The position numbers and the translations under genes were made by a program. This document shows, in pieces, positions 1 to 64,000 of a DNA stretch of 64,000 nt. The DNA comes from Alphaproteobacteria bacterium. Its GTDB lineage: Bacteria > Pseudomonadota > Alphaproteobacteria > RF32 > CAG-239. Position 1 is the first letter of the stretch. The number at the start of each line of letters is the position of its first letter. The notes below the pieces were generated by a model. The model saw only the letters and a program-made list of their open reading frames with translations. It had not been told where the DNA came from and did no database searches. The stretch is taken from positions 954-64,953 of the forward strand of contig JAFUYI010000009.1 of NCBI GenBank assembly GCA_017470585.1, given 5' to 3'.

Positions 1-1508
1 GACAGTCCGCCGCTTGCTTGAATACGAATAGCCTGCTCCTTGTTGGTCGCCTTATCTTTAGCCGAAACATTAACAATACCGTTGGCATCAATATCAAATG
101 TAACCTCAATTTGCGGCATACCGCGCGGTGCCGGCGGAATACCGACCAAATCAAATTGACCCAAAAGTTTGTTGTCGACCGCCATCTCGCGCTCGCCTTG
201 GAAAACGCGGATTGTAACTGCGGTTTGTCCGTCTTCGGCAGTTGAGAAAACTTGGCTCTTTCTTGTCGGGATTGTGGTGTTGCGGTCAATCAAACGTGTA
301 AATACACCGCCCAATGTTTCAATACCTAACGACAACGGGGTAACATCCAAAAGCAATACATCTTTGACATCGCCCATCAACACACCGCCCTGAATAGCGG
401 CACCGACGGCAACAACCTCATCAGGGTTAACGCCCTTATGCGGATCTTTGCCGAAAATTTCTTTAACTTTTTCTTGAACTTTGGGCATACGAGTCATACC
501 GCCTACCAAGATAACTTCTTTAATCTCTCCGGCATTAAGTCCGGCATCGGCCAAAGCTTTTTTACACGGTGCAACGGTGCGTTCAATCAAATCATCAACC
601 AAAGATTCAAGTTTTGCACGGGTTAATTTGATATTCAAATGTTTCGGTCCCGTAGCATCGGCGGTAATAAATGGCAGGTTGACATCGGTTTGAGTTGCCG
701 AGGAGAGTTCAATTTTAGCTTTTTCGGCAGCTTCTTTCAAGCGTTGCAAAGCCAAACGGTCGTTTTTCAAATCAATGCCGTTTTCTTTTTTGAACTCATC
801 GGCCAAATAATTTACAATGCGCTGGTCAAAATCTTCACCGCCCAAGAAAGTATCACCGTTGGTGGATTTAACCTCAAAAACGCCATCGCCGATTTCCAAA
901 ATTGAAATATCAAAAGTACCACCGCCCAAGTCATAAACGGCAATAGTTCCGCTGGTGTTTTTATCCAAACCGTAAGCTAAAGCCGCGGCAGTCGGCTCAT
1001 TGATAATACGCAAAACATCAAGTCCTGCAATTTTTCCGGCATCTTTTGTTGCCTGACGTTGGGAATCGTTAAAATACGCCGGAACGGTAATAACGGCTTT
1101 ATCAATCGTTTCTCCCAAATAAGCTTCGGCATACTCTTTGATTTTCTGCAATACAATCGCCGAAACCTGAGAAGGAGCATATTTCTGACCTTTGGCTTCA
1201 ACCCAAGCATCGCCGTTATCGCCGGCAATAATCTTAAACGGCACCAGTTTCTTATCTTTTTCAACTTCCGGTGAATCAAAACGACGACCGATTAAACGCT
1301 TAATGGCAAAAAGCGTATTTTCCGGATTGGTAACAGCTTGACGCTTTGCCGCGGCACCGACCAAACGTTCATTATCCGTAAAAGCGACAATGGACGGAGT
1401 GGTTCTTGCCCCCTCACTGTTTTCCAAAACTTTGGCATCTTTGCCTTCCATAACGGCAAAGCAAGAGTTGGTTGTACCCAAATCAATACCGATAACTTTA
1501 TTGCTCAT
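1..1508 (-). CDS. dnaK: Chaperone DnaK (Hsp70), N-terminal ~502 aa; C-terminus lies beyond the window start
   Basis: Minus-strand translation from ATG (revcomp of 1506-1508) reads [33 protein letters not shown]... The canonical Hsp70 nucleotide-binding and substrate-binding motifs continue to position 1 without a stop. SD-like gagg sits upstream. The gene is absent from the ORF track because it runs off the edge. Confidence 0.93.
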
Positions 1509-1613
1509 ATTTTTAATTCCTCTGTTATAAAAACTTTTCCTGATTGCTTATATAGGAAACAAAAAAAGCCGATGCAAGTGCAACGGCAATTTTTTTGCAT
1601 ATTTTCTTAAAAA

Positions 1614-3143
1614 TTATTCAATTTCAAATCCGGTTTTCCCGCTTTCAATAATGGAGGAAACAAAAGCAAAGTCGTTTTGATTGCAGGAATATATGCGATA
1701 CAGAATATCACCGGCAGTAACACTTTCGCCGCTTTTTCTGAAAATGTCAATACCCGCTCCGGCATATTGTCCGGCACCCGCTAAAATTGCTATCCGGTTA
1801 ATGAGTGCAGTATTGATTCTCACAATTGAACCGCTTTTATCGGCAACAATATCGCGGGTCAAATGTCCGAGCTGCGCCGGTTCTTTTTTCCCTTGTGTTT
1901 TAACAATCATCTGAAAACAATCAAAAGCTTTGCCGCTCTTTAATAACTCTTTGGCAACCAAATAGCCCTGCCCGCCGCGAAGTTTAGGATCAAATTCCAA
2001 AATACGCCCCGCCATAAACAGCGATTTTTCCCTTAAATCATCGGGAGCTTCTTCTTTATTCTTTAAGACATTCATCACATCTCTTGCTTCCAATGCCGCA
2101 CCGATTCCGGAGCCTATCGGTTCACTGCCGTCGGTAATTGCCACATCAACATTTAACCCCAGCATATCCCCGACATACTCTATCAACTTACGCAACCGCA
2201 TAGCTTCCTGCGAAGTTTTGATTTTGGAGCGAATCCCTACCGGTATATCAACCAACAGGTGGGTAATACCTGCGGCTAATTTATTGGCAAGCATTGAGGC
2301 AACCGCTCTTTCAAGAGTGGAAAGCCCGTTCTGCCGTTCAACCCCGCAGATGATTTTATCGGCCGCGCATATATCAATATTTTCAAGACTTGCCACTGCA
2401 CCGCGGCGTTCCAAAACCTGTTTTTTTAAAGATCTTGCATCAACCTCAACATTGGCCAAAACCTTCATGGCATCAAGCACACCGATTGTGGAATTAAGCG
2501 ACGGTAAGACAAGTTTAGGCATCGGCAGTCCGTAAGCACTGACTAAAGCCGTAATTATCAAATCGACCTTATTGGCGGGAATATCATCCATACAATGATA
2601 ATCGCAGACAATTTCTTCGCCTCCCCAATCAAGGTTTTTATCGCCGCGGAGAGCCTGTGTCAAATCTAAAACCTCAGAGGGAGTAACAAATGAACCCATT
2701 GCCACCAAAAACGAAGCAATATCCATATTGGAATAGCGATTGTTAGCAATATCATCCGCAATCAGGCAATAATCCTTTGAACTCAAAATATTGCCGGCAA
2801 TTTTGCGTTTTACTGCCTGCAAACTTTGTGCCGACGGGGTCAAAGTCAAAGTGATTTTTGATCCTTCCGAGAGTTCTATCTGCTCAAAAGCCTCGGAATT
2901 TAATCCTAATTCATCGGGGCGGATGATTTTAGAGTTTTCCACCACTTGCAGGAACGCAAACACCGGTTTTTTACCGCCGTGTATTTCAACTCGGGTCAAC
3001 GTTTTAATGTTATCAACCTTATAAATCGAACAATCTTTGTTGATATACGCTATGTTTTCGTTAAACGAGCGAATCGGAATGTGTTTTAATATCAGCATAT
3101 CCTGCTCCATGCATAAGTTTATGTTATAGGCGGCTTGCCCCAA
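1614..3143 (-). CDS. Thymidine phosphorylase / pyrimidine-nucleoside phosphorylase family protein (long ~500-aa form, glycosyl transferase family 3)
   Basis: 509-aa ORF. The central and C-terminal regions align by eye to E. coli DeoA (LAAGITHLLVDIPVGIRSK... SEPIGSGIGAALEARDVMNVL... with a PYNP_C-like C-terminus). The subfamily call is inference. Confidence 0.6.
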   Translation of the reverse strand: MGQAAYNINLCMEQDMLILKHIPIRSFNENIAYINKDCSIYKVDNIKTLTRVEIHGGKKPVFAFLQVVENSKIIRPDELGLNSEAFEQIELSEGSKITLTLTPSAQSLQAVKRKIAGNILSSKDYCLIADDIANNRYSNMDIASFLVAMGSFVTPSEVLDLTQALRGDKNLDWGGEEIVCDYHCMDDIPANKVDLIITALVSAYGLPMPKLVLPSLNSTIGVLDAMKVLANVEVDARSLKKQVLERRGAVASLENIDICAADKIICGVERQNGLSTLERAVASMLANKLAAGITHLLVDIPVGIRSKIKTSQEAMRLRKLIEYVGDMLGLNVDVAITDGSEPIGSGIGAALEARDVMNVLKNKEEAPDDLREKSLFMAGRILEFDPKLRGGQGYLVAKELLKSGKAFDCFQMIVKTQGKKEPAQLGHLTRDIVADKSGSIVRINTALINRIAILAGAGQYAGAGIDIFRKSGESVTAGDILYRIYSCNQNDFAFVSSIIESGKTGFEIE

Positions 3144-3146
3144 AGG

Positions 3147-4037
3147 CTATGCCGTTTTTTTGTTTTTCTCACCCTTGTTTTCTGCGAGTGTGGATTTTGA
3201 GGTTAAAATCTTTAATATCGTTGCCAAGGTATTTTTCATCTCCGAGCGATGAACCACTATATCAACCATACCGTGTTGCCGCAAATATTCGGCCTTTTGG
3301 AATCCTTCGGGCAATTTTTCGCGTATGGTCTGTTCAATAACCCGCGGACCGGCGAATCCTATCAAACACCCCTTTTCGGCAATATTGATGTCGCCGAGCA
3401 TGGCAAACGAGGCCGAAACCCCTCCGGTTGTCGGATCGGTCATAATCGAAATAAACGGCAGTCCGTTTTCTTTAACATAATTCACCGCCAAGGTCGTCCT
3501 TGCCATCTGCATCAAAGATAAAATCCCCTCTTGCATACGCGCACCGCCCGAGTTGGCAACGCTGATAAAGGGAAGTCTGTTTTTCACCGCGACTTCCGCC
3601 GCCTTAACAATCCCCTCGCCTACGGCCATTCCCATTGAACCGCCCATAAACGAGAAATCAAGCGCGGCAACCACGCATTTTATCCCGCCGATTAAGCCTT
3701 TGGCAACTTTGATAGCATCATCGTTATCGGTTGCCTTGCGATAGGCTTTGAGCCTGTCAACATAGCGTTTTGTGTCTTTGAATTTCAACGGGTCTTCTAC
3801 AACTTTCGGAAGAGAAACAAGTGTATAATTTCCGTTATCAAACAACAGCTTCAAACGTTTATCCAAATACAGCCGCAAATGATGATCACATTCGGGGCAG
3901 ACATACCACGTTTTTTTCAATTCCTTGGTAAAAAGCAGTTTTCCGCAGCCGGGGCATTTCAGCCACAAATCATCGGCAATCTCCTTCGGTGCGGTTTTTT
4001 GAATTTTGGGACGCACAAACTCGGATAACCAATTCAT
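3147..4037 (-). CDS. accD: Acetyl-CoA carboxylase carboxyltransferase subunit beta
   Basis: 296 aa with N-terminal Zn-ribbon CPGCGKLLF...CPECDHH followed by the carboxyltransferase domain (GGSMGMAVGE, GGARMQEG). Confidence 0.9.
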   Translation of the reverse strand: MNWLSEFVRPKIQKTAPKEIADDLWLKCPGCGKLLFTKELKKTWYVCPECDHHLRLYLDKRLKLLFDNGNYTLVSLPKVVEDPLKFKDTKRYVDRLKAYRKATDNDDAIKVAKGLIGGIKCVVAALDFSFMGGSMGMAVGEGIVKAAEVAVKNRLPFISVANSGGARMQEGILSLMQMARTTLAVNYVKENGLPFISIMTDPTTGGVSASFAMLGDINIAEKGCLIGFAGPRVIEQTIREKLPEGFQKAEYLRQHGMVDIVVHRSEMKNTLATILKILTSKSTLAENKGEKNKKTA

Positions 4038-4052
4038 TTTTATTCTCCGTAA

Positions 4053-4472
4053 TTACCAAAAATCATCCTGCTTGGGCTTATTTTTCTTGAAAACGCCAAG
4101 AATTTTTTGTTTAAGCGAATCCGGCTGCGGGGCTTTTTCGTAATTACTTTCGCCTGATTTAATATTTTCAAGGTTTTCTTTTAAGCCCTCAACCTTTTCC
4201 ACCAACTTTTGCTGTTCGGCGTTCAAACGTTTGTTCTGGCGGCGGGAACTGCTCAAAGCAAGCCGCATGGGAGCATAAGACATCCACGAATCAATTTTGC
4301 CGATTAAATAACCCATCACGCTCAAAACAACAATAATGACGCTCATACTTACCTGAACGCCTTTAACGTAGAAAGGCCAAAGATTGAGCGTAACCACATC
4401 ATTATTCATAAAAGCGGTAACCGCAATAATTACAATCAGCGGAATGCCGATAAGAAACTTGAGAAAACTCAT
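4053..4472 (-). CDS. LapA-like (DUF1049) inner-membrane protein
   Basis: 139 aa with two N-terminal TM helices followed by a coiled-coil and basic tail, the typical LapA/YciS architecture. Assignment is by architecture only. Confidence 0.45.
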   Translation of the reverse strand: MSFLKFLIGIPLIVIIAVTAFMNNDVVTLNLWPFYVKGVQVSMSVIIVVLSVMGYLIGKIDSWMSYAPMRLALSSSRRQNKRLNAEQQKLVEKVEGLKENLENIKSGESNYEKAPQPDSLKQKILGVFKKNKPKQDDFW

Positions 4473-4499
4473 ATTTTTTGCCTTTCATAAAAGTTGAAA

Positions 4500-4781
4500 C
4501 TATTTACCGTTGAGCATATCAAAGAGCTGCTTTCCGGTTTTAAAATGCGGAATGTTACGCGATGTTACTTCCACTTTTTCACCGGTACGGGGATTTTTGG
4601 CAACACGGGCAGCACGCGAATGAACGCTGAATGCTCCAAACCCGCGGAACTCGACACGATCGCCGTTAGCCAAAGATTTGGTAATACTATCCAAAATAAC
4701 CGTAACGATTCTGTCAATATCGCGCATGGTAAGATTAGGGTTTTTGGCTGCTATTTTCTCGATTAGTTCTGATTTAGTCAC
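4500..4781 (-). CDS. ihfB: Integration host factor subunit beta
   Basis: 93 aa; [11 protein letters not shown]...[33 protein letters not shown]...PHFKTGK matches the IHF-beta signature rather than HU. Confidence 0.85.
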
Positions 4782-4861
4782 TTTACTTTTCCTTATCTTT
4801 TATTGAATTTAATTGTAAGTTAGCGGTTTTTGTCTTAAAAATCAATACCTGTATTTAATTT

Positions 4862-5989
4862 TTAAGCAATTTTTGTTTCTTTTTTTTCTTCTATTGCCGC
4901 AGACAAGTCCTCCGCACCCATCTCTATTTCCTCTATGCGGTTGATTTTTCTTGCTATTTTATTGGAAGATATTTTTATTTCACCGATGTCGCGGGTTGAC
5001 TGTTCAAAATGCTTGGCGAGATTTTCCACTCTTTCATCAAGACGCGCCACATCTTCCAACAACAGCCCCAATTCTTTTTGAATAATACCCGCCTGTTCGC
5101 GCATTTTGGCATCTTTTAAGACGGCGCGCACGGTATTGAGTGTTGCCATCATTGTTGTCGGAGAAACAATCCACACTCTGTTGCGATAAGATGTTTCCAC
5201 CACGTCGGTAAAATTGGCATACAGCTCGGCATAAACGCTCTCGGCAGGCAGAAACATCAAAGCAGACTCAGCGGTTTCTCCGGGGATAATATATTTCTCG
5301 GCAATATCTTTAATATGCTTGGTAACGGATTGCCTGAAAAAACGCTCGGCCTCAAGCCTTTCACGATCCGTAGAAGCATTTTGCAAAGCTTGATAGCTCT
5401 CAAGCGGAAACTTGGAATCGATAACAATGACACCGGGCGGATTGGGGAGCTTCAACACACAGTCGGCGCGCTTTTGATTGGAAAGAACGCACTGAAACTC
5501 ATATGCCGAGGGCGGCAAAACCGAAACCACCAAATCATGCAGTTGCACTTCTCCGAACGCCCCTCTTGCCTGCTTATTTGATAAAATTTCTTTTAACGAT
5601 ACTACCTGTTCGGAAAGTGCGGATATTTTTTTCTGCGCCGCATCAATCATAATCAGCCGCTCCCGAAGAGCGGTCAGGCTCTCATCGGTTTTAGCACCGG
5701 ATTGCTTTAATCCCTCATTGACGTTTTGGGTAATTTTGAGCAATTTTTCATCAATCATATTAAGAAGCGAAACCCGTTGCTCCGCGATAGCCTGCGAGAG
5801 TTTTGACTGCTCCAGCGACGAATATTGCGACATCTGCGCCAATCGCCCGACAAGTTCGGATTGGCTCTGTGCAATGGAATTTTTGAAAGCAGAAGAACAA
5901 ATAAAAGCAACAATCACCGCACATACGATAAGTGCCAACGCAATCCCCGATGCCACCAACAGCCATTCGTTTAAGCTCAATTCCGGCAT
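4862..5989 (-). CDS. rmuC: DNA recombination protein RmuC
   Basis: 375 aa with N-terminal TM, a coiled-coil and the C-terminal RmuC domain (VSPTTMMATLNTVRAVLKDAKMREQA...). Confidence 0.75.
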   Translation of the reverse strand: MPELSLNEWLLVASGIALALIVCAVIVAFICSSAFKNSIAQSQSELVGRLAQMSQYSSLEQSKLSQAIAEQRVSLLNMIDEKLLKITQNVNEGLKQSGAKTDESLTALRERLIMIDAAQKKISALSEQVVSLKEILSNKQARGAFGEVQLHDLVVSVLPPSAYEFQCVLSNQKRADCVLKLPNPPGVIVIDSKFPLESYQALQNASTDRERLEAERFFRQSVTKHIKDIAEKYIIPGETAESALMFLPAESVYAELYANFTDVVETSYRNRVWIVSPTTMMATLNTVRAVLKDAKMREQAGIIQKELGLLLEDVARLDERVENLAKHFEQSTRDIGEIKISSNKIARKINRIEEIEMGAEDLSAAIEEKKETKIA

Positions 5990-5992
5990 TTT

Positions 5993-6982
5993 TTATCCCT
6001 TGGCGGTATCGGTTTTGATATGCCGCCCCATTTCATAAATTTTTTCAAAACGCTGTTTTTTCAGCTCTTCGCGGGACAATCCCGATAGCTCTTGAAGGTG
6101 GCGGAAAACAGCTTCATCGGTTTTTTCCATAACGGCGACACTGTCACGGTGCGCACCGCCGACAGGCTCACTGATAATCTCATCAATAACCCCGAAACCC
6201 ATCAAATCCTGTGCGGTTAATTTCAACGCCTCGGCAGCCTCTTTGGCTTTATCGGCGGAACGCCATAAAATTGATGCACACCCCTCGGGCGAAATAACCG
6301 AATAAATTGAGTTTTCAAGCATTAAAATCCGATTGGCGGCGGCAATGGCGATAGCTCCGCCGGAGCCGCCCATACCGATAACCACCGAAATCAACGGAAC
6401 GCTTATCTGCAAACACTTCTGAATCGAGGAGGCAATCGCTTCCGCCTGCCCTCTGGCCTCGGATTCAACCCCCGGATAAGCTCCGTCAGTATCAACAAAA
6501 CAAATCACCGGCATATTGAATTTATCGGCCATATTCATCAACCGTTGAGCCTTGCGGTATCCCTCGGGCTTGGCCATACCGAAGTTATATTTCACTCTGG
6601 TTTCGAGATCAAAACCTTTTTCCTGCCCGATAACAACCACGGCAATTCCGTGATAAAAGCCAATTCCCCCGATCATAGTCGGATCATCGGCAAACGCTCT
6701 GTCACCGGAGAGTTCCACAAAATCCTCTATCATATATTTGATATAGTCCAGACACTGCGGACGATTGGGATGGCGGGCAATCTGCACTTTCTGCCACGGC
6801 GTTAAATTGGCATAAGAAAGCTTTATCTGCTTTTCCAATTTTAACTGCAGACGGTTTAACTCCTTATCAATATTAACATCGCTGTCTTTAGCCAAGGCCG
6901 TAACCGTTTTGATACGGTCTTCAATTTCCATAATTTTCTTTTCAAAATCCAAGACTACCGGAGCATTGTTACTCATATCCAA
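5993..6982 (-). CDS. accA: Acetyl-CoA carboxylase carboxyltransferase subunit alpha
   Basis: 329 aa; N-terminus ...LDFEKKIMEIEDRI..., RHPNRPQ..., and carboxyltransferase core GMGGSGGAIAIAAANRILMLENSIYSVISPEGCASILW. Confidence 0.9.
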   Translation of the reverse strand: MDMSNNAPVVLDFEKKIMEIEDRIKTVTALAKDSDVNIDKELNRLQLKLEKQIKLSYANLTPWQKVQIARHPNRPQCLDYIKYMIEDFVELSGDRAFADDPTMIGGIGFYHGIAVVVIGQEKGFDLETRVKYNFGMAKPEGYRKAQRLMNMADKFNMPVICFVDTDGAYPGVESEARGQAEAIASSIQKCLQISVPLISVVIGMGGSGGAIAIAAANRILMLENSIYSVISPEGCASILWRSADKAKEAAEALKLTAQDLMGFGVIDEIISEPVGGAHRDSVAVMEKTDEAVFRHLQELSGLSREELKKQRFEKIYEMGRHIKTDTAKG

Positions 6983-7107
6983 ACTCTTTTGTTATTAAAG
7001 ACTCTTTTTTAATAACACCGTTTATCAAAAATTTCGACAACTATTTTTACCGTGTTGATATTTTATTTTTCAACTCTGTGAATAAATTATGTTGTTAAAG
7101 AAAAAAA

Positions 7108-7145
7108 AGAACCTCCGCAGACAAAAATCGGAGGAGGTTCAAAAA
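7108..7145 (-). terminator. Rho-independent terminator (gaacctcc...ggaggttc hairpin with a T-run on the minus strand)
   Basis: Inverted repeat gaacctccgcagacaaaaatcggaggaggttc flanked by an A-run/T-run; it lies downstream (minus sense) of the small ORF at 7152-7272. Confidence 0.55.
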
Positions 7146-7151
7146 ATTTTT

Positions 7152-7272
7152 ACGAGGGTTTGAGTTTTTCCTTGAAACAATCACATATTCCCTCAATTAA
7201 GATCAACAGCAGAGCCGTTACAGCTATAAACAGAATGGCTCCGTCAAAGGCGAAAGAAAGTAATTTTTTCAT
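7152..7272 (-). CDS. Possible 40-aa hydrophobic small protein (MKKLLSFAFDGAILFIAVTALLLILIEGICDCFKEKLKPS)
   Basis: ATG with a single predicted TM helix, immediately followed by a terminator hairpin. Below the ORF-track size cut-off. Read by eye only. Confidence 0.2.
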
Positions 7273-7412
7273 ACCATAATAATTTTATAACTGCCTACAT
7301 TATATACCTTTTCTTATTTTTGTCAATTTTTTTATTTTATAAAAAGCGGAATAAGACTTTTTATAAAAACTTTTCTTTTAAATCCATCGGCGCGTTTTTC
7401 TTTTTCCGCAAT

Positions 7413-7820
7413 TTATTCTGCAGGACTCAAAGCCTGTTCAATAGCTTTTGCTATAAAAGCCGACCGGTTACGGCAAACGGCATCAATTCTTGCAATCAGC
7501 CCTGAATTAAGCATAATTGTATATTTTTTGGGTTTGGCTTCCGGTATATAATACACATATCCGACTGTAAAAGTATAATTATCCTGCCACTCTTGCCAGT
7601 CTTCCCATTCTTTTTTAATTTGCTCTAATGTCCGAGGTTGCGGCACATCTTCGCCGTTTGCCTTTTTCTCTTCAATAATATCAGCCAATATTTCATGCGC
7701 ATTTTTTAACGCATCGTCATAATTTTTTCCGGCGGACACACATCCCGGAAAATCAGGAAACACCACTCCGACCCCATCGGCATACTCATCTGTTTCAAAT
7801 AAGGCAATATATTTTAACAT
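7413..7820 (-). CDS. hicB: Type II antitoxin HicB family
   Basis: 135 aa; UPF0150/HicB N-terminal fold (MLKYIALFETDEYADGVGVVFPDFPGCVSAGKNYDDALKNAHEILADIIEEKKANGEDVPQP) plus a C-terminal RHH-like tail. Located 10 nt downstream of a hicA remnant. Confidence 0.7.
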   Translation of the reverse strand: MLKYIALFETDEYADGVGVVFPDFPGCVSAGKNYDDALKNAHEILADIIEEKKANGEDVPQPRTLEQIKKEWEDWQEWQDNYTFTVGYVYYIPEAKPKKYTIMLNSGLIARIDAVCRNRSAFIAKAIEQALSPAE

Positions 7821-7830
7821 TTTAACCTCC

Positions 7831-8023
7831 TATTTAAGCCCCGCCTGTTTCAAAATACTTGCTGCCGTGCCAATTGGTATGACCTTATGCAAAGGAACGA
7901 CTACCGTGTTTTTCTTTTCATCGTGATAATACACATAATGACTTCCGGTAACTCTGACAAGATGCCAACCGCTTTTTTTCAAGCATTTTAATCAGTTCTT
8001 TTGCAGTATATCTTTTGGGCATT
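7831..8023 (-). pseudogene. hicA: hicA toxin gene disrupted by a frameshift in a homopolymer run
   Basis: From ATG (revcomp 8021-8023) MPKRYTAKELIKMLEKK is in frame. The conserved HicA remainder WHLVRVTGSHYVYYHDEKKNTVVVPLHKVIPIGTAASILKQAGLK* reads in another frame. The break is in a T7 run at 7973-7979 (A7 on the coding strand). Removing one A restores a full-length HicA. Confidence 0.65.
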
Positions 8024-8138
8024 TTGCTTCATTTCCTTTTTTGTAGTTTATACTCATCTATACCGAATTTTTTCGGTATTGTCAAGTTCTTTTTATAAAA
8101 ATAAGATTTTTACTTACCAAATTTTTTTATTTTTTTTC

Positions 8139-8389
8139 TTTACATTATTTATTTTTTATGCTAGGGTGGATTTGAAGTGAGCGAAAAGTCACTTTGAGGT
8201 GTGATAGCCTCTCTTATGGTGTCTAAACAAGACATAAAATTGCTTCTAACCGTACTATGGTTGGAAGGTAGGGGAATATAAAGAATACCTTACACTGTTC
8301 CATAAGACAGCTATCAACTTCCAACCACCTCGCGGGTTTTAATGCCCAAAAGGTGGTTTTTTATAACTTTAGTAAAGGAAGTTTTTGTG
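8139..8389 (+). promoter_or_regulatory. Promoter (-35 TTTACA, 17-bp spacer, -10 TAGGGT) plus ~215-nt structured 5' leader of paralog 1
   Basis: Same element as upstream of all nine paralogs: P1 hairpin AAGTGA/TCACTT, P2 GAGG/CCTC, long-range helix ggttggaag/cttccaacc enclosing P3a GTAGGG/CCTTAC, then terminator-like CCACCT...AGGTGG + U-run before RBS aaggaag. Confidence 0.6.
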
Positions 8390-8863
8390 ATGAAAAAATA
8401 TATTTTAATATTAGGCGTTGCCGGAGTTGCGCTTGGTTCATATTGCGCATACGCTGCCAACTCGGCAACAATGACCGTAACAGCAACAATCGCCCATGAA
8501 GTCAATATCCGTAATATCAGCAATATTGACATCGGCACCATCACTATTGACCCGAGTAAGAGTTCGGGAAGTGTAATAGAAGCTAATTGTGCGTGGGAGG
8601 GTATAGGAGAAGAAGGAAACGGTATAAAATCCATTTCCGGCAGTCCGTGCGGCTATTTCACTGCCGATTTTTCAGGTGGTTGTTCGTTTAATTTTTCGGT
8701 TACACCGGAGGAGGTGTATTGGAATAATATGCACTTCGACTTCGGAGTTGGTAATACCGACACCTCAGGCAGGTGCAGAGTGTGGACAGAATTGGGCTAC
8801 ATTGGCGGCCTTCCGGCGCAAGATACTTATAACGGTAGTCTTACCATAGAATATAATTTGTAA
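8390..8863 (+). CDS. Secreted beta-rich protein, paralog 1 of 9 (SCPU/Csu-pilin-like family; divergent member)
   Basis: 157 aa with signal peptide MKKYILILGVAGVALGSYCAYA and conserved NSATMTVTATIAHEV... The C-terminus GSLTIEYNL is a variant of the family motif. Confidence 0.75.
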   Translation: MKKYILILGVAGVALGSYCAYAANSATMTVTATIAHEVNIRNISNIDIGTITIDPSKSSGSVIEANCAWEGIGEEGNGIKSISGSPCGYFTADFSGGCSFNFSVTPEEVYWNNMHFDFGVGNTDTSGRCRVWTELGYIGGLPAQDTYNGSLTIEYNL

Positions 8864-8893
8864 TATGCAATAAACCGATTCTTTAAAAAAATT

Positions 8894-8927
8894 CCGGCGA
8901 CAGACTTATTTTGCCGCCGGATTTTTT
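8894..8927 (+). terminator. Rho-independent terminator after paralog 1
   Basis: ccggcgacagacttattttgccgccgg followed by attttttg. Confidence 0.6.
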
Positions 8928-9099
8928 GATTGTTTTGCCAAGTTTCAAATAACTATTTGATAATACACAATAAAAAAACTGTGTATTAGATACTTTTATT
9001 TGTTGTTTTTCTTATATAAACAGGATAAAAGCTTGATAAAAATCGGCATCCCCGACCGCATATAAAAAACAATTTCAGCTCAATATTGGGGGAGAAACG

Positions 9100-10830
9100 T
9101 TGGAAATATCGCAAGAAGATAACGATTTATCGGACGGCTCGGCAGAAATATTGAATTTATTAAACTCCGCCGAATTATCGGTAAAAACCAAAATAATGCT
9201 TTTAAATTCCCGACCGCTGTCTGACCAAGAACACGAAAAACGCTATAACCAAATCCAATTAAGCCGCGCCCGCCAGCTTTTGGATGAATATATTATCGGG
9301 CGCGATCTCAAGGATATTATCCAACGACACAAATGCCGCGGAAAAAAAGCTTCATCGGGAAACAATACCGGGCAAGATAAGATGACAACCGCCGAGGCTA
9401 TCAAACAACGGTATCCGCGGCTTGGCGGAAGGCAAATCCGCGATTTTAAAAATCTTGAATTGAAATACATTAAAGAGGCCATTCTTATTGCTCTTGAAAC
9501 CGGACGGGAATTGACCCGCTCTTTGGCTCTGTCCCGCAGTACCCGCAAACGTGCCGACAATGCCAAACAGACAATGCCCGTAAATATCCGGCAGTGGATG
9601 CCCAAAAAGGAAGATTTTGCCGAGGAATACCAAAAATTAAGATTAACGGAAAAAATGGGAGCAACCTCTTTATTTGCCAATATCGGTGTCGGAACCTGCC
9701 TTTTGGAAGCCAACACCCCGATCAGGGTTACGGTTGCCAATGAAAAAGAACCGCGCCGTGCCAAAGCACACAAACGGCTTTATCCCGATTGTGAGGTTAT
9801 TGAGGGAGATATTGCCGACAGCAAAGTTTTTGCCGAAGTAATCAAGGCCCATCGGGAAAAAGACAACAAAATAATGTATATATGCTGTCCCTGTCAGGAT
9901 GCCTCTTCCTTAAATTCCGCAGAAAGCAAAGGGAAAGGAGAGCGAGCGATATTGTTTAAATCGGCATTGGATGTGATTGAGGCGGTTTTGCCGATGTACA
10001 TAGTTTTTGAAAACGTTGCCCGCTGGCTGGAAGGCCGCCCCGAAAGAGCCTTGGACATTTTGGGCGATAAGACCATCGGGAATTACTTGGTTAAAAACCT
10101 TGAATGCTTGGGCTACAATGTAACGGTGGGGATTTTATCGGCGGCAGATTATGAAACTGCCGAAAACCGCGAACGCGCCATTATTTTAGCCTGCAAAAAA
10201 GAATTGGGCGTATGGAAATTTCCCAAAAAACACAAATTCCGCCCTACGGTTTTCGAGGCTATCGGCAATATGAAATCGCTGGAAGCGGGAGAAGTTGATC
10301 CGAATAATAAATGGCATTACGGTCTTCCGCTCGCAAAACACGAAATTGAATTTCTGGCACATACACCAACCGGATGCTCGGCTTGGAATAATGCCAAAAT
10401 CTATCAACCCCGCAACAAAGACGGCTCACCCTCGGGGGCGCAATTTGATGGTTCATATAAAAGAATAGACCCCATCAACCCTTGCAATGTGATTGAAAGC
10501 AGCAGCGGCAGTATCGGCGACATAAACTCCGTTCACTTCGGACGACCTTTGAGCGACGGCACTTATTCAGACAGCCGCGTACTTTCCATTGCCGAGATTC
10601 TGCGCCTTATCGGCACTCCCGATGATTTTTTGGAACCTTTGATATCTCCGCCAAAAGATGATAATGATTTTAACGGTTTAACTTGGAAAGAGGGGCGGCT
10701 GATCGGAGCTGATGAAAGTTTTATCCGCCTCGTTTTGGGGGAACACATGTGTCCGAAACTGTTGCTTAATTTAATGACGACCATGCCGGGAGCAGCAAAT
10801 GACAATGCTCCGCCGGATGATAAAAGTTAA
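9100..10830 (+). CDS. DNA (cytosine-5)-methyltransferase family protein with ~200-aa N-terminal extension; no cognate restriction enzyme nearby
   Basis: 576 aa. Motif I-like SLFANIGVGTCLLEA, motif IV CCPCQDAS (PCQ), motif VI FENV, motif VIII RERAIILA. No endonuclease gene adjacent. Confidence 0.7.
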   Translation: MEISQEDNDLSDGSAEILNLLNSAELSVKTKIMLLNSRPLSDQEHEKRYNQIQLSRARQLLDEYIIGRDLKDIIQRHKCRGKKASSGNNTGQDKMTTAEAIKQRYPRLGGRQIRDFKNLELKYIKEAILIALETGRELTRSLALSRSTRKRADNAKQTMPVNIRQWMPKKEDFAEEYQKLRLTEKMGATSLFANIGVGTCLLEANTPIRVTVANEKEPRRAKAHKRLYPDCEVIEGDIADSKVFAEVIKAHREKDNKIMYICCPCQDASSLNSAESKGKGERAILFKSALDVIEAVLPMYIVFENVARWLEGRPERALDILGDKTIGNYLVKNLECLGYNVTVGILSAADYETAENRERAIILACKKELGVWKFPKKHKFRPTVFEAIGNMKSLEAGEVDPNNKWHYGLPLAKHEIEFLAHTPTGCSAWNNAKIYQPRNKDGSPSGAQFDGSYKRIDPINPCNVIESSSGSIGDINSVHFGRPLSDGTYSDSRVLSIAEILRLIGTPDDFLEPLISPPKDDNDFNGLTWKEGRLIGADESFIRLVLGEHMCPKLLLNLMTTMPGAANDNAPPDDKS

Positions 10831-11447
10831 GCATTGCCATCGGCAAAGCTTAAACCGAATCTTTCAATAAAATGCCTGACAGTTGAGCGATGAACGCCCA
10901 ATATTCGGGCGATTTGCGATTTTGAAACACCGGCTTCCAATAAAATCTGCAAACGCTTGCTGTTTTTGGTGAGCTTGAGTTTTTTAGATTCCGATGCCAG
11001 CGGCCGCCCGAGTTTTTTACCGCGGGCTTTAAGGTTGGCAAGGCTTGATTTGGTGCGTTCGGAAATAAGTTGCCTTTCTATCTCCGCCGCCAACCCGAAA
11101 GCAAAAGCAAGAACTTTTGATTGTATATCATTGCCGAGCCGATAGTTTTCTTTTAAGCTCCAAACGCGGCAGTTTTTGTTAAGACAGATTTCCAAAATTT
11201 TCATAACTTCCAAAAGGGAACGCCCCAAACGTGATATTTCGCAGGTAATAAGCGTATCATTTTCTTGCAATTTGTTCAGAAGTTCACCCAATTTGCGCTT
11301 TTCCAAGGACTTGCGGGAAGATATTTTTTCCTCAATCCAAACATCAATTTTTATCCCCTCTCTGCGTGCAAAATTTTCTATTTCAAAACGCTGATGCTCA
11401 AGTGTTTGATGCGAAGAACTAACTCTAACGTAACCGATTGTAGTCAT
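10827..11447 (-). CDS. Small serine recombinase (resolvase/DNA-invertase family)
   Basis: 206 aa; N-terminal MTTIGYVRVSSSHQTLEHQ with catalytic Ser, resolvase catalytic domain and a C-terminal HTH (SKSQIARILGVHRSTVRHFI). Confidence 0.85.
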   Translation of the reverse strand: MTTIGYVRVSSSHQTLEHQRFEIENFARREGIKIDVWIEEKISSRKSLEKRKLGELLNKLQENDTLITCEISRLGRSLLEVMKILEICLNKNCRVWSLKENYRLGNDIQSKVLAFAFGLAAEIERQLISERTKSSLANLKARGKKLGRPLASESKKLKLTKNSKRLQILLEAGVSKSQIARILGVHRSTVRHFIERFGLSFADGNA

Positions 11448-11612
11448 AATAAAAAACCTCCCAAAATATTAAAAAAACTGATCAATTAAATAGAACGTTT
11501 AAATCAACCGCTTTTCATTAAATATGCACAAATTATCCACAGCCTCTGCCCCGCATGGCTTAAACCTGATTTGAGAATTTTATTTAACATTAAGATTTTT
11601 GCTATTTTCTTC

Positions 11613-11869
11613 TTTACATTGTCAATTTTTTATGATAGGGTGATTTTGAAGTGAATGAAAAGTCACTTTGAGGTGTGGAAACCTCTCATACGATGTCCGC
11701 ACAAGACATAAAACTGCTTCTGGTCGATTATGGCCGGAAGGTGTGGAAATAAGGCTTGCCAAATACCACGCACTGTTTCGTATGACAGTTTCCAACTTCC
11801 GACCACCTCGAGGGATTAGCACCCAACAGGTGGTTTTTTATAACTTTAATAAAAAAGGAAGTTTGAGAT
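11613..11869 (+). promoter_or_regulatory. Promoter (-35 TTTACA, 17 bp, -10 TAGGGT) plus structured leader of paralog 2
   Basis: P1 AAGTGA/TCACTT, P2 GAGG/CCTC, outer helix ggccggaag/cttccgacc, P3a GTGTGG/CCACGCAC, terminator CCACCT...AGGTGG + T6. Confidence 0.6.
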
Positions 11870-12358
11870 ATGAACAAATATATTTTAATGCTAGGCATTG
11901 CCGGTATCGCTCTCGGCAGTTATACTGCCTATGCTAATAATGAAGCCACAATGACCGTTACCGCAACGATTGCCCACGACGTGAGCTTAACCAAAGTTGA
12001 TGATATTCATTTTGATATGACGGTTAACCCTGCCGTGACATCGCTTGAAGATGGTAGATTGTTTCCCGGAGATCCTTATGCTCCTGAGAACAGCGGTGTA
12101 ACTGCATTCAGCGGAAATGTCGGTACTTTCCGAGGCAATATTCCCAATCCTGATGACGCTGTTGAAAACAGCAAATTCACTTTTTCTCCGGATACTTTGA
12201 CAAGCTCAACTTTGAGTGTTTCTTTTTGGGATGGATGTATAACATATAACAGCGGCACATCATTATTTGAGGTTAATCCTATGATTAGTTATCATAACGG
12301 CGCACCCGGCGCAGGTGATCATAATTTCGGAAGTGTGCTTATCACTTACCATCCGTAA
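11870..12358 (+). CDS. Secreted beta-rich protein, paralog 2 (divergent C-terminal half; single Cys)
   Basis: 162 aa; MNKYILMLGIAGIALGSYTAYANNEATMTVTATIAHDVSL..., C-terminus VLITYHP. Confidence 0.75.
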   Translation: MNKYILMLGIAGIALGSYTAYANNEATMTVTATIAHDVSLTKVDDIHFDMTVNPAVTSLEDGRLFPGDPYAPENSGVTAFSGNVGTFRGNIPNPDDAVENSKFTFSPDTLTSSTLSVSFWDGCITYNSGTSLFEVNPMISYHNGAPGAGDHNFGSVLITYHP

Positions 12359-12514
12359 TTAAAGCATAAAAAAACGAAGCGGGGGGATTTAAAAAAATCT
12401 CCCCGCAGTTATATCTGCCGTTCCTTTTAGCAAAAAATAGTCTGTTTTGTAAAGAAAAGTGTTGTTATTTATAAAATAACTGCTAAACTGCAGGCAAATA
12501 TTTTAAGGATAACC

Positions 12515-13288
12515 ATGAAAATTGATGATTCGGACATAGAGCTTTTAAGCAATGAAGAGCTGGCAATGCTTTTGGGAAACGACCCGAAAGAACACTCCGC
12601 ACCGCTTTCGCCGCAAGAAAGTGCTGCCGTAGATGCGCTCAAATATGCCCTGTTGGCAAGGTTTCTCATTGATTGTGATCTGTCTTCCCGCCGCGGCAGT
12701 TTTAGATCTTCGGGTTTAGAGTTTGTTCTGCTTGACGATAAGAAGCAAAACATCGGCGCAATCTTTTTTGATTACGTTTTTGCCGGCCGTATTCTCAATT
12801 TGGTTTTAGGCGGAAGTGCGGATGTGTATGAAAATATTATGCCTCTTACTAAAAACGCCAAAGAAATATTAAAAGAAGTGGCAAAAGAGATTATATCAGC
12901 TTTTGCCCCGCATATTATGCCTGATTTTCAAACGCTTGATGAAAACCCGCAAGAAACCTCCGTTAATTATCCGCAGGCTTTGATTACCGATATGTCAAAT
13001 ATCGGCAGTTTTGCGTTAATCAAAAAAGAGGACATTAAAACCTGCGCAGTACAAGACAAAACTCCGGATATGGTTTTAGATGTACCGCTTGAAATGACGG
13101 CGCAGATTGCCGCCAAAAACATAGCCTTCAGCGAGTTGCTTAATTGGCGGGAGGGATTTTTTTTCCCGTTAGGTATTGAAAAAAATCCGCAAATCTCTAT
13201 ACTATGCGGAGATTCCGTGATGTTGGAAGGAAAACTCGGACGTAAAAACCAAAATATTGCCGTTAAAATAACCAAAAAGGTGTCTTAA
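12515..13288 (+). CDS. Flagellar-motor-switch-like protein with SpoA (FliN/FliM C-terminal) domain
   Basis: 257 aa. N-terminal LSNEELAMLLG resembles the FliM/FliY CheY-binding peptide. The C-terminal DVPLEMTAQIAAKNIAFSELLNWREGFFFPLG...ILCGDSVMLEGKLGRKNQNIAVKITK aligns to the FliN SpoA domain. A T3SS SctQ-like role cannot be excluded. Confidence 0.5.
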   Translation: MKIDDSDIELLSNEELAMLLGNDPKEHSAPLSPQESAAVDALKYALLARFLIDCDLSSRRGSFRSSGLEFVLLDDKKQNIGAIFFDYVFAGRILNLVLGGSADVYENIMPLTKNAKEILKEVAKEIISAFAPHIMPDFQTLDENPQETSVNYPQALITDMSNIGSFALIKKEDIKTCAVQDKTPDMVLDVPLEMTAQIAAKNIAFSELLNWREGFFFPLGIEKNPQISILCGDSVMLEGKLGRKNQNIAVKITKKVS

Positions 13289-13740
13289 TGATTAGTTTTG
13301 AATTGTTTGTTGATATTGCCATTATCCTGCTGTTGATTTTAACCATAATTTTTATTTGGCGGTTAAATCGTAACTTATCAATTATCCGCGACAATCAGGA
13401 TAGTTTATTTAATTTGGCGCAAAACTTAAACGATGCGTCGGATAAAGCCGGAGGTGCGGTTGCAAGCCTTAAAAGCGCGGCTCTTGAAACCGCTTCAGGT
13501 CTGGAAAAAGCAATCCGCGCCTCTCAAACCTCAAAAGAAGAATTAACCTCGTTGATGAAAAATGCCGAATCGCTTGCCGCAAAATTGGAAACCACGCTTA
13601 TTGCCTCGCAGTCGGCGCAGAAACGTTTGGCGGCCGTTGCGGCGTTGACACGATCAATCCCCGAACCCAAAGTTCAAAAGCAAGAACAAAAATCCGAAGC
13701 GGAACTGGAATTGTTAAAAGCTCTGCGTTCAATCAGATAG
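13288..13740 (+). CDS. Hypothetical single-pass membrane coiled-coil protein (translationally coupled to upstream SpoA protein)
   Basis: 150 aa; N-terminal TM (FVDIAIILLLILTIIFIW) then a helical, Ala/Lys/Glu-rich region. Start overlaps the previous stop (ATGA). Confidence 0.4.
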   Translation: MISFELFVDIAIILLLILTIIFIWRLNRNLSIIRDNQDSLFNLAQNLNDASDKAGGAVASLKSAALETASGLEKAIRASQTSKEELTSLMKNAESLAAKLETTLIASQSAQKRLAAVAALTRSIPEPKVQKQEQKSEAELELLKALRSIR

Positions 13741-13749
13741 GAGAAGCCC

Positions 13750-14172
13750 TTGCCCTCAAGATCATCGCTCTTTTTTATGCTTTCGGTTGCGGCAATAATT
13801 TTGCTTATTGTCAAGCTTGAGCATATTTTTTACCCGCAAGCGGATATTGTTGAAATACCATTAAGCGAATCGGCAATAAATCCGCCCGCTTCGCCGCACC
13901 GTATCCGCTATAATGAGAGCCTTGCCGAAGAGAGGAGAAAGCTTGAATTAAAAGGTGCCGAATTACGAGCTTTAAGCAATGAAATTGATAACAAACTGGA
14001 AAATTTAAGAAAAACGGAAAATAATATCTTAAACCTTATCCGCCAAAACGAAGAATTAAATATTGAAGTCAACATCTCGGATTATGATACGGAGCTTGAG
14101 GACCTAAAAGAAGTCCCCGATATTATAAGCGATGAAAACAAACCTCTTATTATTGAGTATGACGGCGTTTAA
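13750..14172 (+). CDS. Hypothetical single-pass membrane coiled-coil protein
   Basis: 140 aa; N-terminal TM ([17 protein letters not shown]) and a coiled-coil; ends 1 nt before the uvrB start. Confidence 0.4.
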
Positions 14173-16181
14173 TGAGCGAAGATTTTAAAATAAACAGCCC
14201 GTTTGAGCCGGCAGGCGACCAACCGCAGGCAATAAAAGAGCTTTGCGAGGGCATAAAACAGGGATTGAGAAACCAAGTTTTATTAGGCGTTACCGGTTCG
14301 GGCAAAACCTTTACCATGGCAAAAGTCATTGAGCATTGCCGCCGTCCGGCATTGATTATGGCACCAAATAAAATCTTGGCGGCACAGCTTTACAGTGAGA
14401 TGAGAGAGTTTTTTCCTCACAATCATGTGGAATATTTTGTGTCTTATTACGATTATTACCAACCCGAAGCTTATGTTCCCAAAACCGATACATATATTGA
14501 AAAAGACTCTGCCATCAACGAACAAATTGACAGAATGCGCAACTCCGCCACCCGCAGTATTTTGGAAAACCGCGATGTAATTATTGTTGCCTCGGTTTCC
14601 TGCATTTACGGCTTGGGCGATGTTGCTTCTTATTCGGCAATGACCTGCGAATTAAAAGTCGGTGATTGTGTGGAACTCTCCGATGTTTGCCGAAGACTTG
14701 CCGAGCTGCAGTATGAGCGCAATCAGCAAAACTTTGTCCGCACATCTTTCCGCGTTCAGGGCGACACTTTAGACGTTTTTCCCGCCCACCTTGAAGATAG
14801 GGCTTGGCGGATTTCTTTTTTCGGTGATGAAATTGAAAGTATTTACGAGTTTGATTCCTTAACCGGCAAAAAAATTACCGCCCTTGAGCGTGTGGTTGTC
14901 TATCCCGCCAGTCACTATGTAACCCCTCGCCCGACACTTTCACAGGCGATTGTCAACATCAAAAAAGAACTTCAAGAACAGCTCGAAATTTATCGCCGCA
15001 ACAATCAGCTTTTGGAAGCGCAACGCTTGGAACAGCGCACGCGCTTTGATTTGGAAATGTTGGAAACAACCGGACATTGCAAAGGCATTGAAAACTATTC
15101 CCGTTATTTAACCGGAAGAACTGCCGGCTCTCCGCCGCCTACTTTATTTGAATATCTGCCCGAAGACGCGCTTTTGTTTATTGACGAGAGCCATATTTCC
15201 GTGCCGCAAATCGGCGGAATGTTCAGGGGCGACCGCAATCGCAAGGCAACCCTTGCGCAATATGGTTTCCGCTTGCCTTCGTGCTTGGATAACCGCCCGT
15301 TAAAGTTTGAAGAATGGGAAAAAATGCGCCCGCAAACCATCTTTGTTTCCGCCACTCCCGGCGATTGGGAATTAGGACAAAGTCAGGGGAGTTTTGCCGA
15401 ACAGGTCATCCGCCCGACGGGTCTGGTTGATCCGGTTTGCCTCATCCGTCCGGTTGAAAATCAAATTGACGATTTAATGGAAGAGTGCCGCCGAAATATA
15501 CTTAAAAAAGAGCGGGTTTTGGTTACAACCCTTACAAAAAAAATGGCGGAGGATTTAACTGAATACTTGAACGAAAACGGGATCAAAGTACGCTATATGC
15601 ACTCCGATATTGATACACTGGAGCGAATTGAGATTGTTAAAGATTTGCGCCTCGGGGTTTTTGATGTTTTGGTCGGCATTAACTTGCTTCGAGAGGGGCT
15701 GGATATTCCCGAATGCTCACTGGTGGCGATTTTGGATGCCGACAAAGAAGGCTTTTTGCGTTCTGCCCGTTCACTTATCCAAACCATCGGACGAGCCGCC
15801 CGAAATGCCCAAAGCCGCGTGATTTTATATGCCGACAAAATGACCGGTTCCATAAAAGAGGCCTTGGATGAAACCAACCGCCGCCGTGAAAAGCAGTTAA
15901 AATTCAACCTTGAACACGGCATAACTCCGAAAACGGTTAAAAAGAGTATCGCCGCAAGCTTGAGCGAAATGAGCGAAACCGACTTTAAAAAAGAGGAAAC
16001 TATCACTGCAGGCGATGCCAAAGATATTGAAAAGCAAATCAAAGACTATACCAAGCTTATGCGTGAGGCGGCGGCCAACCTTGAATTTGAACAGGCGGTT
16101 ATCTACCGCGATAAAATTAAAGCACTGGAATTGCTTGCTATGCGGGTTTATGACAACAGTATGTATATCAACGGCGATTAA
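14172..16181 (+). CDS. uvrB: Excinuclease ABC subunit B
   Basis: 669 aa; Walker [10 protein letters not shown], helicase motifs, and the C-terminal UvrB/UvrC interaction domain (...[14 protein letters not shown]). Confidence 0.95.
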
Positions 16182-16440
16182 CCCTTGTATGAACAGATTT
16201 TAAATATTTTTCAATTTACTATTGCCAATCGACTTTTAAGAGCTGATTACAAACACCCCTCCTGACAATCACAATACTCTTATTTTAGATTTTCCCGATT
16301 TTTCGGAATTTTCTAAAATGCGATGTTTATAATCCGCTTAAATCAACATTCACAAGCATTGGCTCATCCGGATTTTCGGACTTAAAAAACATAATCATAT
16401 ACCAATGTTCATACACGTTTTATAAGATATATTTAACATA

Positions 16441-16522
16441 AAAATACACATTTTTCAAGCTTTGATTTGACATTTTATACACATTTTTCTTAAAATAATT
16501 GTACTAAAAATACACATTTTTC
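16441..16522. repeat. Three direct repeats of aaaatacacatttttc with exact 33-nt spacing in the AT-rich uvrB/paralog-3 intergenic region
   Basis: Copies start at 16441, 16474 and 16507 (the middle copy has one variant base). Confidence 0.5.
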
Positions 16523-16618
16523 TGAAATATATCGTTTTTTATGGGATTTCTTGAGCAAAAACGACCATAAGTTGCAGTAATGAATTGATAAGGAAGAATA
16601 AAAAAACAAAAATTTTTC

Positions 16619-16873
16619 TTTACATTTAACAATTTCTTATTTATAGTAATCATTGAAGCAAGTGATGATTGCTTTGAGGTTTCACCACCTCTTTGTATTC
16701 GTTTGACCAAGTCGTTAATTGGTATTTTCTGGCTTTATGTAGCCGGAAGCCTGCGGAATATGCTATTCTTTTGAAATACGCAGGACTATTTAATGCAAAT
16801 AGTGGTGAACTTCCGGCTGCACCTTGCAGCTTGTATCGTGTATTAACATGATTTTGCAAAGGAAGTTTTTAAG
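16619..16873 (+). promoter_or_regulatory. Promoter (-35 TTTACA, 17 bp, -10 TATAGT) plus structured leader of paralog 3 (most divergent leader)
   Basis: P1 AAGCAA/TTGCTT, P2 GAGG/CCTC, outer helix gccggaag/cttccggc, P3a CCTGCG/CGCAGG, inner hairpin CTATTT/AAATAG. The terminal hairpin GCTGCA/TGCAGC has a poor U-run. Confidence 0.5.
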
Positions 16874-17389
16874 ATGAATAAATATATTTTAATGCTCGGC
16901 GTTGCAGGAGTTGTTCTTGGCTCCTATTGCGCCATGGCCTCCAACTCTGCCACAATGACCGTTACCGCAACGATTGCCCACGATGTCAGCCTCGGCGGTG
17001 TTACAGAATTAAACGTCGGCACCATAACCGTCAATCCGGCAAGTCACGGCAACTGCCATATAACTTATGATTCCAACGGAACGCTAATAGATGCATACAC
17101 TTGTTCAGCCACTAGTGCCACTCCGGGAACTTTTACCGCCAATATTGCCAACCCTGAAGGCTGCAACGGCACTTCTTATGCCTGTTCGGGGTTAAGAGTA
17201 ACAAACGAAATACTCAACCCTTTTGGCGGGGATAGCGGTGATGATTATTGTCATTTTTATATCACTTATGATTCCGGCAACCGATTTAAGGTCTTTCCTT
17301 ATAATTGCTATATTGAAGATATGTCACAAACAGAGTACGGATTGCATACGCATACCAACGCTTTGACTATATCTTATACGGCAAGCTGA
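16874..17389 (+). CDS. Secreted beta-rich protein, paralog 3 (Cys-rich)
   Basis: 171 aa; MNKYILMLGVAGVVLGSYCAMASNSATMTVTATIAHDVSL...FKVFPYNC...LTISYTAS. Confidence 0.75.
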   Translation: MNKYILMLGVAGVVLGSYCAMASNSATMTVTATIAHDVSLGGVTELNVGTITVNPASHGNCHITYDSNGTLIDAYTCSATSATPGTFTANIANPEGCNGTSYACSGLRVTNEILNPFGGDSGDDYCHFYITYDSGNRFKVFPYNCYIEDMSQTEYGLHTHTNALTISYTAS

Positions 17390-17406
17390 CGAGGTTTATT
17401 ACCAAA

Positions 17407-17444
17407 ATATGCCCCGCAGGCTGTTGTTTGCGGGGCATATTTTA
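17407..17444. terminator. Bidirectional terminator hairpin between paralog 3 and virB11
   Basis: atatgccccgcaggctgttgtttgcggggcatatttt. Confidence 0.6.
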
Positions 17445-17457
17445 TAAAAAACGTTTT

Positions 17458-18426
17458 TTAAGTTACCTCGGTTACGGCGCGCAAGTTGCCGTCACGGTTG
17501 ATTTGAACCACCCTTAATTTATGGTGCATCTCCTCAATTGTCTTGCGTCTGTCCAAAGTCGGATAGGAGTGCAAAATACGATCAACAAACGCCTCGTACG
17601 CCGCACTGGAACTTTCGGCGTGGATGGTTGCCAAGCAGTTATCGTGACCTGATCCCATCAGCTCCCATAAAGCTCCGGCGTTTCCGGTTGAAATCTCACC
17701 TCCGATAATCGCATCCGGAGTAAAACGAACCACCAAGTCAATAATTCCTTTATAATCGAACTGGTTGGTCTGTCCGGTACGCGACATTACGATATGAACA
17801 CGATTAGGGTGCGGAACCAAAAGTTCCCGCGCATCCTCAATCGTTATAACGCGTTTATGAATGTCCAAAATTTTCAACAAGTTGTTCAAAAAGGTGGTCT
17901 TACCGGTTGCAGTCGCACCGCTGACCAGAATATGATCACCCCTTTTAATACTCAACAGCAGCCGTTCATACGGATCATCGGGGTCTTTAATATTCTTCAA
18001 CGGGTTAATTTGGTGCAATTTTTCACCCTGTTTCAAACCGTAATCCCCCAAACCGAACGCCACATCATCGCTATGAACACGGATAGCTATAGCAACACCG
18101 CCGGTAATATCGCCTTCATCGTACATCACGTTTTTACCGCAGATTGCCGAAAAACGATGTTCCCCGGGAATAGTGGCATAAACCACCGGCGTTCCCGAAA
18201 CCGGATCAAACGGCAGTTCATAGGTATTGGCAACGATATAAAGTAAATCAGTCAAGTACTCCTTGCTTAATTTTTCATCTTTATACATCACCCACGGATA
18301 CGCCCTTTTGCCGCGCAGTCGGAGCCATACCTGCCCGGAGCGGTTAATGGCAACCTCTTCAATGCCTTCTTGGTTGTACCAGTATGCCAACGGGCGAAGA
18401 ACCGATTCCAATACTTCAAAACTCAT
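17458..18426 (-). CDS. virB11: T4SS ATPase VirB11/TrbB family
   Basis: 322 aa; Walker A SGATATGKTTFLN, Walker B/His box; T2SS-E/VirB11 family. Confidence 0.9.
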   Translation of the reverse strand: MSFEVLESVLRPLAYWYNQEGIEEVAINRSGQVWLRLRGKRAYPWVMYKDEKLSKEYLTDLLYIVANTYELPFDPVSGTPVVYATIPGEHRFSAICGKNVMYDEGDITGGVAIAIRVHSDDVAFGLGDYGLKQGEKLHQINPLKNIKDPDDPYERLLLSIKRGDHILVSGATATGKTTFLNNLLKILDIHKRVITIEDARELLVPHPNRVHIVMSRTGQTNQFDYKGIIDLVVRFTPDAIIGGEISTGNAGALWELMGSGHDNCLATIHAESSSAAYEAFVDRILHSYPTLDRRKTIEEMHHKLRVVQINRDGNLRAVTEVT

Positions 18427-18438
18427 ACTTTCTCACTC

Positions 18439-21400
18439 CTAGAACAGTTGCGGAACATCACTGCTGCCCGAAGACACACCGGACGAACGATTGGTTGTTA
18501 CGACGCCGGTACTCGGCGGAGGCGGAGGTGTTGCGCCGACGGCGGGTTTAGCTCCTCCCGAGGTCGCCGTATCATCTACCAAAGCCATTGCCGGCTGGGC
18601 ATCAGTTGAATCACCCTCATATACTACCGAAGATGAACCGCCGCCCTTGCCGAAGTTAGCCTTACGGTTAGCCTCATCGGCAGCACGCTGATTAGAGGTC
18701 TTTTTATCGTCAATCAAGACATCTTTATATTCTTCGTTGTCCGAACCGTCTGCGGCATTATCGGCTGTGCGCAGCCACAAATCAACTTTCGGGTAAACGA
18801 TAATGCGTGTCCCCGCCGGAATAAAGGTAATTGCACGGATATTTGAGCGGTCGGCCAAAATCTGGTTGAACATCGCTTTGGTATCATCCAAAAATCCTTC
18901 GCGGGCATCGTTCATTGCCTGTTGCTTTGAGGTTTCGTTTTCCGAATCCGAATTTTCATCAGTTGAGAACAAAATCGCCATACCGTTATTAGCCAAAGAA
19001 GTGGCAAACGGCATTGCATATTTTTTGACCAACTGGCGATCCAAATATCCCAGCACGCCGCCGCGTCCCTGTGCGTCGCCGGATTGCGCCGAACTGATGT
19101 CAAACATTACACCGTTGGGCATAATCAAACGATCCCATTGAATGGCAATACGCGCCGAGGCGGAAGCATCTTCGGCTCCAGAACCGCCGCCGCAGGAGCC
19201 TAGCAATCGGCTGCCCGCCGGAATAATTACGTTACGCCCGTCTTCGGCATAAACATTGCGCTCCACAAACGCCGTAACCGGAACTTCGTGTTCGGTGTCA
19301 ATCGAGCGGGCAATAACTGCCGGTATCGGCTTATCCGCCAAAATCATCATATCCATATCAACCGGCAGTGTGGAGATAACTTTTTTAACTCCCCAATCTT
19401 TCTGTTTGCCGTCAAAGGCTTCGCGGCTGTATGAAGTGCTGATCTTTCCGACTTCCATATTCTGCCGTCTTACACCTTGCGCAGCTGATAATGCTGCCGA
19501 ACGCTGCACATCATATCTTTCGCCGGGACCGAATCCGCCGCCGGGGCCTAAATTGCCGGGACCGTCTCCGGTGCCGTATGCACCGCCCTCACCGAATGTT
19601 CCGGCGGGAACGAAAATCTCTCCTTTGTCCGCTCCTTTTGCCGACTCCTCAATACCGATAAGAGAGCCTTGGTCATCAACCACCAAGCCGTCCGGCAACA
19701 ATTTTCCCAAAACTTTGCCCGACTTATTGATAACACTGCCGTCCTCCAAAATATCACCCAGATACTCGCCGTCCGGAGTAAGCGCAATATTTACCGAGCG
19801 TTTATAATCTTTTTCCTGAACTTTGATTGTTCCCACCTCGGGCAGCTTTTGTTCTACAACCGTGGGTTTTTCATACCAATCAAGTTTGGTATTGCCGATA
19901 ATCTGACCGTCATGGCTGACTGCCGAACCGTCCTGATTGAGCATACCGATAAAGTTGCCCTTGGCATCGACAATCTTGTTATCCGAACCGACATAACCTA
20001 TCACATTGCCTTCGGCATCATAAATAGGTCTTCTTTTTTCGGCTTCATAAAACTGCAAAGGCTTGGCGGTTGCAATAATCTGCCCGTCGGTTGCCTCAAT
20101 ATCGCCGGCAACCCCTAATGTACCTATTTGTTCGCCGCTTTTAGCAATTACCTTGCCGTCAAGGTTAAGCTCGCCTATTACCTCGTTTTGCTTGTTGCGG
20201 ATAAAGAAATCACGGTTGCCGCGGGCAAACATTTTAGAAGAATTATCAACGGCAAAGCCCTTTATCATTTTGCCGATACGCTGATTGGTAAATGAAATAA
20301 TACTGCCGTCTGAAGCAATGTAGCCAACCGCATTGTGTTCGTTGTTGTACATATACATATCATATAAGGCAAAGCCTATCGCATTACTGCCGGAGTTGAC
20401 ATTACCGTCAAAATCAACCGTTCCGAGCTTTTGACCGCGTCCGTCAATTACTTCACCTTGTTCATTGACAAGCCCCATGTACTTATTATTGTTATCAAAG
20501 GCATAACGATACTTAAACACCATTCCCGCCGCAGTTCCGGTTCTGGAATTAACCACATCATCAGGGGTGGCATAGCCGATATTCTGTCCGCTTTGGTTTA
20601 CCACACTGCCATCAATCAATGTACGTCCGATAATTTTGGAATCAAAATCAATAACCGGAAAAGTCTGCATCACAACTCCGATGAGTGCGCCTTGTTTATT
20701 GTGCAGACGGTTCTGCCAATCAACGCACCCTAAACTCTCTCCGGAATAATTTATCACTTTACCTTTGGAGCTGACCATACCGACAGTCTGCCCGCCGAAA
20801 TCCGTAACGGATCCCGGAACAATCGCAAAACCGACCACATTGCCGCCCTCGGAAATAACTTGCCGATTGGGTAAAACAATTCCCATGGACACTTCACGAT
20901 AATTTTTAACATCACCGCCGGGGGTTACGGTACCGATAAAATCACAGCGACCGTTAATAACAGGCATCAAACCCAGAACTTCTCCTATGCCTTCTCCGGC
21001 ATTATCCAAAACTATGCCTTGGGAATTTACCCTTCCGGCAACCGCTGCGCCCGCATCATAAATCAACCCTTGATTATCGGCATAGCCCAAGAGCATTCCG
21101 TCATAAGAAACCGCCGTTTTAGCTTGCAAAGCATATCCGATAACCGGCATATATGCACCTGCGGCAGTAGAAACCACACTGCCATCAGGCAAAATCTTGG
21201 CCAAGGGTTTTAAGTCTTGACTTAAAACCTGATTGCCATCGGCCAAAACGCCAAGACTGCCTCCGCGGAAATTAACCGCATACATCGGGTTCACACTGCC
21301 GCCGGAAAGTTTATTGTTCTTATCAATATCAAATCCGTATTGTGTCAATCGTCCGGATTGAACAGCACCGCGGTTGGTTATTTCCCCGTTGGGAGAAATT

Positions 21401-22755
21401 GCCCCGATAACCGTTCCGTTAAGAGAATAAATACCGCCAAGAGCAACCGTGTTACCGTCAATTCCTCCTTCGGGACTATAGACATATCCGAACGGAGAAA
21501 CAATCCTCTTTTCATCACTTTTACTCAAAACCGAGTTAATTCCCGTAACCCCCAACGGTTTGTTGTTGTCATCAACCACAACTTTGCTTTCCAAGGTGGC
21601 TCCGATTACCTTTCCGGAGCTGTTAAGGGCAAAATCTCCTCTCATAATTCCCAAAGGTGTGCCGTTGGGCAAAATCACCTGTCCGTTTTTAAGCGCGTGC
21701 GCCCGCAAAGCCCCCCGATAGTCAAAAATCGGACCGGAGGCAATAACTTTGCCTATTTGCTTGCCGTCGGCATCAAAAATCACATTCCACGGACCTATGC
21801 GCCCTACGATATTACGCCCGCGGGCAATTTTTCCCTCCGGCATAATGCGTCCCAAATATTTACCGGAAGAATCGGCGGCAGTAGCGGCAATATCTGCCAT
21901 AAATCCGATTGTATTGCCTCCGGTATCGGCAATACTGCCATCAATCTGCAAATACCCTATCAGTTTTTCGTTATTGATAACCTCGCCGTTATAAGTAACC
22001 AAACCGATATATTTTCCCGATATATCAAAAGCATAACCTGATTTAACTATACTTCCGATTACCTTATCGGCTTCATCATAAGCAAAACCGTTGGCCTTAA
22101 TGAAACCTATCTGTCTGCCTTCAAAATCGGTAACTTTTCCGCCCGGAGAAACACTGCCGATAAAACGCCCGACCGCATCAATAACCATTTTCGAGGAAAT
22201 TAACCGCCCCTCTAAAATAAAATCATTACCGGAACGTTTATAAGCATAGCCGTCCGGAGAAACAAAACCTATGGTCTGTCCTTGGAGGTTGGCATACATT
22301 CCATCTCCGGTCAAACGCCCTACTGTCTGCCCGTTATCGTCATAAATCAAGCCCGGAAACAAAACCGAACCCAAGATTTCAAATCTGTCATCAACCACCA
22401 AACCGTTAGGCAGAACTTTACCGATAATTTTTCCGGTTGAAAGGCGAACCGTACCGTCATTATTTACTTTACCCAACATACGGTTATCATTGCCAATGGC
22501 AATTCCCCGCGGAATAACACCGCCGATGAGACGACCATCAAAATCCACAATCAAGCTGTCGGCGGTGATATTGCCGATTAACTGATTTTCAAAGCTGACC
22601 ACTTTTCCGTCCGGAATAACCTTTCCGATTAAATCGCCGTTAAAGTCAATGGCCGTAATTTCCTGTGCCATTGCGACCGAAGAGTACAACATCAAAACCG
22701 CCGTTCCTAACAGGCGGGAAATTCTGCCGATTTTGACTTTTAACTTTCCCATCAA
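18439..22755 (-). CDS. virB10: VirB10/TrbI-domain T4SS core protein with ~1000-aa N-terminal tandem-repeat extension
   Basis: 1438 aa. N-terminal signal/TM (LLGTAVLMLYSSVAMA), then about 45 degenerate 20-22-aa repeats (DxxGxxIGxVxxxGxVxD). The C-terminal ~250 aa match the VirB10/TrbI beta-barrel domain (TLPVDMDMMILADKPIPAVIARSIDTEHEVPVTAFVERNVYAEDGRNVIIPAGSRLLGSCGG...IAIQWDRLIMPNGVMFDISS...AITFIPAGTRIIVYP). A Pro-rich C-terminal tail follows. Confidence 0.8.
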   Translation of the reverse strand: MMGKLKVKIGRISRLLGTAVLMLYSSVAMAQEITAIDFNGDLIGKVIPDGKVVSFENQLIGNITADSLIVDFDGRLIGGVIPRGIAIGNDNRMLGKVNNDGTVRLSTGKIIGKVLPNGLVVDDRFEILGSVLFPGLIYDDNGQTVGRLTGDGMYANLQGQTIGFVSPDGYAYKRSGNDFILEGRLISSKMVIDAVGRFIGSVSPGGKVTDFEGRQIGFIKANGFAYDEADKVIGSIVKSGYAFDISGKYIGLVTYNGEVINNEKLIGYLQIDGSIADTGGNTIGFMADIAATAADSSGKYLGRIMPEGKIARGRNIVGRIGPWNVIFDADGKQIGKVIASGPIFDYRGALRAHALKNGQVILPNGTPLGIMRGDFALNSSGKVIGATLESKVVVDDNNKPLGVTGINSVLSKSDEKRIVSPFGYVYSPEGGIDGNTVALGGIYSLNGTVIGAISPNGEITNRGAVQSGRLTQYGFDIDKNNKLSGGSVNPMYAVNFRGGSLGVLADGNQVLSQDLKPLAKILPDGSVVSTAAGAYMPVIGYALQAKTAVSYDGMLLGYADNQGLIYDAGAAVAGRVNSQGIVLDNAGEGIGEVLGLMPVINGRCDFIGTVTPGGDVKNYREVSMGIVLPNRQVISEGGNVVGFAIVPGSVTDFGGQTVGMVSSKGKVINYSGESLGCVDWQNRLHNKQGALIGVVMQTFPVIDFDSKIIGRTLIDGSVVNQSGQNIGYATPDDVVNSRTGTAAGMVFKYRYAFDNNNKYMGLVNEQGEVIDGRGQKLGTVDFDGNVNSGSNAIGFALYDMYMYNNEHNAVGYIASDGSIISFTNQRIGKMIKGFAVDNSSKMFARGNRDFFIRNKQNEVIGELNLDGKVIAKSGEQIGTLGVAGDIEATDGQIIATAKPLQFYEAEKRRPIYDAEGNVIGYVGSDNKIVDAKGNFIGMLNQDGSAVSHDGQIIGNTKLDWYEKPTVVEQKLPEVGTIKVQEKDYKRSVNIALTPDGEYLGDILEDGSVINKSGKVLGKLLPDGLVVDDQGSLIGIEESAKGADKGEIFVPAGTFGEGGAYGTGDGPGNLGPGGGFGPGERYDVQRSAALSAAQGVRRQNMEVGKISTSYSREAFDGKQKDWGVKKVISTLPVDMDMMILADKPIPAVIARSIDTEHEVPVTAFVERNVYAEDGRNVIIPAGSRLLGSCGGGSGAEDASASARIAIQWDRLIMPNGVMFDISSAQSGDAQGRGGVLGYLDRQLVKKYAMPFATSLANNGMAILFSTDENSDSENETSKQQAMNDAREGFLDDTKAMFNQILADRSNIRAITFIPAGTRIIVYPKVDLWLRTADNAADGSDNEEYKDVLIDDKKTSNQRAADEANRKANFGKGGGSSSVVYEGDSTDAQPAMALVDDTATSGGAKPAVGATPPPPPSTGVVTTNRSSGVSSGSSDVPQLF

Positions 22756-25700
22756 TTCCTCCGATTTTTAGCAACTTCCTGCAACGCATATCCGGCAACT
22801 CTCTTATCCAAATTGATAAACGAGCCGTTACTCTTCAGATAGCCGATGACTTTATTTTCGGTATCAATCACCATACCGTTGGCGTTTAATCTTCCGACAT
22901 AACGTCCGGTATTGCTCAATACCGTTGCACCGATTTTATAAATACGTCCCAAAATTCCCTCATTGGCATCAAGAGCCAAATCGGTTGAAAGACTGCGTCC
23001 GACAACCGCGCCGCCACTGTCAACAACCGAACCGTCGGCGGCAATATAGCCGACAACTTTATCTTCGCTGTTAATCACCAAGTCGCCGTCAACCACTTCG
23101 CCGATTAAACGTCCCGAACTGTTCAAAACATTGCCATCCGACAAAGCTCTGCCGATATTGATATTCAAAACATCCAAAACTTCGCCGTCGGGCATAACCG
23201 AACCGATAACTTTACCCGAAAAATCAATCACCGCGCCGCGTTTTAATAAACTCAAATTCTTATCGGTTGAACCGCCCGGAAGAATCGCAGTGATATTCTT
23301 GCCGTTCAAATCAATAACATCCCCCAATGAATTGATATGCCCTTTATAATTGCCCCAAACGTCAACCACGATTTCCTCGCCGATAACTTCGCCGACAATC
23401 GCTGATTTGTTATTCAAAGCCTTGCCGTCCGGAGTACTGCGTCCCACGGTTTTGCCGTCCAAATCAATGATTTTGCCGTCCGAGAGGCTGTAGCCCAAAA
23501 AAGAACCGTCATATCCTATTGCCGCACCGCGTTTAACCACGCCGCCTTTTACAACGCCCTGTTTGTCAAAATAATAACCTTTGGCATCTAAACGCCCCAG
23601 TTTCTCACCGAAACGATTGACAACCTCATTATTATATCCGACCATACCGATGACCTTGCCGGCAAAATCAATGACTTGACCTCGCAAAGCCGTAAATCCC
23701 GGCTTGCGGTTATAAAAGGCTGTTCCGTCCCCGTAAAACTTGCCGGCGGAAACTCCTTTGCCGTCATATACATTGCCGTCCGGGAACAAACGCCCGATAA
23801 CAGAACCTTTGTAATCAACTATTGTCGTCTTGGAAGGCATTGCCACACCGATAATTTTAGAGTTTTCATCAATTACGACATTATGAGCCAAAAGCCGTCC
23901 CGACGACTGCCCGCGGATAGGAACTCTGGCATTGGAATTAACCATATTCAGGAAGTTGCCTTCCAAATCATAAGCGTAAAGATTTTCCAAAACCCTGCCC
24001 AAATACGCGCCTTTTTTATCAAAAACATCTCCGTAAGTACCTACACATCCGACGGCTTGCCCCTGCGGTGATAAAACCAGACCGTTTTCCTCAACTTTGC
24101 CCAAGAAATTGCCGTCATAGGAAACCGCAATCCCCGAACGAGCCACACCGCCGATAATATCGCCTTTTTCATCCAAAACCGTACCATCAGGATTGACACA
24201 TCCGACATAGCTGCCGTTTTGGCGCACGATTCCGTCGGTTTCAACTTCACCGATTTTGGTACATGTATCATCAAAAACCGGTCCCAAAGTTACAACTTCG
24301 CCGATGTATTCTCCGGTATCGTCAATAATCACTCCGTCCGCATTGACTTTGTATTTCGTGGTGATATTTGCGGCCTTAATTGTGCCGTCTTTTTCAAGAT
24401 AGCCGATATTTTTGCATCCCTGTCCTACAACCAATCCTCCGCGGACAAGACGGGCGACAATCGTGGAACCGCTAGGGCTTTTAACCATACCGTTTGACTG
24501 TACGCGTCCGACAATCTGCTTGGCATCGTTTTCAACTGTTCCGTTATTGTTGACTTTACCCAAAACTTTACCCTGCGGAGTAATCGGAATCATCTGTTCT
24601 TGAATCAAACGTCCCAAAACATTCTGCGTATTATTGATAACTTGTCCGTTTTCATCAACATAGCCTATGACATTGCCTTCGGTATCAAAAACTTCTCCGT
24701 CCCGTCCGACATACCCCATAATCTTGCTGTTTTTATCCAGCAAAACATTGGCAAATCCGCCGACTTCGCCGATTTCATTGCCATCATTATCAACAATTTT
24801 TCCCGAGGGCATAAGCTTACCGATGGCATCGCCGTTGAAATTGACCACATTGCCGTTTTCATCGACATATCCCATAACGTTACCGTTTTTATCGTACGCC
24901 AACTGGCGCGACATTAACCCCGCTTGTCCGATAATTTGACCGTTTTCATCAACAATTGTACCGTCATCAAGCATTTTACCGATAATCTGACCGGAAAAAT
25001 CAACTACGTTACCATCTTCATCAACATAGCCGATAATATTGCCGTCCTTGTCATAGGCAAGACGTTTATTTGATCCGCCGTCGAGCTTACCGATAACATT
25101 TCCGAAAGCATCTATTATTGTGCCGTCATCTTTAAGCGAACCGATTTTCTTACCGTTATCACCGAAGACATTACCGTTTTCGTCAACATAGCCCATAACT
25201 TTGCCGTTCTTATCGTATGCCAAACGAAGATTATTGCCCTCGGTTGATTGTTTGGTTTTACCGATTACACGACCGTTTTTATCAACCACCGCTCCATCGG
25301 CACGGACTTTACCTATAACTTTGCCGTCATTGCCGATAACCTGACCGTCTTTGTCAACATAGCCGATAACTTTTCCGTTCTCATCGTATGCCAAGCGCGC
25401 AGCTTTGCTTTTGCCGGTCTTGCCGATTATTTTACCGTTTTCATCAATAATCTTACCATCAGCACGAACCCGTCCGATAATTTCACCATCGCTGCCTATG
25501 ACATTTCCGTTATCGTCAACATAGCCGATAACTTTCCCGTTTTCATCGTATGCCAAGCGAGCGGATTTAGAAGAAGCTTTCTTGGCTTTACCGATTATAT
25601 TTCCGTTTTCATCAATAACATTGCCGTTTTCATCTTTGCGCCCGATTACTTCGCCGTCAAAATTATAAACGTTGCCGTCTTCACCGACATAGCCTATAAT

Positions 25701-28250
25701 ATTGCCGTTTTCATCGTATGCAAGCTCATTTTTGCCCGATACACCGATAACATTACCGTTTTCATCGACAATCAAACCGTCCTCATTACGATGACCTATA
25801 ACTTCACCGTCAAAATTGCGGACATTACCGTTTTCATCAACATAGCCTATGACATTGCCGTTCTCATCGTATGCAAGCTCATTTTTGCCCGATACACCGA
25901 TAACATTACCGTTTTCATCAACAATCAAGCCGTCTTCATTGACACGACCGATTACCTCTCCGTCAAAATTATAAACATTGCCGTCCTCTCCGACGTATCC
26001 TATAACATTGCCGTTTTCATCATACACAAGTTCGTCACGAGAAGATGAGCCTATCACCTGTCCGTTTTCATCAACAATTGTACCGTCGGCATTAAGCTTG
26101 CCTATCTGCTTGCCGGTAAAATCATAAACATTGCCGTTTTCATCAATGTAACCGATAACATTGCCATCATTATCGTATGCCAAACGTTGCACCGGAGCCT
26201 TACCGATTATATTGCCGTCCTCATCTACGACATTTCCCTCATCATCAACACGGCCTATGATTTTGCCGTTAAAATCAACCACATTGCCGGCATCATCAAC
26301 ATAACCGATAATATTGCCATTATCATCGTATGCGACTTTTTGTTTTGAGGACATTCCTATAATATTGCCGTCATCATCAACAATTAACCCATCGGAACGC
26401 ATATGCCCGATTTTATTGCCGGCAAAATCATAAACATTGCCGTTTTCATCGATATAACCGATGACTCGACCATCTTTATCGTACGCCAAACGTTGCCCGG
26501 GAGCCATACCGATAACTTCACCGTTTTCATCTACAATCAAGCCTTCTTCATTTACCTGCCCGATGACATTGCCTTTCAAATCGTGCACTATGCCGTTGTC
26601 ATCAACATAACCGATAACGTGTCCGTCTTTATCGTAAGCCCAGCTTGATACTTTGGAATCAACATCACCCTCCGGTGCGGCACGTCCTATGATGTTGCCT
26701 TCTTCATCGATCAACATCCCGTTTTCAGCCATAATGCCGAGCTTTTTACCGCCCTCACCGATAACATTGCCGTTTTCATCAATGTAGCCGATAACGTGTC
26801 CGTCATTATCATAAGCCAATAACGCTCCCGAAGCCGTTAATTCGTTGCCGTCGTTATCAACGATTTTACCGTCGGGACGAGTGCGTCCGATAACATTGCC
26901 ATGAAAATCACGAACAGTTCCGTCATCATCAACATAGCCTACAACCTGTCCGTCCTTATTATAGACCATGCGCCGCGATATGCTCTTACTCGGAAGATTC
27001 TTATCAGCTATAACATTGCCGTCTTTATCAACACGTCCGACGACCTCACCGTTGGCATCGACCACCGTACCGTCAGGCATAACCACGCCGATAATGTTAC
27101 CGTCTTCATCAACCGCCACCCTTCCGGTTTTGGTAACATGACCGATAACCTGCCCGTTTTCATCTACGACTTCGCCTTTTTCATTGAGTCTGCCGATAAC
27201 TTGTCCGTTTTCATCAACCACTGTACCGTCCGGCATAACCCTGCCGATAATATTGCCGTCATCATCATAGACATATCCCATATCAACGGCATGACCGATG
27301 ATCGAACCGTTGGCATCAACCACCGTACCGTCAGGCATCATCTGTCCGATAACATTACCGTTTAAGTCAACGACACTGCCATCAGGATTGACATAACCTA
27401 TAACATTGCCGGAATCATCATAAACAAGCTTTCGGTTATTGGCAACACCGATAATGTTACCCTCACCGTCAACCACAAGACCGTTTTCGTTTACTCTTCC
27501 GATAACGTTACCGTTGGCATCATAGACATACCCTTCATCGTCGGCATAGCCGATAACCGAGCCGTCCGGCCCCACGATTGAACGTGAACGCGGCGATGCG
27601 CCTTTGGCGTTCTTTGATGCAACCGCCGCTCCGCCCAAATTGGTATCACAGAAATTGCAGTCCTCTTTGGTAACAGCATTGCCGTAAACGGGAACTTTCT
27701 CGGATTTGGCATTGGCTTGAGTTACGTTGCTCTCATGCCATGAAATGATAAAATTATTCTGCACATTGCCGGTTACAACCGGAACCCAGCTCATGGTAAC
27801 ATCACAGGTTTCCTTACCGCGCAGAACTTTACCGCTGCATTGATCATTGAATTTAAATCCGTCAAACGGTGTTTCCGCAAGCTGCACGGTCAAAATTGCC
27901 ACCGAGGCTTTACCGTTGGTGCCAATAGTTAAAACATTTTTAGCATCAGAACCGATAATCACCTGCCCCAAAGCGACAGGATTGGGAGTTGTGGTAATCG
28001 GCGGAACCCCCTCATCAACAGTACTGAACTCAATGCTTTCCTCTTGGGGAGCGGATTGAGTAACCACGTTTAGAGGATCGTCGTTGGAGGTAAACACCGG
28101 CTCGCTGTATTCGCTGATTTGATCATCACTTGAAAACAACAAATACAATCCGATGACAAAAATAACAAAAGAAGTTATACCAACCGCAAGAATTATGCGG
28201 TTGGTTTTTTTGATATAACTTTCAGAATGTGTTAAAACTTCTTTACTCAT
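22752..28250 (-). CDS. Giant membrane-anchored tandem-repeat protein (~1832 aa), same repeat type as the VirB10 N-terminus; translationally coupled between virB9 and virB10
   Basis: ORF 22752-28271. The likely start MSKEVL is at 28248-28250, forming an ATGA overlap with the virB9 stop. N-terminal TM helix (ILAVGITSFVIFVIGLYLLF), a ~190-aa non-repeat domain, then about 70 copies of DxxGNVIGYVDENGNVxDxxGxVIG-type repeats to the C-terminus. The stop overlaps the virB10 start (ATGA). Confidence 0.7.
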   Translation of the reverse strand: MSKEVLTHSESYIKKTNRIILAVGITSFVIFVIGLYLLFSSDDQISEYSEPVFTSNDDPLNVVTQSAPQEESIEFSTVDEGVPPITTTPNPVALGQVIIGSDAKNVLTIGTNGKASVAILTVQLAETPFDGFKFNDQCSGKVLRGKETCDVTMSWVPVVTGNVQNNFIISWHESNVTQANAKSEKVPVYGNAVTKEDCNFCDTNLGGAAVASKNAKGASPRSRSIVGPDGSVIGYADDEGYVYDANGNVIGRVNENGLVVDGEGNIIGVANNRKLVYDDSGNVIGYVNPDGSVVDLNGNVIGQMMPDGTVVDANGSIIGHAVDMGYVYDDDGNIIGRVMPDGTVVDENGQVIGRLNEKGEVVDENGQVIGHVTKTGRVAVDEDGNIIGVVMPDGTVVDANGEVVGRVDKDGNVIADKNLPSKSISRRMVYNKDGQVVGYVDDDGTVRDFHGNVIGRTRPDGKIVDNDGNELTASGALLAYDNDGHVIGYIDENGNVIGEGGKKLGIMAENGMLIDEEGNIIGRAAPEGDVDSKVSSWAYDKDGHVIGYVDDNGIVHDLKGNVIGQVNEEGLIVDENGEVIGMAPGQRLAYDKDGRVIGYIDENGNVYDFAGNKIGHMRSDGLIVDDDGNIIGMSSKQKVAYDDNGNIIGYVDDAGNVVDFNGKIIGRVDDEGNVVDEDGNIIGKAPVQRLAYDNDGNVIGYIDENGNVYDFTGKQIGKLNADGTIVDENGQVIGSSSRDELVYDENGNVIGYVGEDGNVYNFDGEVIGRVNEDGLIVDENGNVIGVSGKNELAYDENGNVIGYVDENGNVRNFDGEVIGHRNEDGLIVDENGNVIGVSGKNELAYDENGNIIGYVGEDGNVYNFDGEVIGRKDENGNVIDENGNIIGKAKKASSKSARLAYDENGKVIGYVDDNGNVIGSDGEIIGRVRADGKIIDENGKIIGKTGKSKAARLAYDENGKVIGYVDKDGQVIGNDGKVIGKVRADGAVVDKNGRVIGKTKQSTEGNNLRLAYDKNGKVMGYVDENGNVFGDNGKKIGSLKDDGTIIDAFGNVIGKLDGGSNKRLAYDKDGNIIGYVDEDGNVVDFSGQIIGKMLDDGTIVDENGQIIGQAGLMSRQLAYDKNGNVMGYVDENGNVVNFNGDAIGKLMPSGKIVDNDGNEIGEVGGFANVLLDKNSKIMGYVGRDGEVFDTEGNVIGYVDENGQVINNTQNVLGRLIQEQMIPITPQGKVLGKVNNNGTVENDAKQIVGRVQSNGMVKSPSGSTIVARLVRGGLVVGQGCKNIGYLEKDGTIKAANITTKYKVNADGVIIDDTGEYIGEVVTLGPVFDDTCTKIGEVETDGIVRQNGSYVGCVNPDGTVLDEKGDIIGGVARSGIAVSYDGNFLGKVEENGLVLSPQGQAVGCVGTYGDVFDKKGAYLGRVLENLYAYDLEGNFLNMVNSNARVPIRGQSSGRLLAHNVVIDENSKIIGVAMPSKTTIVDYKGSVIGRLFPDGNVYDGKGVSAGKFYGDGTAFYNRKPGFTALRGQVIDFAGKVIGMVGYNNEVVNRFGEKLGRLDAKGYYFDKQGVVKGGVVKRGAAIGYDGSFLGYSLSDGKIIDLDGKTVGRSTPDGKALNNKSAIVGEVIGEEIVVDVWGNYKGHINSLGDVIDLNGKNITAILPGGSTDKNLSLLKRGAVIDFSGKVIGSVMPDGEVLDVLNINIGRALSDGNVLNSSGRLIGEVVDGDLVINSEDKVVGYIAADGSVVDSGGAVVGRSLSTDLALDANEGILGRIYKIGATVLSNTGRYVGRLNANGMVIDTENKVIGYLKSNGSFINLDKRVAGYALQEVAKNRRN
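25000..26650. repeat. Near-identical intragenic tandem DNA repeats (~147-nt higher-order unit encoding ...VSGKNELAYDENGNVIGYVDENGNVRNFDGEVIG...)
   Basis: Protein residues ~560-900 of the giant ORF contain almost identical consecutive 47-49-aa blocks. The opposite strand yields long artefactual periodic ORFs (25248-26048, 26403-26648). Boundaries are approximate. Confidence 0.6.
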
Positions 28251-29875
28251 TGGGTTCTTACCACACTGCAAAATACACCGTTACGTCCCAATTTGCTGCA
28301 GACACCGTCGCCCTCATCAAGGGTCTTAACAGGTCCTATTCTCAAGTGGAACAGTTCTTTGCCCTGCCCGTCGGCCGGAGCATCTACCGAGAAGAACGGA
28401 TCATAGTTTTTCAAAATTTTTGAGTATTTATCGGACAAGCTGTCCCACAGATTCTCAAGGGTTTCCACATTAGCATCGGTGCCGAGTTCAATGGAGATAT
28501 TAGACCCTGCCCCATCGGCAAAACCGGAGCCGTATTTATAGCGATTTGAAAAATCACTGGCAGCAGGATCAAATTGCTGCGTATTCTGAATCCGGTGCAT
28601 CTTGGAGTAATCAAAATCACCGTTTGCTCCGTAACCGTTAGCATTTCCGGCTCCTCGTCCCGCCATAGAGTATTCGGGAACAATTACCTCACTGCCTCCG
28701 ATATTGATGTCAAACTGTCCGCTCGGGTAGTTTGCGGCATCCCCCATAACACCGGAATTAAAGTCAGGATATTCCGCCGAACCGGCTTTAATCTGCTTTC
28801 CGCCCGGTATTTTAGCACCGCGATCCCATTCTTTGGCTGTAATATCATCGGCATAGCTGACATCATCCAATCCGGCATCATCGGAACGGCGCAATTTCAG
28901 ACACACGATTCTTTTACCGTTGCGCAACACCATATCACCTATGGCTTCAACGATAATCAAACGGTTATTCGGACCTTTGGTGCGGAATCCGACCGGAACT
29001 TCCATTCTTTCCACAATCAGCGTTACAATCGGACGCTGTGTCATATTAAGCGATTTGGCTCCCAAATCAATATAAGTGAAAATATCATCCCGCCAAACAC
29101 GTTCCGGAGCAATTACAACGTCTTCCGGATGAGGAACATAAACCTCTATATCAAAACGAAATTTGGTCGGGTCAAGAGGAATATTCTCAACCCAACTGTT
29201 TTTTTGGTTACGTTTTGTAAAAGTGGAATCAACGGACTTTCCGGAATTACCGTAATATTTACTGGCATTAACGTGTGAGCCGCCGTTTCCCCCTATAGCT
29301 CCGGCTCCGCCCGATTCGGCTCCTATTACCTCAATATCCACAATCGCATTGGTAAGACGTTCGGTGTTAACCCCCTCACTTCTGGCATAGAACACATAAC
29401 GATTGCCGGAACGTCCGAATACGATAATATTGGTATCAACCCCGACATTTGCCCCTTTGCGCGGATATAAAAGCAATGTACTGGGACCTGAAATCTGTCC
29501 GTCAAAAGTGGAATTATCACCGATATAAATATCCTCAATCATCTCCCACTCGGGGAAGTTAATCATCGTAATCATACCTTCGCGCAGACGCAACGGCAAG
29601 ACCAAATCCGGCGACCAATAATATTTGGAATAAGCCGGCTTGCTCTGCCCTTCACCGAGATTCTGCAAAGGATCAAGCCATGCACTTTGCATCATCCCCA
29701 AGGAATTAAATCCGGCATAGCTCATATCCATAGGCTGGTATTGCCCTTGTGATTGATCCGCATTTTGGTCCATGCTGCTAATGGTTGCCTGTGCTTTAAC
29801 CTCTCCCGAAAACAATATCAGAAGCAGGCTTAACATACTTATTTTCATAGACTTTGATAGCATAGCTTTATCCAC
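28247..29875 (-). CDS. virB9: VirB9/TrbG-like T4SS outer-membrane core protein with C-terminal Gly-rich extension
   Basis: 542 aa; signal peptide (MKISMLSLLLILFSGEVKAQA). The central region aligns to the VirB9 C-terminal domain (VIAPERVWRDDIFTYIDLGAK...RPIVTLIVERMEVPVGFRTKGPNNRLIIVEAIGDMVLRNGKRIVCLK). An extra ~170-aa G/N-rich C-terminus ends in a SPOR-like ...FHLRIGPVKTLDEGDGVCSKL segment (weak). Confidence 0.7.
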   Translation of the reverse strand: MDKAMLSKSMKISMLSLLLILFSGEVKAQATISSMDQNADQSQGQYQPMDMSYAGFNSLGMMQSAWLDPLQNLGEGQSKPAYSKYYWSPDLVLPLRLREGMITMINFPEWEMIEDIYIGDNSTFDGQISGPSTLLLYPRKGANVGVDTNIIVFGRSGNRYVFYARSEGVNTERLTNAIVDIEVIGAESGGAGAIGGNGGSHVNASKYYGNSGKSVDSTFTKRNQKNSWVENIPLDPTKFRFDIEVYVPHPEDVVIAPERVWRDDIFTYIDLGAKSLNMTQRPIVTLIVERMEVPVGFRTKGPNNRLIIVEAIGDMVLRNGKRIVCLKLRRSDDAGLDDVSYADDITAKEWDRGAKIPGGKQIKAGSAEYPDFNSGVMGDAANYPSGQFDINIGGSEVIVPEYSMAGRGAGNANGYGANGDFDYSKMHRIQNTQQFDPAASDFSNRYKYGSGFADGAGSNISIELGTDANVETLENLWDSLSDKYSKILKNYDPFFSVDAPADGQGKELFHLRIGPVKTLDEGDGVCSKLGRNGVFCSVVRTQ

Positions 29876-29876
29876 C

Positions 29877-30605
29877 TTATTTTACTTTATTGTAACTCAA
29901 AGAATAATTCACAACCGTAAATCCGACCGGATTTTTAAGACGTTCTTTGAATTTTACGCTTTTATAACGATACATAACTTTTAGCGAGGCCGTCCAATAA
30001 TTTATCTCCGGAGTCTTGGAATCGGGATACATATCACGGGTTTCATACTCAACCTGCCATACTCCGTCGCTTAACTCGTTCACGGTCATAATCCGCACAT
30101 CGCGCATCATACGCCGCGTGCGGATAAGTTCCAAAGCCCTGCCGGCGGTGTTTTTTATAAAATCATCATACACTGCAGAGGAGGACATTTCCTGAATCGC
30201 TCCGCCCGCGCCCCATCTGGCCTCAACCTCGGGAATATCGCGGTTAAAAGAGCTGCGCATTAAAACATACTGCCGCACAAAAGCCTCGGTTATAGCTCTT
30301 TCTTCGGTTAAATTACGATTAACCGGCTGAATATTATAAACCTGCTCTTCCTTATTTTGGAACGTCATCAAAAACGGCTCGACACGATACAGCGGGATAA
30401 CCTGCAGAATCGCCAAGAGCAAAATCAGATTACAACAAAAACTAACGGCCGTAATAATAGCAAAAGCACGCGCAGTCCACAGATAGCGTTTTTCGGCAAC
30501 ATTGGCGACAAAAGCCTCATTTCCTGCCCCCGAATCGGGCTTAATGCTTTTTCCGGTCAACAGGCGTTGATTATTATTACGATTCGTCACAACGGGTGCG
30601 GGCAT
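29877..30605 (-). CDS. virB8: VirB8 family protein (paralog a)
   Basis: 242 aa; cytoplasmic N-terminus, one TM, periplasmic NTF2-like domain (...EAFVRQYVLMRSSF...WQVEYETRD...WTASLKVMYRY). Confidence 0.8.
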   Translation of the reverse strand: MPAPVVTNRNNNQRLLTGKSIKPDSGAGNEAFVANVAEKRYLWTARAFAIITAVSFCCNLILLLAILQVIPLYRVEPFLMTFQNKEEQVYNIQPVNRNLTEERAITEAFVRQYVLMRSSFNRDIPEVEARWGAGGAIQEMSSSAVYDDFIKNTAGRALELIRTRRMMRDVRIMTVNELSDGVWQVEYETRDMYPDSKTPEINYWTASLKVMYRYKSVKFKERLKNPVGFTVVNYSLSYNKVK

Positions 30606-30617
30606 AATTTCAATCCC

Positions 30618-30806
30618 TTAAATAGTTTCAACAAACCAATCCGGCAATGTTTGCGGCAATTCAAGTTGCATACAGGCGCAAGGAGAAAGCTTTAATTCAT
30701 CGGTTGCCTTACCGATTTCAACCGGCTCCGGCTCATAATAGGAACCGAAAATACCGCAACCGGCAAGCAAGGCAACAGCAAGCAACAATATTAACTTTTT
30801 GGTCAT
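30618..30806 (-). CDS. Small lipoprotein, VirB7-like
   Basis: 62 aa; signal with lipobox LLAGC, Cys-containing mature peptide. The position between two virB8 genes and upstream of virB9 is typical for VirB7. Confidence 0.5.
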   Translation of the reverse strand: MTKKLILLLAVALLAGCGIFGSYYEPEPVEIGKATDELKLSPCACMQLELPQTLPDWFVETI

Positions 30807-30903
30807 CAGAATATTCCTTTTAAAACTACAGCGATTCTATTTTAGACTCTTTTTTTATAAAAGTCTAACACTTTTCGCAATAAATTTGCAAATATTGCAA
30901 ATT

Positions 30904-31662
30904 TTATTGGAATTGTACTTCACTCTGATTATATCTTGTAACCGTAAAACCTAAAGGATTTATTAACCGACGACCGACAAAAAGACGTTCCGGGAAAAAA
31001 TATGAGGTAACGGATGCCGTCCAGTATTTAACGTTAAGAATAAGGGAGCCGGTCTCTCCGTTGCGGTTGCGCTGCGACACCTCATAAGTTTTAAAGTCAA
31101 CTTTCCACACCGGACTTTTTTTTCCGCCGACTTTGCCCACCGAAATAATTTCCACTTCTTGGCTTATTTGTTCATCAATATTGCGTTGCCAAACATTTTC
31201 CCGATATTTATTAAATTCCTCAAAAATAGGATCGCTTGATAAAAAATGAACGATTCCCCCCGGATACCAACGCGACATCATCTCCAACTGGTCGTTAATG
31301 ATGGTATTGCGGTATAAAACATATTGGCGGACAAATATCTCCATCAATTTTTCTTTTGAAGCCATATCATGAGCAATCGGTTCATAGCGAACCATATCAT
31401 CGGAATCCCTTTGATTGATAATCAAAAACGGCTCAACCGACACTCTCGGGGCAAGATTAAACAATGCCAGAGAGGCTGACAAGAATAAAGCCAAAGACAG
31501 CGTTGCCGTAAATAAGAACAATCTTGAAAGCCACATATAATAATACATCTTGGCACTGCGTTTTTCACGCTCATTCTGCCCGATAAAGCTGTATGTTTTG
31601 CCGCTTTTATCGGTTAAGACCTGAACTTTGGTTGTTTCAAGAATATTTCCTAAACTGCTCAT
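30904..31662 (-). CDS. virB8: VirB8 family protein (paralog b)
   Basis: 252 aa; TM (LFLFTATLSLALFLSASLALF) plus NTF2-like domain (...EIFVRQYVLYRNTI...WKVDFKTYE...WTASVTSYFFP). Confidence 0.75.
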   Translation of the reverse strand: MSSLGNILETTKVQVLTDKSGKTYSFIGQNEREKRSAKMYYYMWLSRLFLFTATLSLALFLSASLALFNLAPRVSVEPFLIINQRDSDDMVRYEPIAHDMASKEKLMEIFVRQYVLYRNTIINDQLEMMSRWYPGGIVHFLSSDPIFEEFNKYRENVWQRNIDEQISQEVEIISVGKVGGKKSPVWKVDFKTYEVSQRNRNGETGSLILNVKYWTASVTSYFFPERLFVGRRLINPLGFTVTRYNQSEVQFQ

Positions 31663-31677
31663 TTCCCTGTTATTCTC

Positions 31678-34600
31678 TTAATAAGGCATACAAACCGGCT
31701 GTTCGTATTCATCAATTTCTTTTCTTATTGAAGCATAGCCCTCATTTCTCGCTTTGGCAATCACTTTTTGATTAGCCTGTTCACTCCTTATCTTTTCGGT
31801 CAGCGGACTGCCGGATTTAGTATTGGCGGTTACACTCACCAAAGCTTGCGAATCCTGAATCATAGCCTTATAAGTATTATTGATTTTATCATAACGTTCT
31901 TTAACTGTTTCATCGTTGTAGTTCACGCGCGATAACTCACTTTGCACCTGTCCCATCATGGTATTCTTACGTTCCTGAAGTTTGCGTAAGACATAATTAT
32001 AATCATCATCACGGGAAAGATCCAGATTATCTTTAAGTGTAAAGCCCATCTTACCGAACGTTTCGCGCAAGCTCTCAACAAAATCATCTATACTGCCTTT
32101 TAACTCCGTTAAGTTCTTGTCAATCTGATTTTCTTTATCCACAAAGTGCAGGAAATCGCCTATCTGATTGGTTGTAAACATCGCACGCTGATAGGTGTTT
32201 TCCTCGGCAGATAATTCATATTTACCTGTTTTTTGCGCTTTTTCCTCTTTGGCAATAAGCTTTTCAAAACCCTCATGCGGACGGTCATTCAACAACAATC
32301 GCCCTTTTTTATAGCGCAGAAACATTCCCAACTCACTGCTCACCGGCTCGTTTATTTCTCCGGCGGCATTAGCTTTAACGCTGCCTTTAACATCTCTGTC
32401 ATAGATAATATATGTTTCCAAAATATTGCCTATTCCAACCGTATGTCCGGCAATGGTCAAATCTTTACAGGTCTGCAAGCTCTTGAGCTTCTGCAAGTTT
32501 TCGGCACTGAATTGCTTTTGTGTATTGACAATGGAATATTTACCTGAATTATCCATATCTATCATATAGCTGCCGACTTTACAGGGAAGTATAATTCCCC
32601 GCATATAGGCTTTAACTTCGCCGCCTTTTTCCAAGATTCGTCCCAAATCAGCTCCTCTTTCCACATAAGCTTTATCGGAAAGCAACAGCTGCCATACATA
32701 CGGCTGACTTACACCGTATTCAAGAAACGCTGTACTGGTGAGCTTACCGTCACTGCCTTTTTCCAAATTACGGTAATCGGTAGTATCAAAATGCACCATA
32801 TCACGGACAGTAGGATAGTGTGCCGTCAACGGAGCTTTGGGAGCGGTAAAGTCTCTGGCTTTGGCTGGAAGTCCTGCAAAATACTGTTCGTCAGCCGCAT
32901 CGCAGGTATATTCGGAACATACGGACTTATTCAAGGTCGTCTTGAAAGCAGTAGTCAGCATGGAAACGATACCGGACGAACCGACATTAAAGGTACCGAT
33001 GGCCACAGCAACATCGTGATTAAAGCAGGTTTTCGGTAAATCTTTGAGTTTGCCCACCAAATCGGTGTGCATTTTAACGATTTTGGGATTGTTATAAGTC
33101 ATATATAACTCATCGTTTTCACTCATCTTCATCACGTCTTCATAGTGATCGCTTATCAATCCCGCGGCACAACTTCTGGCTCTGTCTATCAAGCTGTCGG
33201 CTTTTTTTACCATATCAAGCACATCACCGTCATCAAGCTTTAGAGCCTTATATATGCCGGCAAGCTTCGGCGCGCTGTCTATAGCATCTTGCAGAGCCTG
33301 AAGTTTATCATTATATTCGGTTTCAATCGCCGTAATATCTTCTTGATATTTTTGATTGAGGGTATTGATTTTATCATTATTCGCCTCAATTTTGGCACGA
33401 ACCGAATCCCGGTTTTGTTCATACTGCTTTAATTTGGCACGCAACTGCCCCAACTCCGTTATTTTGGTCGCCTGCAGATTGCCGGCTTCCTCTAATGTAA
33501 GTTTTGCCATCGTATAAGTAGAAGAACTGGTATTTGTACCGCGTGCGTTTAAGGCCTCAATTTCCCGACGGGCATTTTCCACTTTACTCTCGTTTAATGC
33601 GCGTTCTCCATCGGCGGTATTTATTTTTTGGGTTACATCGCCTATCATCGCCGCCCACGCATCCAATTGTGTGTTAAGTGCAGTATTTGAGGTCTTATAA
33701 GGAAGTATTGCCGCAGCCTGTTTAGCCTTGATTGAAGCCAACGCCGAAGCTTTGGCGGCGAGCAAACCGGTCGACGAGGAAGATGAAGACGTATTCCCGC
33801 CCAACGCATCTTCAATCAACGCCAGACCGGCGTTAATTTTCTTTTTATCAACGGCTATCGGGTTGCCGCTATTAATCTTTTTGGCAATTTCCAAGGCCAG
33901 CAAATTAACTTCTATTCCGTCAATATAATTTTTCATATTATTGTATTTGTTTTCCAAATACTGGTCATAATATGCCCTTTGGTCATTCCATAAAGGATAC
34001 GGGTGAGCCGGTTTGCCGTATATCGGCTTTTGTGAATTTTGATCCTCAACCAAAATCTGCGCCGCTTTGCGACCTATCTGCCAATTCAGGAGTTCAACCT
34101 CACGCACCGAATCGGAAAAAGCCTGCGCCCGGCTGGGATTTGCCAAAACGTCATCATCCGAGCCGGAAGATGTGTCCACCGGATCATAATCCACCTCTGT
34201 GAGCCTGTCCGAATCCTTTGAAGTATCAATCTCAACCTCACCGAAAGCATCCAAATCAAACTCATTACCCACCGAAGCGTTAGCAACCTGATAGGCAGAA
34301 ATTGCCCAGCCCGAAAGACCCTTGCGGCTGTCATAATCACCGGGATCTTTCGGAGGAGTACTCTGTCCGAACCATACCATATTAGGTTCATCATAGCGAC
34401 GACCGATATACTGAATCACACATTGATCAGAGGTTTTAATCGCTTCAACCGCCTTGGCACGAAGCTCGGTATAAAGCCGATACTGCGTATAAACATCTTT
34501 ATAAGTGGGCATTCTCTGCAAGAGATTATGCGCTTCCATCGCCTCATTTACATATTTTTGCGTATCGGCAATAATTCCCAAAGCTTTAATCTGTGTTTCG

Positions 34601-35604
34601 CTACCACTGAGAAGAGAGGCCGCTTTCGGAGCTTTTGCATCAACAAACTCACTGCGGATATTGCTTGTCGGAATCACCGCCCGATGTGAAGAAATCGGAG
34701 CCGACGCATTTTTATCCTCAACACTTTCCGCTGCGGTTTTTGCCGCGGAGAACGCTGTATCTATTTTTAACTCTTTTTTCAATTCCTTGGCTGCTTGCGC
34801 CTTGGTTTTAACTTGCGAGGAAATTCCCTTAAACGCGGAATTTTGCATCATTTGGGCAAAGCCTAACCGTTGATGCGACATAATAAGAGAAGTTTTGCCC
34901 GAAGAAGAGCCTTTGGGTGCCGGAATAACCGTTCGCGGCTGACGTAATTGTCTGGCCGCCAAATATTGATTCTGCATTGCCACAAGCTGTTCGGTAATCT
35001 TTAAGATGTCATTGAACTTGCGATTTGCCATATAAGCATTATAAGCAACGGCGTTTTCATCTTCGGGATCGGCGGCATCGCCTCCGCCGGCGGTTGCCTC
35101 CTCACCGAATTTTTCAACATCTTTACGCAGATTTGAAAGTTGCGCCTCAAGCTCAATAATTGAGGTTTTCATCTCAACCAAAGTATCGTAATAAAACTGC
35201 AGAGCTTTCTGCTCATAGGCTTTATTGATACGTTCATCATCGGAGGGATATTGTAAAAATAATTCCCTAAAAGCCTCTTCAACCGCCTCGGCACTGTATA
35301 TGTCAACCGAGGAGCCTTCGTCAAAATCCTTACTGCCCGGGACTTTACTCATAACTTTGGTTAATTTTCCGGCATATTTATCTGCCATCGCTTTAACTTC
35401 AGTAACACCCTTTTTGACTTCCGCAACAACGCCTTCTTCAACGGCGGTAAGCTGTTTCTGTACGGTCTGAACGGCGGAATTGGCATCACCGGAAAAATCA
35501 AACGTTGTTCCCGCTACAAGCTGGGCTCTCGCTTGCGGTGCAACACTCAAAAGCATCACAACCGTTAAGCCTGCCAAATGATTTTTTAATTCGGATATTC
35601 TCAT
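31678..35604 (-). CDS. Large secreted coiled-coil protein (1308 aa), T4SS-operon-encoded; function unknown
   Basis: Signal peptide MRISELKNHLAGLTVVMLLSVAPQARA. No predicted TM helices; long helical and Ser/Ala-rich tracts; several Cys in the C-terminal third. No family recognised. Confidence 0.5.
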   Translation of the reverse strand: MRISELKNHLAGLTVVMLLSVAPQARAQLVAGTTFDFSGDANSAVQTVQKQLTAVEEGVVAEVKKGVTEVKAMADKYAGKLTKVMSKVPGSKDFDEGSSVDIYSAEAVEEAFRELFLQYPSDDERINKAYEQKALQFYYDTLVEMKTSIIELEAQLSNLRKDVEKFGEEATAGGGDAADPEDENAVAYNAYMANRKFNDILKITEQLVAMQNQYLAARQLRQPRTVIPAPKGSSSGKTSLIMSHQRLGFAQMMQNSAFKGISSQVKTKAQAAKELKKELKIDTAFSAAKTAAESVEDKNASAPISSHRAVIPTSNIRSEFVDAKAPKAASLLSGSETQIKALGIIADTQKYVNEAMEAHNLLQRMPTYKDVYTQYRLYTELRAKAVEAIKTSDQCVIQYIGRRYDEPNMVWFGQSTPPKDPGDYDSRKGLSGWAISAYQVANASVGNEFDLDAFGEVEIDTSKDSDRLTEVDYDPVDTSSGSDDDVLANPSRAQAFSDSVREVELLNWQIGRKAAQILVEDQNSQKPIYGKPAHPYPLWNDQRAYYDQYLENKYNNMKNYIDGIEVNLLALEIAKKINSGNPIAVDKKKINAGLALIEDALGGNTSSSSSSTGLLAAKASALASIKAKQAAAILPYKTSNTALNTQLDAWAAMIGDVTQKINTADGERALNESKVENARREIEALNARGTNTSSSTYTMAKLTLEEAGNLQATKITELGQLRAKLKQYEQNRDSVRAKIEANNDKINTLNQKYQEDITAIETEYNDKLQALQDAIDSAPKLAGIYKALKLDDGDVLDMVKKADSLIDRARSCAAGLISDHYEDVMKMSENDELYMTYNNPKIVKMHTDLVGKLKDLPKTCFNHDVAVAIGTFNVGSSGIVSMLTTAFKTTLNKSVCSEYTCDAADEQYFAGLPAKARDFTAPKAPLTAHYPTVRDMVHFDTTDYRNLEKGSDGKLTSTAFLEYGVSQPYVWQLLLSDKAYVERGADLGRILEKGGEVKAYMRGIILPCKVGSYMIDMDNSGKYSIVNTQKQFSAENLQKLKSLQTCKDLTIAGHTVGIGNILETYIIYDRDVKGSVKANAAGEINEPVSSELGMFLRYKKGRLLLNDRPHEGFEKLIAKEEKAQKTGKYELSAEENTYQRAMFTTNQIGDFLHFVDKENQIDKNLTELKGSIDDFVESLRETFGKMGFTLKDNLDLSRDDDYNYVLRKLQERKNTMMGQVQSELSRVNYNDETVKERYDKINNTYKAMIQDSQALVSVTANTKSGSPLTEKIRSEQANQKVIAKARNEGYASIRKEIDEYEQPVCMPY

Positions 35605-36875
35605 TTGTTATCTCCTCCTTCGGTTGCGCTTTGAGCTGTTGCATCCGTACCCGCGGCAGGAGCATTTTTGCGCTCTTGTTCGGCATAATCGGAAATGGAT
35701 TTAAGAGTTTTCTGCAAAGGATCTTTTGAAGCATCGAGCAAGCTCGGATCAAGCGGAGCTTCTTCCTTATATTCCGTTGCCGGCGTAGTTTCAACCTCGT
35801 ATTTATCTCGCGACGGATCAAACTTATAATTATCAAAATTAAAGTTTGAAATCGCCGTGTCGGCATTTATTTTATTAAATCCGCTGTTTGCCAAATCATG
35901 GCTGATGTCCAGTTTAAGCTGTTGCAAGACCAGCTCTGTGTAGTTAATCAATGCTAACATATTCATTTTTTTAAGCTCAATTGCGGCAGCGGTTTTGGCG
36001 GCACTCGAGCCTTCCAAATCCGATGATTTTTCTTCGGAATCCTTGGCTTTTTTATTATCGTTTTCAATATCCATACGAATTATGGCCGTGCGGTTTAAGA
36101 CCGTTGCCATATCTTCCCAGAAAAACGAATAATAAAGTTTACGATAATTCAAAACGACATTGGTTGTAACTTCGGTATCTTCGGAAGGTGAAATCATACT
36201 TACCGTTCCTTTAAGATCCTCGGTCGAGTCATAATTACCGGCAATAGAAGTGATTTTGGTCAATGTTCCTGCGGCACTTTCCAAAAGCTGATCTTTTGCA
36301 TCCTCCAAACTCTTCAGTGTTTTTTCGCTGTCTTCCTTGATTTTAGCCAATTTTTTGGCGCGATCTTCTTTCAGCTTTTCTTTTTTCTTCTGCAGTTTGG
36401 TAATTTTTTTCATATTCTTGGCGGCATGCTCGGGATGAGCAAGAGTATCCTGCTCCAGTTCTTGAATATTTCTGTCAATCTCGGCGATTTTTTTCTCGGA
36501 AGTCTTGGTTTCATTATCGGCATCCTGCGCCGCCTTATTTTGCGCATCGGTTTTCTTTTTATTGACTTTTTTGAGTTTTGAGGCAATACTTCCGACTTCT
36601 TTGAAATCCACATCCTTGTAACTGTCCAAAGTTTTGGAGTAATCATAGAACTCTTTGGCTCCCTTGCCGTATTGAATGGCGGTTTGAATAAAAGTGCTTT
36701 CCTCAATTTTGGCTTGAAGTTTGGCAACTTTGGTTTTAACCGTGGTGATTTTCTTTTGAATCCCCACGCTGATGTCTTTTTTAAACGGAGGCAAAAGGAA
36801 AGCTTGGCTTTCCGCACCGCATAAGCCTATCAAAAGAGTCGCCGCCATTGCTGTTAGTAGAGATTTTTTCATCAC
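35601..36875 (-). CDS. Secreted Lys/Glu-rich coiled-coil protein (424 aa), T4SS-operon-encoded
   Basis: Signal peptide MMKKSLLTAMAATLLIGLCGA; highly charged helical sequence; 4-nt overlap with the downstream gene. Confidence 0.5.
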   Translation of the reverse strand: MMKKSLLTAMAATLLIGLCGAESQAFLLPPFKKDISVGIQKKITTVKTKVAKLQAKIEESTFIQTAIQYGKGAKEFYDYSKTLDSYKDVDFKEVGSIASKLKKVNKKKTDAQNKAAQDADNETKTSEKKIAEIDRNIQELEQDTLAHPEHAAKNMKKITKLQKKKEKLKEDRAKKLAKIKEDSEKTLKSLEDAKDQLLESAAGTLTKITSIAGNYDSTEDLKGTVSMISPSEDTEVTTNVVLNYRKLYYSFFWEDMATVLNRTAIIRMDIENDNKKAKDSEEKSSDLEGSSAAKTAAAIELKKMNMLALINYTELVLQQLKLDISHDLANSGFNKINADTAISNFNFDNYKFDPSRDKYEVETTPATEYKEEAPLDPSLLDASKDPLQKTLKSISDYAEQERKNAPAAGTDATAQSATEGGDNK

Positions 36876-36884
36876 GCGCCTCCT

Positions 36885-37529
36885 TTATTCGTCTTCTTTC
36901 GGCGGCTGCATATTGCGAGCCATAAGCCGTAAAACAAATTCTTTTGCTGATGCCTGCATATCGTTAATACGATTCAGACGGCGTGATGCTTCCGTTGCTT
37001 CTTTAGTGGCTTTTTTTATCATTTCGCGACTGTCTTTGGCATCTCCCGTCGACTCTTCGGGTTTGGCATCTTTGTTTTCTTTTGCCATATTGGTACGCAA
37101 AGTAAATGCGTAGGCATACATACGAGTCAAATACCCTCGAAGCATTTCATCATTAAGGTCTTTATTAGCCTGCGCCGCCTCAATCTGATTGGTTTCCGCA
37201 TTCTGCGGCATGGTAGATTGCACAGCATCCGAAAGTTTTCGCTTGTCTCCCAATGCAGCAGCCAAAGACTTCGGCTCCGTAACCGAAACAGCATCAAAAT
37301 TCAAACCGCTGCTCTCGGCAACTCCGGTTAAAGCTCCGATATCGCCTTGACGTGCAGAATTATAAGTTGATTCAATGGTTTGCAATTTTTGCTCAATAGT
37401 TTGTTTTTTGGCTTGAACATCCTCCAGAAAAGTCAAGGATGTTTCGACAAACTCAAAGTCGGCTCGAGCTTGAGGAATACTGACTATTCCCCATCCGATT
37501 GCCAATATCCACAAAGCTTTCTTCATCAC
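36885..37529 (-). CDS. Secreted helical protein (214 aa), possible VirB5/TrbJ-like minor pilus component
   Basis: Signal peptide MMKKALWILAIGWGIVSIPQARA; size and all-helical character fit VirB5. This is a positional/compositional guess only. Confidence 0.35.
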   Translation of the reverse strand: MMKKALWILAIGWGIVSIPQARADFEFVETSLTFLEDVQAKKQTIEQKLQTIESTYNSARQGDIGALTGVAESSGLNFDAVSVTEPKSLAAALGDKRKLSDAVQSTMPQNAETNQIEAAQANKDLNDEMLRGYLTRMYAYAFTLRTNMAKENKDAKPEESTGDAKDSREMIKKATKEATEASRRLNRINDMQASAKEFVLRLMARNMQPPKEDE

Positions 37530-39223
37530 TTGCCTCCCGCAGTTTCATCCTTCGCACTTTCCAAAACATCGCTCGGAGCAGCACATATTTGCTGAACGCT
37601 GTCCCAGATAATCTGCGATGATATAAGAGTTGACATACGGTTCAAGAGAATCTGGGTTTGTTCATTGCTCATCGCTAAAACCGCAGTATCATCACGGGTA
37701 TCGGTGGAACCGGCACTTGATTCTTCCTGTTCATCCAAGGTTTCATCATAATTGGAAGCCTCGTGCTTACTCCCCGTTGCCTCGGTAAGAAGTGCCAGCA
37801 TGGTGGTATAAATCATTCTTTCGCACTCTTTGCGGCTGTTTAAAGCATCAAACTGATTTTTGGCATTGTTTTCAGCCACAATTTTGTTGATGCAGGCTTT
37901 AATTTTATCAATGTCTTTCAAATCGGCAACACTTATGCCGCAACGTTCCGGAAGCGGAGAAATAAAGGTTCCCTTGGAGTTGTAATTTACCCCTTTGGTA
38001 TCATCATCCGACTGGCTGGCAAATCCCAAATGTTTGGAAAAATAAACCGTATTGCTTGAAAGCCTGTCTTTGAGAACTTTAGCGGGAGAAACTCGAAATC
38101 CTTTTCCTTCAACCGCGGGAGCTAAAGCCCCATCTTCAAGAGATTTAACTTTATTTTGAAGTGCATTTGCTTTTAAATCACCGGCTTTTAAGGCACTTGC
38201 CTTATTAACCTGCTGCGGCTCGGCAGTCAAGCTTACAGCCGCGCCCGCCTTGTTATCAAGAGTTTTCAAGGCCTTATCATTAAAGGCTTTAGGAGCCGCG
38301 GCAACCTCGGCTTTAATATCTGCAGCAGGTGCAACACCGAAAGCTTTTCTCCCTGTGCTTTCTGCCGGAGAGAGAGCCTTACTGTCAACCACATCAAATT
38401 TCTTTAATGTTGTCTTATCGAGAGCTTTTAACATCTCCGGTTTGGCGGAAGCTGTACCAGCCGCGGCAACCGGCACGGCTCCGGCTTGGCTGACAAGTGC
38501 CGAGTTATTCACAGCCCTTCTTCCGTCAACGGCAACCGCTTTATCAAGAGATGAGGCATCAAAACGTGTTGCGGCAACACTCGGAGCGGGCATATTGGCA
38601 AAAGCCGCGACTTCCGTGTCAACTTCCGATTCATCATACATATATCCGGACGAATCGCCCATCTCGGCAATATCGTGCGGCAAAGCCTGTGCGGCTTGCG
38701 CGGCAGCGGCGGCATTCACGCTTCCGAGGGTGGAAACACTATGAGCATTATAATCGGAATCCGATTGTGCGGTATATTCTTCGCCGTAATCGCCTTCCTC
38801 ATAGTCACCGTCTTCATAGTCTTCTTCTTCGCCGCCGGAGGAGCCTTGGTATTTATCCATCAATTCCTGATATTTTGCTTGAGCTTCGGCTTTTTTAGCC
38901 TGCGCCTTATTATAAAGTTCGGTTCCCTCTGCCAAACGTTTTTTTCCGTCAGCAAGAGCTTTTTTAGCATCTTCAAGATTTTTGCCGTATTTCTTTTTAA
39001 ATTTAGCAAAAGTGCCTGCATGATCGCCGACAATCGCATTAAGATTAGTGCCGTTCGTAATGGTTTGTTTAGCCTGTTCAATCTCGGTTGCTCCGTCCGA
39101 AACAATGCTTACGGTGCCGGCAATATTTCCGGGATCCATTGTCACCAAAGCACTTGCCGGAGTAACAATCCCCAGCATAGCGGCGCAAGCCAAAACCATT
39201 TTTGCAAACCTGAAATTCATCAT
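37526..39223 (-). CDS. Secreted low-complexity acidic/Ala-rich protein (565 aa), T4SS-operon-encoded
   Basis: ORF 37526-39253. The likely start is MMNFRFAKMVLACAAMLGIVTPASA at 39223, which has RBS ggaggg. Contains a DYEDGDYEEGDYGEEY acidic repeat and A/V/K-rich tracts. Confidence 0.5.
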   Translation of the reverse strand: MMNFRFAKMVLACAAMLGIVTPASALVTMDPGNIAGTVSIVSDGATEIEQAKQTITNGTNLNAIVGDHAGTFAKFKKKYGKNLEDAKKALADGKKRLAEGTELYNKAQAKKAEAQAKYQELMDKYQGSSGGEEEDYEDGDYEEGDYGEEYTAQSDSDYNAHSVSTLGSVNAAAAAQAAQALPHDIAEMGDSSGYMYDESEVDTEVAAFANMPAPSVAATRFDASSLDKAVAVDGRRAVNNSALVSQAGAVPVAAAGTASAKPEMLKALDKTTLKKFDVVDSKALSPAESTGRKAFGVAPAADIKAEVAAAPKAFNDKALKTLDNKAGAAVSLTAEPQQVNKASALKAGDLKANALQNKVKSLEDGALAPAVEGKGFRVSPAKVLKDRLSSNTVYFSKHLGFASQSDDDTKGVNYNSKGTFISPLPERCGISVADLKDIDKIKACINKIVAENNAKNQFDALNSRKECERMIYTTMLALLTEATGSKHEASNYDETLDEQEESSAGSTDTRDDTAVLAMSNEQTQILLNRMSTLISSQIIWDSVQQICAAPSDVLESAKDETAGGK

Positions 39224-39302
39224 ACCACCCTCCGTTATGAGATTCGTCCTCATAAGCTATGATAACAGAAAAATTTTATTTTATAAACCAATTTTATGCA
39301 AA

Positions 39303-41735
39303 TCAGGCAAGATTTAAATATTTTGTAACAAAGTTTTCTTCACCATACTGCTTAATGAGGTCTTCAACCAATAAAACATTCTTACGGCTTGAGTTATAAA
39401 GCTTCAAATACGGTCCCAATCCGCCTAAATTTACATCCAAAATAACCGATTCGCCGGTTGCCGGACGGGAAAGCAGAATAGCGTACGGAAAATCACGATA
39501 CGATTTACCGAACACGAAGTCAATTTCACGCTGATTCAAGTTCCAGTTGGCATAATCTTCCGGTCTTGCTTGCGGGTTACGGAAGAAGATTACGGTTTGG
39601 CATTGACCGCGGATCACCTCTCCCACACCGAGCGAATCGATAATATTCGGTTGTTGGAAAGCACAAAGATATGCCTGTCTTTTTTTACGTCCTTCTTGTA
39701 AACCGATCATAAAGTAATCCCTGAACATCGGGTGTTTAAGCATCGGTGCGGTTTCATCAATCATAATCAAAGACGGCACACCGGTTTCTCCGGTTTCGGA
39801 TTGAATACGGTGCATAATATAGCTGATAACCGCCGGAGCCAAAGTATCATCTTCAAAAATATGCGTAAAGTCAAACGCCATAAACCGTTTGGTATGCAAA
39901 TCAAGGCTATCGCTGGCGGCGTTAAAAATTTTACCGTACTGATCGGGGTTAACCCAGCGATATAGCTCACGGCGCATATTTCCGGTCGGCGAGAAACAGC
40001 TCTTATAAAGGTTGGACATAACGCGTTCTTCAGGGCGCAGATAATCAAACGCCGTCGTAATAGCGCGGGCAATCTCACGTTCGGAAAGCGCATCATCAAC
40101 CATGGTGATTGATTTCATCCACCGCCGCAGGAAAGCCCTGTTATTCGGTGTCGGAGCGGCATCAAACGGATTTAAGGAAACATTTTTCTCATCACCGTCA
40201 AAACCGATATAGGCACCTCCGACTGCACGAGTAAAAATCTCCGCACCCAAGTGACGGTCAAAGAAAAACACTTTCAAATCTTTGTGGCGCATAGCCTGCC
40301 CTGCCAAGAATGTCAAAAGGGTTGTTTTACCTTGTCCGGTAGGTCCGATAATGCAACAGTGTGCAACGGCAGCATCTTCGGAGGAAACATGGAATTGGAA
40401 ACGATACCCCGAACCGGTGGTTGTGCGGAAAGTCGTAATCGCCCCCGGACCCCAGTCGCATTTATTAAAGCCTTCGGCGGGTTTATCAAACGACACTGCC
40501 GCCGTAACCACACGCGACAAATAGCGATAAGTCCGCGGATAGGTGTCGTATGTCGGAAATTGATTGAAAAACGTTGCTTGTGTAACCCATCCTTCTCTGA
40601 CCGGAGTTACACCGAAAAGGCGGCAAATTCTCTGCACTTCGCTTTCGGCAAATTCGATTTCCGCTTTGCTTTTACCTTTTAAGACCAACGAAAGAGAATA
40701 TTCGGTTAACGCCTGATAGTTGGCATCACTATCCTCAATTGAACTCATCGCATAATTATATTGATCAACAACTTCCTGCGAAAAGCTGGTCATACGCGCC
40801 ATGTTGCGCTGCTGAATTAAAAGCGCGCGCGCCGTGGGGCGGTATATCGGCTTAATATTGTGAAGCATTGTAAGTTCGCAATCAATTGCCAACAACGAAA
40901 CAATCATTGATTCGTCCATATAATCTCCGGGAGAACGAATCCCCATGGTTATGGCAAGAGTTTCCTCATCGCCGGAGAAAAATCTAATCATCCCGTTTTC
41001 ACCGGTAAAATGAATATGATCGGCAGTCAGCATCTCGTTTAATTGCGCCCCCTCGGCATGACCGACTTTAGGATCGGGGGTTGACACCGGCGAACAAATC
41101 CGGCTGAAAATATGAAACGGACTGTCAAGAGGTGAGCTGTCCTCACTTTCAAACATAGCACGCACACCGTATTCGCTTAAAGTAGCCAGCAATGTTTGCG
41201 AGGCGTAATTCAAATCTTTTAATGCCTCGGGACGATCGGGAACCGATATAATTATATAGTGCGAGTTACTGTAAACCCTATCAAGAGTTGACTGCCATGT
41301 ATAAGCAACTTTTTCCAAAATTTTATTATCGAAAGTATTTTCGATAACATCGGCAGGAATCCTCTCGCGCAAAGTTATTACCCGCGCCGTAACCTGCAAA
41401 TCGGACATACTGTCGAGCCAAGATTTCCTTGCCTCGGCCATGGAAACATTCTTTTCCTCCGTGGCAAACGCCAAGTCCAAACCCTCAACCTTAAAAACAC
41501 GAGCAAACGAACCGTTATAGCAACGGATGGTCATGCCGTCGGACATCAGTTTATTAAAAGGGAGAAAATCCGCAACTTTCGACTCGTTTGGCTGCGGCAA
41601 TATCGTTCGCCCGAGTTTGGTAATCCACAACCCGGCAAACGCCGCGGCAGAAATAAAACCCAACAATGTTACGATGACTTCTTTGCTGCTTAAACCCTGC
41701 ACAAAGATGTTAAAAAAATCAAAATCAGGGTGCAA
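39303..41735 (-). CDS. virB4: T4SS ATPase VirB4/TrbE/CagE family
   Basis: 810 aa; Walker A IIGPTGQGKTTLL, Walker B ...LIMIDE; N-terminal membrane-associated region. Confidence 0.9.
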   Translation of the reverse strand: MHPDFDFFNIFVQGLSSKEVIVTLLGFISAAAFAGLWITKLGRTILPQPNESKVADFLPFNKLMSDGMTIRCYNGSFARVFKVEGLDLAFATEEKNVSMAEARKSWLDSMSDLQVTARVITLRERIPADVIENTFDNKILEKVAYTWQSTLDRVYSNSHYIIISVPDRPEALKDLNYASQTLLATLSEYGVRAMFESEDSSPLDSPFHIFSRICSPVSTPDPKVGHAEGAQLNEMLTADHIHFTGENGMIRFFSGDEETLAITMGIRSPGDYMDESMIVSLLAIDCELTMLHNIKPIYRPTARALLIQQRNMARMTSFSQEVVDQYNYAMSSIEDSDANYQALTEYSLSLVLKGKSKAEIEFAESEVQRICRLFGVTPVREGWVTQATFFNQFPTYDTYPRTYRYLSRVVTAAVSFDKPAEGFNKCDWGPGAITTFRTTTGSGYRFQFHVSSEDAAVAHCCIIGPTGQGKTTLLTFLAGQAMRHKDLKVFFFDRHLGAEIFTRAVGGAYIGFDGDEKNVSLNPFDAAPTPNNRAFLRRWMKSITMVDDALSEREIARAITTAFDYLRPEERVMSNLYKSCFSPTGNMRRELYRWVNPDQYGKIFNAASDSLDLHTKRFMAFDFTHIFEDDTLAPAVISYIMHRIQSETGETGVPSLIMIDETAPMLKHPMFRDYFMIGLQEGRKKRQAYLCAFQQPNIIDSLGVGEVIRGQCQTVIFFRNPQARPEDYANWNLNQREIDFVFGKSYRDFPYAILLSRPATGESVILDVNLGGLGPYLKLYNSSRKNVLLVEDLIKQYGEENFVTKYLNLA

Positions 41736-42015
41736 ATTTATTCCCCTTTGTCTTATATAAGTTATTGGTTACCCGGTAGGTTTGTCCGAAAGCCTGAATC
41801 ATATTGGAGATATGCGGTTCTTTGGTACCCCATGCGATAATCACGCAGTGAACGAGAAGAATCGTCATAATAAAGATAAGCGGGTTAACATCAAAAGCAC
41901 CGATTGAGGTAAACATAACCGGAAATTGCATTCCCAAGTTAAGCAACACCGGCAGAAACGGTCCCCACAAAATCTTCGGTGGACTTGCCACTGCTTTTAA
42001 TATCGGTTCTCGCAT
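41725..42015 (-). CDS. virB3: VirB3/TrbD-like small membrane protein
   Basis: ORF 41725-42075. The probable start MREPILKAVASPPKILWGPFLPVLLNLG... is at 42015 with ggagg 5 nt upstream. Two hydrophobic segments; overlaps the virB4 start. Confidence 0.65.
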   Translation of the reverse strand: MREPILKAVASPPKILWGPFLPVLLNLGMQFPVMFTSIGAFDVNPLIFIMTILLVHCVIIAWGTKEPHISNMIQAFGQTYRVTNNLYKTKGNKFAP

Positions 42016-42102
42016 TATTCCTCCATAAAAATTGATTAACTCGATTTTACAATAAAACTTTTTTGATTGCAACAAAAAACCTCTAAAAAATTTATTTTTT
42101 TA

Positions 42103-42368
42103 TTGCCAAGCGAATATTTTTATGTTATTGCTTGTTTGAGGTGAATAATTTTACCTTGAGGTTTCACAGCCTCTTTATATCCGTCAAAGCCGAAACGTAA
42201 TCCGGCTGTTCTGACTTTTATGGTCGGAAGATTGCGAAATAAGGCTTGCCAAATACGCAATACTATTTGATATAAATAGCTGTGAACTTCCGACCACCTC
42301 TAGGAGAACATCTCCCAAAGGTGGTTTCTTTTATTAAAGTTATAAAGAAACTAAAAAAGGAAGTTTTT
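42103..42368 (+). promoter_or_regulatory. Putative promoter plus structured leader of paralog 4 (P1 degenerate)
   Basis: P2 GAGG/CCTC, outer helix ggtcggaag/cttccgacc, P3a ATTGCG/CGCAAT, inner hairpin CTATTT/AAATAG, terminator CCACCT...AGGTGG + tttcttttat, RBS aaggaag. Divergent to virB3. Confidence 0.5.
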
Positions 42369-42854
42369 ATGATGAAAAATTATATTTTAATGCTAGGTAT
42401 TGCCGCGGTGTCCATAGTTTCTTACTGTGCATACGCCAGCAATTCCGCCACAATGACCGTAACCGCAACAATAGCTCATGATGTGAGTTTAACAGTTACA
42501 CGTCAATATAAACTGGGGACAATTACGATTGATCCGAGTCAAACCAGCGGTTCAGGAATAACCACAGGCAACGATGTTAATGGCGGTATAATATCTGTCA
42601 GCGGATATGAAGTTGGTTTATTTACCGCCAATATTCCCAGCGAATATTCTGTTCCCGGACCAGAGCCCGAGGAGGTTTTAAGTATAAGTCCAAGCACCAT
42701 GACAATGGGCGGAATAACATTTAAAGATCCGTTTATTATGTGGTATTCAGGGACAACCTTTGCGGTCGGATATGATAGTATGTCATATACGGGACTTGTA
42801 CCGACTGCGGGAGATTATGAAGACAGCATTAGCATCTCCTATACCGCACCGTAG
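42369..42854 (+). CDS. Secreted beta-rich protein, paralog 4 (no Cys in mature part)
   Basis: 161 aa; MMKNYILMLGIAAVSIVSYCAYASNSATMTVTATIAHDVSL...GLFTANIP...SISISYTAP. Start is ATG at 42369 or 42372. Confidence 0.75.
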   Translation: MMKNYILMLGIAAVSIVSYCAYASNSATMTVTATIAHDVSLTVTRQYKLGTITIDPSQTSGSGITTGNDVNGGIISVSGYEVGLFTANIPSEYSVPGPEPEEVLSISPSTMTMGGITFKDPFIMWYSGTTFAVGYDSMSYTGLVPTAGDYEDSISISYTAP

Positions 42855-42860
42855 ATGTTA

Positions 42861-42890
42861 AAAAGGAGAGGAATTTTCCTCTCCTTTTTT
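42861..42890 (+). terminator. Rho-independent terminator after paralog 4
   Basis: aaaaaggagaggaattttcctctcctttttttt. Confidence 0.65.
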
Positions 42891-42947
42891 TAGATTTTTT
42901 TAACGCTCGATACAATTGCGGCGCGCAATGGAATAAAAAGGCATATT

Positions 42948-43361
42948 TTATTCTGCCTGATTATAGTCAAGCAACATTTCCGCCGCTTTGGATAAAAACG
43001 CCGAACGATTGTTGGTAACCTCATCAATTCGCGACATAAGGTCATCATTCATATAAACCGTATATTTGCTAGGCTTTCCGGTTGGAACATATGAAACAAA
43101 TGCAAAAGCGTATTCTTCGTCGTCCGTCCATTCATTCCAATCCTGCCATTCATCTTTTATTTGCCCGATATTGCGCGGTTTTGGCAAAGGTTTGCCTGCC
43201 CGCCTTATATCATCAAGACGAATATTTAATATCTCTATGGCCATTTTATATGCATGATCAATATTTTCGCCACTGGTATAGCAATCCGGAATATCCGGAA
43301 AAACAACACCGACGGAACTTTTTCCCTCTTTGGGTAAGATAAATAATGCCAAGTATTTCAT
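42948..43361 (-). CDS. hicB: Type II antitoxin HicB family (second copy)
   Basis: 137 aa; MKYLALFILPKEGKSSVGVVFPDIPDCYTSGENIDHAYKMAIEILN... Homologous to the 7413-7820 product, with the same WQDW...EW motif. Confidence 0.7.
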   Translation of the reverse strand: MKYLALFILPKEGKSSVGVVFPDIPDCYTSGENIDHAYKMAIEILNIRLDDIRRAGKPLPKPRNIGQIKDEWQDWNEWTDDEEYAFAFVSYVPTGKPSKYTVYMNDDLMSRIDEVTNNRSAFLSKAAEMLLDYNQAE

Positions 43362-43390
43362 CTCAATTTCCTTTCCTTTTGGGGTAAGGC

Positions 43391-43585
43391 TTATTTCAGC
43401 CCCGCCTTCTTCAAAATATTTGTTGCAACTTTGGGATGAACATCGCCCTTATGATACGGAACGGCAATTTTTCCTTCTTTTGTTTCGTGTTCAAATTGGT
43501 AATGACTCCCCTCTGTATTCACTACATACCAACCATCTTTTTTTAATATCTTCATCAGCTTTTCCGCTGTATATCTCACAGGCAT
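43391..43585 (-). CDS. hicA: Type II toxin HicA (intact second copy)
   Basis: Probable start MPVRYTAEKLMKILKKDGWYVVNTEGSHYQFEHETKEGKIAVPYHKGDVHPKVATNILKKAGLK (64 aa) inside the longer ORF 43391-43627. Confidence 0.75.
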   Translation of the reverse strand: MPVRYTAEKLMKILKKDGWYVVNTEGSHYQFEHETKEGKIAVPYHKGDVHPKVATNILKKAGLK

Positions 43586-43674
43586 TTTGCTTTCCCTTTT
43601 AATGCTTATGTTTGTTTTATACCGCAAATTTGCGGTATTGTCAAGTATTTTTATAAAGGCAAAATTTTTTTTGC

Positions 43675-43927
43675 TTTACATAAAAGATTTTTTGTGCTAG
43701 TTTAGACCTGAAGTGAATGAAAAGTCACTTTGAGGTCTGACAGCCTCTTTGATAGTGTCCGACAAGACAAAAAATTGCTTCTAACCATATTATGGGTTGG
43801 AAGGTGAAGGAATAAGGATTGCCAAATACTTCACACTGTTCTATCAAACAGTTGTCAGCTTCCAACCCCCTCGTTTGTTTGCCGAGGGGGTTTTTAGTGA
43901 TAATATATTAAAAAGGAAGTTTAGATA
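43675..43927 (+). promoter_or_regulatory. Promoter (-35 TTTACA, 17 bp, -10 TAGTTT) plus structured leader of paralog 5
   Basis: P1 AAGTGA/TCACTT, P2 GAGG/CCTC, outer helix gggttggaag/cttccaaccc, P3a GTGAAG/CTTCAC, inner hairpin CTGTTC.../...AACAG, clean terminator CCCCTCG/CGAGGGG + T5. Confidence 0.6.
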
Positions 43928-44461
43928 ATGAAAAATTATATTTTAATGCTCGGTGTAGCGGGATTAGCCTTTGGCTCCTATTGCGCATACGCCGACAATT
44001 CCGCCACAATGACCGTTACTGCGACTATCGCACATGATGTTAGCCTAAAGACTACCGGGGACATAAACCTCGGCACAATTACTGTTAATCCGGCTTATAC
44101 AGGATGGACAGATTGGCAATACAGCGATTCGGGAGTAGTCAGTTATATCAACAAAGGTGCGATTATTTCAGCTCCGGATATTACGGTAGGAACTTTTACT
44201 GCCAATATTTCCAACCCCGAAGCTTGCAGTACCGCAAACGATTATTGCGGAGGATTATATCTTGAATCGGATAACGGCGATGATTTTCTCAGTCTTTTTA
44301 CCGAAAGCGGGAGTGACAGTGCTTGCTTTTTTTATATAAAATACAGCGGTGACGGCAATAACTTTAAGGTTTATCCGCGAAATTGCACTATATATGACAT
44401 ATCAAAAGTCACTCCCGATAGACACACCGGTACATTGATAATCAATTATAATGCTTCATAA
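43928..44461 (+). CDS. Secreted beta-rich protein, paralog 5
   Basis: 177 aa; four conserved Cys (EACS...DYCGGL, SACFFYIKY, NCTIY); C-terminus GTLIINYNAS. Confidence 0.8.
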   Translation: MKNYILMLGVAGLAFGSYCAYADNSATMTVTATIAHDVSLKTTGDINLGTITVNPAYTGWTDWQYSDSGVVSYINKGAIISAPDITVGTFTANISNPEACSTANDYCGGLYLESDNGDDFLSLFTESGSDSACFFYIKYSGDGNNFKVYPRNCTIYDISKVTPDRHTGTLIINYNAS

Positions 44462-44467
44462 GATTAA

Positions 44468-44496
44468 AGGGCGGAGTTAACTCCGCCATTTATCTT

Positions 44497-44498
<2 letters not shown>
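44468..44498. terminator. Bidirectional terminator between paralog 5 and trxB
   Basis: gggcggagttaactccgcc + atttatctttt. Confidence 0.6.
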
Positions 44499-45450
<952 letters not shown>

Positions 45451-45483
45451 CTACACCGTTTCATTATAAAAAAATTCTGTCAC

Positions 45484-45508
45484 AAAACCCCCGTTTCCGG
45501 GGGTTTTT
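45484..45508. terminator. Terminator hairpin between rpsU and trxB
   Basis: aaaacccccgtttccgggggttttt. Confidence 0.6.
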
Positions 45509-45529
45509 CGTTTTACTTGCCGGAAGAGG

Positions 45530-45736
45530 CTAGAATCCTTCCGTATCAAGGCGTTTACGAAGCTGTTTACGCGATCTGCGGATAGCCTCTGCCTGACGGC
45601 GGGCTTTTTTCTCGCAATTTTTTTCGTGACAACGTCTTAATTTCATTTCGCGGAAAATACCTTCACGTTGCATTTTCTTCTTCAAAACTTTCAAAGACTG
45701 TCCCACGTCATTACCGATAACAGTAACTTGAACCAC
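45530..45736 (-). CDS. rpsU: 30S ribosomal protein S21 (alphaproteobacterial type)
   Basis: 68 aa; ...[44 protein letters not shown]... matches the alpha-type S21 consensus. Confidence 0.8.
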
Positions 45737-45905
45737 CTAAATCACCTCTTTTCAAACCTTAAAAATGTTAAACTTGGGTTTTTCATACCACATAAAAAAG
45801 CTATTGGCAAGAACTTTTTTAAACATCAGCAAAAAAATTATTTAACTTTCATTTTTTTATTCCCCAACCCATTTAGAGTATTGTGTTTTAAATTAAAATA
45901 ATGTA

Positions 45906-48410
45906 GTGTGGATGGAGATTTTGACTTTTGATATAAAAAGAAAGGCTTTTTTGATGTGTGATACAAATGCTCGCCGCAACGGCAAGACCTTTGAAGAGTG
46001 GCAAAAAGAATGGGCTTTGGAAGACCGATACAATTTCCGCACCATTGAGGAAAAATGGCAAAAAATTTGGGAAGATGAAAAAACTTATCATGTGGATATT
46101 GATAAAACAAAAGAAAAATTTTATGTGTTAGTGGAATTTCCCTACCCATCCGGCGCCGGACTTCATGTCGGACATCCGCGCTCTTATACCGCTCTGGATG
46201 TAGTGGCGCGCAAAAAGAGAATGCAGGGTTATAATGTCTTATATCCGATGGGCTTTGATGCCTTCGGACTGCCGGCGGAAAACTATGCGATTAAAACCGG
46301 TGTTCACCCTGCTATATCCACAAAGGCCAATATTGCCAATTTTACCAAACAGCTTAAATCTTTGGGTTTCAGTTTTGATTGGGACAGATGTGTAACCACC
46401 TGCGACCCCGAATATTATAAGTGGACACAGTGGATGTTCATTAAATTTTTTGAAAAAGGCTTGGCTTATAAAGACAAAATCGCCATTAACTGGTGTCCGA
46501 GCTGCAAAGTCGGTCTTGCCAACGAAGAAGTGGTGAACGGCTGTTGCGAACGTTGCGGCGCGCAGGTCATACGCAAAGACAAAGAGCAATGGATGATTGC
46601 CATCACCAAATATGCCGACAGGTTAATCAATGATTTGGGGGATTTGGATTTTATTGACAGAGTAAAATCCCAGCAGATTAATTGGATAGGCCGTTCCGAA
46701 GGAGCCGAGCTTGACTTTGATTTTGCCGAGGATAAATTAACGGTATTCACCACCCGCCCCGATACGGCTTTCGGTGTAACCTATATGGTATTGGCTCCTG
46801 AACATCCGTTTGTGGCTAAATATATGGAACGCTTTGAAAATCAAGATGAAATCAAAGCGTATGTGGAAGAAACGGCCAAAAAGTCGGAATTACAGCGCAG
46901 TATGAGCGAAGAAAAAACCGGCGTTGAGTTAAAAGGAATCAAAGCAAGAAATCCCTTTAACGGCAAGATGATTCCGGTGTTTATTTCCGATTATGTCTTA
47001 ACCGGATACGGCACCGGCGCAATTATGGCTGTTCCGGCTCACGATCAACGGGACTATGATTTTGCCAAAGTATTTAACCTGCCGATTATCCAAGTTTTGG
47101 AAGGCGGCGACATTTCCGAAAAGGCGTGGGAAGAAGACGGCGCACATATCAACTCACAGTTTTTGGACGGTATGAACAAAGAAGACGGCATGAAAGCAGC
47201 GATTGATTATGCACTTAAAAACGGCTTCGGACATCCGAAAATAAACTTCAAACTGCGTGATTGGGTATTCTCCCGCCAACGCTATTGGGGCGAGCCGATA
47301 CCGATGGTTTATTGCGAGCATTGCGGTTGGCAGCCGGTACCGGAGAACGAACTGCCGTTAACCCTGCCTGAAGTACCGGATTACCATCCCAACGATGAGG
47401 GCGAATCTCCGCTTTCAAAAGCAACTGACTGGTTAAACACGACCTGCCCGAAATGCGGCGGTCACGCCAGACGCGAAACCGATGTTATGCCGAACTGGGC
47501 GGGATCGTCGTGGTATTTTCTGCGTTATTGCGATCCGCATAACGATAAAGAATTTGCCTCAAAAGAAGCTCTCAACTATTGGATGAACGTTGATTGGTAC
47601 AACGGCGGTATGGAGCATACCACTTTGCACTTGTTATATTCCCGTTTTTGGCATAAGTTTTTGTATGACTGCGGATATGTACCGACTAAAGAACCCTACA
47701 ACAAACGCACTTCACACGGTATGATTCTGGCTTCAAACGGCGAGAAAATGTCAAAATCCCGCGGCAACGTGATAAATCCTGACGACATTGTCAACAATTA
47801 CGGCGCGGATACATTCCGTTTATACGAAATGTTTATCGGTCCGTTTGATCAGGTGGCAATGTGGTCGGAAGAAAGCTTAATGGGTGTTTACCGATTTGTC
47901 GGCAAGGTTTACTCTCTGTTCAAGAAAGTAGCAAACATCAAACCGAAAGAAGAGGATTTGCGCGCTATGCACAAGTGCATTTTGGAAGTTACCGAGCGAA
48001 TTGACAATATGAAATTCAATACTGCGGTTTCTTCACTAATGAGCTATGTAAACTATTTAACCGCCTTGGATAAAATCCCGCAGGAACTTTATGAAACACT
48101 GATGAAATTGATGTCCCCGTTTACTCCGCATATAGCAGAAGAAATGTGGGCAAGGATGAAAAAAGAAACTCTTGTGTTAAATGAGCCGTGGCCGCAAGGT
48201 GATGAAAAGTTGGCAGAGGATAACGTTGTTACCTTGGCAGTGCAGATTTGCGGCAAAATGCGCGGCACGATTGAAATGAAAAAGGATGCTCCGCAAGCCG
48301 AAGTAGAGCAAAAAGCTTTGTCTTTGGAAAATGTGGCGCGTCAATTAGAGGGGCGCGAAATCAAGAAAATAATTGTTGTACCGAATAGGATTGTGAACAT
48401 TGTTGCGTAA
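45906..48410 (+). CDS. leuS: Leucine--tRNA ligase
   Basis: HVGH (HIGH) motif, KMSKS, CP1 editing domain and Zn-binding Cys clusters. The true start may be the internal ATG at 45954 (MCDTN...). Confidence 0.93.
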   Translation: MWMEILTFDIKRKAFLMCDTNARRNGKTFEEWQKEWALEDRYNFRTIEEKWQKIWEDEKTYHVDIDKTKEKFYVLVEFPYPSGAGLHVGHPRSYTALDVVARKKRMQGYNVLYPMGFDAFGLPAENYAIKTGVHPAISTKANIANFTKQLKSLGFSFDWDRCVTTCDPEYYKWTQWMFIKFFEKGLAYKDKIAINWCPSCKVGLANEEVVNGCCERCGAQVIRKDKEQWMIAITKYADRLINDLGDLDFIDRVKSQQINWIGRSEGAELDFDFAEDKLTVFTTRPDTAFGVTYMVLAPEHPFVAKYMERFENQDEIKAYVEETAKKSELQRSMSEEKTGVELKGIKARNPFNGKMIPVFISDYVLTGYGTGAIMAVPAHDQRDYDFAKVFNLPIIQVLEGGDISEKAWEEDGAHINSQFLDGMNKEDGMKAAIDYALKNGFGHPKINFKLRDWVFSRQRYWGEPIPMVYCEHCGWQPVPENELPLTLPEVPDYHPNDEGESPLSKATDWLNTTCPKCGGHARRETDVMPNWAGSSWYFLRYCDPHNDKEFASKEALNYWMNVDWYNGGMEHTTLHLLYSRFWHKFLYDCGYVPTKEPYNKRTSHGMILASNGEKMSKSRGNVINPDDIVNNYGADTFRLYEMFIGPFDQVAMWSEESLMGVYRFVGKVYSLFKKVANIKPKEEDLRAMHKCILEVTERIDNMKFNTAVSSLMSYVNYLTALDKIPQELYETLMKLMSPFTPHIAEEMWARMKKETLVLNEPWPQGDEKLAEDNVVTLAVQICGKMRGTIEMKKDAPQAEVEQKALSLENVARQLEGREIKKIIVVPNRIVNIVA

Positions 48411-48951
48411 ATTATACATATTGCTGCCGGTGTTTCTACTTTGTGCCTGCGGATTTGAACCGCTTTACGTTGAGAAAAAGCACGATAACCCTTGGTATTT
48501 CAAAGGAGAGTTTGACACTTCCATAACTCAAGAAATGGCAAAAGTAAAAATTGAACCGATAAGAGATCGTTTCGGACAACTTTTGCGCAACAATCTCATT
48601 GATTTAATTTCCCCCAAGGGACAGCCTAAAAACCCGAAATATCGCTTATTCGTGAAATTAGACAGCAAAACCGAAACCAATCAGGCACTGCGTTCGGATA
48701 TTACGGCAACCCGCAAAATGGTAAAATACAAAGTATCTTATTATATGCTTGCCGATAACGAAAAAGTGCTTAACAGTGACAGTGTTTCCTATTCCAGCTA
48801 CGACATTTTAGCCAATCCTTACTCAACCACAATCGCCAAGAAAAAAGGCGATGAGGATGCTGCCAAAATTATTGCCAATGACATATCGCTGCGTTTGGGG
48901 GCATATTTTCACAGCATTGCGACGAATCGGGAAGAAATAAATGATTTTTAA
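48400..48951 (+). CDS. lptE: LPS-assembly lipoprotein LptE-like
   Basis: 183 aa lipoprotein (lipobox LLCAC) in the conserved leuS-lptE-holA position; overlaps the leuS stop. Confidence 0.55.
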   Translation: MLRKLYILLPVFLLCACGFEPLYVEKKHDNPWYFKGEFDTSITQEMAKVKIEPIRDRFGQLLRNNLIDLISPKGQPKNPKYRLFVKLDSKTETNQALRSDITATRKMVKYKVSYYMLADNEKVLNSDSVSYSSYDILANPYSTTIAKKKGDEDAAKIIANDISLRLGAYFHSIATNREEINDF

Positions 48952-49948
48952 ATCGGTGCAGATTGAAAATTATATCAAAAAACCGGATGATAAAATCAAG
49001 GCGTTTCTGGTATATGGCAGTAATGACGGTCTTATTACGGATACGGTCAAAAGAATTGCCCGCTCGGTCTGCCCTAACCTTGATGATGCTTTTCAAGTTT
49101 CAGAGTTATCGGGCGAAGACATAGCTGCCGATTTCGGAAAATTATACGGCGAGTTCAACGGGCAATCCTTGATGGGCGGGCGGCGTGTGATTATGGTAAG
49201 CGATGCCTCCAATCAGATGACTAAAGAGCTTCGCAAAATGCTTGATGAAACCCGCGCCGATAATCTGTTGATTTTATATGCCGATGATTTAAACAAAAAA
49301 TCTTCGCTGGTAAAATTGGCGGAAGAGGCTCCCGATATGGGGTGCATTGCCTGCTATGAGGACAAAAACGAAGATATTTACAATCGCTTAAAAACTTTAG
49401 ACTTAACATTTGAGCCGCAAGCAATAGAGCTTTTATGCGCAAGACTATCCGGCGACAGGATGATAAATTTAAGCGAGCTTGAAAAGCTCAAAACCTATAT
49501 GGGAGAAGCCAAAAACGTCACAAAAGAAATCGTTGCCAAGGTTATAAGCGATCAAGCCGATTGCAGTACCGATGATATTTGCTATGCCGTCATGGAAGGC
49601 AACCGCGCCAAAGCCGAGGTATTATATCAAAGATACATAACCGAGGGAAACGAGCCGGTTTTGATTATCCGCGCTTTAAGTTACCATGTGATGAAATTAT
49701 TAAACTGCCTTGCGGGAATTGAGGCGGGCGAAACTATGGATAAAGCCTTGAAAAGATTGTTGCCGCCGTTGATTTTTTACCGTGTCGAGCCGTTTAAGCA
49801 ACAACTGCGGATGTGGAACAGAGAAAAAATCCTACGCGTGTTGAGTTTATTGCATGATGCCGAAAAAGACTGCAAAACAACCAATATGCCGACAAAAGAA
49901 ATTGTTGATATGACATTGATGAAAATAGCCGGAGCGGCAAGGCGATAG
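48941..49948 (+). CDS. holA: DNA polymerase III subunit delta
   Basis: 335 aa; conserved position after leuS-lptE; N-terminal clamp-loader-like domain (...AFLVYGSNDGLITDTVKRI...). Family assignment is partly positional. Confidence 0.65.
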   Translation: MIFKSVQIENYIKKPDDKIKAFLVYGSNDGLITDTVKRIARSVCPNLDDAFQVSELSGEDIAADFGKLYGEFNGQSLMGGRRVIMVSDASNQMTKELRKMLDETRADNLLILYADDLNKKSSLVKLAEEAPDMGCIACYEDKNEDIYNRLKTLDLTFEPQAIELLCARLSGDRMINLSELEKLKTYMGEAKNVTKEIVAKVISDQADCSTDDICYAVMEGNRAKAEVLYQRYITEGNEPVLIIRALSYHVMKLLNCLAGIEAGETMDKALKRLLPPLIFYRVEPFKQQLRMWNREKILRVLSLLHDAEKDCKTTNMPTKEIVDMTLMKIAGAARR

Positions 49949-49952
49949 GCAA

Positions 49953-50654
49953 ATGTACAGCGAAAAATTCCAAAAATTTATTGAGATGTGGCAGAAAGAT
50001 TTTGCTTTTGAAAAAAGCTTGGATGAAAAAATCTGCCGCGATCGTGACGGCAATCCCATCCCTTGGTACACCTATCCGGCAATAGAATATTTGGCACAAT
50101 TTGATTACGCAGACAAAAAAGTTTTTGAGTTCGGGTGCGGATATTCCTCGGCATTTTGGGCGGAACGCGCTCAAAGAGTGGTCAGTATTGAAGATAAAAC
50201 CGAATGGTTAAAAAAATGGCAAAAAGAATTTAATTATCAAAATCTTGATATTCGTTTCCGCGACGAGGGCGAAGAATATGAAAACGCGATTTTTAGCGAT
50301 AATGATAAATATGATGTCATCATCGTTGACGGCAAAAGACGGGAACAATGCACCGCCGCGGCAGTAAAAGCCCTGAAAGACGGCGGGATGATAATTTTGG
50401 ATGACAGCGACCGTATAAATACCAGCCAAGAGTATAAGAAAGCGGTTTCAACATTAAAGCAAGCCGGACTTTTGCAAGTGGATTTCTACGGGTTTTGCCC
50501 GATGAATTGCTATACTAAAACCACTTCTTTATTTTTGAGCCGGAATTTTGATTTCAAATCAAAATATGAGGTTCAACCGATTAACGGCTGGGGCAATTTG
50601 TGGTCAATGCAGAGAAAGACACGCAAAGAGTTTTTTAAGAAACTGGAGGCTTAA
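49953..50654 (+). CDS. Putative class I SAM-dependent methyltransferase-like protein
   Basis: 233 aa; VFEFGCGYSSAFWA (motif I-like) and DVIIVDG (motif II-like acidic loop). Weak. Confidence 0.35.
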   Translation: MYSEKFQKFIEMWQKDFAFEKSLDEKICRDRDGNPIPWYTYPAIEYLAQFDYADKKVFEFGCGYSSAFWAERAQRVVSIEDKTEWLKKWQKEFNYQNLDIRFRDEGEEYENAIFSDNDKYDVIIVDGKRREQCTAAAVKALKDGGMIILDDSDRINTSQEYKKAVSTLKQAGLLQVDFYGFCPMNCYTKTTSLFLSRNFDFKSKYEVQPINGWGNLWSMQRKTRKEFFKKLEA

Positions 50655-50715
50655 ACTCTCCCCTCCGATAAGGTTAATCAAATATGAGATTTTTTAAGTT
50701 TCCTAAACTTTTTGC

Positions 50716-50992
50716 TTGATTTAGAATAAAACTTATGTTATAGTTTATACTGAAGTGAGTGAAAAACCGCTTTGAGGTCTGAAAACCTCGCAATTGACGT
50801 TTATAAAGAAAAACGTAAAAATTCTTCCTGCTATAATGGTCGGAAGGCAAAGAAATAAGAGATACCTCAAATACTTTGCACTGGTTCAATTGTCAGTTTT
50901 CAGCTTCCGACCACCTCGCGGGTTTGAATACCCAAAAGGTGGTTTTCTTTTAATGTTAACAAAAAAAGAAAATTATAAAGGAAGTAAGAAAG
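50716..50992 (+). promoter_or_regulatory. Promoter (-35 TTGATT, 17 bp, -10 TATAGT with upstream TG) plus structured leader of paralog 6
   Basis: P1 AAGTGA/CCGCTT (with U-G wobble), P2 GAGG/CCTC, outer helix ggtcggaag/cttccgacc, P3a GCAAAG/CTTTGC, inner hairpin CTGgttcaattgtCAG, terminator CCACCTcgcgggtttgaatacccaaaAGGTGG + ttttctttt (50911-50952). The last ~88 nt are identical to the paralog 7 leader. Confidence 0.6.
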
Positions 50993-51523
50993 ATGAAAAA
51001 TTATATTTTAATGCTCGGGGTTGCAGGAGTTGCGCTTGGCTCATATTGCGCCTGCGCGGGCAACTCGGCGACAATGACCGTTACCGCCACAATCGCGCAT
51101 GATGTGAGTTTGACCAAAACCGGTGATTTAGACCTTGGCACAATCACCATCAACCCAGCGTATGAGGAAAGCGATACATATTGGAGTTACGGCTATTCGG
51201 GGATAGTCAATTATGAAGGAGCAGTCATTTCTGCCTCCAATGCGACCCTCGGTACTTTTACCGCCAATATCTCCAATCCTTCCGCTTGCAGTAATGCATA
51301 TGAATCTTGCGGAGGTTTGATGGTTTCCGGAAATAACGGAGAGACTATTGACAACTTCTTTGGAGGGAGCGATAATAGCAATTATTGCCAATTTTTTATT
51401 AAGTACAGCGGAGCAGATAATAACTTTAAGGTGTTTCCTAATGAATGTGGTATATATGATGTTTCCAAAGTCACCACCGGCGAACACTCCGGCACTTTGA
51501 CTATATCTTATAATCCTGAATAA
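50993..51523 (+). CDS. Secreted beta-rich protein, paralog 6
   Basis: 176 aa; prototype of the family: signal peptide, NSATMTVTATIAHDVSLTKTGDLDLGTITINPA, GTFTANISNPSACSNAYESCGGL, NYCQFFIKYSG, NFKVFPNECGIYDVSKVTTGEHSGTLTISYNPE. Confidence 0.8.
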   Translation: MKNYILMLGVAGVALGSYCACAGNSATMTVTATIAHDVSLTKTGDLDLGTITINPAYEESDTYWSYGYSGIVNYEGAVISASNATLGTFTANISNPSACSNAYESCGGLMVSGNNGETIDNFFGGSDNSNYCQFFIKYSGADNNFKVFPNECGIYDVSKVTTGEHSGTLTISYNPE

Positions 51524-51540
51524 CAAATTAAAAACGAATC

Positions 51541-51580
51541 GGGCGGAGGGGAAATTTTGTTCTCCGCCCGAAGTTTATTT
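51541..51580 (+). terminator. Rho-independent terminator after paralog 6
   Basis: gggcggaggggaaattttgttctccgcccg + aagtttatttt. Confidence 0.6.
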
Positions 51581-51710
51581 TATTAAGCAAGAAAATTAAC
51601 CTTTTTACCGCCTAATTTTTCCCAAATATCGCCTCCGTAATTAAAAAAAATTTATGTAATTTTAATTTTTATTATGTTATAAAATAATTGTTTTGAAAAA
51701 AGGCTGATTT

Positions 51711-52823
51711 ATGGAAAAAGATCCCTTCAAAGAATATCTTCGCCAATCCGAACCCGGCAAGCGTGATAAGAGTTATGCTTGGAATACCGCTATCGGTTTG
51801 CAAGATGTTGATGGACTAAAGACTTCGGAATACTTAAAAGATACCGCAATCAAAAATATTGAAGGTGACATTACCATTGATGAAGCGCAAACACTGCTTA
51901 ACACCTATTATAAAGAAAACAATCAAAAAAACAAAAAAGACCGAACCGAAGAAGCCGATAAAGTTTCCCTCCGAATTGCAAAGATTTTATCGGAAAAGGC
52001 TTTCAGTTTTTCTGCAAATGAGTATATTTCCATTCATAAGAAACTGTTTGACGGTATCTATGATTATGCTGGCCGCTTTCGCGATTATAATATTACCAAA
52101 AAAGAATGGGTATTAGACGGAGATACCGTTATTTATGGAACAGCCACTGAATTAAAAGCTACATTGGACTACGATATTTCGCAGGAAAAGAAATTTAATT
52201 ATAAAGGTCTGTCCCCTCAAGAGATTATACATCATTTGGCTTTGTTTATTTCCGGATTGTGGCAAATTCATGCTTTTGGCGAAGGCAACACCAGAACAAC
52301 CGCAGTATTTTTTATCAAATACTTGCGAACTCTGGGTTTTGATGTCACAAATGATATTTTTGCTCATAATTCATGGTATTTCAGAAATGCGCTTGTTCGG
52401 GCAAATTATACCGATTTAACAAGAAATATTCATTCAACCACGGAATATTTAGAGTTGTTTTTAGAAAATCTGTTGTTGGGCAAGAATCACAAACTGCTTA
52501 ACCGAATGATGCATATAAGTCATATATTGGATAGAAAAGTAGATATTGAAGCTTCAAAAGTAGATATTCGGGCTTCAAAAGTAGATATTGAATATCTATG
52601 TCGCGAAAGATTACCGAACATCACAACCAAATCTATCCGGCATATTTTGAAGATTTATGAGACATGTAGTAACACCCGACATTTTGGTCGCAGTGAGATT
52701 ATTGAAATCACAAATCTCAAACCCGCTATGGCTTCAAGGCTACTCAAACTTCTTTTAGACAATGGAATCATTAGGCCTATACAGGGCAAAGGTAAAGGTA
52801 AATATATTTTTGCCATTGGATAA
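51711..52823 (+). CDS. Fic/DOC family protein with non-canonical active-site motif and C-terminal wHTH
   Basis: 370 aa; Fic motif region IHAFGEGNTRTTAVF (canonical HPFx[DE]GNGRxxR is degenerate here). A short tandem peptide repeat SKVDIEASKVDIRASKVDIE lies near the C-terminus. Confidence 0.65.
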   Translation: MEKDPFKEYLRQSEPGKRDKSYAWNTAIGLQDVDGLKTSEYLKDTAIKNIEGDITIDEAQTLLNTYYKENNQKNKKDRTEEADKVSLRIAKILSEKAFSFSANEYISIHKKLFDGIYDYAGRFRDYNITKKEWVLDGDTVIYGTATELKATLDYDISQEKKFNYKGLSPQEIIHHLALFISGLWQIHAFGEGNTRTTAVFFIKYLRTLGFDVTNDIFAHNSWYFRNALVRANYTDLTRNIHSTTEYLELFLENLLLGKNHKLLNRMMHISHILDRKVDIEASKVDIRASKVDIEYLCRERLPNITTKSIRHILKIYETCSNTRHFGRSEIIEITNLKPAMASRLLKLLLDNGIIRPIQGKGKGKYIFAIG

Positions 52824-52912
52824 TTTTCGCCATAAACAGACCATCAAAATTGCGGAATGATAACGAAAAAGAACAAAAAACTTAAATTTTTTTTGTAATA
52901 TAAACTTTTTGC

Positions 52913-53188
52913 TTGATTTCGAGTAAAATTTATGTTATAGCTTATACTGAAATGAATAAAAAGTCATTTTGGGGTGTAGGAACCTTTTGTAAAGCGTCAG
53001 CAAAGACGTAAAATTTGCTTTCAGCCGTTGCTATGGTTGGAAGGTGTGGAAATAAGGTTTAGCCGAATACCACGCACTGTACTTTACAACAGTTCCTAAC
53101 TTCCGACCACCTCGCGGGTTTGAATACCCAAAAGGTGGTTTTCTTTTAATGTTAACAAAAAAAGAAAATTATAAAGGAAGTAAAGAAT
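52913..53188 (+). promoter_or_regulatory. Promoter (-35 TTGATT, 17 bp, -10 TATAGC) plus structured leader of paralog 7
   Basis: P1 AAATGA/TCATTT (compensatory relative to AAGTGA/TCACTT), P2 GGGG/CCTT (wobbles), outer helix ggttggaag/cttccgacc, P3a GTGTGG/CCACGCAC, inner hairpin CTGTacttta...cAACAG, terminator CCACCT...AGGTGG + ttttctttt. Confidence 0.6.
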
Positions 53189-53734
53189 ATGAAAAAATAT
53201 ATTTTAATGCTCGGCGTTGCAGGGGTTGCACTTGGTTCTTATTGTGCAATGGCCTCCAATTCTGCCACAATGACCGTTACCGCAACAATAGCCCACGATG
53301 TGAGTTTGAGTGTTACTCAAGATATAGATATGGGAACAATCACTGTCAATCCGGCTGTAACAGATAATACGAAATGGTCTTATAACGAAACCGGTGAACT
53401 TTATAATACTGATGGTATAGGCATCATTTCCGCAGATAATGTTACAGCCGGCATTTTTAGTGCTAACATTGCTAATCCCTCTGCTTGCAATAAGGCATAT
53501 CGTGAATGCGGAGGATTGAGCGTTACCGGAAATACTGTATTCGAAGGCAGAACTTGGTCATCTATTAGTAATCTCTTTGGCGAAAACAATGATAACGGTT
53601 GCGATTTTTTTATTCAGTACAGCGGAACAGAAAACACTTTTAAGGTTTTCCCTTATTCTTGTGGAGCAACTATGTCCACCACTACCATCGGTTCGCATTC
53701 TGGAACTTTAACTATCAGCTACAATCCGGAATAA
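53189..53734 (+). CDS. Secreted beta-rich protein, paralog 7
   Basis: 181 aa; conserved termini and four Cys; variable centre. Confidence 0.8.
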   Translation: MKKYILMLGVAGVALGSYCAMASNSATMTVTATIAHDVSLSVTQDIDMGTITVNPAVTDNTKWSYNETGELYNTDGIGIISADNVTAGIFSANIANPSACNKAYRECGGLSVTGNTVFEGRTWSSISNLFGENNDNGCDFFIQYSGTENTFKVFPYSCGATMSTTTIGSHSGTLTISYNPE

Positions 53735-53754
53735 TAAAACCTCAAATACCTATA

Positions 53755-53789
53755 AAAAGCGTTTTCTTCTGTGGGGAAAACGCTTTTTT
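53755..53789 (+). terminator. Rho-independent terminator after paralog 7
   Basis: aaaagcgttttcttctgtggggaaaacgctttttt. Confidence 0.65.
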
Positions 53790-53838
53790 GGTTGCGGAGG
53801 AAAAAGATTTTTTTTATATTGTCGGCAGAGGATGAAAA

Positions 53839-55143
53839 ATGATTGAGAATATTCCGGAGTTCAGTGTTACGGAAATATCGGCCGCCATTAAAAAGACGGT
53901 TGAGACGATGTTTGCCAGAGTCCGCATTAAAGGCGAGATTTTCGGTTGCAAACGTGCCGACTCGGGGCATTATTATCTTGCCCTAAAAGATGAAAACGCG
54001 ATGATCTCCGCCGTTTGTTGGCGTGGTGTTGCCGCCAAATTCGGGGTTAAACCCGAAGATGGTTTAGAGGTAATCGCCACCGGCAAAATTACCACTTTTG
54101 CCGGCAAAAGTTCCTATCAGCTGGTGATTGAGGATATGGAAATTGCCGGCACCGGCGCGCTGTTAAAACTATTGGAAGAACGCAAATTGCGTTTTGCCAA
54201 TGAGGGATTATTTGATCCCTTGCATAAAAAGCCAATCCCCTATCTGCCCCGTGTCATCGGCGTTGTTACCAGTCCGACCGGAGCCGTCATCCGCGATATT
54301 ATCCATCGGGTAAGCGACAGATTTCCCTGTCGGATTATCGTTTGGCCTACCTTGGTGCAGGGTGACGGTGCCGCCGAGCAGATCGGAGAGGCCATAAAAG
54401 GCTTTAACAGCTTAAAAGAAAACTCTTCTATTCCCCGGCCTGATGTTTTGATTGTGGCACGAGGCGGAGGAAGTTTAGAGGATTTATGGTGTTTTAACGA
54501 GGAAGTTGTAGTCCGTGCCGTCTATGATTCAAAAATACCTATCATCTCGGCAGTCGGACATGAAACCGACACCATGCTTATAGACTACGCCGCCGATGTG
54601 AGAGCACCGACACCGACAGGAGCCGCCGAATTTGCCGTTCCCGTAAAATCGGAATTGCAAGCCAAGATGTTGCTTGCCTCTCCGCGGATGATAAACGCAG
54701 TTTTCCGCCTTTATAACGAAAACAAAAACGTTCTTGAGGGATTGGCGCGCGGTATTCCCGATTTGGAGCAGATTTTGGGCGATAATATCCAAAAATTCGA
54801 TCAGCAAACCGAACGTTTGGAGTTGGCTTTCAAAAATTATCTGACCTTAAAAAACAATGCGCTCGTTTTAAATGAAATTAAACCTTTTTATATTAAAAAC
54901 ACATTGGAACGTTTCTCGCAGGCTTTGGAGTCTTTGTCGGTTCGTTTGCAATCCGTATCCGTGGAAGCAGTATTAAAACGCGGTTTTGCATGGGTTAAAA
55001 ACCAACGCGGACAAACGATTTATAACACCATTGATGCGAAAAAAAGTTCTCTTTTGGCAATAACCTTTGCCGATGGCACAATTAAAACCAGACCGATGGG
55101 AAAAAAGGATGAATTACAAGGCGATTTGTTTGATTTGCTTTAA
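53839..55143 (+). CDS. xseA: Exodeoxyribonuclease VII large subunit
   Basis: 434 aa; N-terminal OB fold (...VRIKGEIFGCKRADSGHYYLALKDENAMISAVCWRG...), catalytic core and helical C-terminus. Confidence 0.9.
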   Translation: MIENIPEFSVTEISAAIKKTVETMFARVRIKGEIFGCKRADSGHYYLALKDENAMISAVCWRGVAAKFGVKPEDGLEVIATGKITTFAGKSSYQLVIEDMEIAGTGALLKLLEERKLRFANEGLFDPLHKKPIPYLPRVIGVVTSPTGAVIRDIIHRVSDRFPCRIIVWPTLVQGDGAAEQIGEAIKGFNSLKENSSIPRPDVLIVARGGGSLEDLWCFNEEVVVRAVYDSKIPIISAVGHETDTMLIDYAADVRAPTPTGAAEFAVPVKSELQAKMLLASPRMINAVFRLYNENKNVLEGLARGIPDLEQILGDNIQKFDQQTERLELAFKNYLTLKNNALVLNEIKPFYIKNTLERFSQALESLSVRLQSVSVEAVLKRGFAWVKNQRGQTIYNTIDAKKSSLLAITFADGTIKTRPMGKKDELQGDLFDLL

Positions 55144-55933
55144 TTTGGCGGTAATTTTTCCGGCATCGGCATTAGAAATTTGCGGCGATATAAAACAGGG
55201 CGAATTACTGGTTTTCAAAGATTTTGCGGACAGTGTCAGCGAATTACGGATTAACTCAAAAAAATACCCGATAACGCAAGACGGCTATGCAATTGCCGCT
55301 ATTTCCCGCGATGAAAAAAAATTGATTATTAAAACCGATGGCAACGCTTTCGAACGCACTTTGGAAGTTGCCCCCACCCGCTGGGATATACAGAAAATCA
55401 ACGGTGTAAATCCCGCCAAAGTAACCCCAGGCAAGGATTTTGCCGATGAGATTGCCCGCGAGCAGAAAGATGTCGCCAAGGCTCTTCAAACCATGCAAAG
55501 AGGTGATTATTGGCGGGAGGGTTTTATTGAACCTCTCAAAGGGCGTATCAGCGGCAATTTCGGCAATCAGCGTATTTTTAACGGTATCAAAAAAAATCCC
55601 CACAGCGGTACGGATATTGCCGCACCGGAGGCAAGCGAGGTTAAGGCTTCCTCTTCGGGAAAAGTCATTTTAAGCGGCAAGAATTATTTTTATACCGGCA
55701 ATATGGTTATCATTGACCACGGACAGGGGCTGCAAACAATTTACGCCCACTTGAAAGAAGCAAAAGTCAATGAGGGCGATGAGGTAAATAAAGGTGATGT
55801 TATCGGACTGGTGGGACATACCGGACGCGCTACGGGACCGCACCTGCATTGGGGTGCCTCACTGAATAATATCCGGTTTCGTCCGCACTCGCTTCTTGAT
55901 ATAAACAATAAAAATTGCAGGAAAATAAAATGA
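55109..55933 (+). CDS. M23 family metallopeptidase (LytM-like)
   Basis: Signal peptide MNYKAICLICFNLAVIFPASA (likely start inside ORF 55067-55933). M23 motifs HSGTDIAA...HTGRATGPHLHWG. Confidence 0.8.
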   Translation: MNYKAICLICFNLAVIFPASALEICGDIKQGELLVFKDFADSVSELRINSKKYPITQDGYAIAAISRDEKKLIIKTDGNAFERTLEVAPTRWDIQKINGVNPAKVTPGKDFADEIAREQKDVAKALQTMQRGDYWREGFIEPLKGRISGNFGNQRIFNGIKKNPHSGTDIAAPEASEVKASSSGKVILSGKNYFYTGNMVIIDHGQGLQTIYAHLKEAKVNEGDEVNKGDVIGLVGHTGRATGPHLHWGASLNNIRFRPHSLLDINNKNCRKIK

Positions 55934-56739
55934 GTTTGTTTCATATTGTAATTTTATCATTGGTTCAAGGTTTAACCGAATTTTTGCCGGTCAGTTCTTC
56001 CGGACACTTGATTTTGCTCTCCAAGTTGAGTTCTTTTCCCGATCAAGGCTTGGAAATGGATATTGCCGTTCATTTCGGCTCCGTTATCGCGGTAATGATT
56101 TATTTTGCCAAAGATATTTGGCGGATTATCAAGGATTTGTTTTCTTCCCGTTTTTTGCCCGATTTTCAAAAATACGGCAACCGTTTATTCTATCTGTTAC
56201 TTATAGGCTCCATACCCGCGGCAATATTCGGTCTTTGGCTTCAAGGTCAGGATATGACTGCTCTTCGTTCCTCTAAAATAATCGGCTGGAATATATTATT
56301 GTTCGGAATTTTGCTTTTTTTCGCCGACAAATACGGCAAAACAGAACGCAAAATTGAAGATATGGGGTATAAAGATGCACTTTTAATCGGTTTAGCGCAA
56401 TGCTTGTCGCTGATCCCCGGAACATCGCGTTCGGGCATTACCATTACAATGAGCCGAATTTTAAAAATCAAACGCCGCGCCGCCGCACAATTTTGTATGT
56501 TGCTGTCTATTCCCACAATTACCGGAGCGGCAATGCTTGTAGGATGGAAGTTATGGCAGGCGGGAACTTTGGATATTGATTTGATAACAAAGGGGGTAAG
56601 TTTTTCGTTTATTGCCTCGATGGCGGCAATCGGAATTATGATGGGATGGCTGAAAATCGGTACATTTATCCCGTTTGTTATTTACCGCATTGTCTTGGGA
56701 GTGGGACTTCTTCTTTACAGTTACGGAATCATCGGCTAA
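55915..56739 (+). CDS. uppP: Undecaprenyl-diphosphate phosphatase
   Basis: 274 aa; BacA/UppP motifs (LVQGLTEFLPVSSSGHL..., PGTSRSG). The start may be at MSLFH (55930). Confidence 0.9.
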   Translation: MQENKMSLFHIVILSLVQGLTEFLPVSSSGHLILLSKLSSFPDQGLEMDIAVHFGSVIAVMIYFAKDIWRIIKDLFSSRFLPDFQKYGNRLFYLLLIGSIPAAIFGLWLQGQDMTALRSSKIIGWNILLFGILLFFADKYGKTERKIEDMGYKDALLIGLAQCLSLIPGTSRSGITITMSRILKIKRRAAAQFCMLLSIPTITGAAMLVGWKLWQAGTLDIDLITKGVSFSFIASMAAIGIMMGWLKIGTFIPFVIYRIVLGVGLLLYSYGIIG

Positions 56740-57188
56740 TACGCCGGATAATCGGTAACAGCGTTATCCTGATTTATTTTTCCTATATAATCAAAATCCT
56801 TTTTCGGATATGATTGCAGATCATAAACCCGATCCCCGCTTTCATAGATTTTGTTTTGAATTTCGTTATTCATTTCCTGCGGGGGCATTTCGCTATCGGA
56901 AGGATTTTGCGGGGAAAACTGATTTATGGCTTGCGGAGATTTTCTTAAATTATTATGCGATGCCGGGACTGCCTCCGGAGGCGGCGTCTGATAATCAACA
57001 ACCGGATAGCCCAAAGGATTGGGGGCATTCAGGGGCTGTTCAATCATAAATTCTTTTTTTGCACCGCTTGGGGTATCGGCTATGCCCAAAACGGTTGTTT
57101 CATCTCCCGATCCTGCTTCGGTTTGCATTAAAACCTCGGCGTGAGCATTAAAAAACATCAAGCATACGATTATAACACAGCGCAGCAT
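56736..57188 (-). CDS. Hypothetical secreted Pro/Gln-rich protein
   Basis: Likely start MLRCVIIVCLMFFNAHAEV (ATG at 57186-57188, RBS aaaggagag) within ORF 56736-57371. No recognised domain. Confidence 0.4.
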   Translation of the reverse strand: MLRCVIIVCLMFFNAHAEVLMQTEAGSGDETTVLGIADTPSGAKKEFMIEQPLNAPNPLGYPVVDYQTPPPEAVPASHNNLRKSPQAINQFSPQNPSDSEMPPQEMNNEIQNKIYESGDRVYDLQSYPKKDFDYIGKINQDNAVTDYPAY

Positions 57189-57235
57189 TTTTTCTCTCCT
57201 TTTTGAAAGAGAATATATGTCGGCAAAATGATTTT

Positions 57236-58564
57236 TCAATATCCGTAATATTTTTGACGGCTGATGAAAAAATAAATACTTGTACTCAAAGCCAAAATCT
57301 CGGCAATAATAATCGCCGCCCATATACCGCCCACTCCGAAAAATGCCGGAATTACCATCACACAGATACATTCAAAAACCAAGGTTCGCAACACGGAAAT
57401 TACCGCCGAAACAATCCCGTTGTTTAAGGCCGTAAAAAATGAAGAAGCAAAAATTGAAAAACCCGCAAACAAAAACGATACGGCATAAATGCGAAATCCC
57501 TCAACGGTAAGTCTAAAAAGCTCATTATTGTTTTGAATAAAAAACGAGGTTAAAAAGGGCGCGAAAAATTCGGCAGATAAAGTCATCAAAATTGCAAAAC
57601 AAAAAATTATTTTCAAATTTTTAACAAAAAGACTGTGCAGTTCCGCATGATTTTTGGCTCCGAAATGAAAACTCGTAATCGGTGCGCTCCCGAAGGCATA
57701 ACCTAAAAAGAGGGCGGCAAAAACAAAGCTCAAATAAGTAATAATGCCGTATGCCGCTACGCCGTTTTCTCCCAAAAAAAGTAACATTTGATAATTATAA
57801 AGCGTGGTAACGACGGCCTGTGAAATAACCGTTACGAACTCGCTTAATCCGTTGGTGCAAATTTTTAAAAGTGAATGCCAATAAAGCGATGTCTTGCCCA
57901 ATCGCAAAGGACTCTTATTGTCAATGCAAAAATAAATCAACGGAATAAGTCCGCCGACCATAATTCCCGCGGAAGTCGCCAGAGCCGCCCCGATAAGCCC
58001 CATATTAAGTTTAACGATAAAAAGGGCGTCCAAAACAATATTGGTCATACCCGAAATAAAAGTAACCGCAAACCCTAATTTCGGTCTTTCCGCCGTAACC
58101 AGCAGGGATTGAAAAGTATATTGCAGCATAAAAAAAGGTATAGCGGGAATAATAATCCGCGAATATTTAAGAGCGGCCGCCAATAACTCCCCGTGTGCGC
58201 CGAATGCCTCCAAAATCGGCTTAATCAGCCAAATTCCGCCAATGGCAATAATAATCCCTAAAATTATTGCCGTATAAATAAGAAGCGAAAAAATCCTTAA
58301 CGCCTTAAACTTTCGCCCCTCGCCCAAAGTTTTGGCAATCAAGGCACTGCCGCCGGAACCGAACATAAAACCGATAGCTCCGAAAATCATAATAAACGGC
58401 CATACCAGATTTATGGCGGCAAACTGGGTAACATCGGTATAATTGGAGATGAACAACCCGTCAACAATGCTGTAAAACGATGTAAAAATCATCATACAGA
58501 TTGACGGAGCAGTAAAGCGCAAAAGCTTGGTGTATGTGAAATGATCCGAAAGCTGAATATTCAT
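57236..58564 (-). CDS. MATE family efflux transporter
   Basis: Twelve-TM MATE-like sequence from MNIQLSDHFTYTKLLRFTAPS.... ORF-track start 58864 is upstream; the ATG at 58562-58564 is the likely true start (~442 aa). Confidence 0.8.
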   Translation of the reverse strand: MNIQLSDHFTYTKLLRFTAPSICMMIFTSFYSIVDGLFISNYTDVTQFAAINLVWPFIMIFGAIGFMFGSGGSALIAKTLGEGRKFKALRIFSLLIYTAIILGIIIAIGGIWLIKPILEAFGAHGELLAAALKYSRIIIPAIPFFMLQYTFQSLLVTAERPKLGFAVTFISGMTNIVLDALFIVKLNMGLIGAALATSAGIMVGGLIPLIYFCIDNKSPLRLGKTSLYWHSLLKICTNGLSEFVTVISQAVVTTLYNYQMLLFLGENGVAAYGIITYLSFVFAALFLGYAFGSAPITSFHFGAKNHAELHSLFVKNLKIIFCFAILMTLSAEFFAPFLTSFFIQNNNELFRLTVEGFRIYAVSFLFAGFSIFASSFFTALNNGIVSAVISVLRTLVFECICVMVIPAFFGVGGIWAAIIIAEILALSTSIYFFISRQKYYGY

Positions 58565-58645
58565 AACAAAAACCTTGAAAAGGTTTATAATCATCGTTTT
58601 ATGACTTGTCAATACCCGTATTTTTGACAATTTAAAACTTTTTGC

Positions 58646-58910
58646 TTGATTTAGAATAAAAATTATGGTACAGTTTTTCTGAAACGGACGGAAAGCCGTT
58701 TTGAGGTCTGATAGCCTCGTAACAACCGTTTGTACCGAAGCGTAAATCGGTATATATCCGATCTTTATGGTTGGAAGGTGTGGAAATAAGGTTAGACCGA
58801 ATACCGCACACTGCTTGTTGTTAGTAGTTATCAGCTTCCAACCACCTCGCGGGCTAAAGCCCAACGGGTGGTTTTCTTTATAAATTTGATAAAAGAAGGA
58901 AGTTTGAATA
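58646..58910 (+). promoter_or_regulatory. Promoter (-35 TTGATT, 17 bp, -10 TACAGT) plus structured leader of paralog 8
   Basis: P1 AAACGG/CCGTTT (fully compensatory), P2 GAGG/CCTC, outer helix ggttggaag/cttccaacc, P3a GTGTG/CACAC, terminator CCACCTcgcgggctaaagcccaacgGGTGG + ttttcttt. Confidence 0.6.
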
Positions 58911-59449
58911 TGAAAAACTATATTTTAATGCTCGGCATTGCCGCGGTTGCTCTTGGCTCATATTGTGCCTATGCCGGAAATTCCGCCACGATGACTGTTA
59001 CTGCCACAATCGCCCATGATGTGAGTTTGACCAAAACCGGCGATTTAGACCTTGGCACAATCACCACCAACCCGGCGTATGATGGAGATGACACAGATTG
59101 GTCGTATGATTATACAGGAAACATTATTTATTATACACAAGGTGCTATTGTGTCAGCTCAAGATACTAGGGTTGGTATGTTTACCGCCAATATTGCAAAT
59201 CCCGCAGATTGTAATGGAATAGATATTCCTTGCGGAGGATTGAGCGTTACAGGAAATATTGGTTACTCCTCCATATATAATCTCTTTGGCGGAAATGATA
59301 ATAGTAATCACTGCGAATTTATCATTAAAGCCAGTGAGCCGGAATATAACTTTGCTGTATTTCCTTTTTCTTGCTCTATAAATGATGTATCAAAAGTCAC
59401 CACTGGCGAACACTCCGGCACTTTGACTATATCTTATAATCCTGAATAA
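58911..59449 (+). CDS. Secreted beta-rich protein, paralog 8
   Basis: 179 aa. The first ~52 aa and last ~20 aa (plus ~35 nt downstream) are near-identical to paralog 6; the centre is unrelated. Confidence 0.8.
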
Positions 59450-59604
59450 CAAATTAAAAACGAATCGGACGGAGAGGAAATTCTCACCTCTCCGCCAAAA
59501 TTTTAAAAATCACCGAATATTATGTGGGTTTTTACAATCTTGGGAACGATTATATATTTTTTTACCGTCTTTTATTTTTATTCAGCAAAGAATTTGCTGT
59601 CAAA

Positions 59605-59692
59605 TTTCCCAAAAATTTGGAAAAAACGCTTTATTTTTCCCAAAAATTTTGTTAGAATCATTTTATCATTAAAAAATTTCCCAAAAATTTGG
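59605..59692 (+). repeat. Three direct repeats of tttcccaaaaatttgg (imperfectly palindromic) ending at an SD (ggagg)
   Basis: Copies at 59605-59620, ~59634-59650 (one base differs) and 59677-59692; the last abuts ggaggtttt-ATG. Confidence 0.5.
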
Positions 59693-59699
59693 AGGTTTT

Positions 59700-59801
59700 A
59701 TGAATTTACCGGTTGAAGAAGTTTTCATTACAGACACATCAAAATCTTACCAATACCACATTTGGCAGAAGGAAGGAAAAATCAGATTAAAGTTACCATA
59801 A
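59700..59801 (+). CDS. Possible 33-aa small ORF (MNLPVEEVFITDTSKSYQYHIWQKEGKIRLKLP) with strong SD
   Basis: ATG 7 nt after GGAGG. Below the ORF-track cut-off. No homology inferable. Confidence 0.2.
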   Translation: MNLPVEEVFITDTSKSYQYHIWQKEGKIRLKLP

Positions 59802-59827
59802 GTTTTAGGTGTTTTGCAAAATTTTGC

Positions 59828-60092
59828 TTTACATAAAAGATTTTTTGTGCTAGTTTATGCTTGAAGTGAATGAAAAGTCACTTTGAGGTGTCGTAACCTC
59901 TCCCAAATTGTCCGACAAGACATAAAAATTGCTTCTAACCGTACTATGGTTGGAAGGTTGGGAAATATAAAGAATACCTGACACTGTTATTTGGGACAGT
60001 TACGAACTTCCAACCACCTCGCGGCTTTAAAGAGCCAAAAGGTGGTTTCTTTTATTAAAGTTATAAAAAAATTAAAAAAGGAAGTTTAGATT
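59828..60092 (+). promoter_or_regulatory. Promoter (-35 TTTACA, 17 bp, -10 TAGTTT) plus structured leader of paralog 9
   Basis: P1 AAGTGA/TCACTT, P2 GAGG/CCTC, outer helix ggttggaag/cttccaacc, inner hairpin CTGTtatttgggACAG, terminator CCACCT...AGGTGG + tttctttt. Confidence 0.6.
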
Positions 60093-60626
60093 ATGAAAAA
60101 TTATATTTTAATGCTCGGCATTGCCGGGGTTGCTCTTGGCAGTTATACTGCTTATGCTTCCAACTCGGCAACGATGAATGTAACCGCCACCATCGCCCAC
60201 GATGTGAGCTTAAACGTTACCGACGACATCGACTTTGGAACCATTACTATCAATCCGGCTGCTCTTCAGGAGGCGAACATACTAACAATTATGTACAATC
60301 ACAACGGAACGATCATGAGTAAAGACACCGGCATTATCAGTGCCACAATGGCCTCTCCGGGAGGATTTACCGCCAATATTCCCAATCCGTCCGCTTGCAG
60401 TGCGGCAAGTGATTCTTGCGGAGGATTAGACTTACCCAACACCAACTCAGGTGAACTTAAGTTCACAGGTGCCACATATTCTTATTGTCAAATGTATATT
60501 AAATATACAGGAAATGCGAATGAGTTTAAAATGGTTCCTGTCGAATTTGCTATTGTTTCCAAAGATATAAATCTCAATGGCGAATATTCAATGGAGGTAA
60601 CCATATCTTACACTCCGGAAAGCTGA
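60093..60626 (+). CDS. Secreted beta-rich protein, paralog 9
   Basis: 177 aa; MKNYILMLGIAGVALGSYTAYASNSATMNVTATIAHDVSL...PSACSAASDSCGGL...YCQMYIKY...VTISYTPES. Confidence 0.8.
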   Translation: MKNYILMLGIAGVALGSYTAYASNSATMNVTATIAHDVSLNVTDDIDFGTITINPAALQEANILTIMYNHNGTIMSKDTGIISATMASPGGFTANIPNPSACSAASDSCGGLDLPNTNSGELKFTGATYSYCQMYIKYTGNANEFKMVPVEFAIVSKDINLNGEYSMEVTISYTPES

Positions 60627-60662
60627 CATCCGAGGGGGATTGTTTTGCGATCCCCCCTGTTT
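60627..60662. terminator. Bidirectional terminator between paralog 9 and comEC
   Basis: gagggggattgttttgcgatcccccc hairpin. Confidence 0.55.
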
Positions 60663-62538
60663 ATCTTCCCTTATTCCACGGGCGGAAACCGATATAATCG
60701 CGGATGGTTTTAATATTATTGCCGTAAACGCTATAGCCGATTGCCTCTTCCCAATCTATGTCCGCAAGCTTTGGTCTTTCTAAAGATTTATCTTCCTTGC
60801 CGTTCTTGCAGACAAATTTTTGCCGCCAATTTTCTTTCATCCAGCGATTGCCGCCGGAGAGAGTTTGCAGGCATCCGTATTTATTTTTCAGGGCAATCGT
60901 ATTTCCTTTATCGCCTACCACCATATCGGGAACTTCAACCATAAACAAACTCAAAGCACTGCCCAAAATTAAAACCAGTCCCCAATATCTTATTTTGGAA
61001 TTGTTAAGACACAGCCACAGCAACCCGAAAGTAACGGCAATCATCGCTATAAGAGGAGGAGAATACACCTCAATCACGGATGAGGGGAGTCCCGCGACAT
61101 AAGAAGTTATTTCATTTAAGAATTTAATCCCCAGACCTGCAACTTTTAACGGCCACACATAAAAACCAAACGGCATACTCAAAAGGGTAATTAAAATTGC
61201 CGGCATAATCATAAAACCGATGAGAGGACCTGCCAAAAGATTGGTAAGCGAGGTATAAAGCGAAAAACGATTGAAATGGTAGATGGTAAAAGGAAGCGTT
61301 GCAAGGCTTGCCACCAAATCCGCAACTATGATGCCCAGCAAATAGGCAATCATCGTATTAAATGTGCGGCGTATAAATCCGGCTTCGGGATTAAAGATAA
61401 ATTGCTCTATTTTTCCGCCGCATTTTTCATAGAATGCCACCAAGGCAACCACAGCGGCAAAAGATAATTGAAAGCTGATATTGATAAGCATTTGCGGGGA
61501 AAAGATTAAAATTATCATTGCGGCAATCATAAGACTGCGCATTGATATAGCGTGTCTTTCAAGAATTACCGCCCACATCACGATAAAAGTCATAATATAG
61601 GCTCTTTGTGCCGGAACGGCAAAGCCCGAAATCATTAAATACAGCGTACTGACTATAATTCCCGCTACCGCCGCAGCTTTCTTGGAATTATACTTTAAGG
61701 ACAGGCACGGGAAAAACGCCATCAACAGCCGAATCAAAAAGAAAGTCAATCCCGCAATCATACTCATATGAAGACCGGATATAGACAGAAAATGTGATAA
61801 TCCGGCATCTTGATAGGAAGAAGTCTGTTCTCTTTTCATCAATTCGCGGTTACCGGTAATAATTGCTGTTGCGATGGCTGCTTCATCTTCGGGAAGAACT
61901 GCCGCTATTTTATTTTTGATATTTTCTCTTAAACCGTGAAGTTTTAGGATAAACGGGTTAATGCTTTTCTCACACTTAATCGGATAAATTTCGCTTAACA
62001 CATAGCCTTGAGCGTTAATACCTTCAAAAAACAATTTTCTGTCCGGTTGATAGCCGCCGACCATATCGGCCTTCATCGGCGGAGAGATTTCGGCAGTTAA
62101 TTCCACACACTCCCCTACTTTTAACTTTTGATTTTTGCGCATAACGGTTAAGCGATAACGACCTTTGAGAGAATCGCCGCTGAAATTTTTGATATTATCC
62201 AGCAATATCCTCTTTCTGGAATTGTAATTGGTATCAATATTTATGATTGTTCCCTGCAGATAAAATCTGCCGTTCAGAGCCTCGGGTAAATTTTTATCCA
62301 AATAGAGAGTTTTTAATTCAATATCGGCAAATCCCGCCAAAACAACACCGACGCAGGCGATAATTTTTAAGACTTGCGGATGGAATCTGGCAACAAACGC
62401 CGTTAGAAGCAATATTTCCATTAACGCCAAAGTAAGCCACTGCGAAGGCTCAAAGGGAAGACAAAAATATCCTCCTATACCGATGCCGAACAGAACCGGA
62501 AGCCATAAAATACCGTTATTGGTGTTATCGTTTGTCAA
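60661..62538 (-). CDS. comEC: ComEC/Rec2 family DNA internalization channel protein
   Basis: 625 aa polytopic membrane protein with competence-domain motif ...GLSHFLSISGLHMSMIAGL.... No C-terminal metallo-beta-lactamase domain. Confidence 0.75.
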   Translation of the reverse strand: MTNDNTNNGILWLPVLFGIGIGGYFCLPFEPSQWLTLALMEILLLTAFVARFHPQVLKIIACVGVVLAGFADIELKTLYLDKNLPEALNGRFYLQGTIINIDTNYNSRKRILLDNIKNFSGDSLKGRYRLTVMRKNQKLKVGECVELTAEISPPMKADMVGGYQPDRKLFFEGINAQGYVLSEIYPIKCEKSINPFILKLHGLRENIKNKIAAVLPEDEAAIATAIITGNRELMKREQTSSYQDAGLSHFLSISGLHMSMIAGLTFFLIRLLMAFFPCLSLKYNSKKAAAVAGIIVSTLYLMISGFAVPAQRAYIMTFIVMWAVILERHAISMRSLMIAAMIILIFSPQMLINISFQLSFAAVVALVAFYEKCGGKIEQFIFNPEAGFIRRTFNTMIAYLLGIIVADLVASLATLPFTIYHFNRFSLYTSLTNLLAGPLIGFMIMPAILITLLSMPFGFYVWPLKVAGLGIKFLNEITSYVAGLPSSVIEVYSPPLIAMIAVTFGLLWLCLNNSKIRYWGLVLILGSALSLFMVEVPDMVVGDKGNTIALKNKYGCLQTLSGGNRWMKENWRQKFVCKNGKEDKSLERPKLADIDWEEAIGYSVYGNNIKTIRDYIGFRPWNKGR

Positions 62539-62664
62539 TGTGGTTTTCCTTTGATTTCAGACAACACTATAAACTTTAAGGCGGAAATTCTCAAGATTTT
62601 AATTGAAATAAGCACACTTTCTTATTATATTGCCTTTATTATATTGCCCTTAAAGGAGAAAAAT

Positions 62665-63339
62665 ATGAAAGTTGCGGTTGTTTTATCGGGATGCGGACTG
62701 TTTGACGGCAGTGAAATCCACGAATCGGTTTTAACTTTGCTCAACCTTGACAAACAAGGCGTGCAATATCAATGCTTTGCCCCCAATATCGAGCAAGCAA
62801 GAGTAGTAAACCATTTTACACGCGAAGAGCAGGAAAACGAAGTGCGTAACGTTTTGGTTGAATCGGCAAGAATTGCCCGCGGCAATATCTATGATTTGCG
62901 TGATTTTAACGTGATAGATTTTGATGCTGTCATATTCCCCGGCGGAAGAGGAGCGGTTTCCAACCTCTGCGACTTCGGAGAGCACGGCGCAAGCTGTGAA
63001 ATACACCCCGAAATTGCCCGCGTGTTAGAGGACTGTTTTGAAAGCAGAATGCCTATCGGAGCAATTTGCATTGCACCGGCAATGATTGCCTGCGTTTTGG
63101 GACAATACGGCATAAAACTTACCATCGGCAACGATGAAAAGGTTGCCTCCGTATTGGAAAAAGCGGGGGCAAAACATCAGGTATGCACCGCCTTTGATGC
63201 CGTTGTTGATGAGAAAAACTTAATTGTTTCCACTCCGGCTTATATGCTTGCCCGATCCGTCAAAGAAGTGGATGCGGGAATTGCCCGGCTGGTTGAGGAA
63301 ATCATCCGCCTAAAACATAGTCTTGATGAGAATTTGTAA
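62665..63339 (+). CDS. elbB: Isoprenoid biosynthesis glyoxalase ElbB (DJ-1/PfpI superfamily)
   Basis: MKVAVVLSGCGLFDGSEIHESVLTLL...CFAPN...PGGRGA...CIAPAM...VSTPAYM aligns closely with E. coli ElbB. Start at ATG 62665 (RBS aaaggagaa) within ORF 62551-63339. Confidence 0.85.
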   Translation: MKVAVVLSGCGLFDGSEIHESVLTLLNLDKQGVQYQCFAPNIEQARVVNHFTREEQENEVRNVLVESARIARGNIYDLRDFNVIDFDAVIFPGGRGAVSNLCDFGEHGASCEIHPEIARVLEDCFESRMPIGAICIAPAMIACVLGQYGIKLTIGNDEKVASVLEKAGAKHQVCTAFDAVVDEKNLIVSTPAYMLARSVKEVDAGIARLVEEIIRLKHSLDENL

Positions 63340-64000
63340 CTTACGGAGCTTGCTGATTTCCGGCTTGGGTGAGATAATCTCCCAACCGCGTTTTTCCATA
63401 ATATCAAAATATTTTTTGTAAATATCCAAAATCAATCGCAACGGACGGGCGGTTTTCTTGTCTAAAAGGGATAAGACATCATAGGCTAAATGGTAGTTTT
63501 CGGCGGCAATGCCGGCTAAATTACGGCGGGCGATTGCCAAATTTTTATCCACCAACACCGTTTTGGGATCGGTGGAGGTAATCCCTGCTTCAAGTAACAG
63601 TTCCTGCGGCACATAAAGCCGATTATTGTTGGCATCTTCTTTAATGTTACGCAGAATATTGGTAATTTGCACTGCGGTTCCCATGGAATTGGAAAGATCA
63701 CCGATGATTTTTTCATCACTGCAGCCGAAAACCCGCAAAGAGAGGCTGCCTGTCATTCCGCCGACACCGCGGCAATATCCGGTCAGCTGTTTTAAGGTCG
63801 GAGCTTGCAGGGGGGTATTGACATTTTTGGAAATAATATCAAGCATATTGATAAATTCATCTTTAGGAAGCTTAAAACGCAGGCAATTTTTATAAATGCG
63901 TCTGCCGATCTCGGTTGCCGGAACTTTTTTATCAAAAATATTATCCAATTCCAAATGCCAGCCGTTGATAATTTCCTGTTTTTCCTTGTCATTTAAGGAA
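63310..64000 (-). CDS. Squalene/phytoene synthase family protein (HpnD/HpnC/CrtB-like), C-terminal part; continues beyond the window end
   Basis: ...YCRGVGGMTGSLSLRVFG...AVQITNILRNIKEDANNNRLYVPQELLLEAGI... matches the isoprenoid synthase C-terminal motifs. The reading frame stays open upstream to position 64000. Confidence 0.6.
   Translation of the reverse strand, partial: SLNDKEKQEIINGWHLELDNIFDKKVPATEIGRRIYKNCLRFKLPKDEFINMLDIISKNVNTPLQAPTLKQLTGYCRGVGGMTGSLSLRVFGCSDEKIIGDLSNSMGTAVQITNILRNIKEDANNNRLYVPQELLLEAGITSTDPKTVLVDKNLAIARRNLAGIAAENYHLAYDVLSLLDKKTARPLRLILDIYKKYFDIMEKRGWEIISPKPEISKLRKLQILIKTMF

Follow-up and report, generated by a model that had tools for sequence, protein, structure and literature searches.

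VirB5 forms the tip of the T4SS stalk and of the pilus, and VirB6 forms the base of the stalk. The 64-kb window analyzed here (the whole stretch of DNA under study) carries a chromosomal T4SS operon in which the place of these two subunits, between virB4 and virB8, is taken by four genes for which Pfam, NCBIfam and the other sources searched hold no informative family or name. What do their products, which we call P565, P214, P424 and P1308, contribute to a machine whose window encodes no VirB6? Our analysis suggests that they are probably Sec-exported structural parts of a VirB/Trb-type T4SS that fill the VirB5/VirB6 slot and supply an axial, VirB5-like stalk or tip.

Four coupled genes occupy the VirB5/VirB6 slot

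One operon encodes VirB3, VirB4, VirB8, VirB9, VirB10 and VirB11, which places the system in the VirB/Trb type (MPF-T-like); the window has no VirB2, VirB6 or VirD4. In the order of transcription, the genes are:

41728-42015, minus strand: VirB3-like protein, 96 aa, upstream; assigned by orthology and position
39303-41735, minus strand: VirB4 (PF03135), upstream of P565
37526-39223, minus strand: P565, 565 aa; first gene after virB4
36885-37529, minus strand: P214, 214 aa
35601-36875, minus strand: P424, 424 aa
31678-35604, minus strand: P1308, 1308 aa; last gene before virB8
30904-31662, minus strand: first copy of VirB8 (PF04335), downstream of P1308
30618-30806, minus strand: VirB7-like lipoprotein, 62 aa, with a lipobox; assigned by orthology and position
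29877-30605, minus strand: second copy of VirB8 (PF04335)
28247-29875, minus strand: VirB9 with SPOR (PF03524)
22752-28271, minus strand: beta-flower repeat protein (Pfam), 1839 aa
18439-22755, minus strand: VirB10 with beta-flower repeats (PF03743), 1438 aa
17458-18426, minus strand: VirB11 (PF00437)

The four-gene block is translationally coupled, with stop and start codons overlapping at 37526-37529 (P565/P214) and at 35601-35604 (P424/P1308), and its G+C content is like that of the adjoining genes. At its longest, the P565 ORF extends to 39253; in public annotation it begins at 39220 and has 564 aa. Three independent assemblies of this species each carry gene calls for all four. ORF and composition analysis reproduced the coordinates and lengths given by a sequence-only reading of this DNA, together with its acidic tract in P565 (EEEDYEDGDYEEGDYGEEY) and its K/E-rich P424 (14% Lys, 8% Glu). 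Of the two flanking proteins assigned by orthology and position, the VirB3-like protein has 69-92% identity to the orthologue that precedes VirB4 in all related loci, and the VirB7-like lipoprotein carries an SPCAC motif common to lipoproteins in the VirB7 position of plasmid clusters.

The four proteins are predicted to be exported and none resembles VirB6

Each of the four proteins has one N-terminal Sec signal peptide and no other hydrophobic segment. In Kyte-Doolittle scans (19-residue window, threshold 1.6), the sole hydrophobic segment of P565 was the N-terminal one, and P214, P424 and P1308 had no segment above threshold; the family-averaged hydropathy of P1308 peaked at 1.81 in the signal peptide and stayed at or below 0.96 elsewhere. 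AxA-type cleavage sites are kept across orthologues (ASA↓L, ARA↓D, SQA↓F and ARA↓Q), and the conserved Cys residues of P565 and P1308 described below fit an oxidizing compartment. A likeness among the N-termini of all four proteins disappeared once the signal peptides were removed.

The four to six or more transmembrane helices of VirB6/TrbL were found in none of the four, and PF04610 (VirB6/TrbL) matched none of them; a control, the 348-aa VirB6 of Paracaedimonas, was recognized by both tests, as polytopic by hydropathy and by the model at 29 bits against a cutoff of 25.9 bits. Hydropathy and the conserved cleavage sites therefore agree with the sequence-only reading that all four carry cleavable signal peptides and lack transmembrane helices, its description of all four as helical or low-complexity stands, and its statement that none resembles VirB6/TrbL holds as well, including under the check for VirB6-like topology that it had named as able to overturn it. 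Direct searches of the four proteins against Pfam, NCBIfam and PDB sequences returned no matches: PF07996 (VirB5/TrbJ) was absent at E ≤ 1, as was any NCBIfam model; F-type accessory models (TraN, TraG, TraH, TraU, etc.) and Cag-specific models gave no Pfam or NCBIfam match; and PDB profile searches with the four families yielded coiled-coil noise only, with no match to TraN/TraG or Cag proteins. These searches likewise gave no strong homology to families outside the T4SS, as had been claimed, and no toxin, enzyme or effector domain.

P565 is a predicted VirB5 relative split by a large insert

The P565 family has 142 cluster representatives, none with an informative name in the sources searched. 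In its alignment A2, a hypervariable middle separates conserved modules at the N- and C-terminal ends, giving three parts:

38819-39148, minus strand: N-terminal module, residues 26-135; VirB5-like, with the motif LPT/VTxDxGNIAGT followed by helices
37907-38818, minus strand: insert, residues 136-439; an acidic/Tyr tract, then an Ala/Pro/Lys-rich low-complexity stretch
37529-37906, minus strand: C-terminal module, residues 440-565; helical, with conserved Cys 444, 467 and 547 and an S/TxDxRDDxxV motif

The insert is unalignable and varies in length among orthologues, and in the AlphaFold2 model it has pLDDT below 50 and no regular secondary structure. The model as a whole (pLDDT 37.5) is helical at both ends and too poor for comparison with the VirB5 fold, a three-helix bundle with an appendage that forms pentamers on the stalk or pilus tip.

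Profile comparison links P565 to A8, a genuine VirB5 family in which many members are PF07996-positive and whose profile matches TrwJ of R388 (PDB 7o3v) at E 4e-5. The P565 family aligned to A8 with an hhalign probability of 96.4%; removal of the signal peptide and the insert left an end-to-end match over 194 columns (95.0%, E 3.6e-8), and the mature N-terminus alone matched mature VirB5 at 93.1% (E 3e-7). The C-terminal module on its own is weakly similar to VirB5 (26.7%) and is co-linear in the full alignment with the VirB5 C-terminal half, which bears the motif DLRTDVQ.N. With an HMM of the P565 N-terminal module, the VirB5 protein Ea_251 (itself a control at 30.3 bits on PF07996, cutoff 24.7 bits) and an extended VirB5 paralog, X, outscored all 300 shuffles. 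None of fifty distant members of the P565 family was detected by PF07996. On this profile evidence, P565 is a VirB5-family protein split by a disordered insert of ~300 aa; it has the Sec signal peptide and the position directly downstream of virB4 that are typical of VirB5 (in the plasmid relatives, VirB5 itself holds this position), and it is the only one of the four with profile homology to VirB5 across the whole mature domain.

P214 and P424 are predicted to share a helical region

P214, previously singled out as VirB5-sized and helical, is indeed of that size and helical, but P565 proved to be the clearest VirB5 relative. P214 has a signal peptide with an invariant A23-D24 and no Pfam, NCBIfam or PDB match; it is co-linear with VirB5 over 168-188 columns, with an hhalign probability that falls from 85% to 27% when the signal peptide is removed, and so appears weakly VirB5-like. 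P424, likewise predicted to be helical and Sec-exported, begins in its mature form with a conserved FLLPPFKxD, and its PDB profile matches are coiled-coil noise only. The two proteins match each other over 126 mature columns (82.5%, E 1e-5), and are related through a common helical region of ~126 residues. No link of P424 to VirB5 (1.7%) or to X was found. The comparison with VirB5/TraC/TrbJ profiles proposed earlier succeeded for P565, through A8; for P424 and P1308 it failed, and no T4SS family could be linked to either.

P1308 is an orphan with a predicted hairpin and head

P1308 has 27 full-length homologues, all unnamed and none with meaningful Pfam domains; it is conserved over its full length, with many invariant residues. 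Its N-terminus scores 0.6% against VirB5 in hhalign. An AlphaFold2 model of residues 110-1308 (pLDDT 74.5, pTM 0.59) consists of long helical hairpins and an alpha/beta domain, of which two regions stand out:

33286-33777, minus strand: helix pair, residues ~610-773; model residues 501-578 and 586-664 each form a helix of ~78 residues, with a block pLDDT of about 70-91
32278-32919, minus strand: alpha/beta domain, residues ~896-1109; strands between model residues 899 and 996; pLDDT is about 73-91 in most blocks of 10 residues

From their adjacency in the sequence, we infer that the modeled helices pack as an antiparallel coiled-coil hairpin. The alpha/beta domain carries invariant Cys 896, 901, 1008 and 1046 and many invariant Gly, Pro, Asp and Tyr residues. 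Foldseek searches of the model against PDB and BFVD returned generic long-helix matches only, with TM-scores up to about 0.15.

The four genes diverge quickly under constraint

The order of the four genes is kept in 29 loci from species-representative gut and rumen Alphaproteobacteria genomes (about 27 species). Median identity to the window is 35-40% for the four genes vs. 69-88% for the core, and dN/dS is 0.02-0.17 for the four vs. mostly 0.004-0.09 for core genes; the four diverge much faster than the core, yet under purifying selection. Rapid change held in check in this way suggests that the proteins expose surfaces that contact partners. As parts of a large, elaborately expanded T4SS of uncultured Alphaproteobacteria from the human gut and from ruminants (about 27 species-representative genomes), the four families are candidates for structures that contact a host or neighboring cells.

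Relatives of the operon also lack VirB6

In each of the 29 related loci, the sequence up to about 10 kb from P1308 is free of polytopic ORFs. The five nearest conjugative relatives that were examined (the Erythrobacter aureus plasmid NZ_CP031358.1, Sphingosinicella p1 NZ_CP035502.1 and three metagenomic contigs) likewise have no VirB6/TrbL in this slot of their T4SS clusters. These five MobA/MobL-VirD4 clusters span from a relaxase or adjacent DnaB-like gene to VirB11, and four of them continue to VirD4. Their slot holds VirB5 and a second, extended VirB5 paralog, the protein X, whose N-terminal half is a complete VirB5 domain (98.8%, E 6e-17) followed by a C-terminal extension of ~270 aa; X has no detectable similarity to P424 or P1308. 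The nearest plasmid relatives of the VirB4 are these clusters and Microvirga pMVF16-3 (35-38% identity), whose slot content differs, and the more distant Paracaedimonas keeps VirB6 in the usual slot. The system studied here belongs to a T4SS subfamily in whose clusters VirB5 paralogs are encoded but a polytopic VirB6 is not. The suggestion of lineage specificity is borne out for the set of four genes, but not for the VirB6-less layout, which the MobA/MobL-VirD4 clusters also show.

Across this whole subfamily, mobile clusters included, the slot holds only secreted VirB5-like paralogs; VirB6 is either hidden elsewhere or replaced by a different stalk or channel solution. VirB6 is regarded as an almost universal core subunit. 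In R388, VirB5 and the pilus are assembled on a platform formed by a pentamer of VirB6 (PMC12857230). We tentatively raise the possibility, to which we give somewhat less than even weight, of a T4SS lineage without any polytopic VirB6, to which both the Sphingomonadales-type MobA/MobL-VirD4 clusters and the chromosomal T4SS of gut Alphaproteobacteria would belong, and in which stalk and channel would be made entirely of Sec-exported VirB5-family paralogs (VirB5 and X in one; P565, P214 and P424 with P1308 in the other). If true, it would contradict the view of VirB6 as a universal T4SS subunit.

Proposed role and alternative explanations

We propose that, once in the periplasm, P565, probably joined by P214 and P424, would form a VirB5-like stalk or pilus-tip complex along the machine's central axis, comparable to TrwJ in R388. 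P1308 would add an elongated module of coiled coil and head, which might lengthen the stalk or cylinder or serve as an adhesin at the distal end. The earlier idea of a pilus-tip or stalk role gains real support for one protein, P565. VirB2 genes lie upstream of virB3 in relatives; the lack of one in the window makes a pilus-tip role in this species uncertain.

A canonical polytopic VirB6 could instead be encoded elsewhere in the chromosome, as any VirD4 and, in this species, any VirB2 pilin would have to be, leaving the four proteins as accessory decorations like the species-specific Cag components and not as stand-ins for VirB6. We regard this as unlikely, albeit a serious contender: T4SS genes are scattered in this genome, with neither VirB2 nor VirD4 in the window; the machine is otherwise expanded (its VirB10, its 1839-aa repeat protein and its SPOR-bearing VirB9); and VirB6 has been called "highly conserved among all T4SSs" (PMC12857230). 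It is, however, opposed by the lack of a polytopic ORF near P1308 across the related loci, by the lack of VirB6 even in the compact clusters of the closest conjugative relatives, and by the VirB6 of Paracaedimonas, which stands where it would be expected.

A further reading, which we consider improbable, casts the four proteins, or some of them and P1308 in particular, as substrates that reach the periplasm through Sec and are then pushed by the T4SS through the outer membrane. Ptl, which lacks VirD4 and VirB5, exports pertussis toxin in such a manner (PMC12857230), and the Sec signal peptides, the absence of a VirD4 gene adjoining the operon and the faster evolution of the four relative to the core would suit the same route; but the VirB5 homology of P565 points to a structural subunit, the genes are coupled inside the operon between core genes, and their products have no recognizable toxin, enzyme or effector domain. 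Missing database annotation and the low-complexity stretches of P565 might even suggest unrelated cargo inserted in the operon, or spurious or decaying frames, a reading to which we attach almost no weight: the invariant residues and full-length conservation, the order conserved in all related loci and dN/dS well below 1 contradict it, and the G+C content matches that of the adjoining genes. A structural role in the VirB5/VirB6 slot remains our preferred reading.

Comparison with known systems

Among known families, P565 is closest to VirB5/TrbJ (PF07996; TrwJ of R388, TraC of pKM101 and VirB5 of A. tumefaciens): both have a signal peptide, a post-cleavage motif of the form hydrophobic-P-T/V-x-D with an N-terminal helix, a C-terminal helix with an S/TxDxRxDxxV motif, and a gene directly after virB4. 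In contrast to VirB5/TrbJ proteins of ~220-250 aa, P565 has 565 aa because of its insert; it also differs in having no direct Pfam match and in being accompanied by three more secreted proteins and no VirB6 partner. To VirB6/TrbL (PF04610, including the extended VirB6 of Rickettsiales and DotA), the four proteins are alike only in gene position, between virB4/virB5 and virB7/virB8, and P1308 also in the very large size of the extended forms; unlike VirB6/TrbL, they have neither hydrophobic helices beyond the signal peptide nor a PF04610 signal, so their relation to VirB6 would be at most one of functional replacement, not of family membership.

The conjugative clusters with VirB5 and X share with this locus the SPCAC motif of the VirB7 lipoprotein and a slot that holds secreted VirB5-family paralogs and no TrbL/VirB6; unlike this locus, they have two slot proteins instead of four, are mobile, and have a relaxase and, in four of five cases, VirD4 next to the cluster. 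Multiplied and diversified pilus-tip modules are known from Bartonella Trw, where trwJ-trwI-trwH is amplified, and from H. pylori Cag, with CagL, CagI and CagH. Both systems retain a VirB6 homologue (TrwI and CagW), and PDB profile searches found no sequence similarity of the four proteins to their tip-module proteins. The likeness lies in the arrangement: as here, several neighboring genes of a chromosomal T4SS in a host-associated bacterium encode secreted VirB5-like or VirB5-associated proteins that diverge rapidly.

Results

The T4SS operon and its surroundings

By Pfam, orthology and position, a T4SS operon occupies the minus strand of the window; as housekeeping genes (uvrB, fliN, leuS, holA and trxB) flank it, the locus is chromosomal.

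Genes of the T4SS operon (window coordinates, strand, assignment, basis)
41728-42015, minus, VirB3-like (orthology and position)
39303-41735, minus, VirB4 (PF03135)
31678-39223, minus, four ORFs without annotation, named by length in aa: P565 (37526-39223), P214 (36885-37529), P424 (35601-36875) and P1308 (31678-35604)
30904-31662, minus, VirB8 (PF04335)
30618-30806, minus, 62-aa lipoprotein (lipobox, SPCAC motif)
29877-30605, minus, VirB8, other copy (PF04335)
28247-29875, minus, VirB9 (PF03524, CagX) plus SPOR domain (weak match, 19.2 bits, cutoff 21)
22752-28271, minus, beta-flower/YD-repeat protein, 1839 aa (Pfam repeat families)
18439-22755, minus, VirB10, 1438 aa (TrbI domain plus beta-flower repeats)
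17458-18426, minus, VirB11 (PF00437)

virB8 is present twice, and between the copies lies the 62-aa lipoprotein, with the lipobox LLAGC and a conserved LKLSPCAC motif; SPCAC is common to it and the VirB7-position lipoproteins of plasmid relatives (Mv_58 and Ea_68). VirB9 contains a Gly/Asn-rich linker, and its C-terminus (residues 463-540) gives a below-cutoff match (E = 0.0016) to SPOR, a peptidoglycan-binding domain that is unusual for VirB9. Placed between virB9 and virB10, the 1839-aa protein (46-72% identical across the clade) combines a TM helix at its N-terminus with an Ig-like (ASH/choice-of-anchor D) segment and over 20 beta-flower/DUF3659/YD-like repeats; VirB10 has ~11 beta-flower repeats upstream of its TrbI domain. 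These two repeat-laden proteins point to a strongly expanded machine.

Synteny with related loci of gut and rumen Alphaproteobacteria is broken directly upstream of the window's virB3 (42016-44461). In the related loci (L001-L031) whose fetched sequence extends that far, VirB2/TrbC pilin genes (usually two) precede virB3, and most also have a third, long VirB2-like protein there (~110-760 aa, signal peptide, two TM helices, variable G/S/T/A-rich C-terminal extension); we rejected the latter as a VirB6 on its pilin topology and C-terminal extension. No pilin gene or remnant was found anywhere in the 64-kb window, which instead has, upstream of virB3, a divergently oriented gene for a secreted, Ser/Thr-rich protein of 190 aa (42282-42854), together with a HicA/HicB pair and trxB. 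This arrangement is not an assembly artefact, because it is identical in three independent assemblies.

Elsewhere in the window, a 370-aa Fic/DOC-domain protein (51711-52823) lies ~10 kb from the operon; Fic domains are found in some T4SS effectors, e.g. the Bartonella Beps. At 9100-11447, a C-5 cytosine DNA methylase (576 aa) and, after it in convergent orientation, a serine resolvase/invertase whose end overlaps it by 4 bases may together form a small mobile or phase-variable unit.

Four exported proteins between VirB4 and VirB8

The four ORFs lie exactly where the sequence-only reading had placed them; two of their three junctions are four-base overlaps (37526-37529 and 35601-35604), and the public gene calls of three independent assemblies of this species agree on the four genes, with lengths of 564, 213, 423 and 1308 aa. 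Its description of signal peptides without TM helices was borne out as well: all four proteins carry N-terminal Sec-type export signals with AxA cleavage motifs kept across orthologues, and the hydropathy scan detected one N-terminal hydrophobic segment in P565 and nothing above threshold in P214, P424 and P1308, so that VirB6-like TM topology was found in none of them. Averaged over the P1308 family, hydropathy reaches its maximum, 1.81, in the signal peptide and stays at or below 0.96 in the rest of the protein. Searches of Pfam and NCBIfam gave nothing above threshold for any of the four, and PDB sequence-profile searches, run for each of the four families, yielded nothing beyond coiled-coil or designed-helix noise. 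A Foldseek search of PDB and BFVD with the P1308 model retrieved SMC, tape-measure and dynein-like long helices at TM-scores up to about 0.15; low-ranked matches to ClyA-type pore-formers (AhlB, MakA) were discounted as evidence.

With each GTDB species represented by one genome, scanning gave 29 loci; every one comes from a MAG of an uncultured alphaproteobacterium of the gut or rumen, filed variously under 'Azospirillum sp.', Rhodospirillales or Alphaproteobacteria. The 27 full-length homologues of P1308 (35-56% identity) are all unnamed or 'hypothetical'. A single gene order holds in all complete loci: VirB2, VirB2, long VirB2-like protein, VirB3, VirB4, P565, P214, P424, P1308, VirB8, VirB7, VirB8, VirB9, repeat protein, VirB10. 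Median identity to the window is 88% for VirB4, 80% for VirB3, 78% for VirB9, 69-76% for the VirB8 copies and 35-40% for P565, P214, P424 and P1308.

In a human-gut species ('Azospirillum sp.' MR368-like), one 568-aa P565 orthologue falls into dozens of separate 90%-identity clusters (P0032-P0097), which suggests unusually high allelic diversity within the species. The nearest genomic relative of the window's locus, L003 (CAVIWQ010000001.1; VirB3 and VirB4 92-94% identical), is filed as 'Bacteroidaceae bacterium' despite its alphaproteobacterial T4SS, and the MAG was probably mis-binned or mislabelled. In most orthologues of P565, P214 and P424 the last residues form a short acidic tail of similar make-up, D/E-rich and then EGD, GGK or GENK (window ~37529-37560, 36888-36920 and 35604-35640, respectively); the C-terminus of P1308 differs, with an almost invariant YEQPVCMPY.

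An extended VirB5 paralog in plasmid-borne relatives

We approached the identity of the four proteins via the nearest plasmid-borne T4SSs, ranked by VirB4 identity to the window: Microvirga pMVF16-3 (38%), Sphingosinicella p1 (35%), an Erythrobacter aureus plasmid (35%) and Paracaedimonas plasmids (30%). Five clusters, those of Erythrobacter and Sphingosinicella plus three from metagenomic relatives, have one layout in common: MobA/MobL, a DnaB-like gene, VirB2, VirB3, VirB4, VirB5, a protein here called X, VirB7-VirB11 and VirD4; at one metagenomic locus MobA/MobL was unseen on the shorter upstream flank, as was VirD4 after VirB11. VirB5 of these clusters measures 246-252 aa, with PF07996 on many family members. 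X, which occupies the VirB6 slot, has no TM helix and no Pfam match (L033:19231-20709, L035:15250-16632, L036:8395-9906, L037:9744-11297 and L038:9751-11259); it measures about 460-517 aa, counting two annotated starts moved upstream so as to include the signal peptide. These two RefSeq starts are too late, missing the signal peptide and a conserved PPPCIxxD N-terminus. Over its N-terminal half, X aligns with VirB5 along the full length of the domain (hhalign 98.8%, E = 5.6e-17; 98.7% once signal peptides are left out), and by this comparison X is a VirB5 paralog, its VirB5 domain fused to a ~270-aa C-terminal extension.

In Microvirga pMVF16-3 the slot holds three proteins (coordinates include L032:19216-19902 and 19932-21218): one is VirB5-like (273 aa); another, of 228 aa, lacks a Pfam match but has three or four TM segments and might represent what is left of a minimal VirB6; the last is secreted, measures 428 aa and carries LRDDFVVN, a VirB5-like motif.

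P565 is a VirB5-family protein

Compared by hhalign with an alignment of the PF07996-positive VirB5 family from the conjugative clusters (A8), the P565 family scores 96.4%; its mature N-terminal module alone reaches 93.1% (E = 3e-7) against VirB5. Stripped of its signal peptide and residues 136-439, P565 aligns end to end with mature VirB5 (95.0%, E = 3.6e-8, 194 columns), its C-terminal S/TxDxRDDxxV helix opposite the VirB5 DLRTDVQ.N motif. P565 thus belongs to the VirB5 family, and the insert that interrupts it is hypervariable and disordered, acidic and then Ala/Pro/Lys-rich. The A8 profile also matches TrwJ (E = 4e-5), the VirB5 subunit of R388, a machine of solved structure. A HMMER profile search of 1.84 billion representatives gave 142 P565-family members, with no bridge to PF07996 among them, and a weak DUF4141 match on the N-terminus (E = 0.005, 3 of 23 members) is a lead only. 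The full-length AlphaFold2 model, at pLDDT 37.5, was left out of fold searches.

The idea, suggested by hhalign at 85-86%, that all four are paralogs with a VirB5-like N-terminus in common was rejected in the case of P1308 and P424, whose similarity is lost once signal peptides are trimmed: neither then shows a link to VirB5, X or P565, and orthology of either to plasmid X is unsupported. A 'PP-x-x-x-D' motif common to P424 and X is a motif-level lead only. Two relationships survive trimming, that of P565 to VirB5 and that of P214 to P424, which have a ~126-residue region in common (82.5% on mature sequences). P214 is VirB5-sized and co-linear with VirB5, scoring 85% with its signal peptide and 27% without. 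The initial view of the slot, as holding secreted, TM-free proteins that are not VirB6-like, is confirmed, and its interpretation is supported in part and sharpened: P565 has the clearest relationship to VirB5, and that of P214, described there as VirB5-sized, is weak.

VirB6 in the window and its relatives

No VirB6-like ORF is present in the window, whose sole polytopic proteins are BacA, MatE and ComEC; the 274-aa polytopic ORF at 55915-56739 was rejected as a VirB6 because it is BacA. In the related loci, no polytopic ORF occurs up to about 10 kb from P1308. Paracaedimonas, more distantly related, has a polytopic, PF04610-positive VirB6 in the normal slot of its cluster, and because the same tests detect this true VirB6, the negative topology and Pfam result is meaningful.

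Discussion

In this VirB/Trb-type T4SS, the VirB5/VirB6 slot is filled by a VirB5 that carries a giant disordered insert, by the related helical proteins P214 and P424, and by P1308, a conserved orphan. We propose that the four proteins would assemble in the periplasm, on the axis of the machine, as a VirB5-like stalk or tip complex, to which P1308 may add an elongated coiled-coil plus head element, forming an extended stalk or adhesin; their rapid divergence suggests exposed surfaces.

Alternatively, VirB6 could be encoded elsewhere and the four proteins could be accessory decorations, which we regard as doubtful though worth serious consideration. VirB6 is highly conserved among all T4SSs and, in R388, the VirB5 pentamer is carried by a VirB6 pentamer (PMC12857230, a 2025 review); our literature search found no paper on this system or on a Gram-negative T4SS without VirB6. 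The absence reported here refers to the window, the related loci and the gene clusters, and a VirB6 elsewhere in the genome or on a plasmid is possible. To be set beside this are the five conjugative relatives, in 5/5 of which TrbL/VirB6 is absent from an otherwise complete and compact cluster; from this absence, in contrast to the VirB6 of Paracaedimonas, we infer that VirB6 loss from the cluster, or displacement, is a subfamily trait. It is older than the four-gene expansion of the gut clade, and the window's T4SS belongs to this subfamily with VirB6-less clusters.

That the exported proteins, P1308 especially, are Ptl-like periplasmic substrates seems improbable to us; their genes are members of the T4SS operon, with conserved synteny. 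It is scarcely credible that the four ORFs are unrelated or spurious: their pairwise dN/dS is 0.02-0.17, with no gene-wide positive selection seen in these comparisons, and core genes lie mostly at 0.004-0.09 (two higher values both belong to very short genes); the four genes are therefore functional and constrained, though far less than the core. A machine that does without VirB6 would, if real, be surprising, and the idea is directly testable.

The repeat-bearing VirB10 and 1839-aa protein are reminiscent of the repeat-rich CagY; and CagH, CagI and CagL carry a common C-terminal motif, which the shared acidic tail of P565, P214 and P424 would resemble if it acts as a C-terminal tag.

Follow-up and report, generated by a model that had tools for sequence, protein, structure and literature searches.

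The window, meaning the whole 64-kb stretch of DNA that was analysed, contains nine copies of a structured leader, all on the + strand, and each precedes a paralogous gene, with the downstream ATGs located at 8390, 11870, 16874, 42369, 43928, 50993, 53189, 58910, and 60093. Column identity across the nine aligned leaders is 67-72%. A covariance model, R1, was trained on these nine leaders and used to scan both strands of the 64 kb. Exactly nine matches, with scores of 125-207 bits, were found on the + strand only, and these are the same nine places at which an earlier note on this DNA had proposed a leader. The copies other than copy 6, which is divided into its parts below, are as follows.

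8174..8363, + strand: leader copy 1, R1, 205 bits
11648..11840, + strand: leader copy 2, R1, 207 bits
16655..16872, + strand: leader copy 3, R1, 125 bits
42138..42331, + strand: leader copy 4, R1, 164 bits
43710..43897, + strand: leader copy 5, R1, 179 bits
52949..53145, + strand: leader copy 7, R1, 200 bits
58681..58878, + strand: leader copy 8, R1, 169 bits
59863..60052, + strand: leader copy 9, R1, 200 bits

The order of elements is the same in each copy: a -35 box, a 17-nt spacer, a TG-extended -10 box, approximately 200 nt of conserved sequence, a G+C-rich hairpin, a U-run, the ribosome-binding site (RBS) AAGGAAG, and the ATG. The sigma70-like promoter that had been described before each paralog was found in all copies examined, with the -35 and extended -10 boxes conserved upstream of 37 copies. 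Two of the earlier measurements require correction. The transcribed leader, from the -10 box to the ATG, is approximately 240 nt and not 215 nt in length, and the U-run does not lie a few nucleotides before the RBS but is separated from it by an A/T-rich spacer of 20-40 nt. The two ends of the copy 6 unit are located as follows.

50716..50744, + strand: promoter of copy 6, -35 TTGATT, 17 nt, TG and -10 TATAGT; 9/12 match
50978..50995, + strand: RBS AAGGAAG and ATG (50993) of paralog 6

Judged from the position of this promoter, the copy 6 transcript should start a few nucleotides upstream of 50752. Inspection of the regions upstream of the copies showed no room for a second promoter in the 20-40 A/T-rich nucleotides between U-run and RBS, and because no promoter fits there, expression of the gene needs read-through of the hairpin. 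A TAYTAT word is conserved upstream of the strand named e below. An internal promoter at this -10-like word was considered and rejected, no -35 box being present at a usable spacing.

The gene family and its distribution

The encoded paralogs are 157-181 aa long. Their N-terminal 40 residues, composed of a signal peptide and NSATMTVTATIAHDVSL, are near-invariant, and outside this region the identity is only 35-42%. No Pfam match was found for these pilin-like secreted proteins. A beta-sandwich was predicted for the family protein by AlphaFold (pLDDT 86.9), with a disordered, invariant N-terminal extension. It is reasonable but unproven that the family represents a variable repertoire of secreted pilin-like subunits with a common donor-strand-like N-terminus. 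The leader probably governs the whole repertoire of this variable surface-protein family.

A rumen metagenome-assembled genome (MAG) labelled "Alphaproteobacteria bacterium" contains a protein, IJ689_01495, identical to that of copy 6. The family matches 232 clusters at 90% identity; at 50% identity, a library of 1.84 billion representatives contains only 82 matching clusters. Among the 120 matches listed, at least 83 carry IJ689_ tags, and a second subfamily with a different N-terminus contributes 38 additional IJ689_ proteins. This one MAG has at least 121 paralogs, and nearly all of those sampled carry the leader. The highest locus tag, 07975, suggests a genome of about 1,600 genes, and on the basis of locus tags the leader would stand in front of about 8% of the genes of one uncultured rumen alphaproteobacterium.

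Leaders were further sought in 16 contigs taken from related rumen MAGs, where the covariance model, a search that the earlier note had suggested, recovered 29 additional copies with scores of 96-210 bits. Wherever downstream sequence was at hand, a family gene lies directly 3' of the leader, and no family gene with sufficient upstream sequence lacks a leader. Two family genes have a divergent leader which scores only about 22 bits with R1. A scan of genome contigs with the protein alignment pointed to one rumen MAG, RGIG4925 (roe-deer), as the sole source. A scan of JGI metagenomes with a back-translated N-terminal pattern gave 0 matches; a scan of metagenomes with an RNA pattern gave 48 matches, all of which were rejected by the covariance model, as well as 2 viral matches at the level of the pattern only. 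A few rumen MAGs are the only genomes in which the leader was detected. In the window, the leader-gene units have housekeeping genes as neighbours, and resolvase, toxin-antitoxin, and methylase genes lie nearby. The host bacterium also carries a Rickettsiales-type type IV secretion system.

Two mutually exclusive folds of the leader

A single fold had been proposed for the leader by the earlier note, consisting of P1, P2, an outer helix, P3a, and an inner hairpin. All of these helices are real and covary, and together they represent one of two exclusive folds; the pairings a/a', b/b', c/c', and d/e were missed, and regions that had been called loops are paired long-range through b/b' and c/c'. 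The parts of copy 6 are listed here in 5' to 3' order.

50752..50773, + strand: P1, 5'-terminal hairpin GAAGUGA / CCGCUUU, present in both folds; double compensatory changes in 5/7 pairs, 12 distinct sequences
50774..50789, + strand: strand a GAGGU (50774-50778), bulge x (50779), strand b (50780-50786), and CUC (50787-50789)
50790..50797, + strand: strand c, hypervariable, GCAAUUGA; partner in fold X is c' (50886-50893), double changes in 8/8 pairs
50797..50816, + strand: Px, variable local hairpin ACGUUU / AAACGU, from the sequence and minimum-free-energy folds
50823..50831, + strand: strand d, UCUUCCUGC, putative anti-antiterminator, pairs with e in fold X
50838..50846, + strand: strand e, GGUCGGAAG, 5' strand of the outer helix; partner is d (fold X) or e' (fold Y)
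50847..50879, + strand: P3a hairpin GCAAAG / CUUUGC, present in both folds; double changes in 6/6 pairs, 100% pair, 17 distinct stems
50881..50896, + strand: inner hairpin of fold Y, CUGG / UCAG, with c' (50886-50893) as its loop; 100% paired, double changes in 2/4 pairs
50896..50912, + strand: b' (50896-50902), a' GCUUC (50903-50907), and e' CUUCCGACC (50904-50912)
50909..50951, + strand: terminator-like hairpin, lower stem GACCACCU / AGGUGGUU, 3x3 internal loop, upper stem GGGU / ACCC, U-run at 50943-50951

Strand b, which had been taken as the 7-nt loop of P2, is complementary to b', which immediately precedes the 3' strand of the outer helix, and the 8 nt located 3' of P2 (strand c) are complementary to c', previously the loop of the inner hairpin. 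According to RNAalifold and reading of the sequence, a (GAGGU) with a' (ACUUC), b with b', and c with c' together form a 20-bp interrupted long-range helix. In addition, strand d (e.g. CUUCUAACC) is complementary to strand e (GGUUGGAAG), the 5' strand of the outer helix. Fold X therefore consists of P1, a/a', b/b', c/c', Px, d/e, P3a, and the terminator, with a paired to a' and b to b'. Fold Y consists of P1, P2 (GAGG/CCUC), in which a is paired with the local CCUC, and the outer helix e/e', inside which lie P3a and the inner hairpin. The GGA-containing words, for which CsrA-type binding had been offered as an option, appear to be explained by these alternative pairings.

The two folds are mutually exclusive because a' and e' share CUUC, because e has two partners, and because c' cannot at the same time be a hairpin loop and the partner of c. 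H-type pseudoknots in place of alternative folds were considered by reasoning on the geometry. Coexistence of the inner hairpin with c/c' was rejected as impossible, and the two are kept as exclusive since no connecting loop could span 8 bp. P2 together with b/b' is sterically possible as a pseudoknot.

Pair counts were made on 37 distinct copies of a 38-copy alignment which had been fitted to fold X, the fold-Y-specific helices being absent from the aligning model; Px was left out of the formal counts because its region was misaligned by MAFFT. The counts are not phylogenetically independent, since all copies are paralogs from a small number of closely related rumen MAGs. In fold X, 96.6% of the 1862 cells pair and both sides have changed in 36/51 pairs, with none of 500 shuffles as good. 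For fold Y, 99.1% of cells pair, double changes occur in 17/30 pairs, and again 0/500 shuffles are as good. When the 3' partner was slid by 1-3 columns as a control, pairing fell to 37-50% for fold X and to 35-49% for fold Y. Both folds are also upheld on a plain MAFFT alignment of the nine window copies, where 99.3% of the fold Y cells pair, with double changes in 15/30 pairs and 0/500 shuffles as good. The covariation claimed earlier is thus recovered both by RNAalifold and by pair counts.

Individual helices show how pairing is kept while the sequence changes. Strand b has 24 distinct sequences in 37 copies and is complementary to b' in 36 of them; strand c has 34 and is complementary to c' in 35, with positions 2-8 fully paired. 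The d/e helix of 7-9 bp is present in 37/37 copies, d occurring in more than 10 forms which are kept paired by G-U/A-U/G-C exchanges. The outer helix e/e' reads GGAUG/CAUCC in place of GGAAG/CUUCC in one copy and shows U-A to C-G changes at two positions; in the divergent leader class it reads GGGAG/CUCCC, and there d (UCUGGG) and the long-range partner (GGAG...CUCC) match as well. The lower stem of the terminator covaries across the 37 copies as well. P2 and a/a' show only one-sided (wobble) changes. The b' and c' strands are unpaired in a near-duplicate copy on contig L009, which may be an assembly chimera.

Conservation is distributed according to the number of partners. Strands with two partners (a, CUC, e, and a'/e') are near-invariant, with entropies of 0.06-0.34 bits, and strands with a single partner (b, c, b', c', and P3a) are hypervariable, with 1.0-1.6 bits; a has 0.13, CUC 0.06, and b 1.04 bits. 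CUC is the most invariant segment of the leader although it is an unpaired internal loop in fold X, and this invariance indicates that P2 matters. Taken from the comparative sequences, these patterns argue that both folds are under selection.

The same data bear on whether the leader could be a constitutive structured 5' UTR without switching, in which P1 and fold X would have a role in protection or processing of the mRNA and the helices of fold Y would be co-transcriptional intermediates or chance GAGG-/CCUC-like complementarity. Thermodynamically, fold X is clearly the ground state; P2 and the inner hairpin, both short, are the earliest to form during transcription; and many strands resemble a Shine-Dalgarno (SD) or anti-SD sequence and pair promiscuously. 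This explanation is nevertheless considered improbable. The e/e' helix keeps double compensation (GGAUG/CAUCC, GGGAG/CUCCC, and U-A to C-G at two positions), and it cannot be a folding intermediate because e' is made last. The pairs of the inner hairpin covary independently of c/c': alignment column 162 is always paired in the inner hairpin and unpaired within c/c' in 9/37 copies. CUC is invariant yet unpaired in fold X, and a strong terminator before every gene would have no purpose without regulation.

Selection at the DNA level is the remotest of the explanations considered. A mobile palindromic repeat or recombination site, attC-like or invertase-related and travelling with a gene cassette, would have long inverted repeats in which the sequence is hypervariable and the symmetry conserved, as in integron attC. 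The mosaic composition of the leaders, in which copy 6 and L010:12924 have c in common but not b, and the resolvase, toxin-antitoxin, and methylase genes nearby would also be in keeping with it. However, G-U pairs are abundant (23 in P3a, 46 in P1, and many in d/e), and each of these would be a C-A mismatch on the opposite strand. The covariance model matches one strand only, and position and orientation are fixed relative to promoter, terminator, and gene. An integron attC-like site in particular was rejected: the core words stand in reverse order compared to attC R''/R', they do not keep to GTTRRRY, and G-U pairs are frequent. Both this frequency of G-U pairs and the restriction of the covariance model to one strand argue for selection at the RNA level, as had been suggested from wobble pairs in single copies.

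Terminator, energetics, and the proposed switch

In 37/37 copies the leader ends in a hairpin of -14 to -21 kcal/mol followed by UUUUUU or UUUUCUUU, and this arrangement, as far as sequence can tell, bears out the attenuator-like architecture suggested before. The CCACCT...AGGTGG end that had been assigned to every leader is present in 7/9 window copies, the exceptions being copy 3 (GCTGCA/TGCAGC) and copy 5 (CCCCCT/AGGGGG). The hairpin and U-run would be expected to terminate transcription. A simple terminator scanner made no call on the copy 6 hairpin, which it misses because an internal loop interrupts the stem.

The lower stem of the terminator (e.g. AACCACCU/AGGUGGUU) starts inside e', and its first 4-5 nt are also part of the outer helix. 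Together with the pair U97-A182, e/e' occupies 5 nt of the lower stem, which is 8 bp long; in most copies the overlap is only 4-5 nt. Alone, the terminator has a mean of -17.2 kcal/mol; once the 10-bp outer helix is formed, a residual hairpin averaging -7.8 kcal/mol is left, with a gap of 5 nt between its end and the U-run. In two copies, L011:9775 and copy 3, the whole terminator 5' strand is taken up by the outer helix, and in copy 3 a 12-bp outer helix reaches through the full 5' strand (GCUGCA) of a different terminator.

The folding energy of copy 6 is -64.1 kcal/mol, compared to -41.1 +/- 4.7 for dinucleotide shuffles (z = -4.9). For the full leader, the structure of minimum free energy combines fold X with the terminator. 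Fold Y is less stable by about 8 kcal/mol before the terminator and by about 13 kcal/mol in the full leader. By this calculation fold Y, 8-13 kcal/mol above fold X, would need a stabiliser or a kinetic route. Folding of successive prefixes showed that P2, Px, d/e, and P3a form earliest and that c/c' forms once c' is available. In 27/37 copies of the prefix folding, a pairs with CACCUC, the 5' strand of the terminator, before the 3' strand is made, and this pairing is possible in 34/37 copies. Competition of the anti-antiterminator type is present in all copies through d/e, and a/a' competes for the CUUC of e'.

These observations are best accommodated, with somewhat better than even confidence, by a cis-acting attenuator of competing terminator, antiterminator, and anti-antiterminator helices which is off by default. 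Each paralog would be transcribed from its own sigma-70-type promoter, and the first ~200 nt would take one of the two exclusive folds. In fold X, the predicted ground state, the a/a', b/b', and c/c' helix would enclose Px, d/e, and P3a; d would hold e and a would hold CUUC, so that the full hairpin and U-run could form and transcription would stop before the RBS. In fold Y, P2, the inner hairpin, and a 9-10 bp e/e' helix closing a three-way junction would form. This e/e' helix would consume the first 4-5 nt of the terminator stem and leave a weak hairpin too far from the U-run, which should permit read-through. A second, transient antiterminator may be formed by a (GAGGUG) and CACCUC of the terminator before the terminator 3' strand exists. 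A cellular signal would presumably shift the balance between the folds.

The presence of a promoter and a terminator in each element also raises the question of an independent ~195-nt sRNA, running from promoter to terminator and acting in trans or as a decoy, with the paralog expressed by leakage or uncoupled from it. More than 100 similar short transcripts per cell would then result, and one copy weakly resembles the architecture of sRNA-Xcc1. It is doubtful, however, that the leader is such an RNA. It always lies on the same strand as, and directly 5' of, a family gene, and a second promoter does not fit. A search of about 290 kb from the same genomes gave no third-party complement for the variable strands, and a free sRNA would need no antiterminator and anti-antiterminator centred on its own terminator.

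Control by a metabolite or second messenger is less improbable than a free sRNA, and is still considered unlikely. In this case a junction would serve as the aptamer, either the three-way one of fold Y or the multi-helix one of fold X, and the ligand would control termination by shifting the balance of X and Y. A bistable fold is coupled to a terminator, and the helix that closes the junction overlaps the terminator 5' strand, as in ON-type purine riboswitches. The AAUA...AAUA motifs are conserved at the apex of P3a, and cyclic-dinucleotide riboswitches typically target pilin and adhesin genes. Nevertheless, no known class in Rfam 15 corresponds to the leader, and none of the regulated genes serves metabolism or transport. 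Fold Y has junction strands of 0, 1, and about 7 nt, of which the 7-nt strand (b') is hypervariable, and the junction of fold X differs between copies; with strands this short or variable, no metabolite pocket is evident. The conserved unpaired bases are instead located in apical loops, namely the P1 loop and the P3a tip with its AAUA motifs (AAAUAAG and CAAAUA), and the small hairpin at that tip is missing in about 40% of copies. The small-molecule riboswitch that had been put forward as a candidate finds no specific pointer in these features.

For the attenuator, a trans-acting macromolecule is favoured, with low certainty, over a metabolite as the trigger, because the junction strands are unconserved and the regulated genes form a surface-protein repertoire. 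The best candidate features for recognition are AAUA...AAUA at the P3a tip, the P1 loop, and the SD-like strand a, and candidate triggers are an RNA-binding protein at the apical AAUA motifs or a ribosome or RNA at strand a. A leader peptide was rejected: the only recurrent AUG (alignment column 96, 33/37 copies) opens ORFs of 4-38 codons without an SD. Translational control through pairing of e' or d with the SD was not supported, many d variants being without CUUC and the copy with CAUCC in e' having a non-compensatory SD, GGACG.

A search of ~290 kb of the same MAGs, on both strands and with up to 2 mismatches, returned as partners of the variable strands only the strands themselves and paralogous leaders. 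The b and c helices might, as a speculative and rather improbable extension, be locus-specific barcodes in a genome-wide RNA switch that chooses among more than 120 pilin-like surface proteins. Paralogs would then be switched by locus-specific RNA-RNA contacts (with other leaders, terminated fragments, or a selector RNA) or by their own kinetically tuned read-through. If this were true, it would constitute an RNA-based system for repertoire or antigenic variation.

If confirmed, the leader would be an undescribed RNA family in which both states of a switch are recorded in comparative data. The natural paralogs provide dozens of compensatory "mutants" for each helix and thereby an unusually clean system for bistable RNA folding. 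The trigger, once found, would reveal how a host-associated bacterium controls such repertoires at the level of RNA.

Comparison with known systems

In Rfam 15, no family reached its gathering score in the window and no riboswitch family matched the leaders at E<=1, in agreement with the novelty suggested before. T-box (RF00230) was not matched in any Rfam search of the window or leaders. The only resemblance, to sRNA-Xcc1 (RF02221), was rejected: copy 6 scored 34.1 bits against a gathering score of 53, and part of this score came from the hypervariable b' strand. The other eight window copies gave no sRNA-Xcc1 match at E<=1, and neither did three copies on contigs L001, L002, and L009 at E<=5. 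sRNA-Xcc1 is an integron-cassette RNA found upstream of symE in Xanthomonas (bioRxiv 10.1101/2025.06.18.660453). It is similar to the leader in having, within about 85 nt and upstream of a gene, a 9-bp GC-rich closing helix (GGNCGG.../...CCGNCC then ACC) around two hairpins. It differs in context, as the leader is associated with neither an integron nor symE and has pilin-like genes downstream.

Antiterminators of the ANTAR and RAT types have characteristic hairpins. ANTAR sites consist of two tandem hexaloop hairpins, and the RAT of CAT-domain proteins is a ~29-nt hairpin overlapping the terminator. Both were rejected for the leader, whose fold Y hairpins have loops of 14-25 nt and 8-9 nt and not hexaloops. 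GEMM-I/II cyclic-di-GMP riboswitches precede pilin and adhesin genes and are multi-copy in some genomes, and they share with the leader the repetition of a cis-regulatory leader before many surface-structure genes of one genome. Compared to GEMM-I/II, the leader has no Rfam match in sequence or structure, its copy number is far higher (at least 121 paralogs in one MAG), and it is confined to one protein family. The ON-type pbuE adenine riboswitch is similar in its three-way junction with two side-by-side hairpins and in a closing helix whose 3' strand is shared with the 5' strand of the terminator, so that formation of the junction is predicted to give read-through. In contrast to pbuE, the leader has no Rfam match and unconserved junction strands, and its alternative fold is an elaborate covarying structure and not a simple extension of the terminator.

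A likeness in logic is also seen with three-tier attenuators such as pyr/PyrR and trp of B. subtilis and trp of E. coli (1:2 / 2:3 / 3:4). In these as in the leader, four successive strands (here d, e, e', and the terminator 3' strand) pair alternately, and the default, for the leader a predicted one, is termination before the coding region. Unlike them, the leader is without a leader peptide, and no repeats like PyrR or TRAP sites were seen by eye. It also adds a second layer, the a-b-c helix which competes for CUUC, and its overlap with the terminator is mostly only 4-5 nt. As in intrinsic attenuators generally, a G+C-rich hairpin with a U-run lies between promoter and start codon and is accompanied by a putative antiterminator helix and a putative anti-antiterminator. 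The leader belongs to no curated family and, as predicted from its sequence, would function like the classical multi-helix attenuators and like ON-type three-way-junction riboswitches such as pbuE. It is unusual in that both conformers covary, that it precedes more than 100 genes in one genome, and that its single-partner helices are hypervariable.

Word composition of the proposed leader switch

The leader switch is, in its entirety, composed of interchangeable purine-rich and pyrimidine-rich words. As seen in copy 6, Shine-Dalgarno-like sequence occurs both in strand a, the 5' part of the long-range helix of fold X (UGAGGUC/G, window 50774-50779), and in the 3' strand of the terminator (AAGGUGG, 50937-50942). 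The terminator 5' strand, CCACCUC (50911-50917), is similar to the 16S rRNA 3' end, and the real ribosome-binding site (50980-50984) is copied by strand e (GGAAG). Additionally, all copies keep a -10-like hexamer (TACTAT, TATTAT or TATAAT) in the hairpin loop that joins d to e (columns 92-97 of the leader alignment A7; 50832-50837 in copy 6), directly 5' of strand e. No -35 element is found at usable spacing from this hexamer, which may serve as a site of pausing or recognition.

Divergence among leader copies

Within the region 50690-53200, a Fic-domain gene (51711-52823) separates copies 6 and 7. The two copies share nearly identical promoters and identical spacers 3' of their terminators, whereas helices b, c and P3a differ completely between them. 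Therefore, either the helices outpace their flanks in divergence, or recombination shuffles the helices.

Beyond the window, a second, divergent leader class was found 5' of two subfamily-B genes on contigs of related rumen MAGs, scoring about 22 bits with R1, the covariance model built from the nine window leaders. This class has the same architecture as the main class, but its sequences differ:

Members and elements of the divergent leader class
L006:9752-9985, + strand, leader
L011:3301-3521, - strand, leader
Strands e, e' and d: CCCGGGAG, CUCCCGG and UCUGGG
Long-range helix: ends in GGAG/CUCC
Terminator: GACACCUCG/CGAGGUGUC

Two other leaders, L009:270-456 and L008:9785-9971, come from different samples and agree exactly in strands b and c. 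In the former, other sequence stands in place of the 3' strands b' and c', and pairing is lost. The L009 leader may have arisen as a chimera during assembly, or it may be a natural recombinant in which fold X is broken.

Genomic setting and the regulated family

Some paralogs in the window are adjoined by mobile- or defence-type genes (9100-11447 and 42948-43361), and a type IV secretion cluster resembling the Rickettsiales vir homologs occupies 17458-41735 on the - strand. The presence of this cluster suggests a host-associated lifestyle of the bacterium.

Mobile- or defence-type genes and type IV secretion genes in the window
9100-10830, C-5 cytosine DNA methylase
10827-11447, - strand, serine resolvase
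17458-18426, - strand, VirB11
18439-22755, - strand, VirB10/TrbI with many fused beta-flower repeats
22752-28271, - strand, YD-repeat protein (1839 aa)
28247-29875, - strand, VirB9/CagX
29877-30605, - strand, VirB8, first of two genes
30904-31662, - strand, VirB8, second of two genes
39303-41735, - strand, VirB4
42948-43361, - strand, HicB antitoxin

Elsewhere in the window, a weak, sub-threshold DicF-like match (5990-6028, + strand; 27.3 bits, where the gathering score is 48) coincides with a GC-rich hairpin in the junction between an accA-like and an rmuC-like ORF of the - strand, and is probably no more than a terminator-like stem.

The leader-regulated family (window 50993-51523 and eight other paralogs; proteins P0001-P0228) reaches at least 121 paralogs within a single genome, the rumen MAG IJ689, and is very narrow in nature: a library of 1.84 billion representatives yields 82 matching clusters at 50% identity. 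Its proteins combine an invariant N-terminal 40 aa with a variable beta-sandwich that contains Cys. Faint DUF4402/SCPU signals are present in distant relatives, and chaperone-usher pilins are weak fold matches to the family.

Follow-up and report, generated by a model that had tools for sequence, protein, structure and literature searches.

The window, by which we mean the whole stretch of 64,000 nucleotides that was analysed, contains nine copies of a single gene family, each placed behind a structured leader RNA of roughly 165 nt and each coding for a Sec-secreted protein of roughly 175 amino acids (aa) with a beta-sandwich fold. The nine units and their relevant parts are as follows.

8172 to 8863, forward strand: copy 1 (leader 8172-8360, CDS 8390-8863)
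11646 to 12358, forward strand: copy 2 (leader, CDS 11870-12358)
16654 to 17389, forward strand: copy 3 (leader, CDS 16874-17389), in which the 3' end of the leader is the most divergent
42136 to 42854, forward strand: copy 4 (leader, CDS 42369-42854), with a 3' leader 79% identical to that of copy 9
43709 to 44461, forward strand: copy 5 (leader, CDS 43928-44461)
50716 to 51581, forward strand: whole unit of copy 6 (CDS 50993-51523, 176 aa)
50716 to 50744, forward strand: promoter-like element of copy 6, TTGATT-17-TATAGT with a TG extension
about 50751 to 50992, forward strand: structured leader of copy 6
51540 to 51570, forward strand: terminator hairpin of copy 6, followed by a T-rich run
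51627 to 52817, forward strand: segment with a Fic-family gene (CDS 51711-52823), between copies 6 and 7
52913 to 53734, forward strand: copy 7 (leader 52948-53188, CDS 53189-53734, 181 aa), its promoter being placed by alignment to copy 6
58645 to 59496, forward strand: copy 8, IJ689_01535 (promoter, leader 58680-58909, CDS 58910-59449, 179 aa)
about 59467 to 59496, forward strand: terminator of copy 8
59861 to 60626, forward strand: copy 9 (leader, CDS 60093-60626)

A promoter-like element, a leader and a ribosome binding site (RBS) were found in all nine copies, for which stop codons and downstream terminator hairpins were also checked. In the mechanical list of open reading frames the start of copy 8 is placed too early, at the GTG in 58868. 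Eighteen copies in other loci have the leader directly upstream and an HMM match over the full-length reading frame, and each of the 27 units examined is equipped with a promoter-like site, a leader, an RBS, a start codon and a terminator of its own. These units are dispersed singly among housekeeping genes; in the window and in loci L001-L018, the genes next to them have housekeeping functions or are of the Fic, HicAB or type IV secretion type.

The protein family and its leader RNA

At least 83 distinct copies of the family are present in one metagenome-assembled genome (MAG) of an uncultured rumen alphaproteobacterium, and only 76 matches were retrieved among 1.84 billion cluster representatives. 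Searches of Pfam and NCBIfam with the nine window copies, as well as a profile search of PDB sequences, returned no family, and the coding pattern had no match in JGI metagenomes; the family is unannotated, undescribed and lineage-restricted. Its members display variable loops on a conserved scaffold, and their mature N-terminus (NSATMTVTATIAHDVSL) is extremely conserved, with alternating hydrophobic residues, and is modelled at low confidence, as expected of a donor strand. Their Sec signal peptide, together with the small Ig-like beta-sandwich and the conserved cysteines, recalls the chaperone-usher pilins and the subunits of spore-coat-protein-U type (SCPU, PF05229), and the best fold match in the PDB is Caf1, even if weak (E=0.24, TM 0.44). 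However, none of the nine copies matches PF05229, the score of one distant relative (P0300), 16.8 bits, stays under the cut-off of 22.4, no chaperone or usher genes were seen near the copies in the window and in loci L001-L018, and the copies are dispersed singly rather than gathered in a fimbrial operon. The predicted fold may be called weakly pilin-like.

The leaders always lie upstream of a gene of this secreted-protein family, and their structure is sustained by covariation: 49 base pairs are 98% paired, versus 38-50% in slid controls, with 163 compensatory cells versus 15-25, values attained in none of 500 shuffles. In 18 of 19 leaders the structured domain is separated from the RBS by a conserved terminator hairpin (AACCACCTCGCGGG...CCCAAAAGGTGGTT) followed by a U tract, which a simple scan had missed because its loop exceeds 8 nt. 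Leader and terminator together would form a candidate class of riboswitch or attenuator; that the leader may switch between alternative folds is suggested by invariant segments that would compete for pairing, GAGGU versus ACCUC, ACUUC and ACCUC, the one pointer to such switching. A search of Rfam found no family at the gathering threshold for the leaders, nor did their pattern match anything in JGI metagenomes or IMG/VR. The closest model is RF02221 (sRNA-Xcc1), of 87 nt, to which three of the nine leaders align end-to-end, sharing the closing stem GGYYGGAAG/CTTCCRRCC and two hairpins. Yet the best leader scores (34.1, 27.9 and 25.4 bits) do not reach the gathering threshold of 53; moreover, the leader greatly exceeds the model in size, and other long-range helices make up the fold with the best support. 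Published copies of sRNA-Xcc1 are found in integron cassettes, upstream of symE; identity with this RNA was rejected on the sub-threshold score and on the genomic context, which is a different one here.

Tracts shared by copies 6, 7 and 8

Three patches of high identity connect copy 6 with copies 7 and 8, and they lie as follows.

50904 to 50987, forward strand: tract A in copy 6, 84 nt identical to copy 7
53100 to 53183, forward strand: tract A in copy 7, at an offset of 2196 from copy 6
51458 to 51556, forward strand: tract B in copy 6, covering the 22 last codons, the stop and the 3' UTR and ending within the 5' arm of the gene terminator
59384 to 59482, forward strand: tract B in copy 8 (repeat family D14)
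51068 to 51167, forward strand: tract C in copy 6, N-terminal coding region, 95-97% identical to copy 8, synonymous sites included
58985 to 59084, forward strand: tract C in copy 8, at an offset of 7917 from copy 6

Tract A comprises the invariant CTTCC end of a long-range helix of the leader, the leader terminator hairpin (50910-50943) with its U tract, an A-rich spacer and the RBS AAGGAAG (50978-50984); the 5 nt directly before the ATG are not alike in the two copies. At its 5' edge, identity falls abruptly from 100% to 57-62% within the non-coding leader. The identity between copies 6 and 7 thus exists as the original prediction had it, while its length is 84 nt instead of 88 and its coordinates in copy 6 were one base off. 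The near-identity of copies 6 and 8 across the C-terminal codons, the stop and the downstream sequence was recovered in full: 87 of the 91 bases agree between 51458-51548 and 59384-59474, with an exact run of 64 nt, and the likeness runs on to about 51556/59482, its end falling within the terminator hairpin. Tract C (about 100 bases) had been overlooked, and the statement that the cores are completely different needed revision, the variable cores being homologous at 52-68% nucleotide identity. To these patches can be added the promoter segment of copies 6 and 7, which is 80% identical against a family median of 38%.

Could purifying selection alone have produced this pattern, as had been proposed for a sufficient null? 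The 3' end of the leader, the RBS and the C-terminal motif would then simply be the most constrained parts of the unit, and these blocks are indeed among the better conserved of the family. However, when the remaining 35 pairs are compared over these very columns, identity amounts to only 35-79% for the 3' leader, 21-70% for the C-terminus and 5-43% for the 3' UTR, and the identity of the tracts extends over the variable loop of the terminator, the non-coding spacer and the 3' UTR. Moreover, the C-terminal peptide GTLTISYNPE is common to copies 6, 7 and 8, but copy 7 encodes it with different codons. Given these same-column divergences and the significant recombination tests reported below, which contradict the null, selection by itself is not supported as an account of the patches, and we attach practically no probability to it.

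Another way of obtaining shared ends around divergent cores would be a recent duplication of whole genes, followed by rapid divergence of the core under diversifying selection and without any exchange. The family architecture of variable loops on a conserved scaffold would suit this explanation, as would the proximity of copies 6, 7 and 8, all within 8 kb and with one promoter type. Against it, synonymous sites are equally divergent in the signal peptide (same codon in 50%), the non-coding 5' leader is only 57-62% identical next to a tract of 100%, and the partners shift along the unit, some of them lying on other contigs. Such a history is very improbable. The agreement of codons comes instead in blocks, with the same codon used at 85-100% of positions within the tracts versus 27-50% outside.

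For the tract between copies 6 and 7, and for this tract only, a different origin has to be weighed, since a Fic gene separates the two copies. The DNA of the Fic segment is 85% identical to an unrelated contig without family genes, and it is therefore a horizontally acquired insert. The Fic gene could not serve as a synteny anchor, being mobile, and its closest homologue lies in an unrelated mobile-element context. Had this gene been brought in by a circular element that integrated through one crossover within the conserved leader and 5' coding block, two hybrid copies would flank the insert, and tract A would be a by-product of that arrival rather than of generic conversion between paralogs. 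Consistent with this, the longest exact matches in a comparison of 190 pairs, namely two of 135 and 84 nt, occur between copies flanking a Fic gene and in the same part of the unit, while closer neighbours without Fic, for instance copies 8 and 9 (1.2 kb apart), have no long tract in common. A second locus, L009, likewise has the layout copy-Fic-copy, and the upstream copies of both Fic loci carry one leader type, the downstream copies another. On the other hand, there are two cases only, the two Fic proteins are unrelated (24% identity), and no family member adjoins the foreign homologue of the window's Fic. We consider this origin of tract A unlikely; it would still amount to homologous recombination within the family, and would leave the tracts between copies 6 and 8 unexplained.

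Mosaic structure across the family

Evaluated with the per-site match frequencies of other pairs, the chance of the patterns in tracts A and B is about 1e-33 and 1e-41, respectively. In a GENECONV-like permutation test the tracts form runs of 47-57 consecutive matching polymorphic sites with global p<0.0005, a value to be read with the caveat that the column-shuffle null takes no account of the clustering of slow sites, which is countered solely by the same-column comparison. When the test was applied to 22 units of the genome, which constitute the DNA-level sample of the at least 83 copies, 30 of 231 pairs were globally significant. The PHI test gave p=0.005, its significance being moderate because the sequences are near saturation, and a 3SEQ-like triplet walk of copy 6 against copies 7 and 8 gave p<1e-4 and p=0.016. 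The claim of recombination between family members is therefore upheld by all three kinds of test, as well as by the blockwise agreement of synonymous codons.

Along copy 6 the best partner changes, five different ones being found in all. Its promoter and 3' leader are most like those of copy 7, whereas for the 5' leader and signal peptide the likeness is to two copies located on other contigs; copy 8 takes this place in the N-terminal strand and again in the C-terminus and 3' UTR. Similarly, the leader of copy 9 is along its length a patchwork of copies 5, 1 and 4; a segment of its promoter and 5' leader (59824-59857) is identical to 43671-43704 of copy 5, and its segment 59925-60054 is 86% identical to 8236-8365 in the leader of copy 1 (repeat family D16). 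At the protein level, many paralogs that are 60-75% identical elsewhere have identical segments of 20-59 aa in common. Among the 22 units, all pair-specific tracts of at least 93% identity lie in the promoter, leader, signal-peptide/N-terminal or C-terminal blocks, whereas in the variable core, where no such tract occurs, identity does not go beyond 70-90% even for the best pair. The idea that conversion supplies the variation of the central regions is consequently not supported by these units. A core segment common to P0100 and P0105 was considered as a recent tract and discarded, its synonymous differences indicating older shared ancestry.

All sequence data derive from short-read metagenome assemblies, and mosaics of this kind might in principle be created by the assembler, through de Bruijn mis-joins or consensus collapse ('bubble popping') among more than 80 copies. 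Short contigs do break exactly at the family repeats (L002 begins inside tract A, and L014 consists of the Fic gene only), the NCBI MAG has a redundant copy of the region of copies 8 and 9, and a contig of 636 bp carries a perfect fusion of the paralogs P0015 and P0056, possibly an assembly chimera. Nevertheless, the exact tracts (64-84 nt) are shorter than typical reads and than k=141, a value suggested by contig names such as k141_121312 in two of the assemblies, so that their flanks would be linked directly, provided that the window's own contig was built from comparable reads and by a comparable assembler. Furthermore, the assemblies of SAMN15829993 and SAMN15829988 agree in sequence across copies 5-9, the same sequence appeared again in the assemblies of other samples, and collapse may lift identity from about 97% to 100% without being able to create a patch of 95-100% on a background of 40-70%. 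An artefact is accordingly improbable.

The strain of the second sample is 99.975% identical to that of the window over 20 kb, with five SNPs, none of which falls in family genes, and zero differences in copies 5-9. No exchange between the two sampled strains was thus seen at these copies, and conversion that is 'ongoing', as originally envisaged, finds no backing at the five loci compared; what can be said is that the tracts are recent by comparison with the age of the family. Four samples of one study contain virtually one strain (99.96-99.99% identity) and hence carry no information on turnover. Four SNPs within 70 bp at the 5' end of one paralog (L009 versus L010) were examined as a micro-conversion and dismissed, since their alleles match no sampled paralog and a comparable cluster of four SNPs is present also in xseA. 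A scan of GTDB genomes yielded three loci, in a different species (RGIG4925), none of which is syntenic with the window.

Probable gene conversion between complete transcription units

Pair-specific patches that include synonymous and non-coding sites, that have abrupt edges and that pass the recombination tests make gene conversion, or homologous recombination more generally, well supported. In our opinion the tracts are very probably the footprints of gene conversion, i.e. of non-reciprocal homologous recombination between non-allelic copies of the family. The units are autonomous, each with its sequence of promoter, leader, gene and terminator, and an exchange would begin and stop in the blocks conserved family-wide: the leader, the signal peptide with the N-terminal strand, the FTANI-NP-C block and the C-terminal strand. 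These blocks presumably supply enough exact identity for strand invasion, and a single event would overwrite roughly 35-135 nt in the receiving copy. A succession of such events, with changing partners, would then turn every unit into a patchwork. The outcome that can be demonstrated is that the regulatory, secretion and terminal blocks evolve in concert, with leaders and ends re-assorted relative to the variable cores. While the mosaic pattern and its statistics are observed directly, we would infer a RecA-type mechanism, the direction of transfer and a selective benefit.

The closest parallel is found in Helicobacter pylori, in which the paralogs babA, babB and babC swap 5' and 3' segments via intragenomic gene conversion (PMC4552749). 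As in systems of the bab/sab type, full-length paralogs at separate loci have conserved 5' and 3' regions, a divergent middle and statistically supported mosaic tracts; 5' conversion tracts of the bab genes carry regulatory features across paralogs and produce chimeras, which is the pattern of copies 6, 7 and 8. In contrast, there are three bab loci versus at least 83 copies here, their product is an outer-membrane adhesin of unrelated fold rather than a small secreted beta-sandwich, the bab genes have no structured RNA leader, and their chimeras were observed directly between isolates, whereas ours are deduced within one genome.

A second term of comparison is Anaplasma msp2/p44, to which the systems of Neisseria pilE/pilS and Borrelia vlsE are similar. 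Segmental gene conversion in msp2/p44 (PMC11946796, PMC2789410) shares with the present case an alphaproteobacterial host with a small genome, about 100 copies with conserved ends and a variable centre, and mosaics built from short 'segmental' tracts. Yet all these systems have one expression site with promoterless silent donor cassettes, whereas 27 of 27 units are complete here, and their tracts replace the hypervariable centre, whereas the core of our 22 units is free of pair-specific tracts with at least 93% identity. Antigenic variation from silent cassettes thus does not fit the units examined, about a quarter of the copies having been sampled for tracts.

In evolutionary terms, gene conversion among paralogs of surface proteins is a classic path to concerted evolution and to antigenic or adhesive diversity, and its recurrence is unsurprising. 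The unusual part is the substrate: an expanded family without annotation, arranged in complete transcription units with highly structured, covarying leaders for which Rfam has no family. Should the exchange be real, it would account for the likeness of so many dispersed regulatory leaders and secretion signals. A broader and more tentative reading, which we regard as possible though rather doubtful, is that of a system restricted to one lineage, which would comprise about 5% of all genes in a rumen alphaproteobacterium of small genome size, as leader-gated units for variable pilin-like secreted proteins, with a near-invariant, donor-strand-like N-terminal peptide and a new leader of about 165 nt plus terminator per unit, recombination keeping leaders and assembly signals uniform and at the same time combining them with different variable cores. 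Were this true, the family would provide a repertoire of surface subunits either co-regulated or individually switchable, and the patches would be a side-effect. It represents, in any case, a candidate variable surface or pilus-like repertoire in a barely known lineage of gut commensals, and its more than 25 diverged leader copies in one or two genomes form a natural set for defining a new regulatory RNA.

Nine complete units in the window

The window carries nine paralogs of a secreted-protein family (copies c1 to c9), all on the plus strand and encoding proteins of ~157-181 aa. Each forms a complete unit with a sigma-70-like promoter, a leader of ~240 nt (structured RNA of ~165-195 nt) directly upstream of the coding sequence (CDS), an AAGGAAG ribosome-binding site (RBS), the CDS and its own terminator; the leader is conserved in every copy and has a terminator hairpin at its 3' end.

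Leader RNA and CDS of the nine family copies in the window (plus strand)
c1: leader 8172-8360; CDS 8390-8863
c2: leader 11646-11837; CDS 11870-12358
c3: leader 16654-16828; CDS 16874-17389
c4: leader 42136-42329; CDS 42369-42854
c5: leader 43709-43894; CDS 43928-44461
c6: leader 50751-50946; CDS 50993-51523
c7: leader 52948-53142; CDS 53189-53734
c8: leader 58680-58875; CDS 58910-59449
c9: leader 59861-60050; CDS 60093-60626

The copies are placed singly among housekeeping genes, for example leuS, holA, xseA, uppP, comEC, uvrB and one for a MATE transporter, and a type IV secretion cluster also lies near them (18439-29875, minus strand, and 39303-41735). This cluster has unusual giant components, namely a 1438-aa TrbI/VirB10-like protein fused to beta-flower repeats and an 1839-aa protein with at least 17 beta-flower, DUF3659 and RHS repeats (DNA periodicity 153 nt), together with a CagX/VirB9-like protein and VirB4. 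A HicB/HicA toxin-antitoxin pair is found between c4 and c5 (42948-43585, minus strand).

Probable recombination between paralogs

According to the original prediction, the patchwork of identity in c6, c7 and c8 reflects ongoing segmental gene conversion, which would be the source of variation in the central regions. The patches themselves are real. Copies c6 and c7 are identical over 84 nt (50904-50987 and 53100-53183; predicted one base off in c6), a tract comprising the leader terminator, spacer and RBS, while the 5 bases preceding the ATG differ; c6 and c8 agree at 87 of 91 positions at their 3' ends (51458-51548 and 59384-59474), and this similarity extends to ~51556, ending within the terminator hairpin. 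A third patch joins c6 and c8 (51068-51167 and 58985-59084, 95-97% identical), and the promoter segments of c6 and c7 are 80% identical, against a family median of 38% there. The intervening cores, described as completely different, are in fact homologous and 52-68% identical. In the columns of the 3' leader and RBS, identity is 97% for c6-c7 and 35-79% for the other 35 pairs; the corresponding values for c6-c8 are 95% (others 21-70%) at the C-terminus and 74% (others 5-43%) in the 3' UTR. Given the per-site match frequencies of other pairs, the chance of the c6/c7 and c6/c8 patterns is ~1e-33 and 1e-41, respectively.

Recombination tests find a signal. A GENECONV-like test, which takes the longest stretch of matching polymorphic sites and assesses it by permuting columns, finds stretches of 47 and 48 sites among the nine copies (global p<0.0005) and also flags c1-c9, c5-c9 and c2-c9; with 22 units of the same genome the stretches reach 49 and 57 sites, and global significance extends to 30 of 231 pairs. 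PHI on the nine copies gives p=0.005. In a 3SEQ-like triplet walk, c6 tracks c7 in the 3' leader, at 25 informative sites in a row, and then c8 across the N-terminal and C-terminal patches (ascent p<1e-4, descent p=0.016).

Could selection on the protein have produced the same patches? The C-terminal peptide GTLTISYNPE is common to c6, c7 and c8, and its codons are identical in c6 and c8 while those of c7 differ, so that selection at this level cannot explain them. Counted only at positions with the same amino acid, codon agreement between c6 and c8 moreover runs in blocks: 50% in the signal peptide, 85% in alignment columns 31-60, 27% in columns 61-90 and essentially 100% in the last 25 codons. 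These blocks also exclude a recent duplication followed by fast core evolution, as does the c6/c7 tract, which is wholly non-coding, covers a terminator loop and an A-rich spacer whose sequences are different in the other copies, and has an abrupt 5' edge inside the leader, with a drop in identity from 100% to 57-62%. The patches are, with high confidence, best explained by recombination or gene conversion between paralogs.

Mosaicism is general in the family. Compared with 19 other units, including units from further contigs of the same organism, c6 breaks up into five or more segments that differ in their best partner, and c9 and c7 are likewise patchworks.

Best partners of the segments of c6
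Promoter: c7, 80%
5' leader: L009_p10001, a unit on another contig, 92%
3' leader: c7, 100%
Signal peptide: L011_p5154, a unit on another contig, 96%
N-terminal strand: c8, 96%
Core: without close partner, 60-72%
C-terminus and 3' UTR: c8, 98-100%

In a 60-nt window scan of 22 units, pair-specific tracts of at least 93% identity occur in the promoter, leader, signal-peptide/N-terminal and C-terminal blocks, and none occurs in the variable core; conversion as the source of core variation therefore finds no support. At the protein level, identical segments of 20-59 aa are common to paralogs that are otherwise 60-75% identical. The data demonstrate concerted evolution with re-assortment of leaders and ends, by a conversion mechanism of an already known kind. 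The closest known system is bab of H. pylori, with conversion among expressed paralogs (PMC4552749); unlike Anaplasma msp2/p44, which is of the silent-cassette type (PMC11946796), the family is not of that type because every copy here is expression-competent.

Strains, assembly and the Fic loci

The claim of recombination is supported by the data; those of present-day activity and of core diversification are not. Contig L015, assembled from a different sample in the same study (SAMN15829988), is collinear with window positions 43839-64000 and 99.975% identical, with five differences, none of which lies in c5-c9; three further locus pairs across samples are 99.96-99.99% identical. A family gene on another contig pair (L009/L010, 15630-15699) does have four SNPs close together at its 5' end, within 70 bp. 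We do not count them as conversion, since their alleles match none of the sampled paralogs and a similar cluster, 4 SNPs in 26 bp, separates the window (54248-54273) from L015 within xseA. The SNPs in both clusters are all transversions or odd changes, and such clusters between near-identical strains may be assembly or sequencing errors. Two of six between-sample SNPs are located in a called 162-aa ORF (L009 5321-5809), which is probably not a real protein because it reads as low-complexity repeats (PLLPFFYLLPYCPF...). The family protein P0042, from a 636-bp ENA contig, is a perfect two-parent chimera, joining the N-terminal ~103 aa of IJ689_01690 (P0015) to the C-terminal ~75 aa of IJ689_06940 (P0056) inside FTANIPNPSACNT, a conserved block. 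Either another sample carries this allele as a genuine recombinant, or the assembly created the chimera.

This evidence needs to be weighed against the fact that all sequences come from short-read metagenome assemblies, in which consensus collapse could raise an identity of ~97% to 100%. Short contigs do break off at family repeats, and the NCBI MAG contains the c8-c9 region (58910-60626) twice, implying some bin redundancy that bears on copy counts. However, at 64-84 nt the exact tracts fall short both of typical read lengths and of k=141, the value to which contig names in two assemblies point; c5-c9 are base-for-base the same in assemblies of two samples, and consensus collapse is unable to create the observed pattern. 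In the NCBI MAG, c9 appears under both IJ689_01540 (by position) and IJ689_07905, and a partial c8 (IJ689_07910) lies on a 5,957-bp contig.

Of all exact matches in 190 unit pairs, the longest two, 135 nt between L009_p10001 and L009_p12064 and 84 nt between c6 and c7, both fall in the 3' leader/5' coding block and both come from copies flanking a Fic gene, a layout seen twice (window 50993-53734 and L009 10001-12600). It is possible, from these two cases only, that Fic acquisition is linked to recombination in the family block, making c6-c7 a special case. In favour of such a link, the upstream copies of both loci have one leader type in common and the downstream copies another, the window Fic segment (51627-52817, gene plus 84 nt upstream) is a horizontal insert, with 85% DNA identity to a contig of an unrelated metagenome organism (L006), and c8-c9, which are closer (1.2 kb) and enclose no Fic gene, have no long tract; against it, the two Fic proteins are unrelated (24% identical). 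The window Fic gene is a recent acquisition. Its L006 homologue sits among resolvase, helicase and HNH genes; close homologues are also present in Elusimicrobia.

The protein family and its leader RNA

The larger interest lies less in conversion than in an undescribed expanded family and its covarying leader RNA. Copies c1-c9 have no match in Pfam, NCBIfam or PDB sequences. A word-indexed search returned 232 relatives; among the best 120, clustered at 90% identity, at least 83 distinct paralog clusters are named from one rumen MAG (locus tags from IJ689_00080 to IJ689_07975) and a few others from two related rumen MAGs. If locus tags advance by the usual five, the family takes up at least 83 of ~1,600 genes, roughly 5%. 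Only 76 of 1.84 billion cluster representatives match in an exhaustive HMM search; the coding pattern is absent from JGI metagenomes, and the leader pattern from these and IMG/VR. In a relative with 76% identical XseA, the xseA-M23 peptidase-uppP neighbourhood is the same and the family genes are absent, so that the expansion is lineage-specific.

The proteins begin with a Sec signal peptide, closed by A-x-A, and a nearly invariant mature N-terminus (NSATMTVTATIAHDVSL); four cysteines and a C-terminal strand are also conserved. The AlphaFold model shows a beta-sandwich at confident scores (mean pLDDT 84, >90 in the core), with the invariant N-terminal peptide placed poorly. The best PDB match, the chaperone-usher subunit Caf1, is weak (probability 0.8, E=0.24, TM 0.44/0.56), and one distant relative has an SCPU match below threshold; the examined loci showed no chaperone or usher gene. 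It is reasonable to hypothesise a pilin-like subunit whose N-terminus is donor-strand-like, though membership is not established.

By nhmmer profile, 27 out of 27 family genes, on other contigs (L003-L018) as well, have exactly one leader immediately upstream, and no leader occurs elsewhere in the sequences searched. In an alignment of 19 leaders, which align well, RNAalifold gives six helices: a 5' hairpin, two long-range helices enclosing an internal domain of ~100 nt, two inner hairpins and the terminator hairpin, followed by a U tract. On this structure 98% of cells are paired, versus 38-50% with partners slid, and there are 163 compensatory double changes, versus 15-25 in slid controls; none of 500 shuffles attained the observed values, and the c6 leader has a folding z-score of -5.6. 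No Rfam family reaches threshold, the best being sRNA-Xcc1 (34 bits, cut-off 53), which we reject also for its different published context (integron cassettes, upstream of symE). The leader is a candidate new cis-regulatory RNA, either riboswitch or attenuator. Three segments could compete for pairing with an invariant GAGGU, namely a local ACCUC, ACUUC in the long-range helix and another ACCUC in the arm of the terminator, which hints at a possible switch. The 84-nt tract of c6 and c7 starts at the exact end of the variable part of the long-range helix, so that a swapped terminator, spacer and RBS keeps the co-varying helix partners of each leader together. A divergent sub-family ('MTNKTFLILLL...', 184-189 aa; L007 528-1097 and L018 15541-16095, minus strand), included among the 27 genes, is only weakly similar in protein and retains the leader at 135-154 bits, so that conservation is higher in the leader than in the protein.
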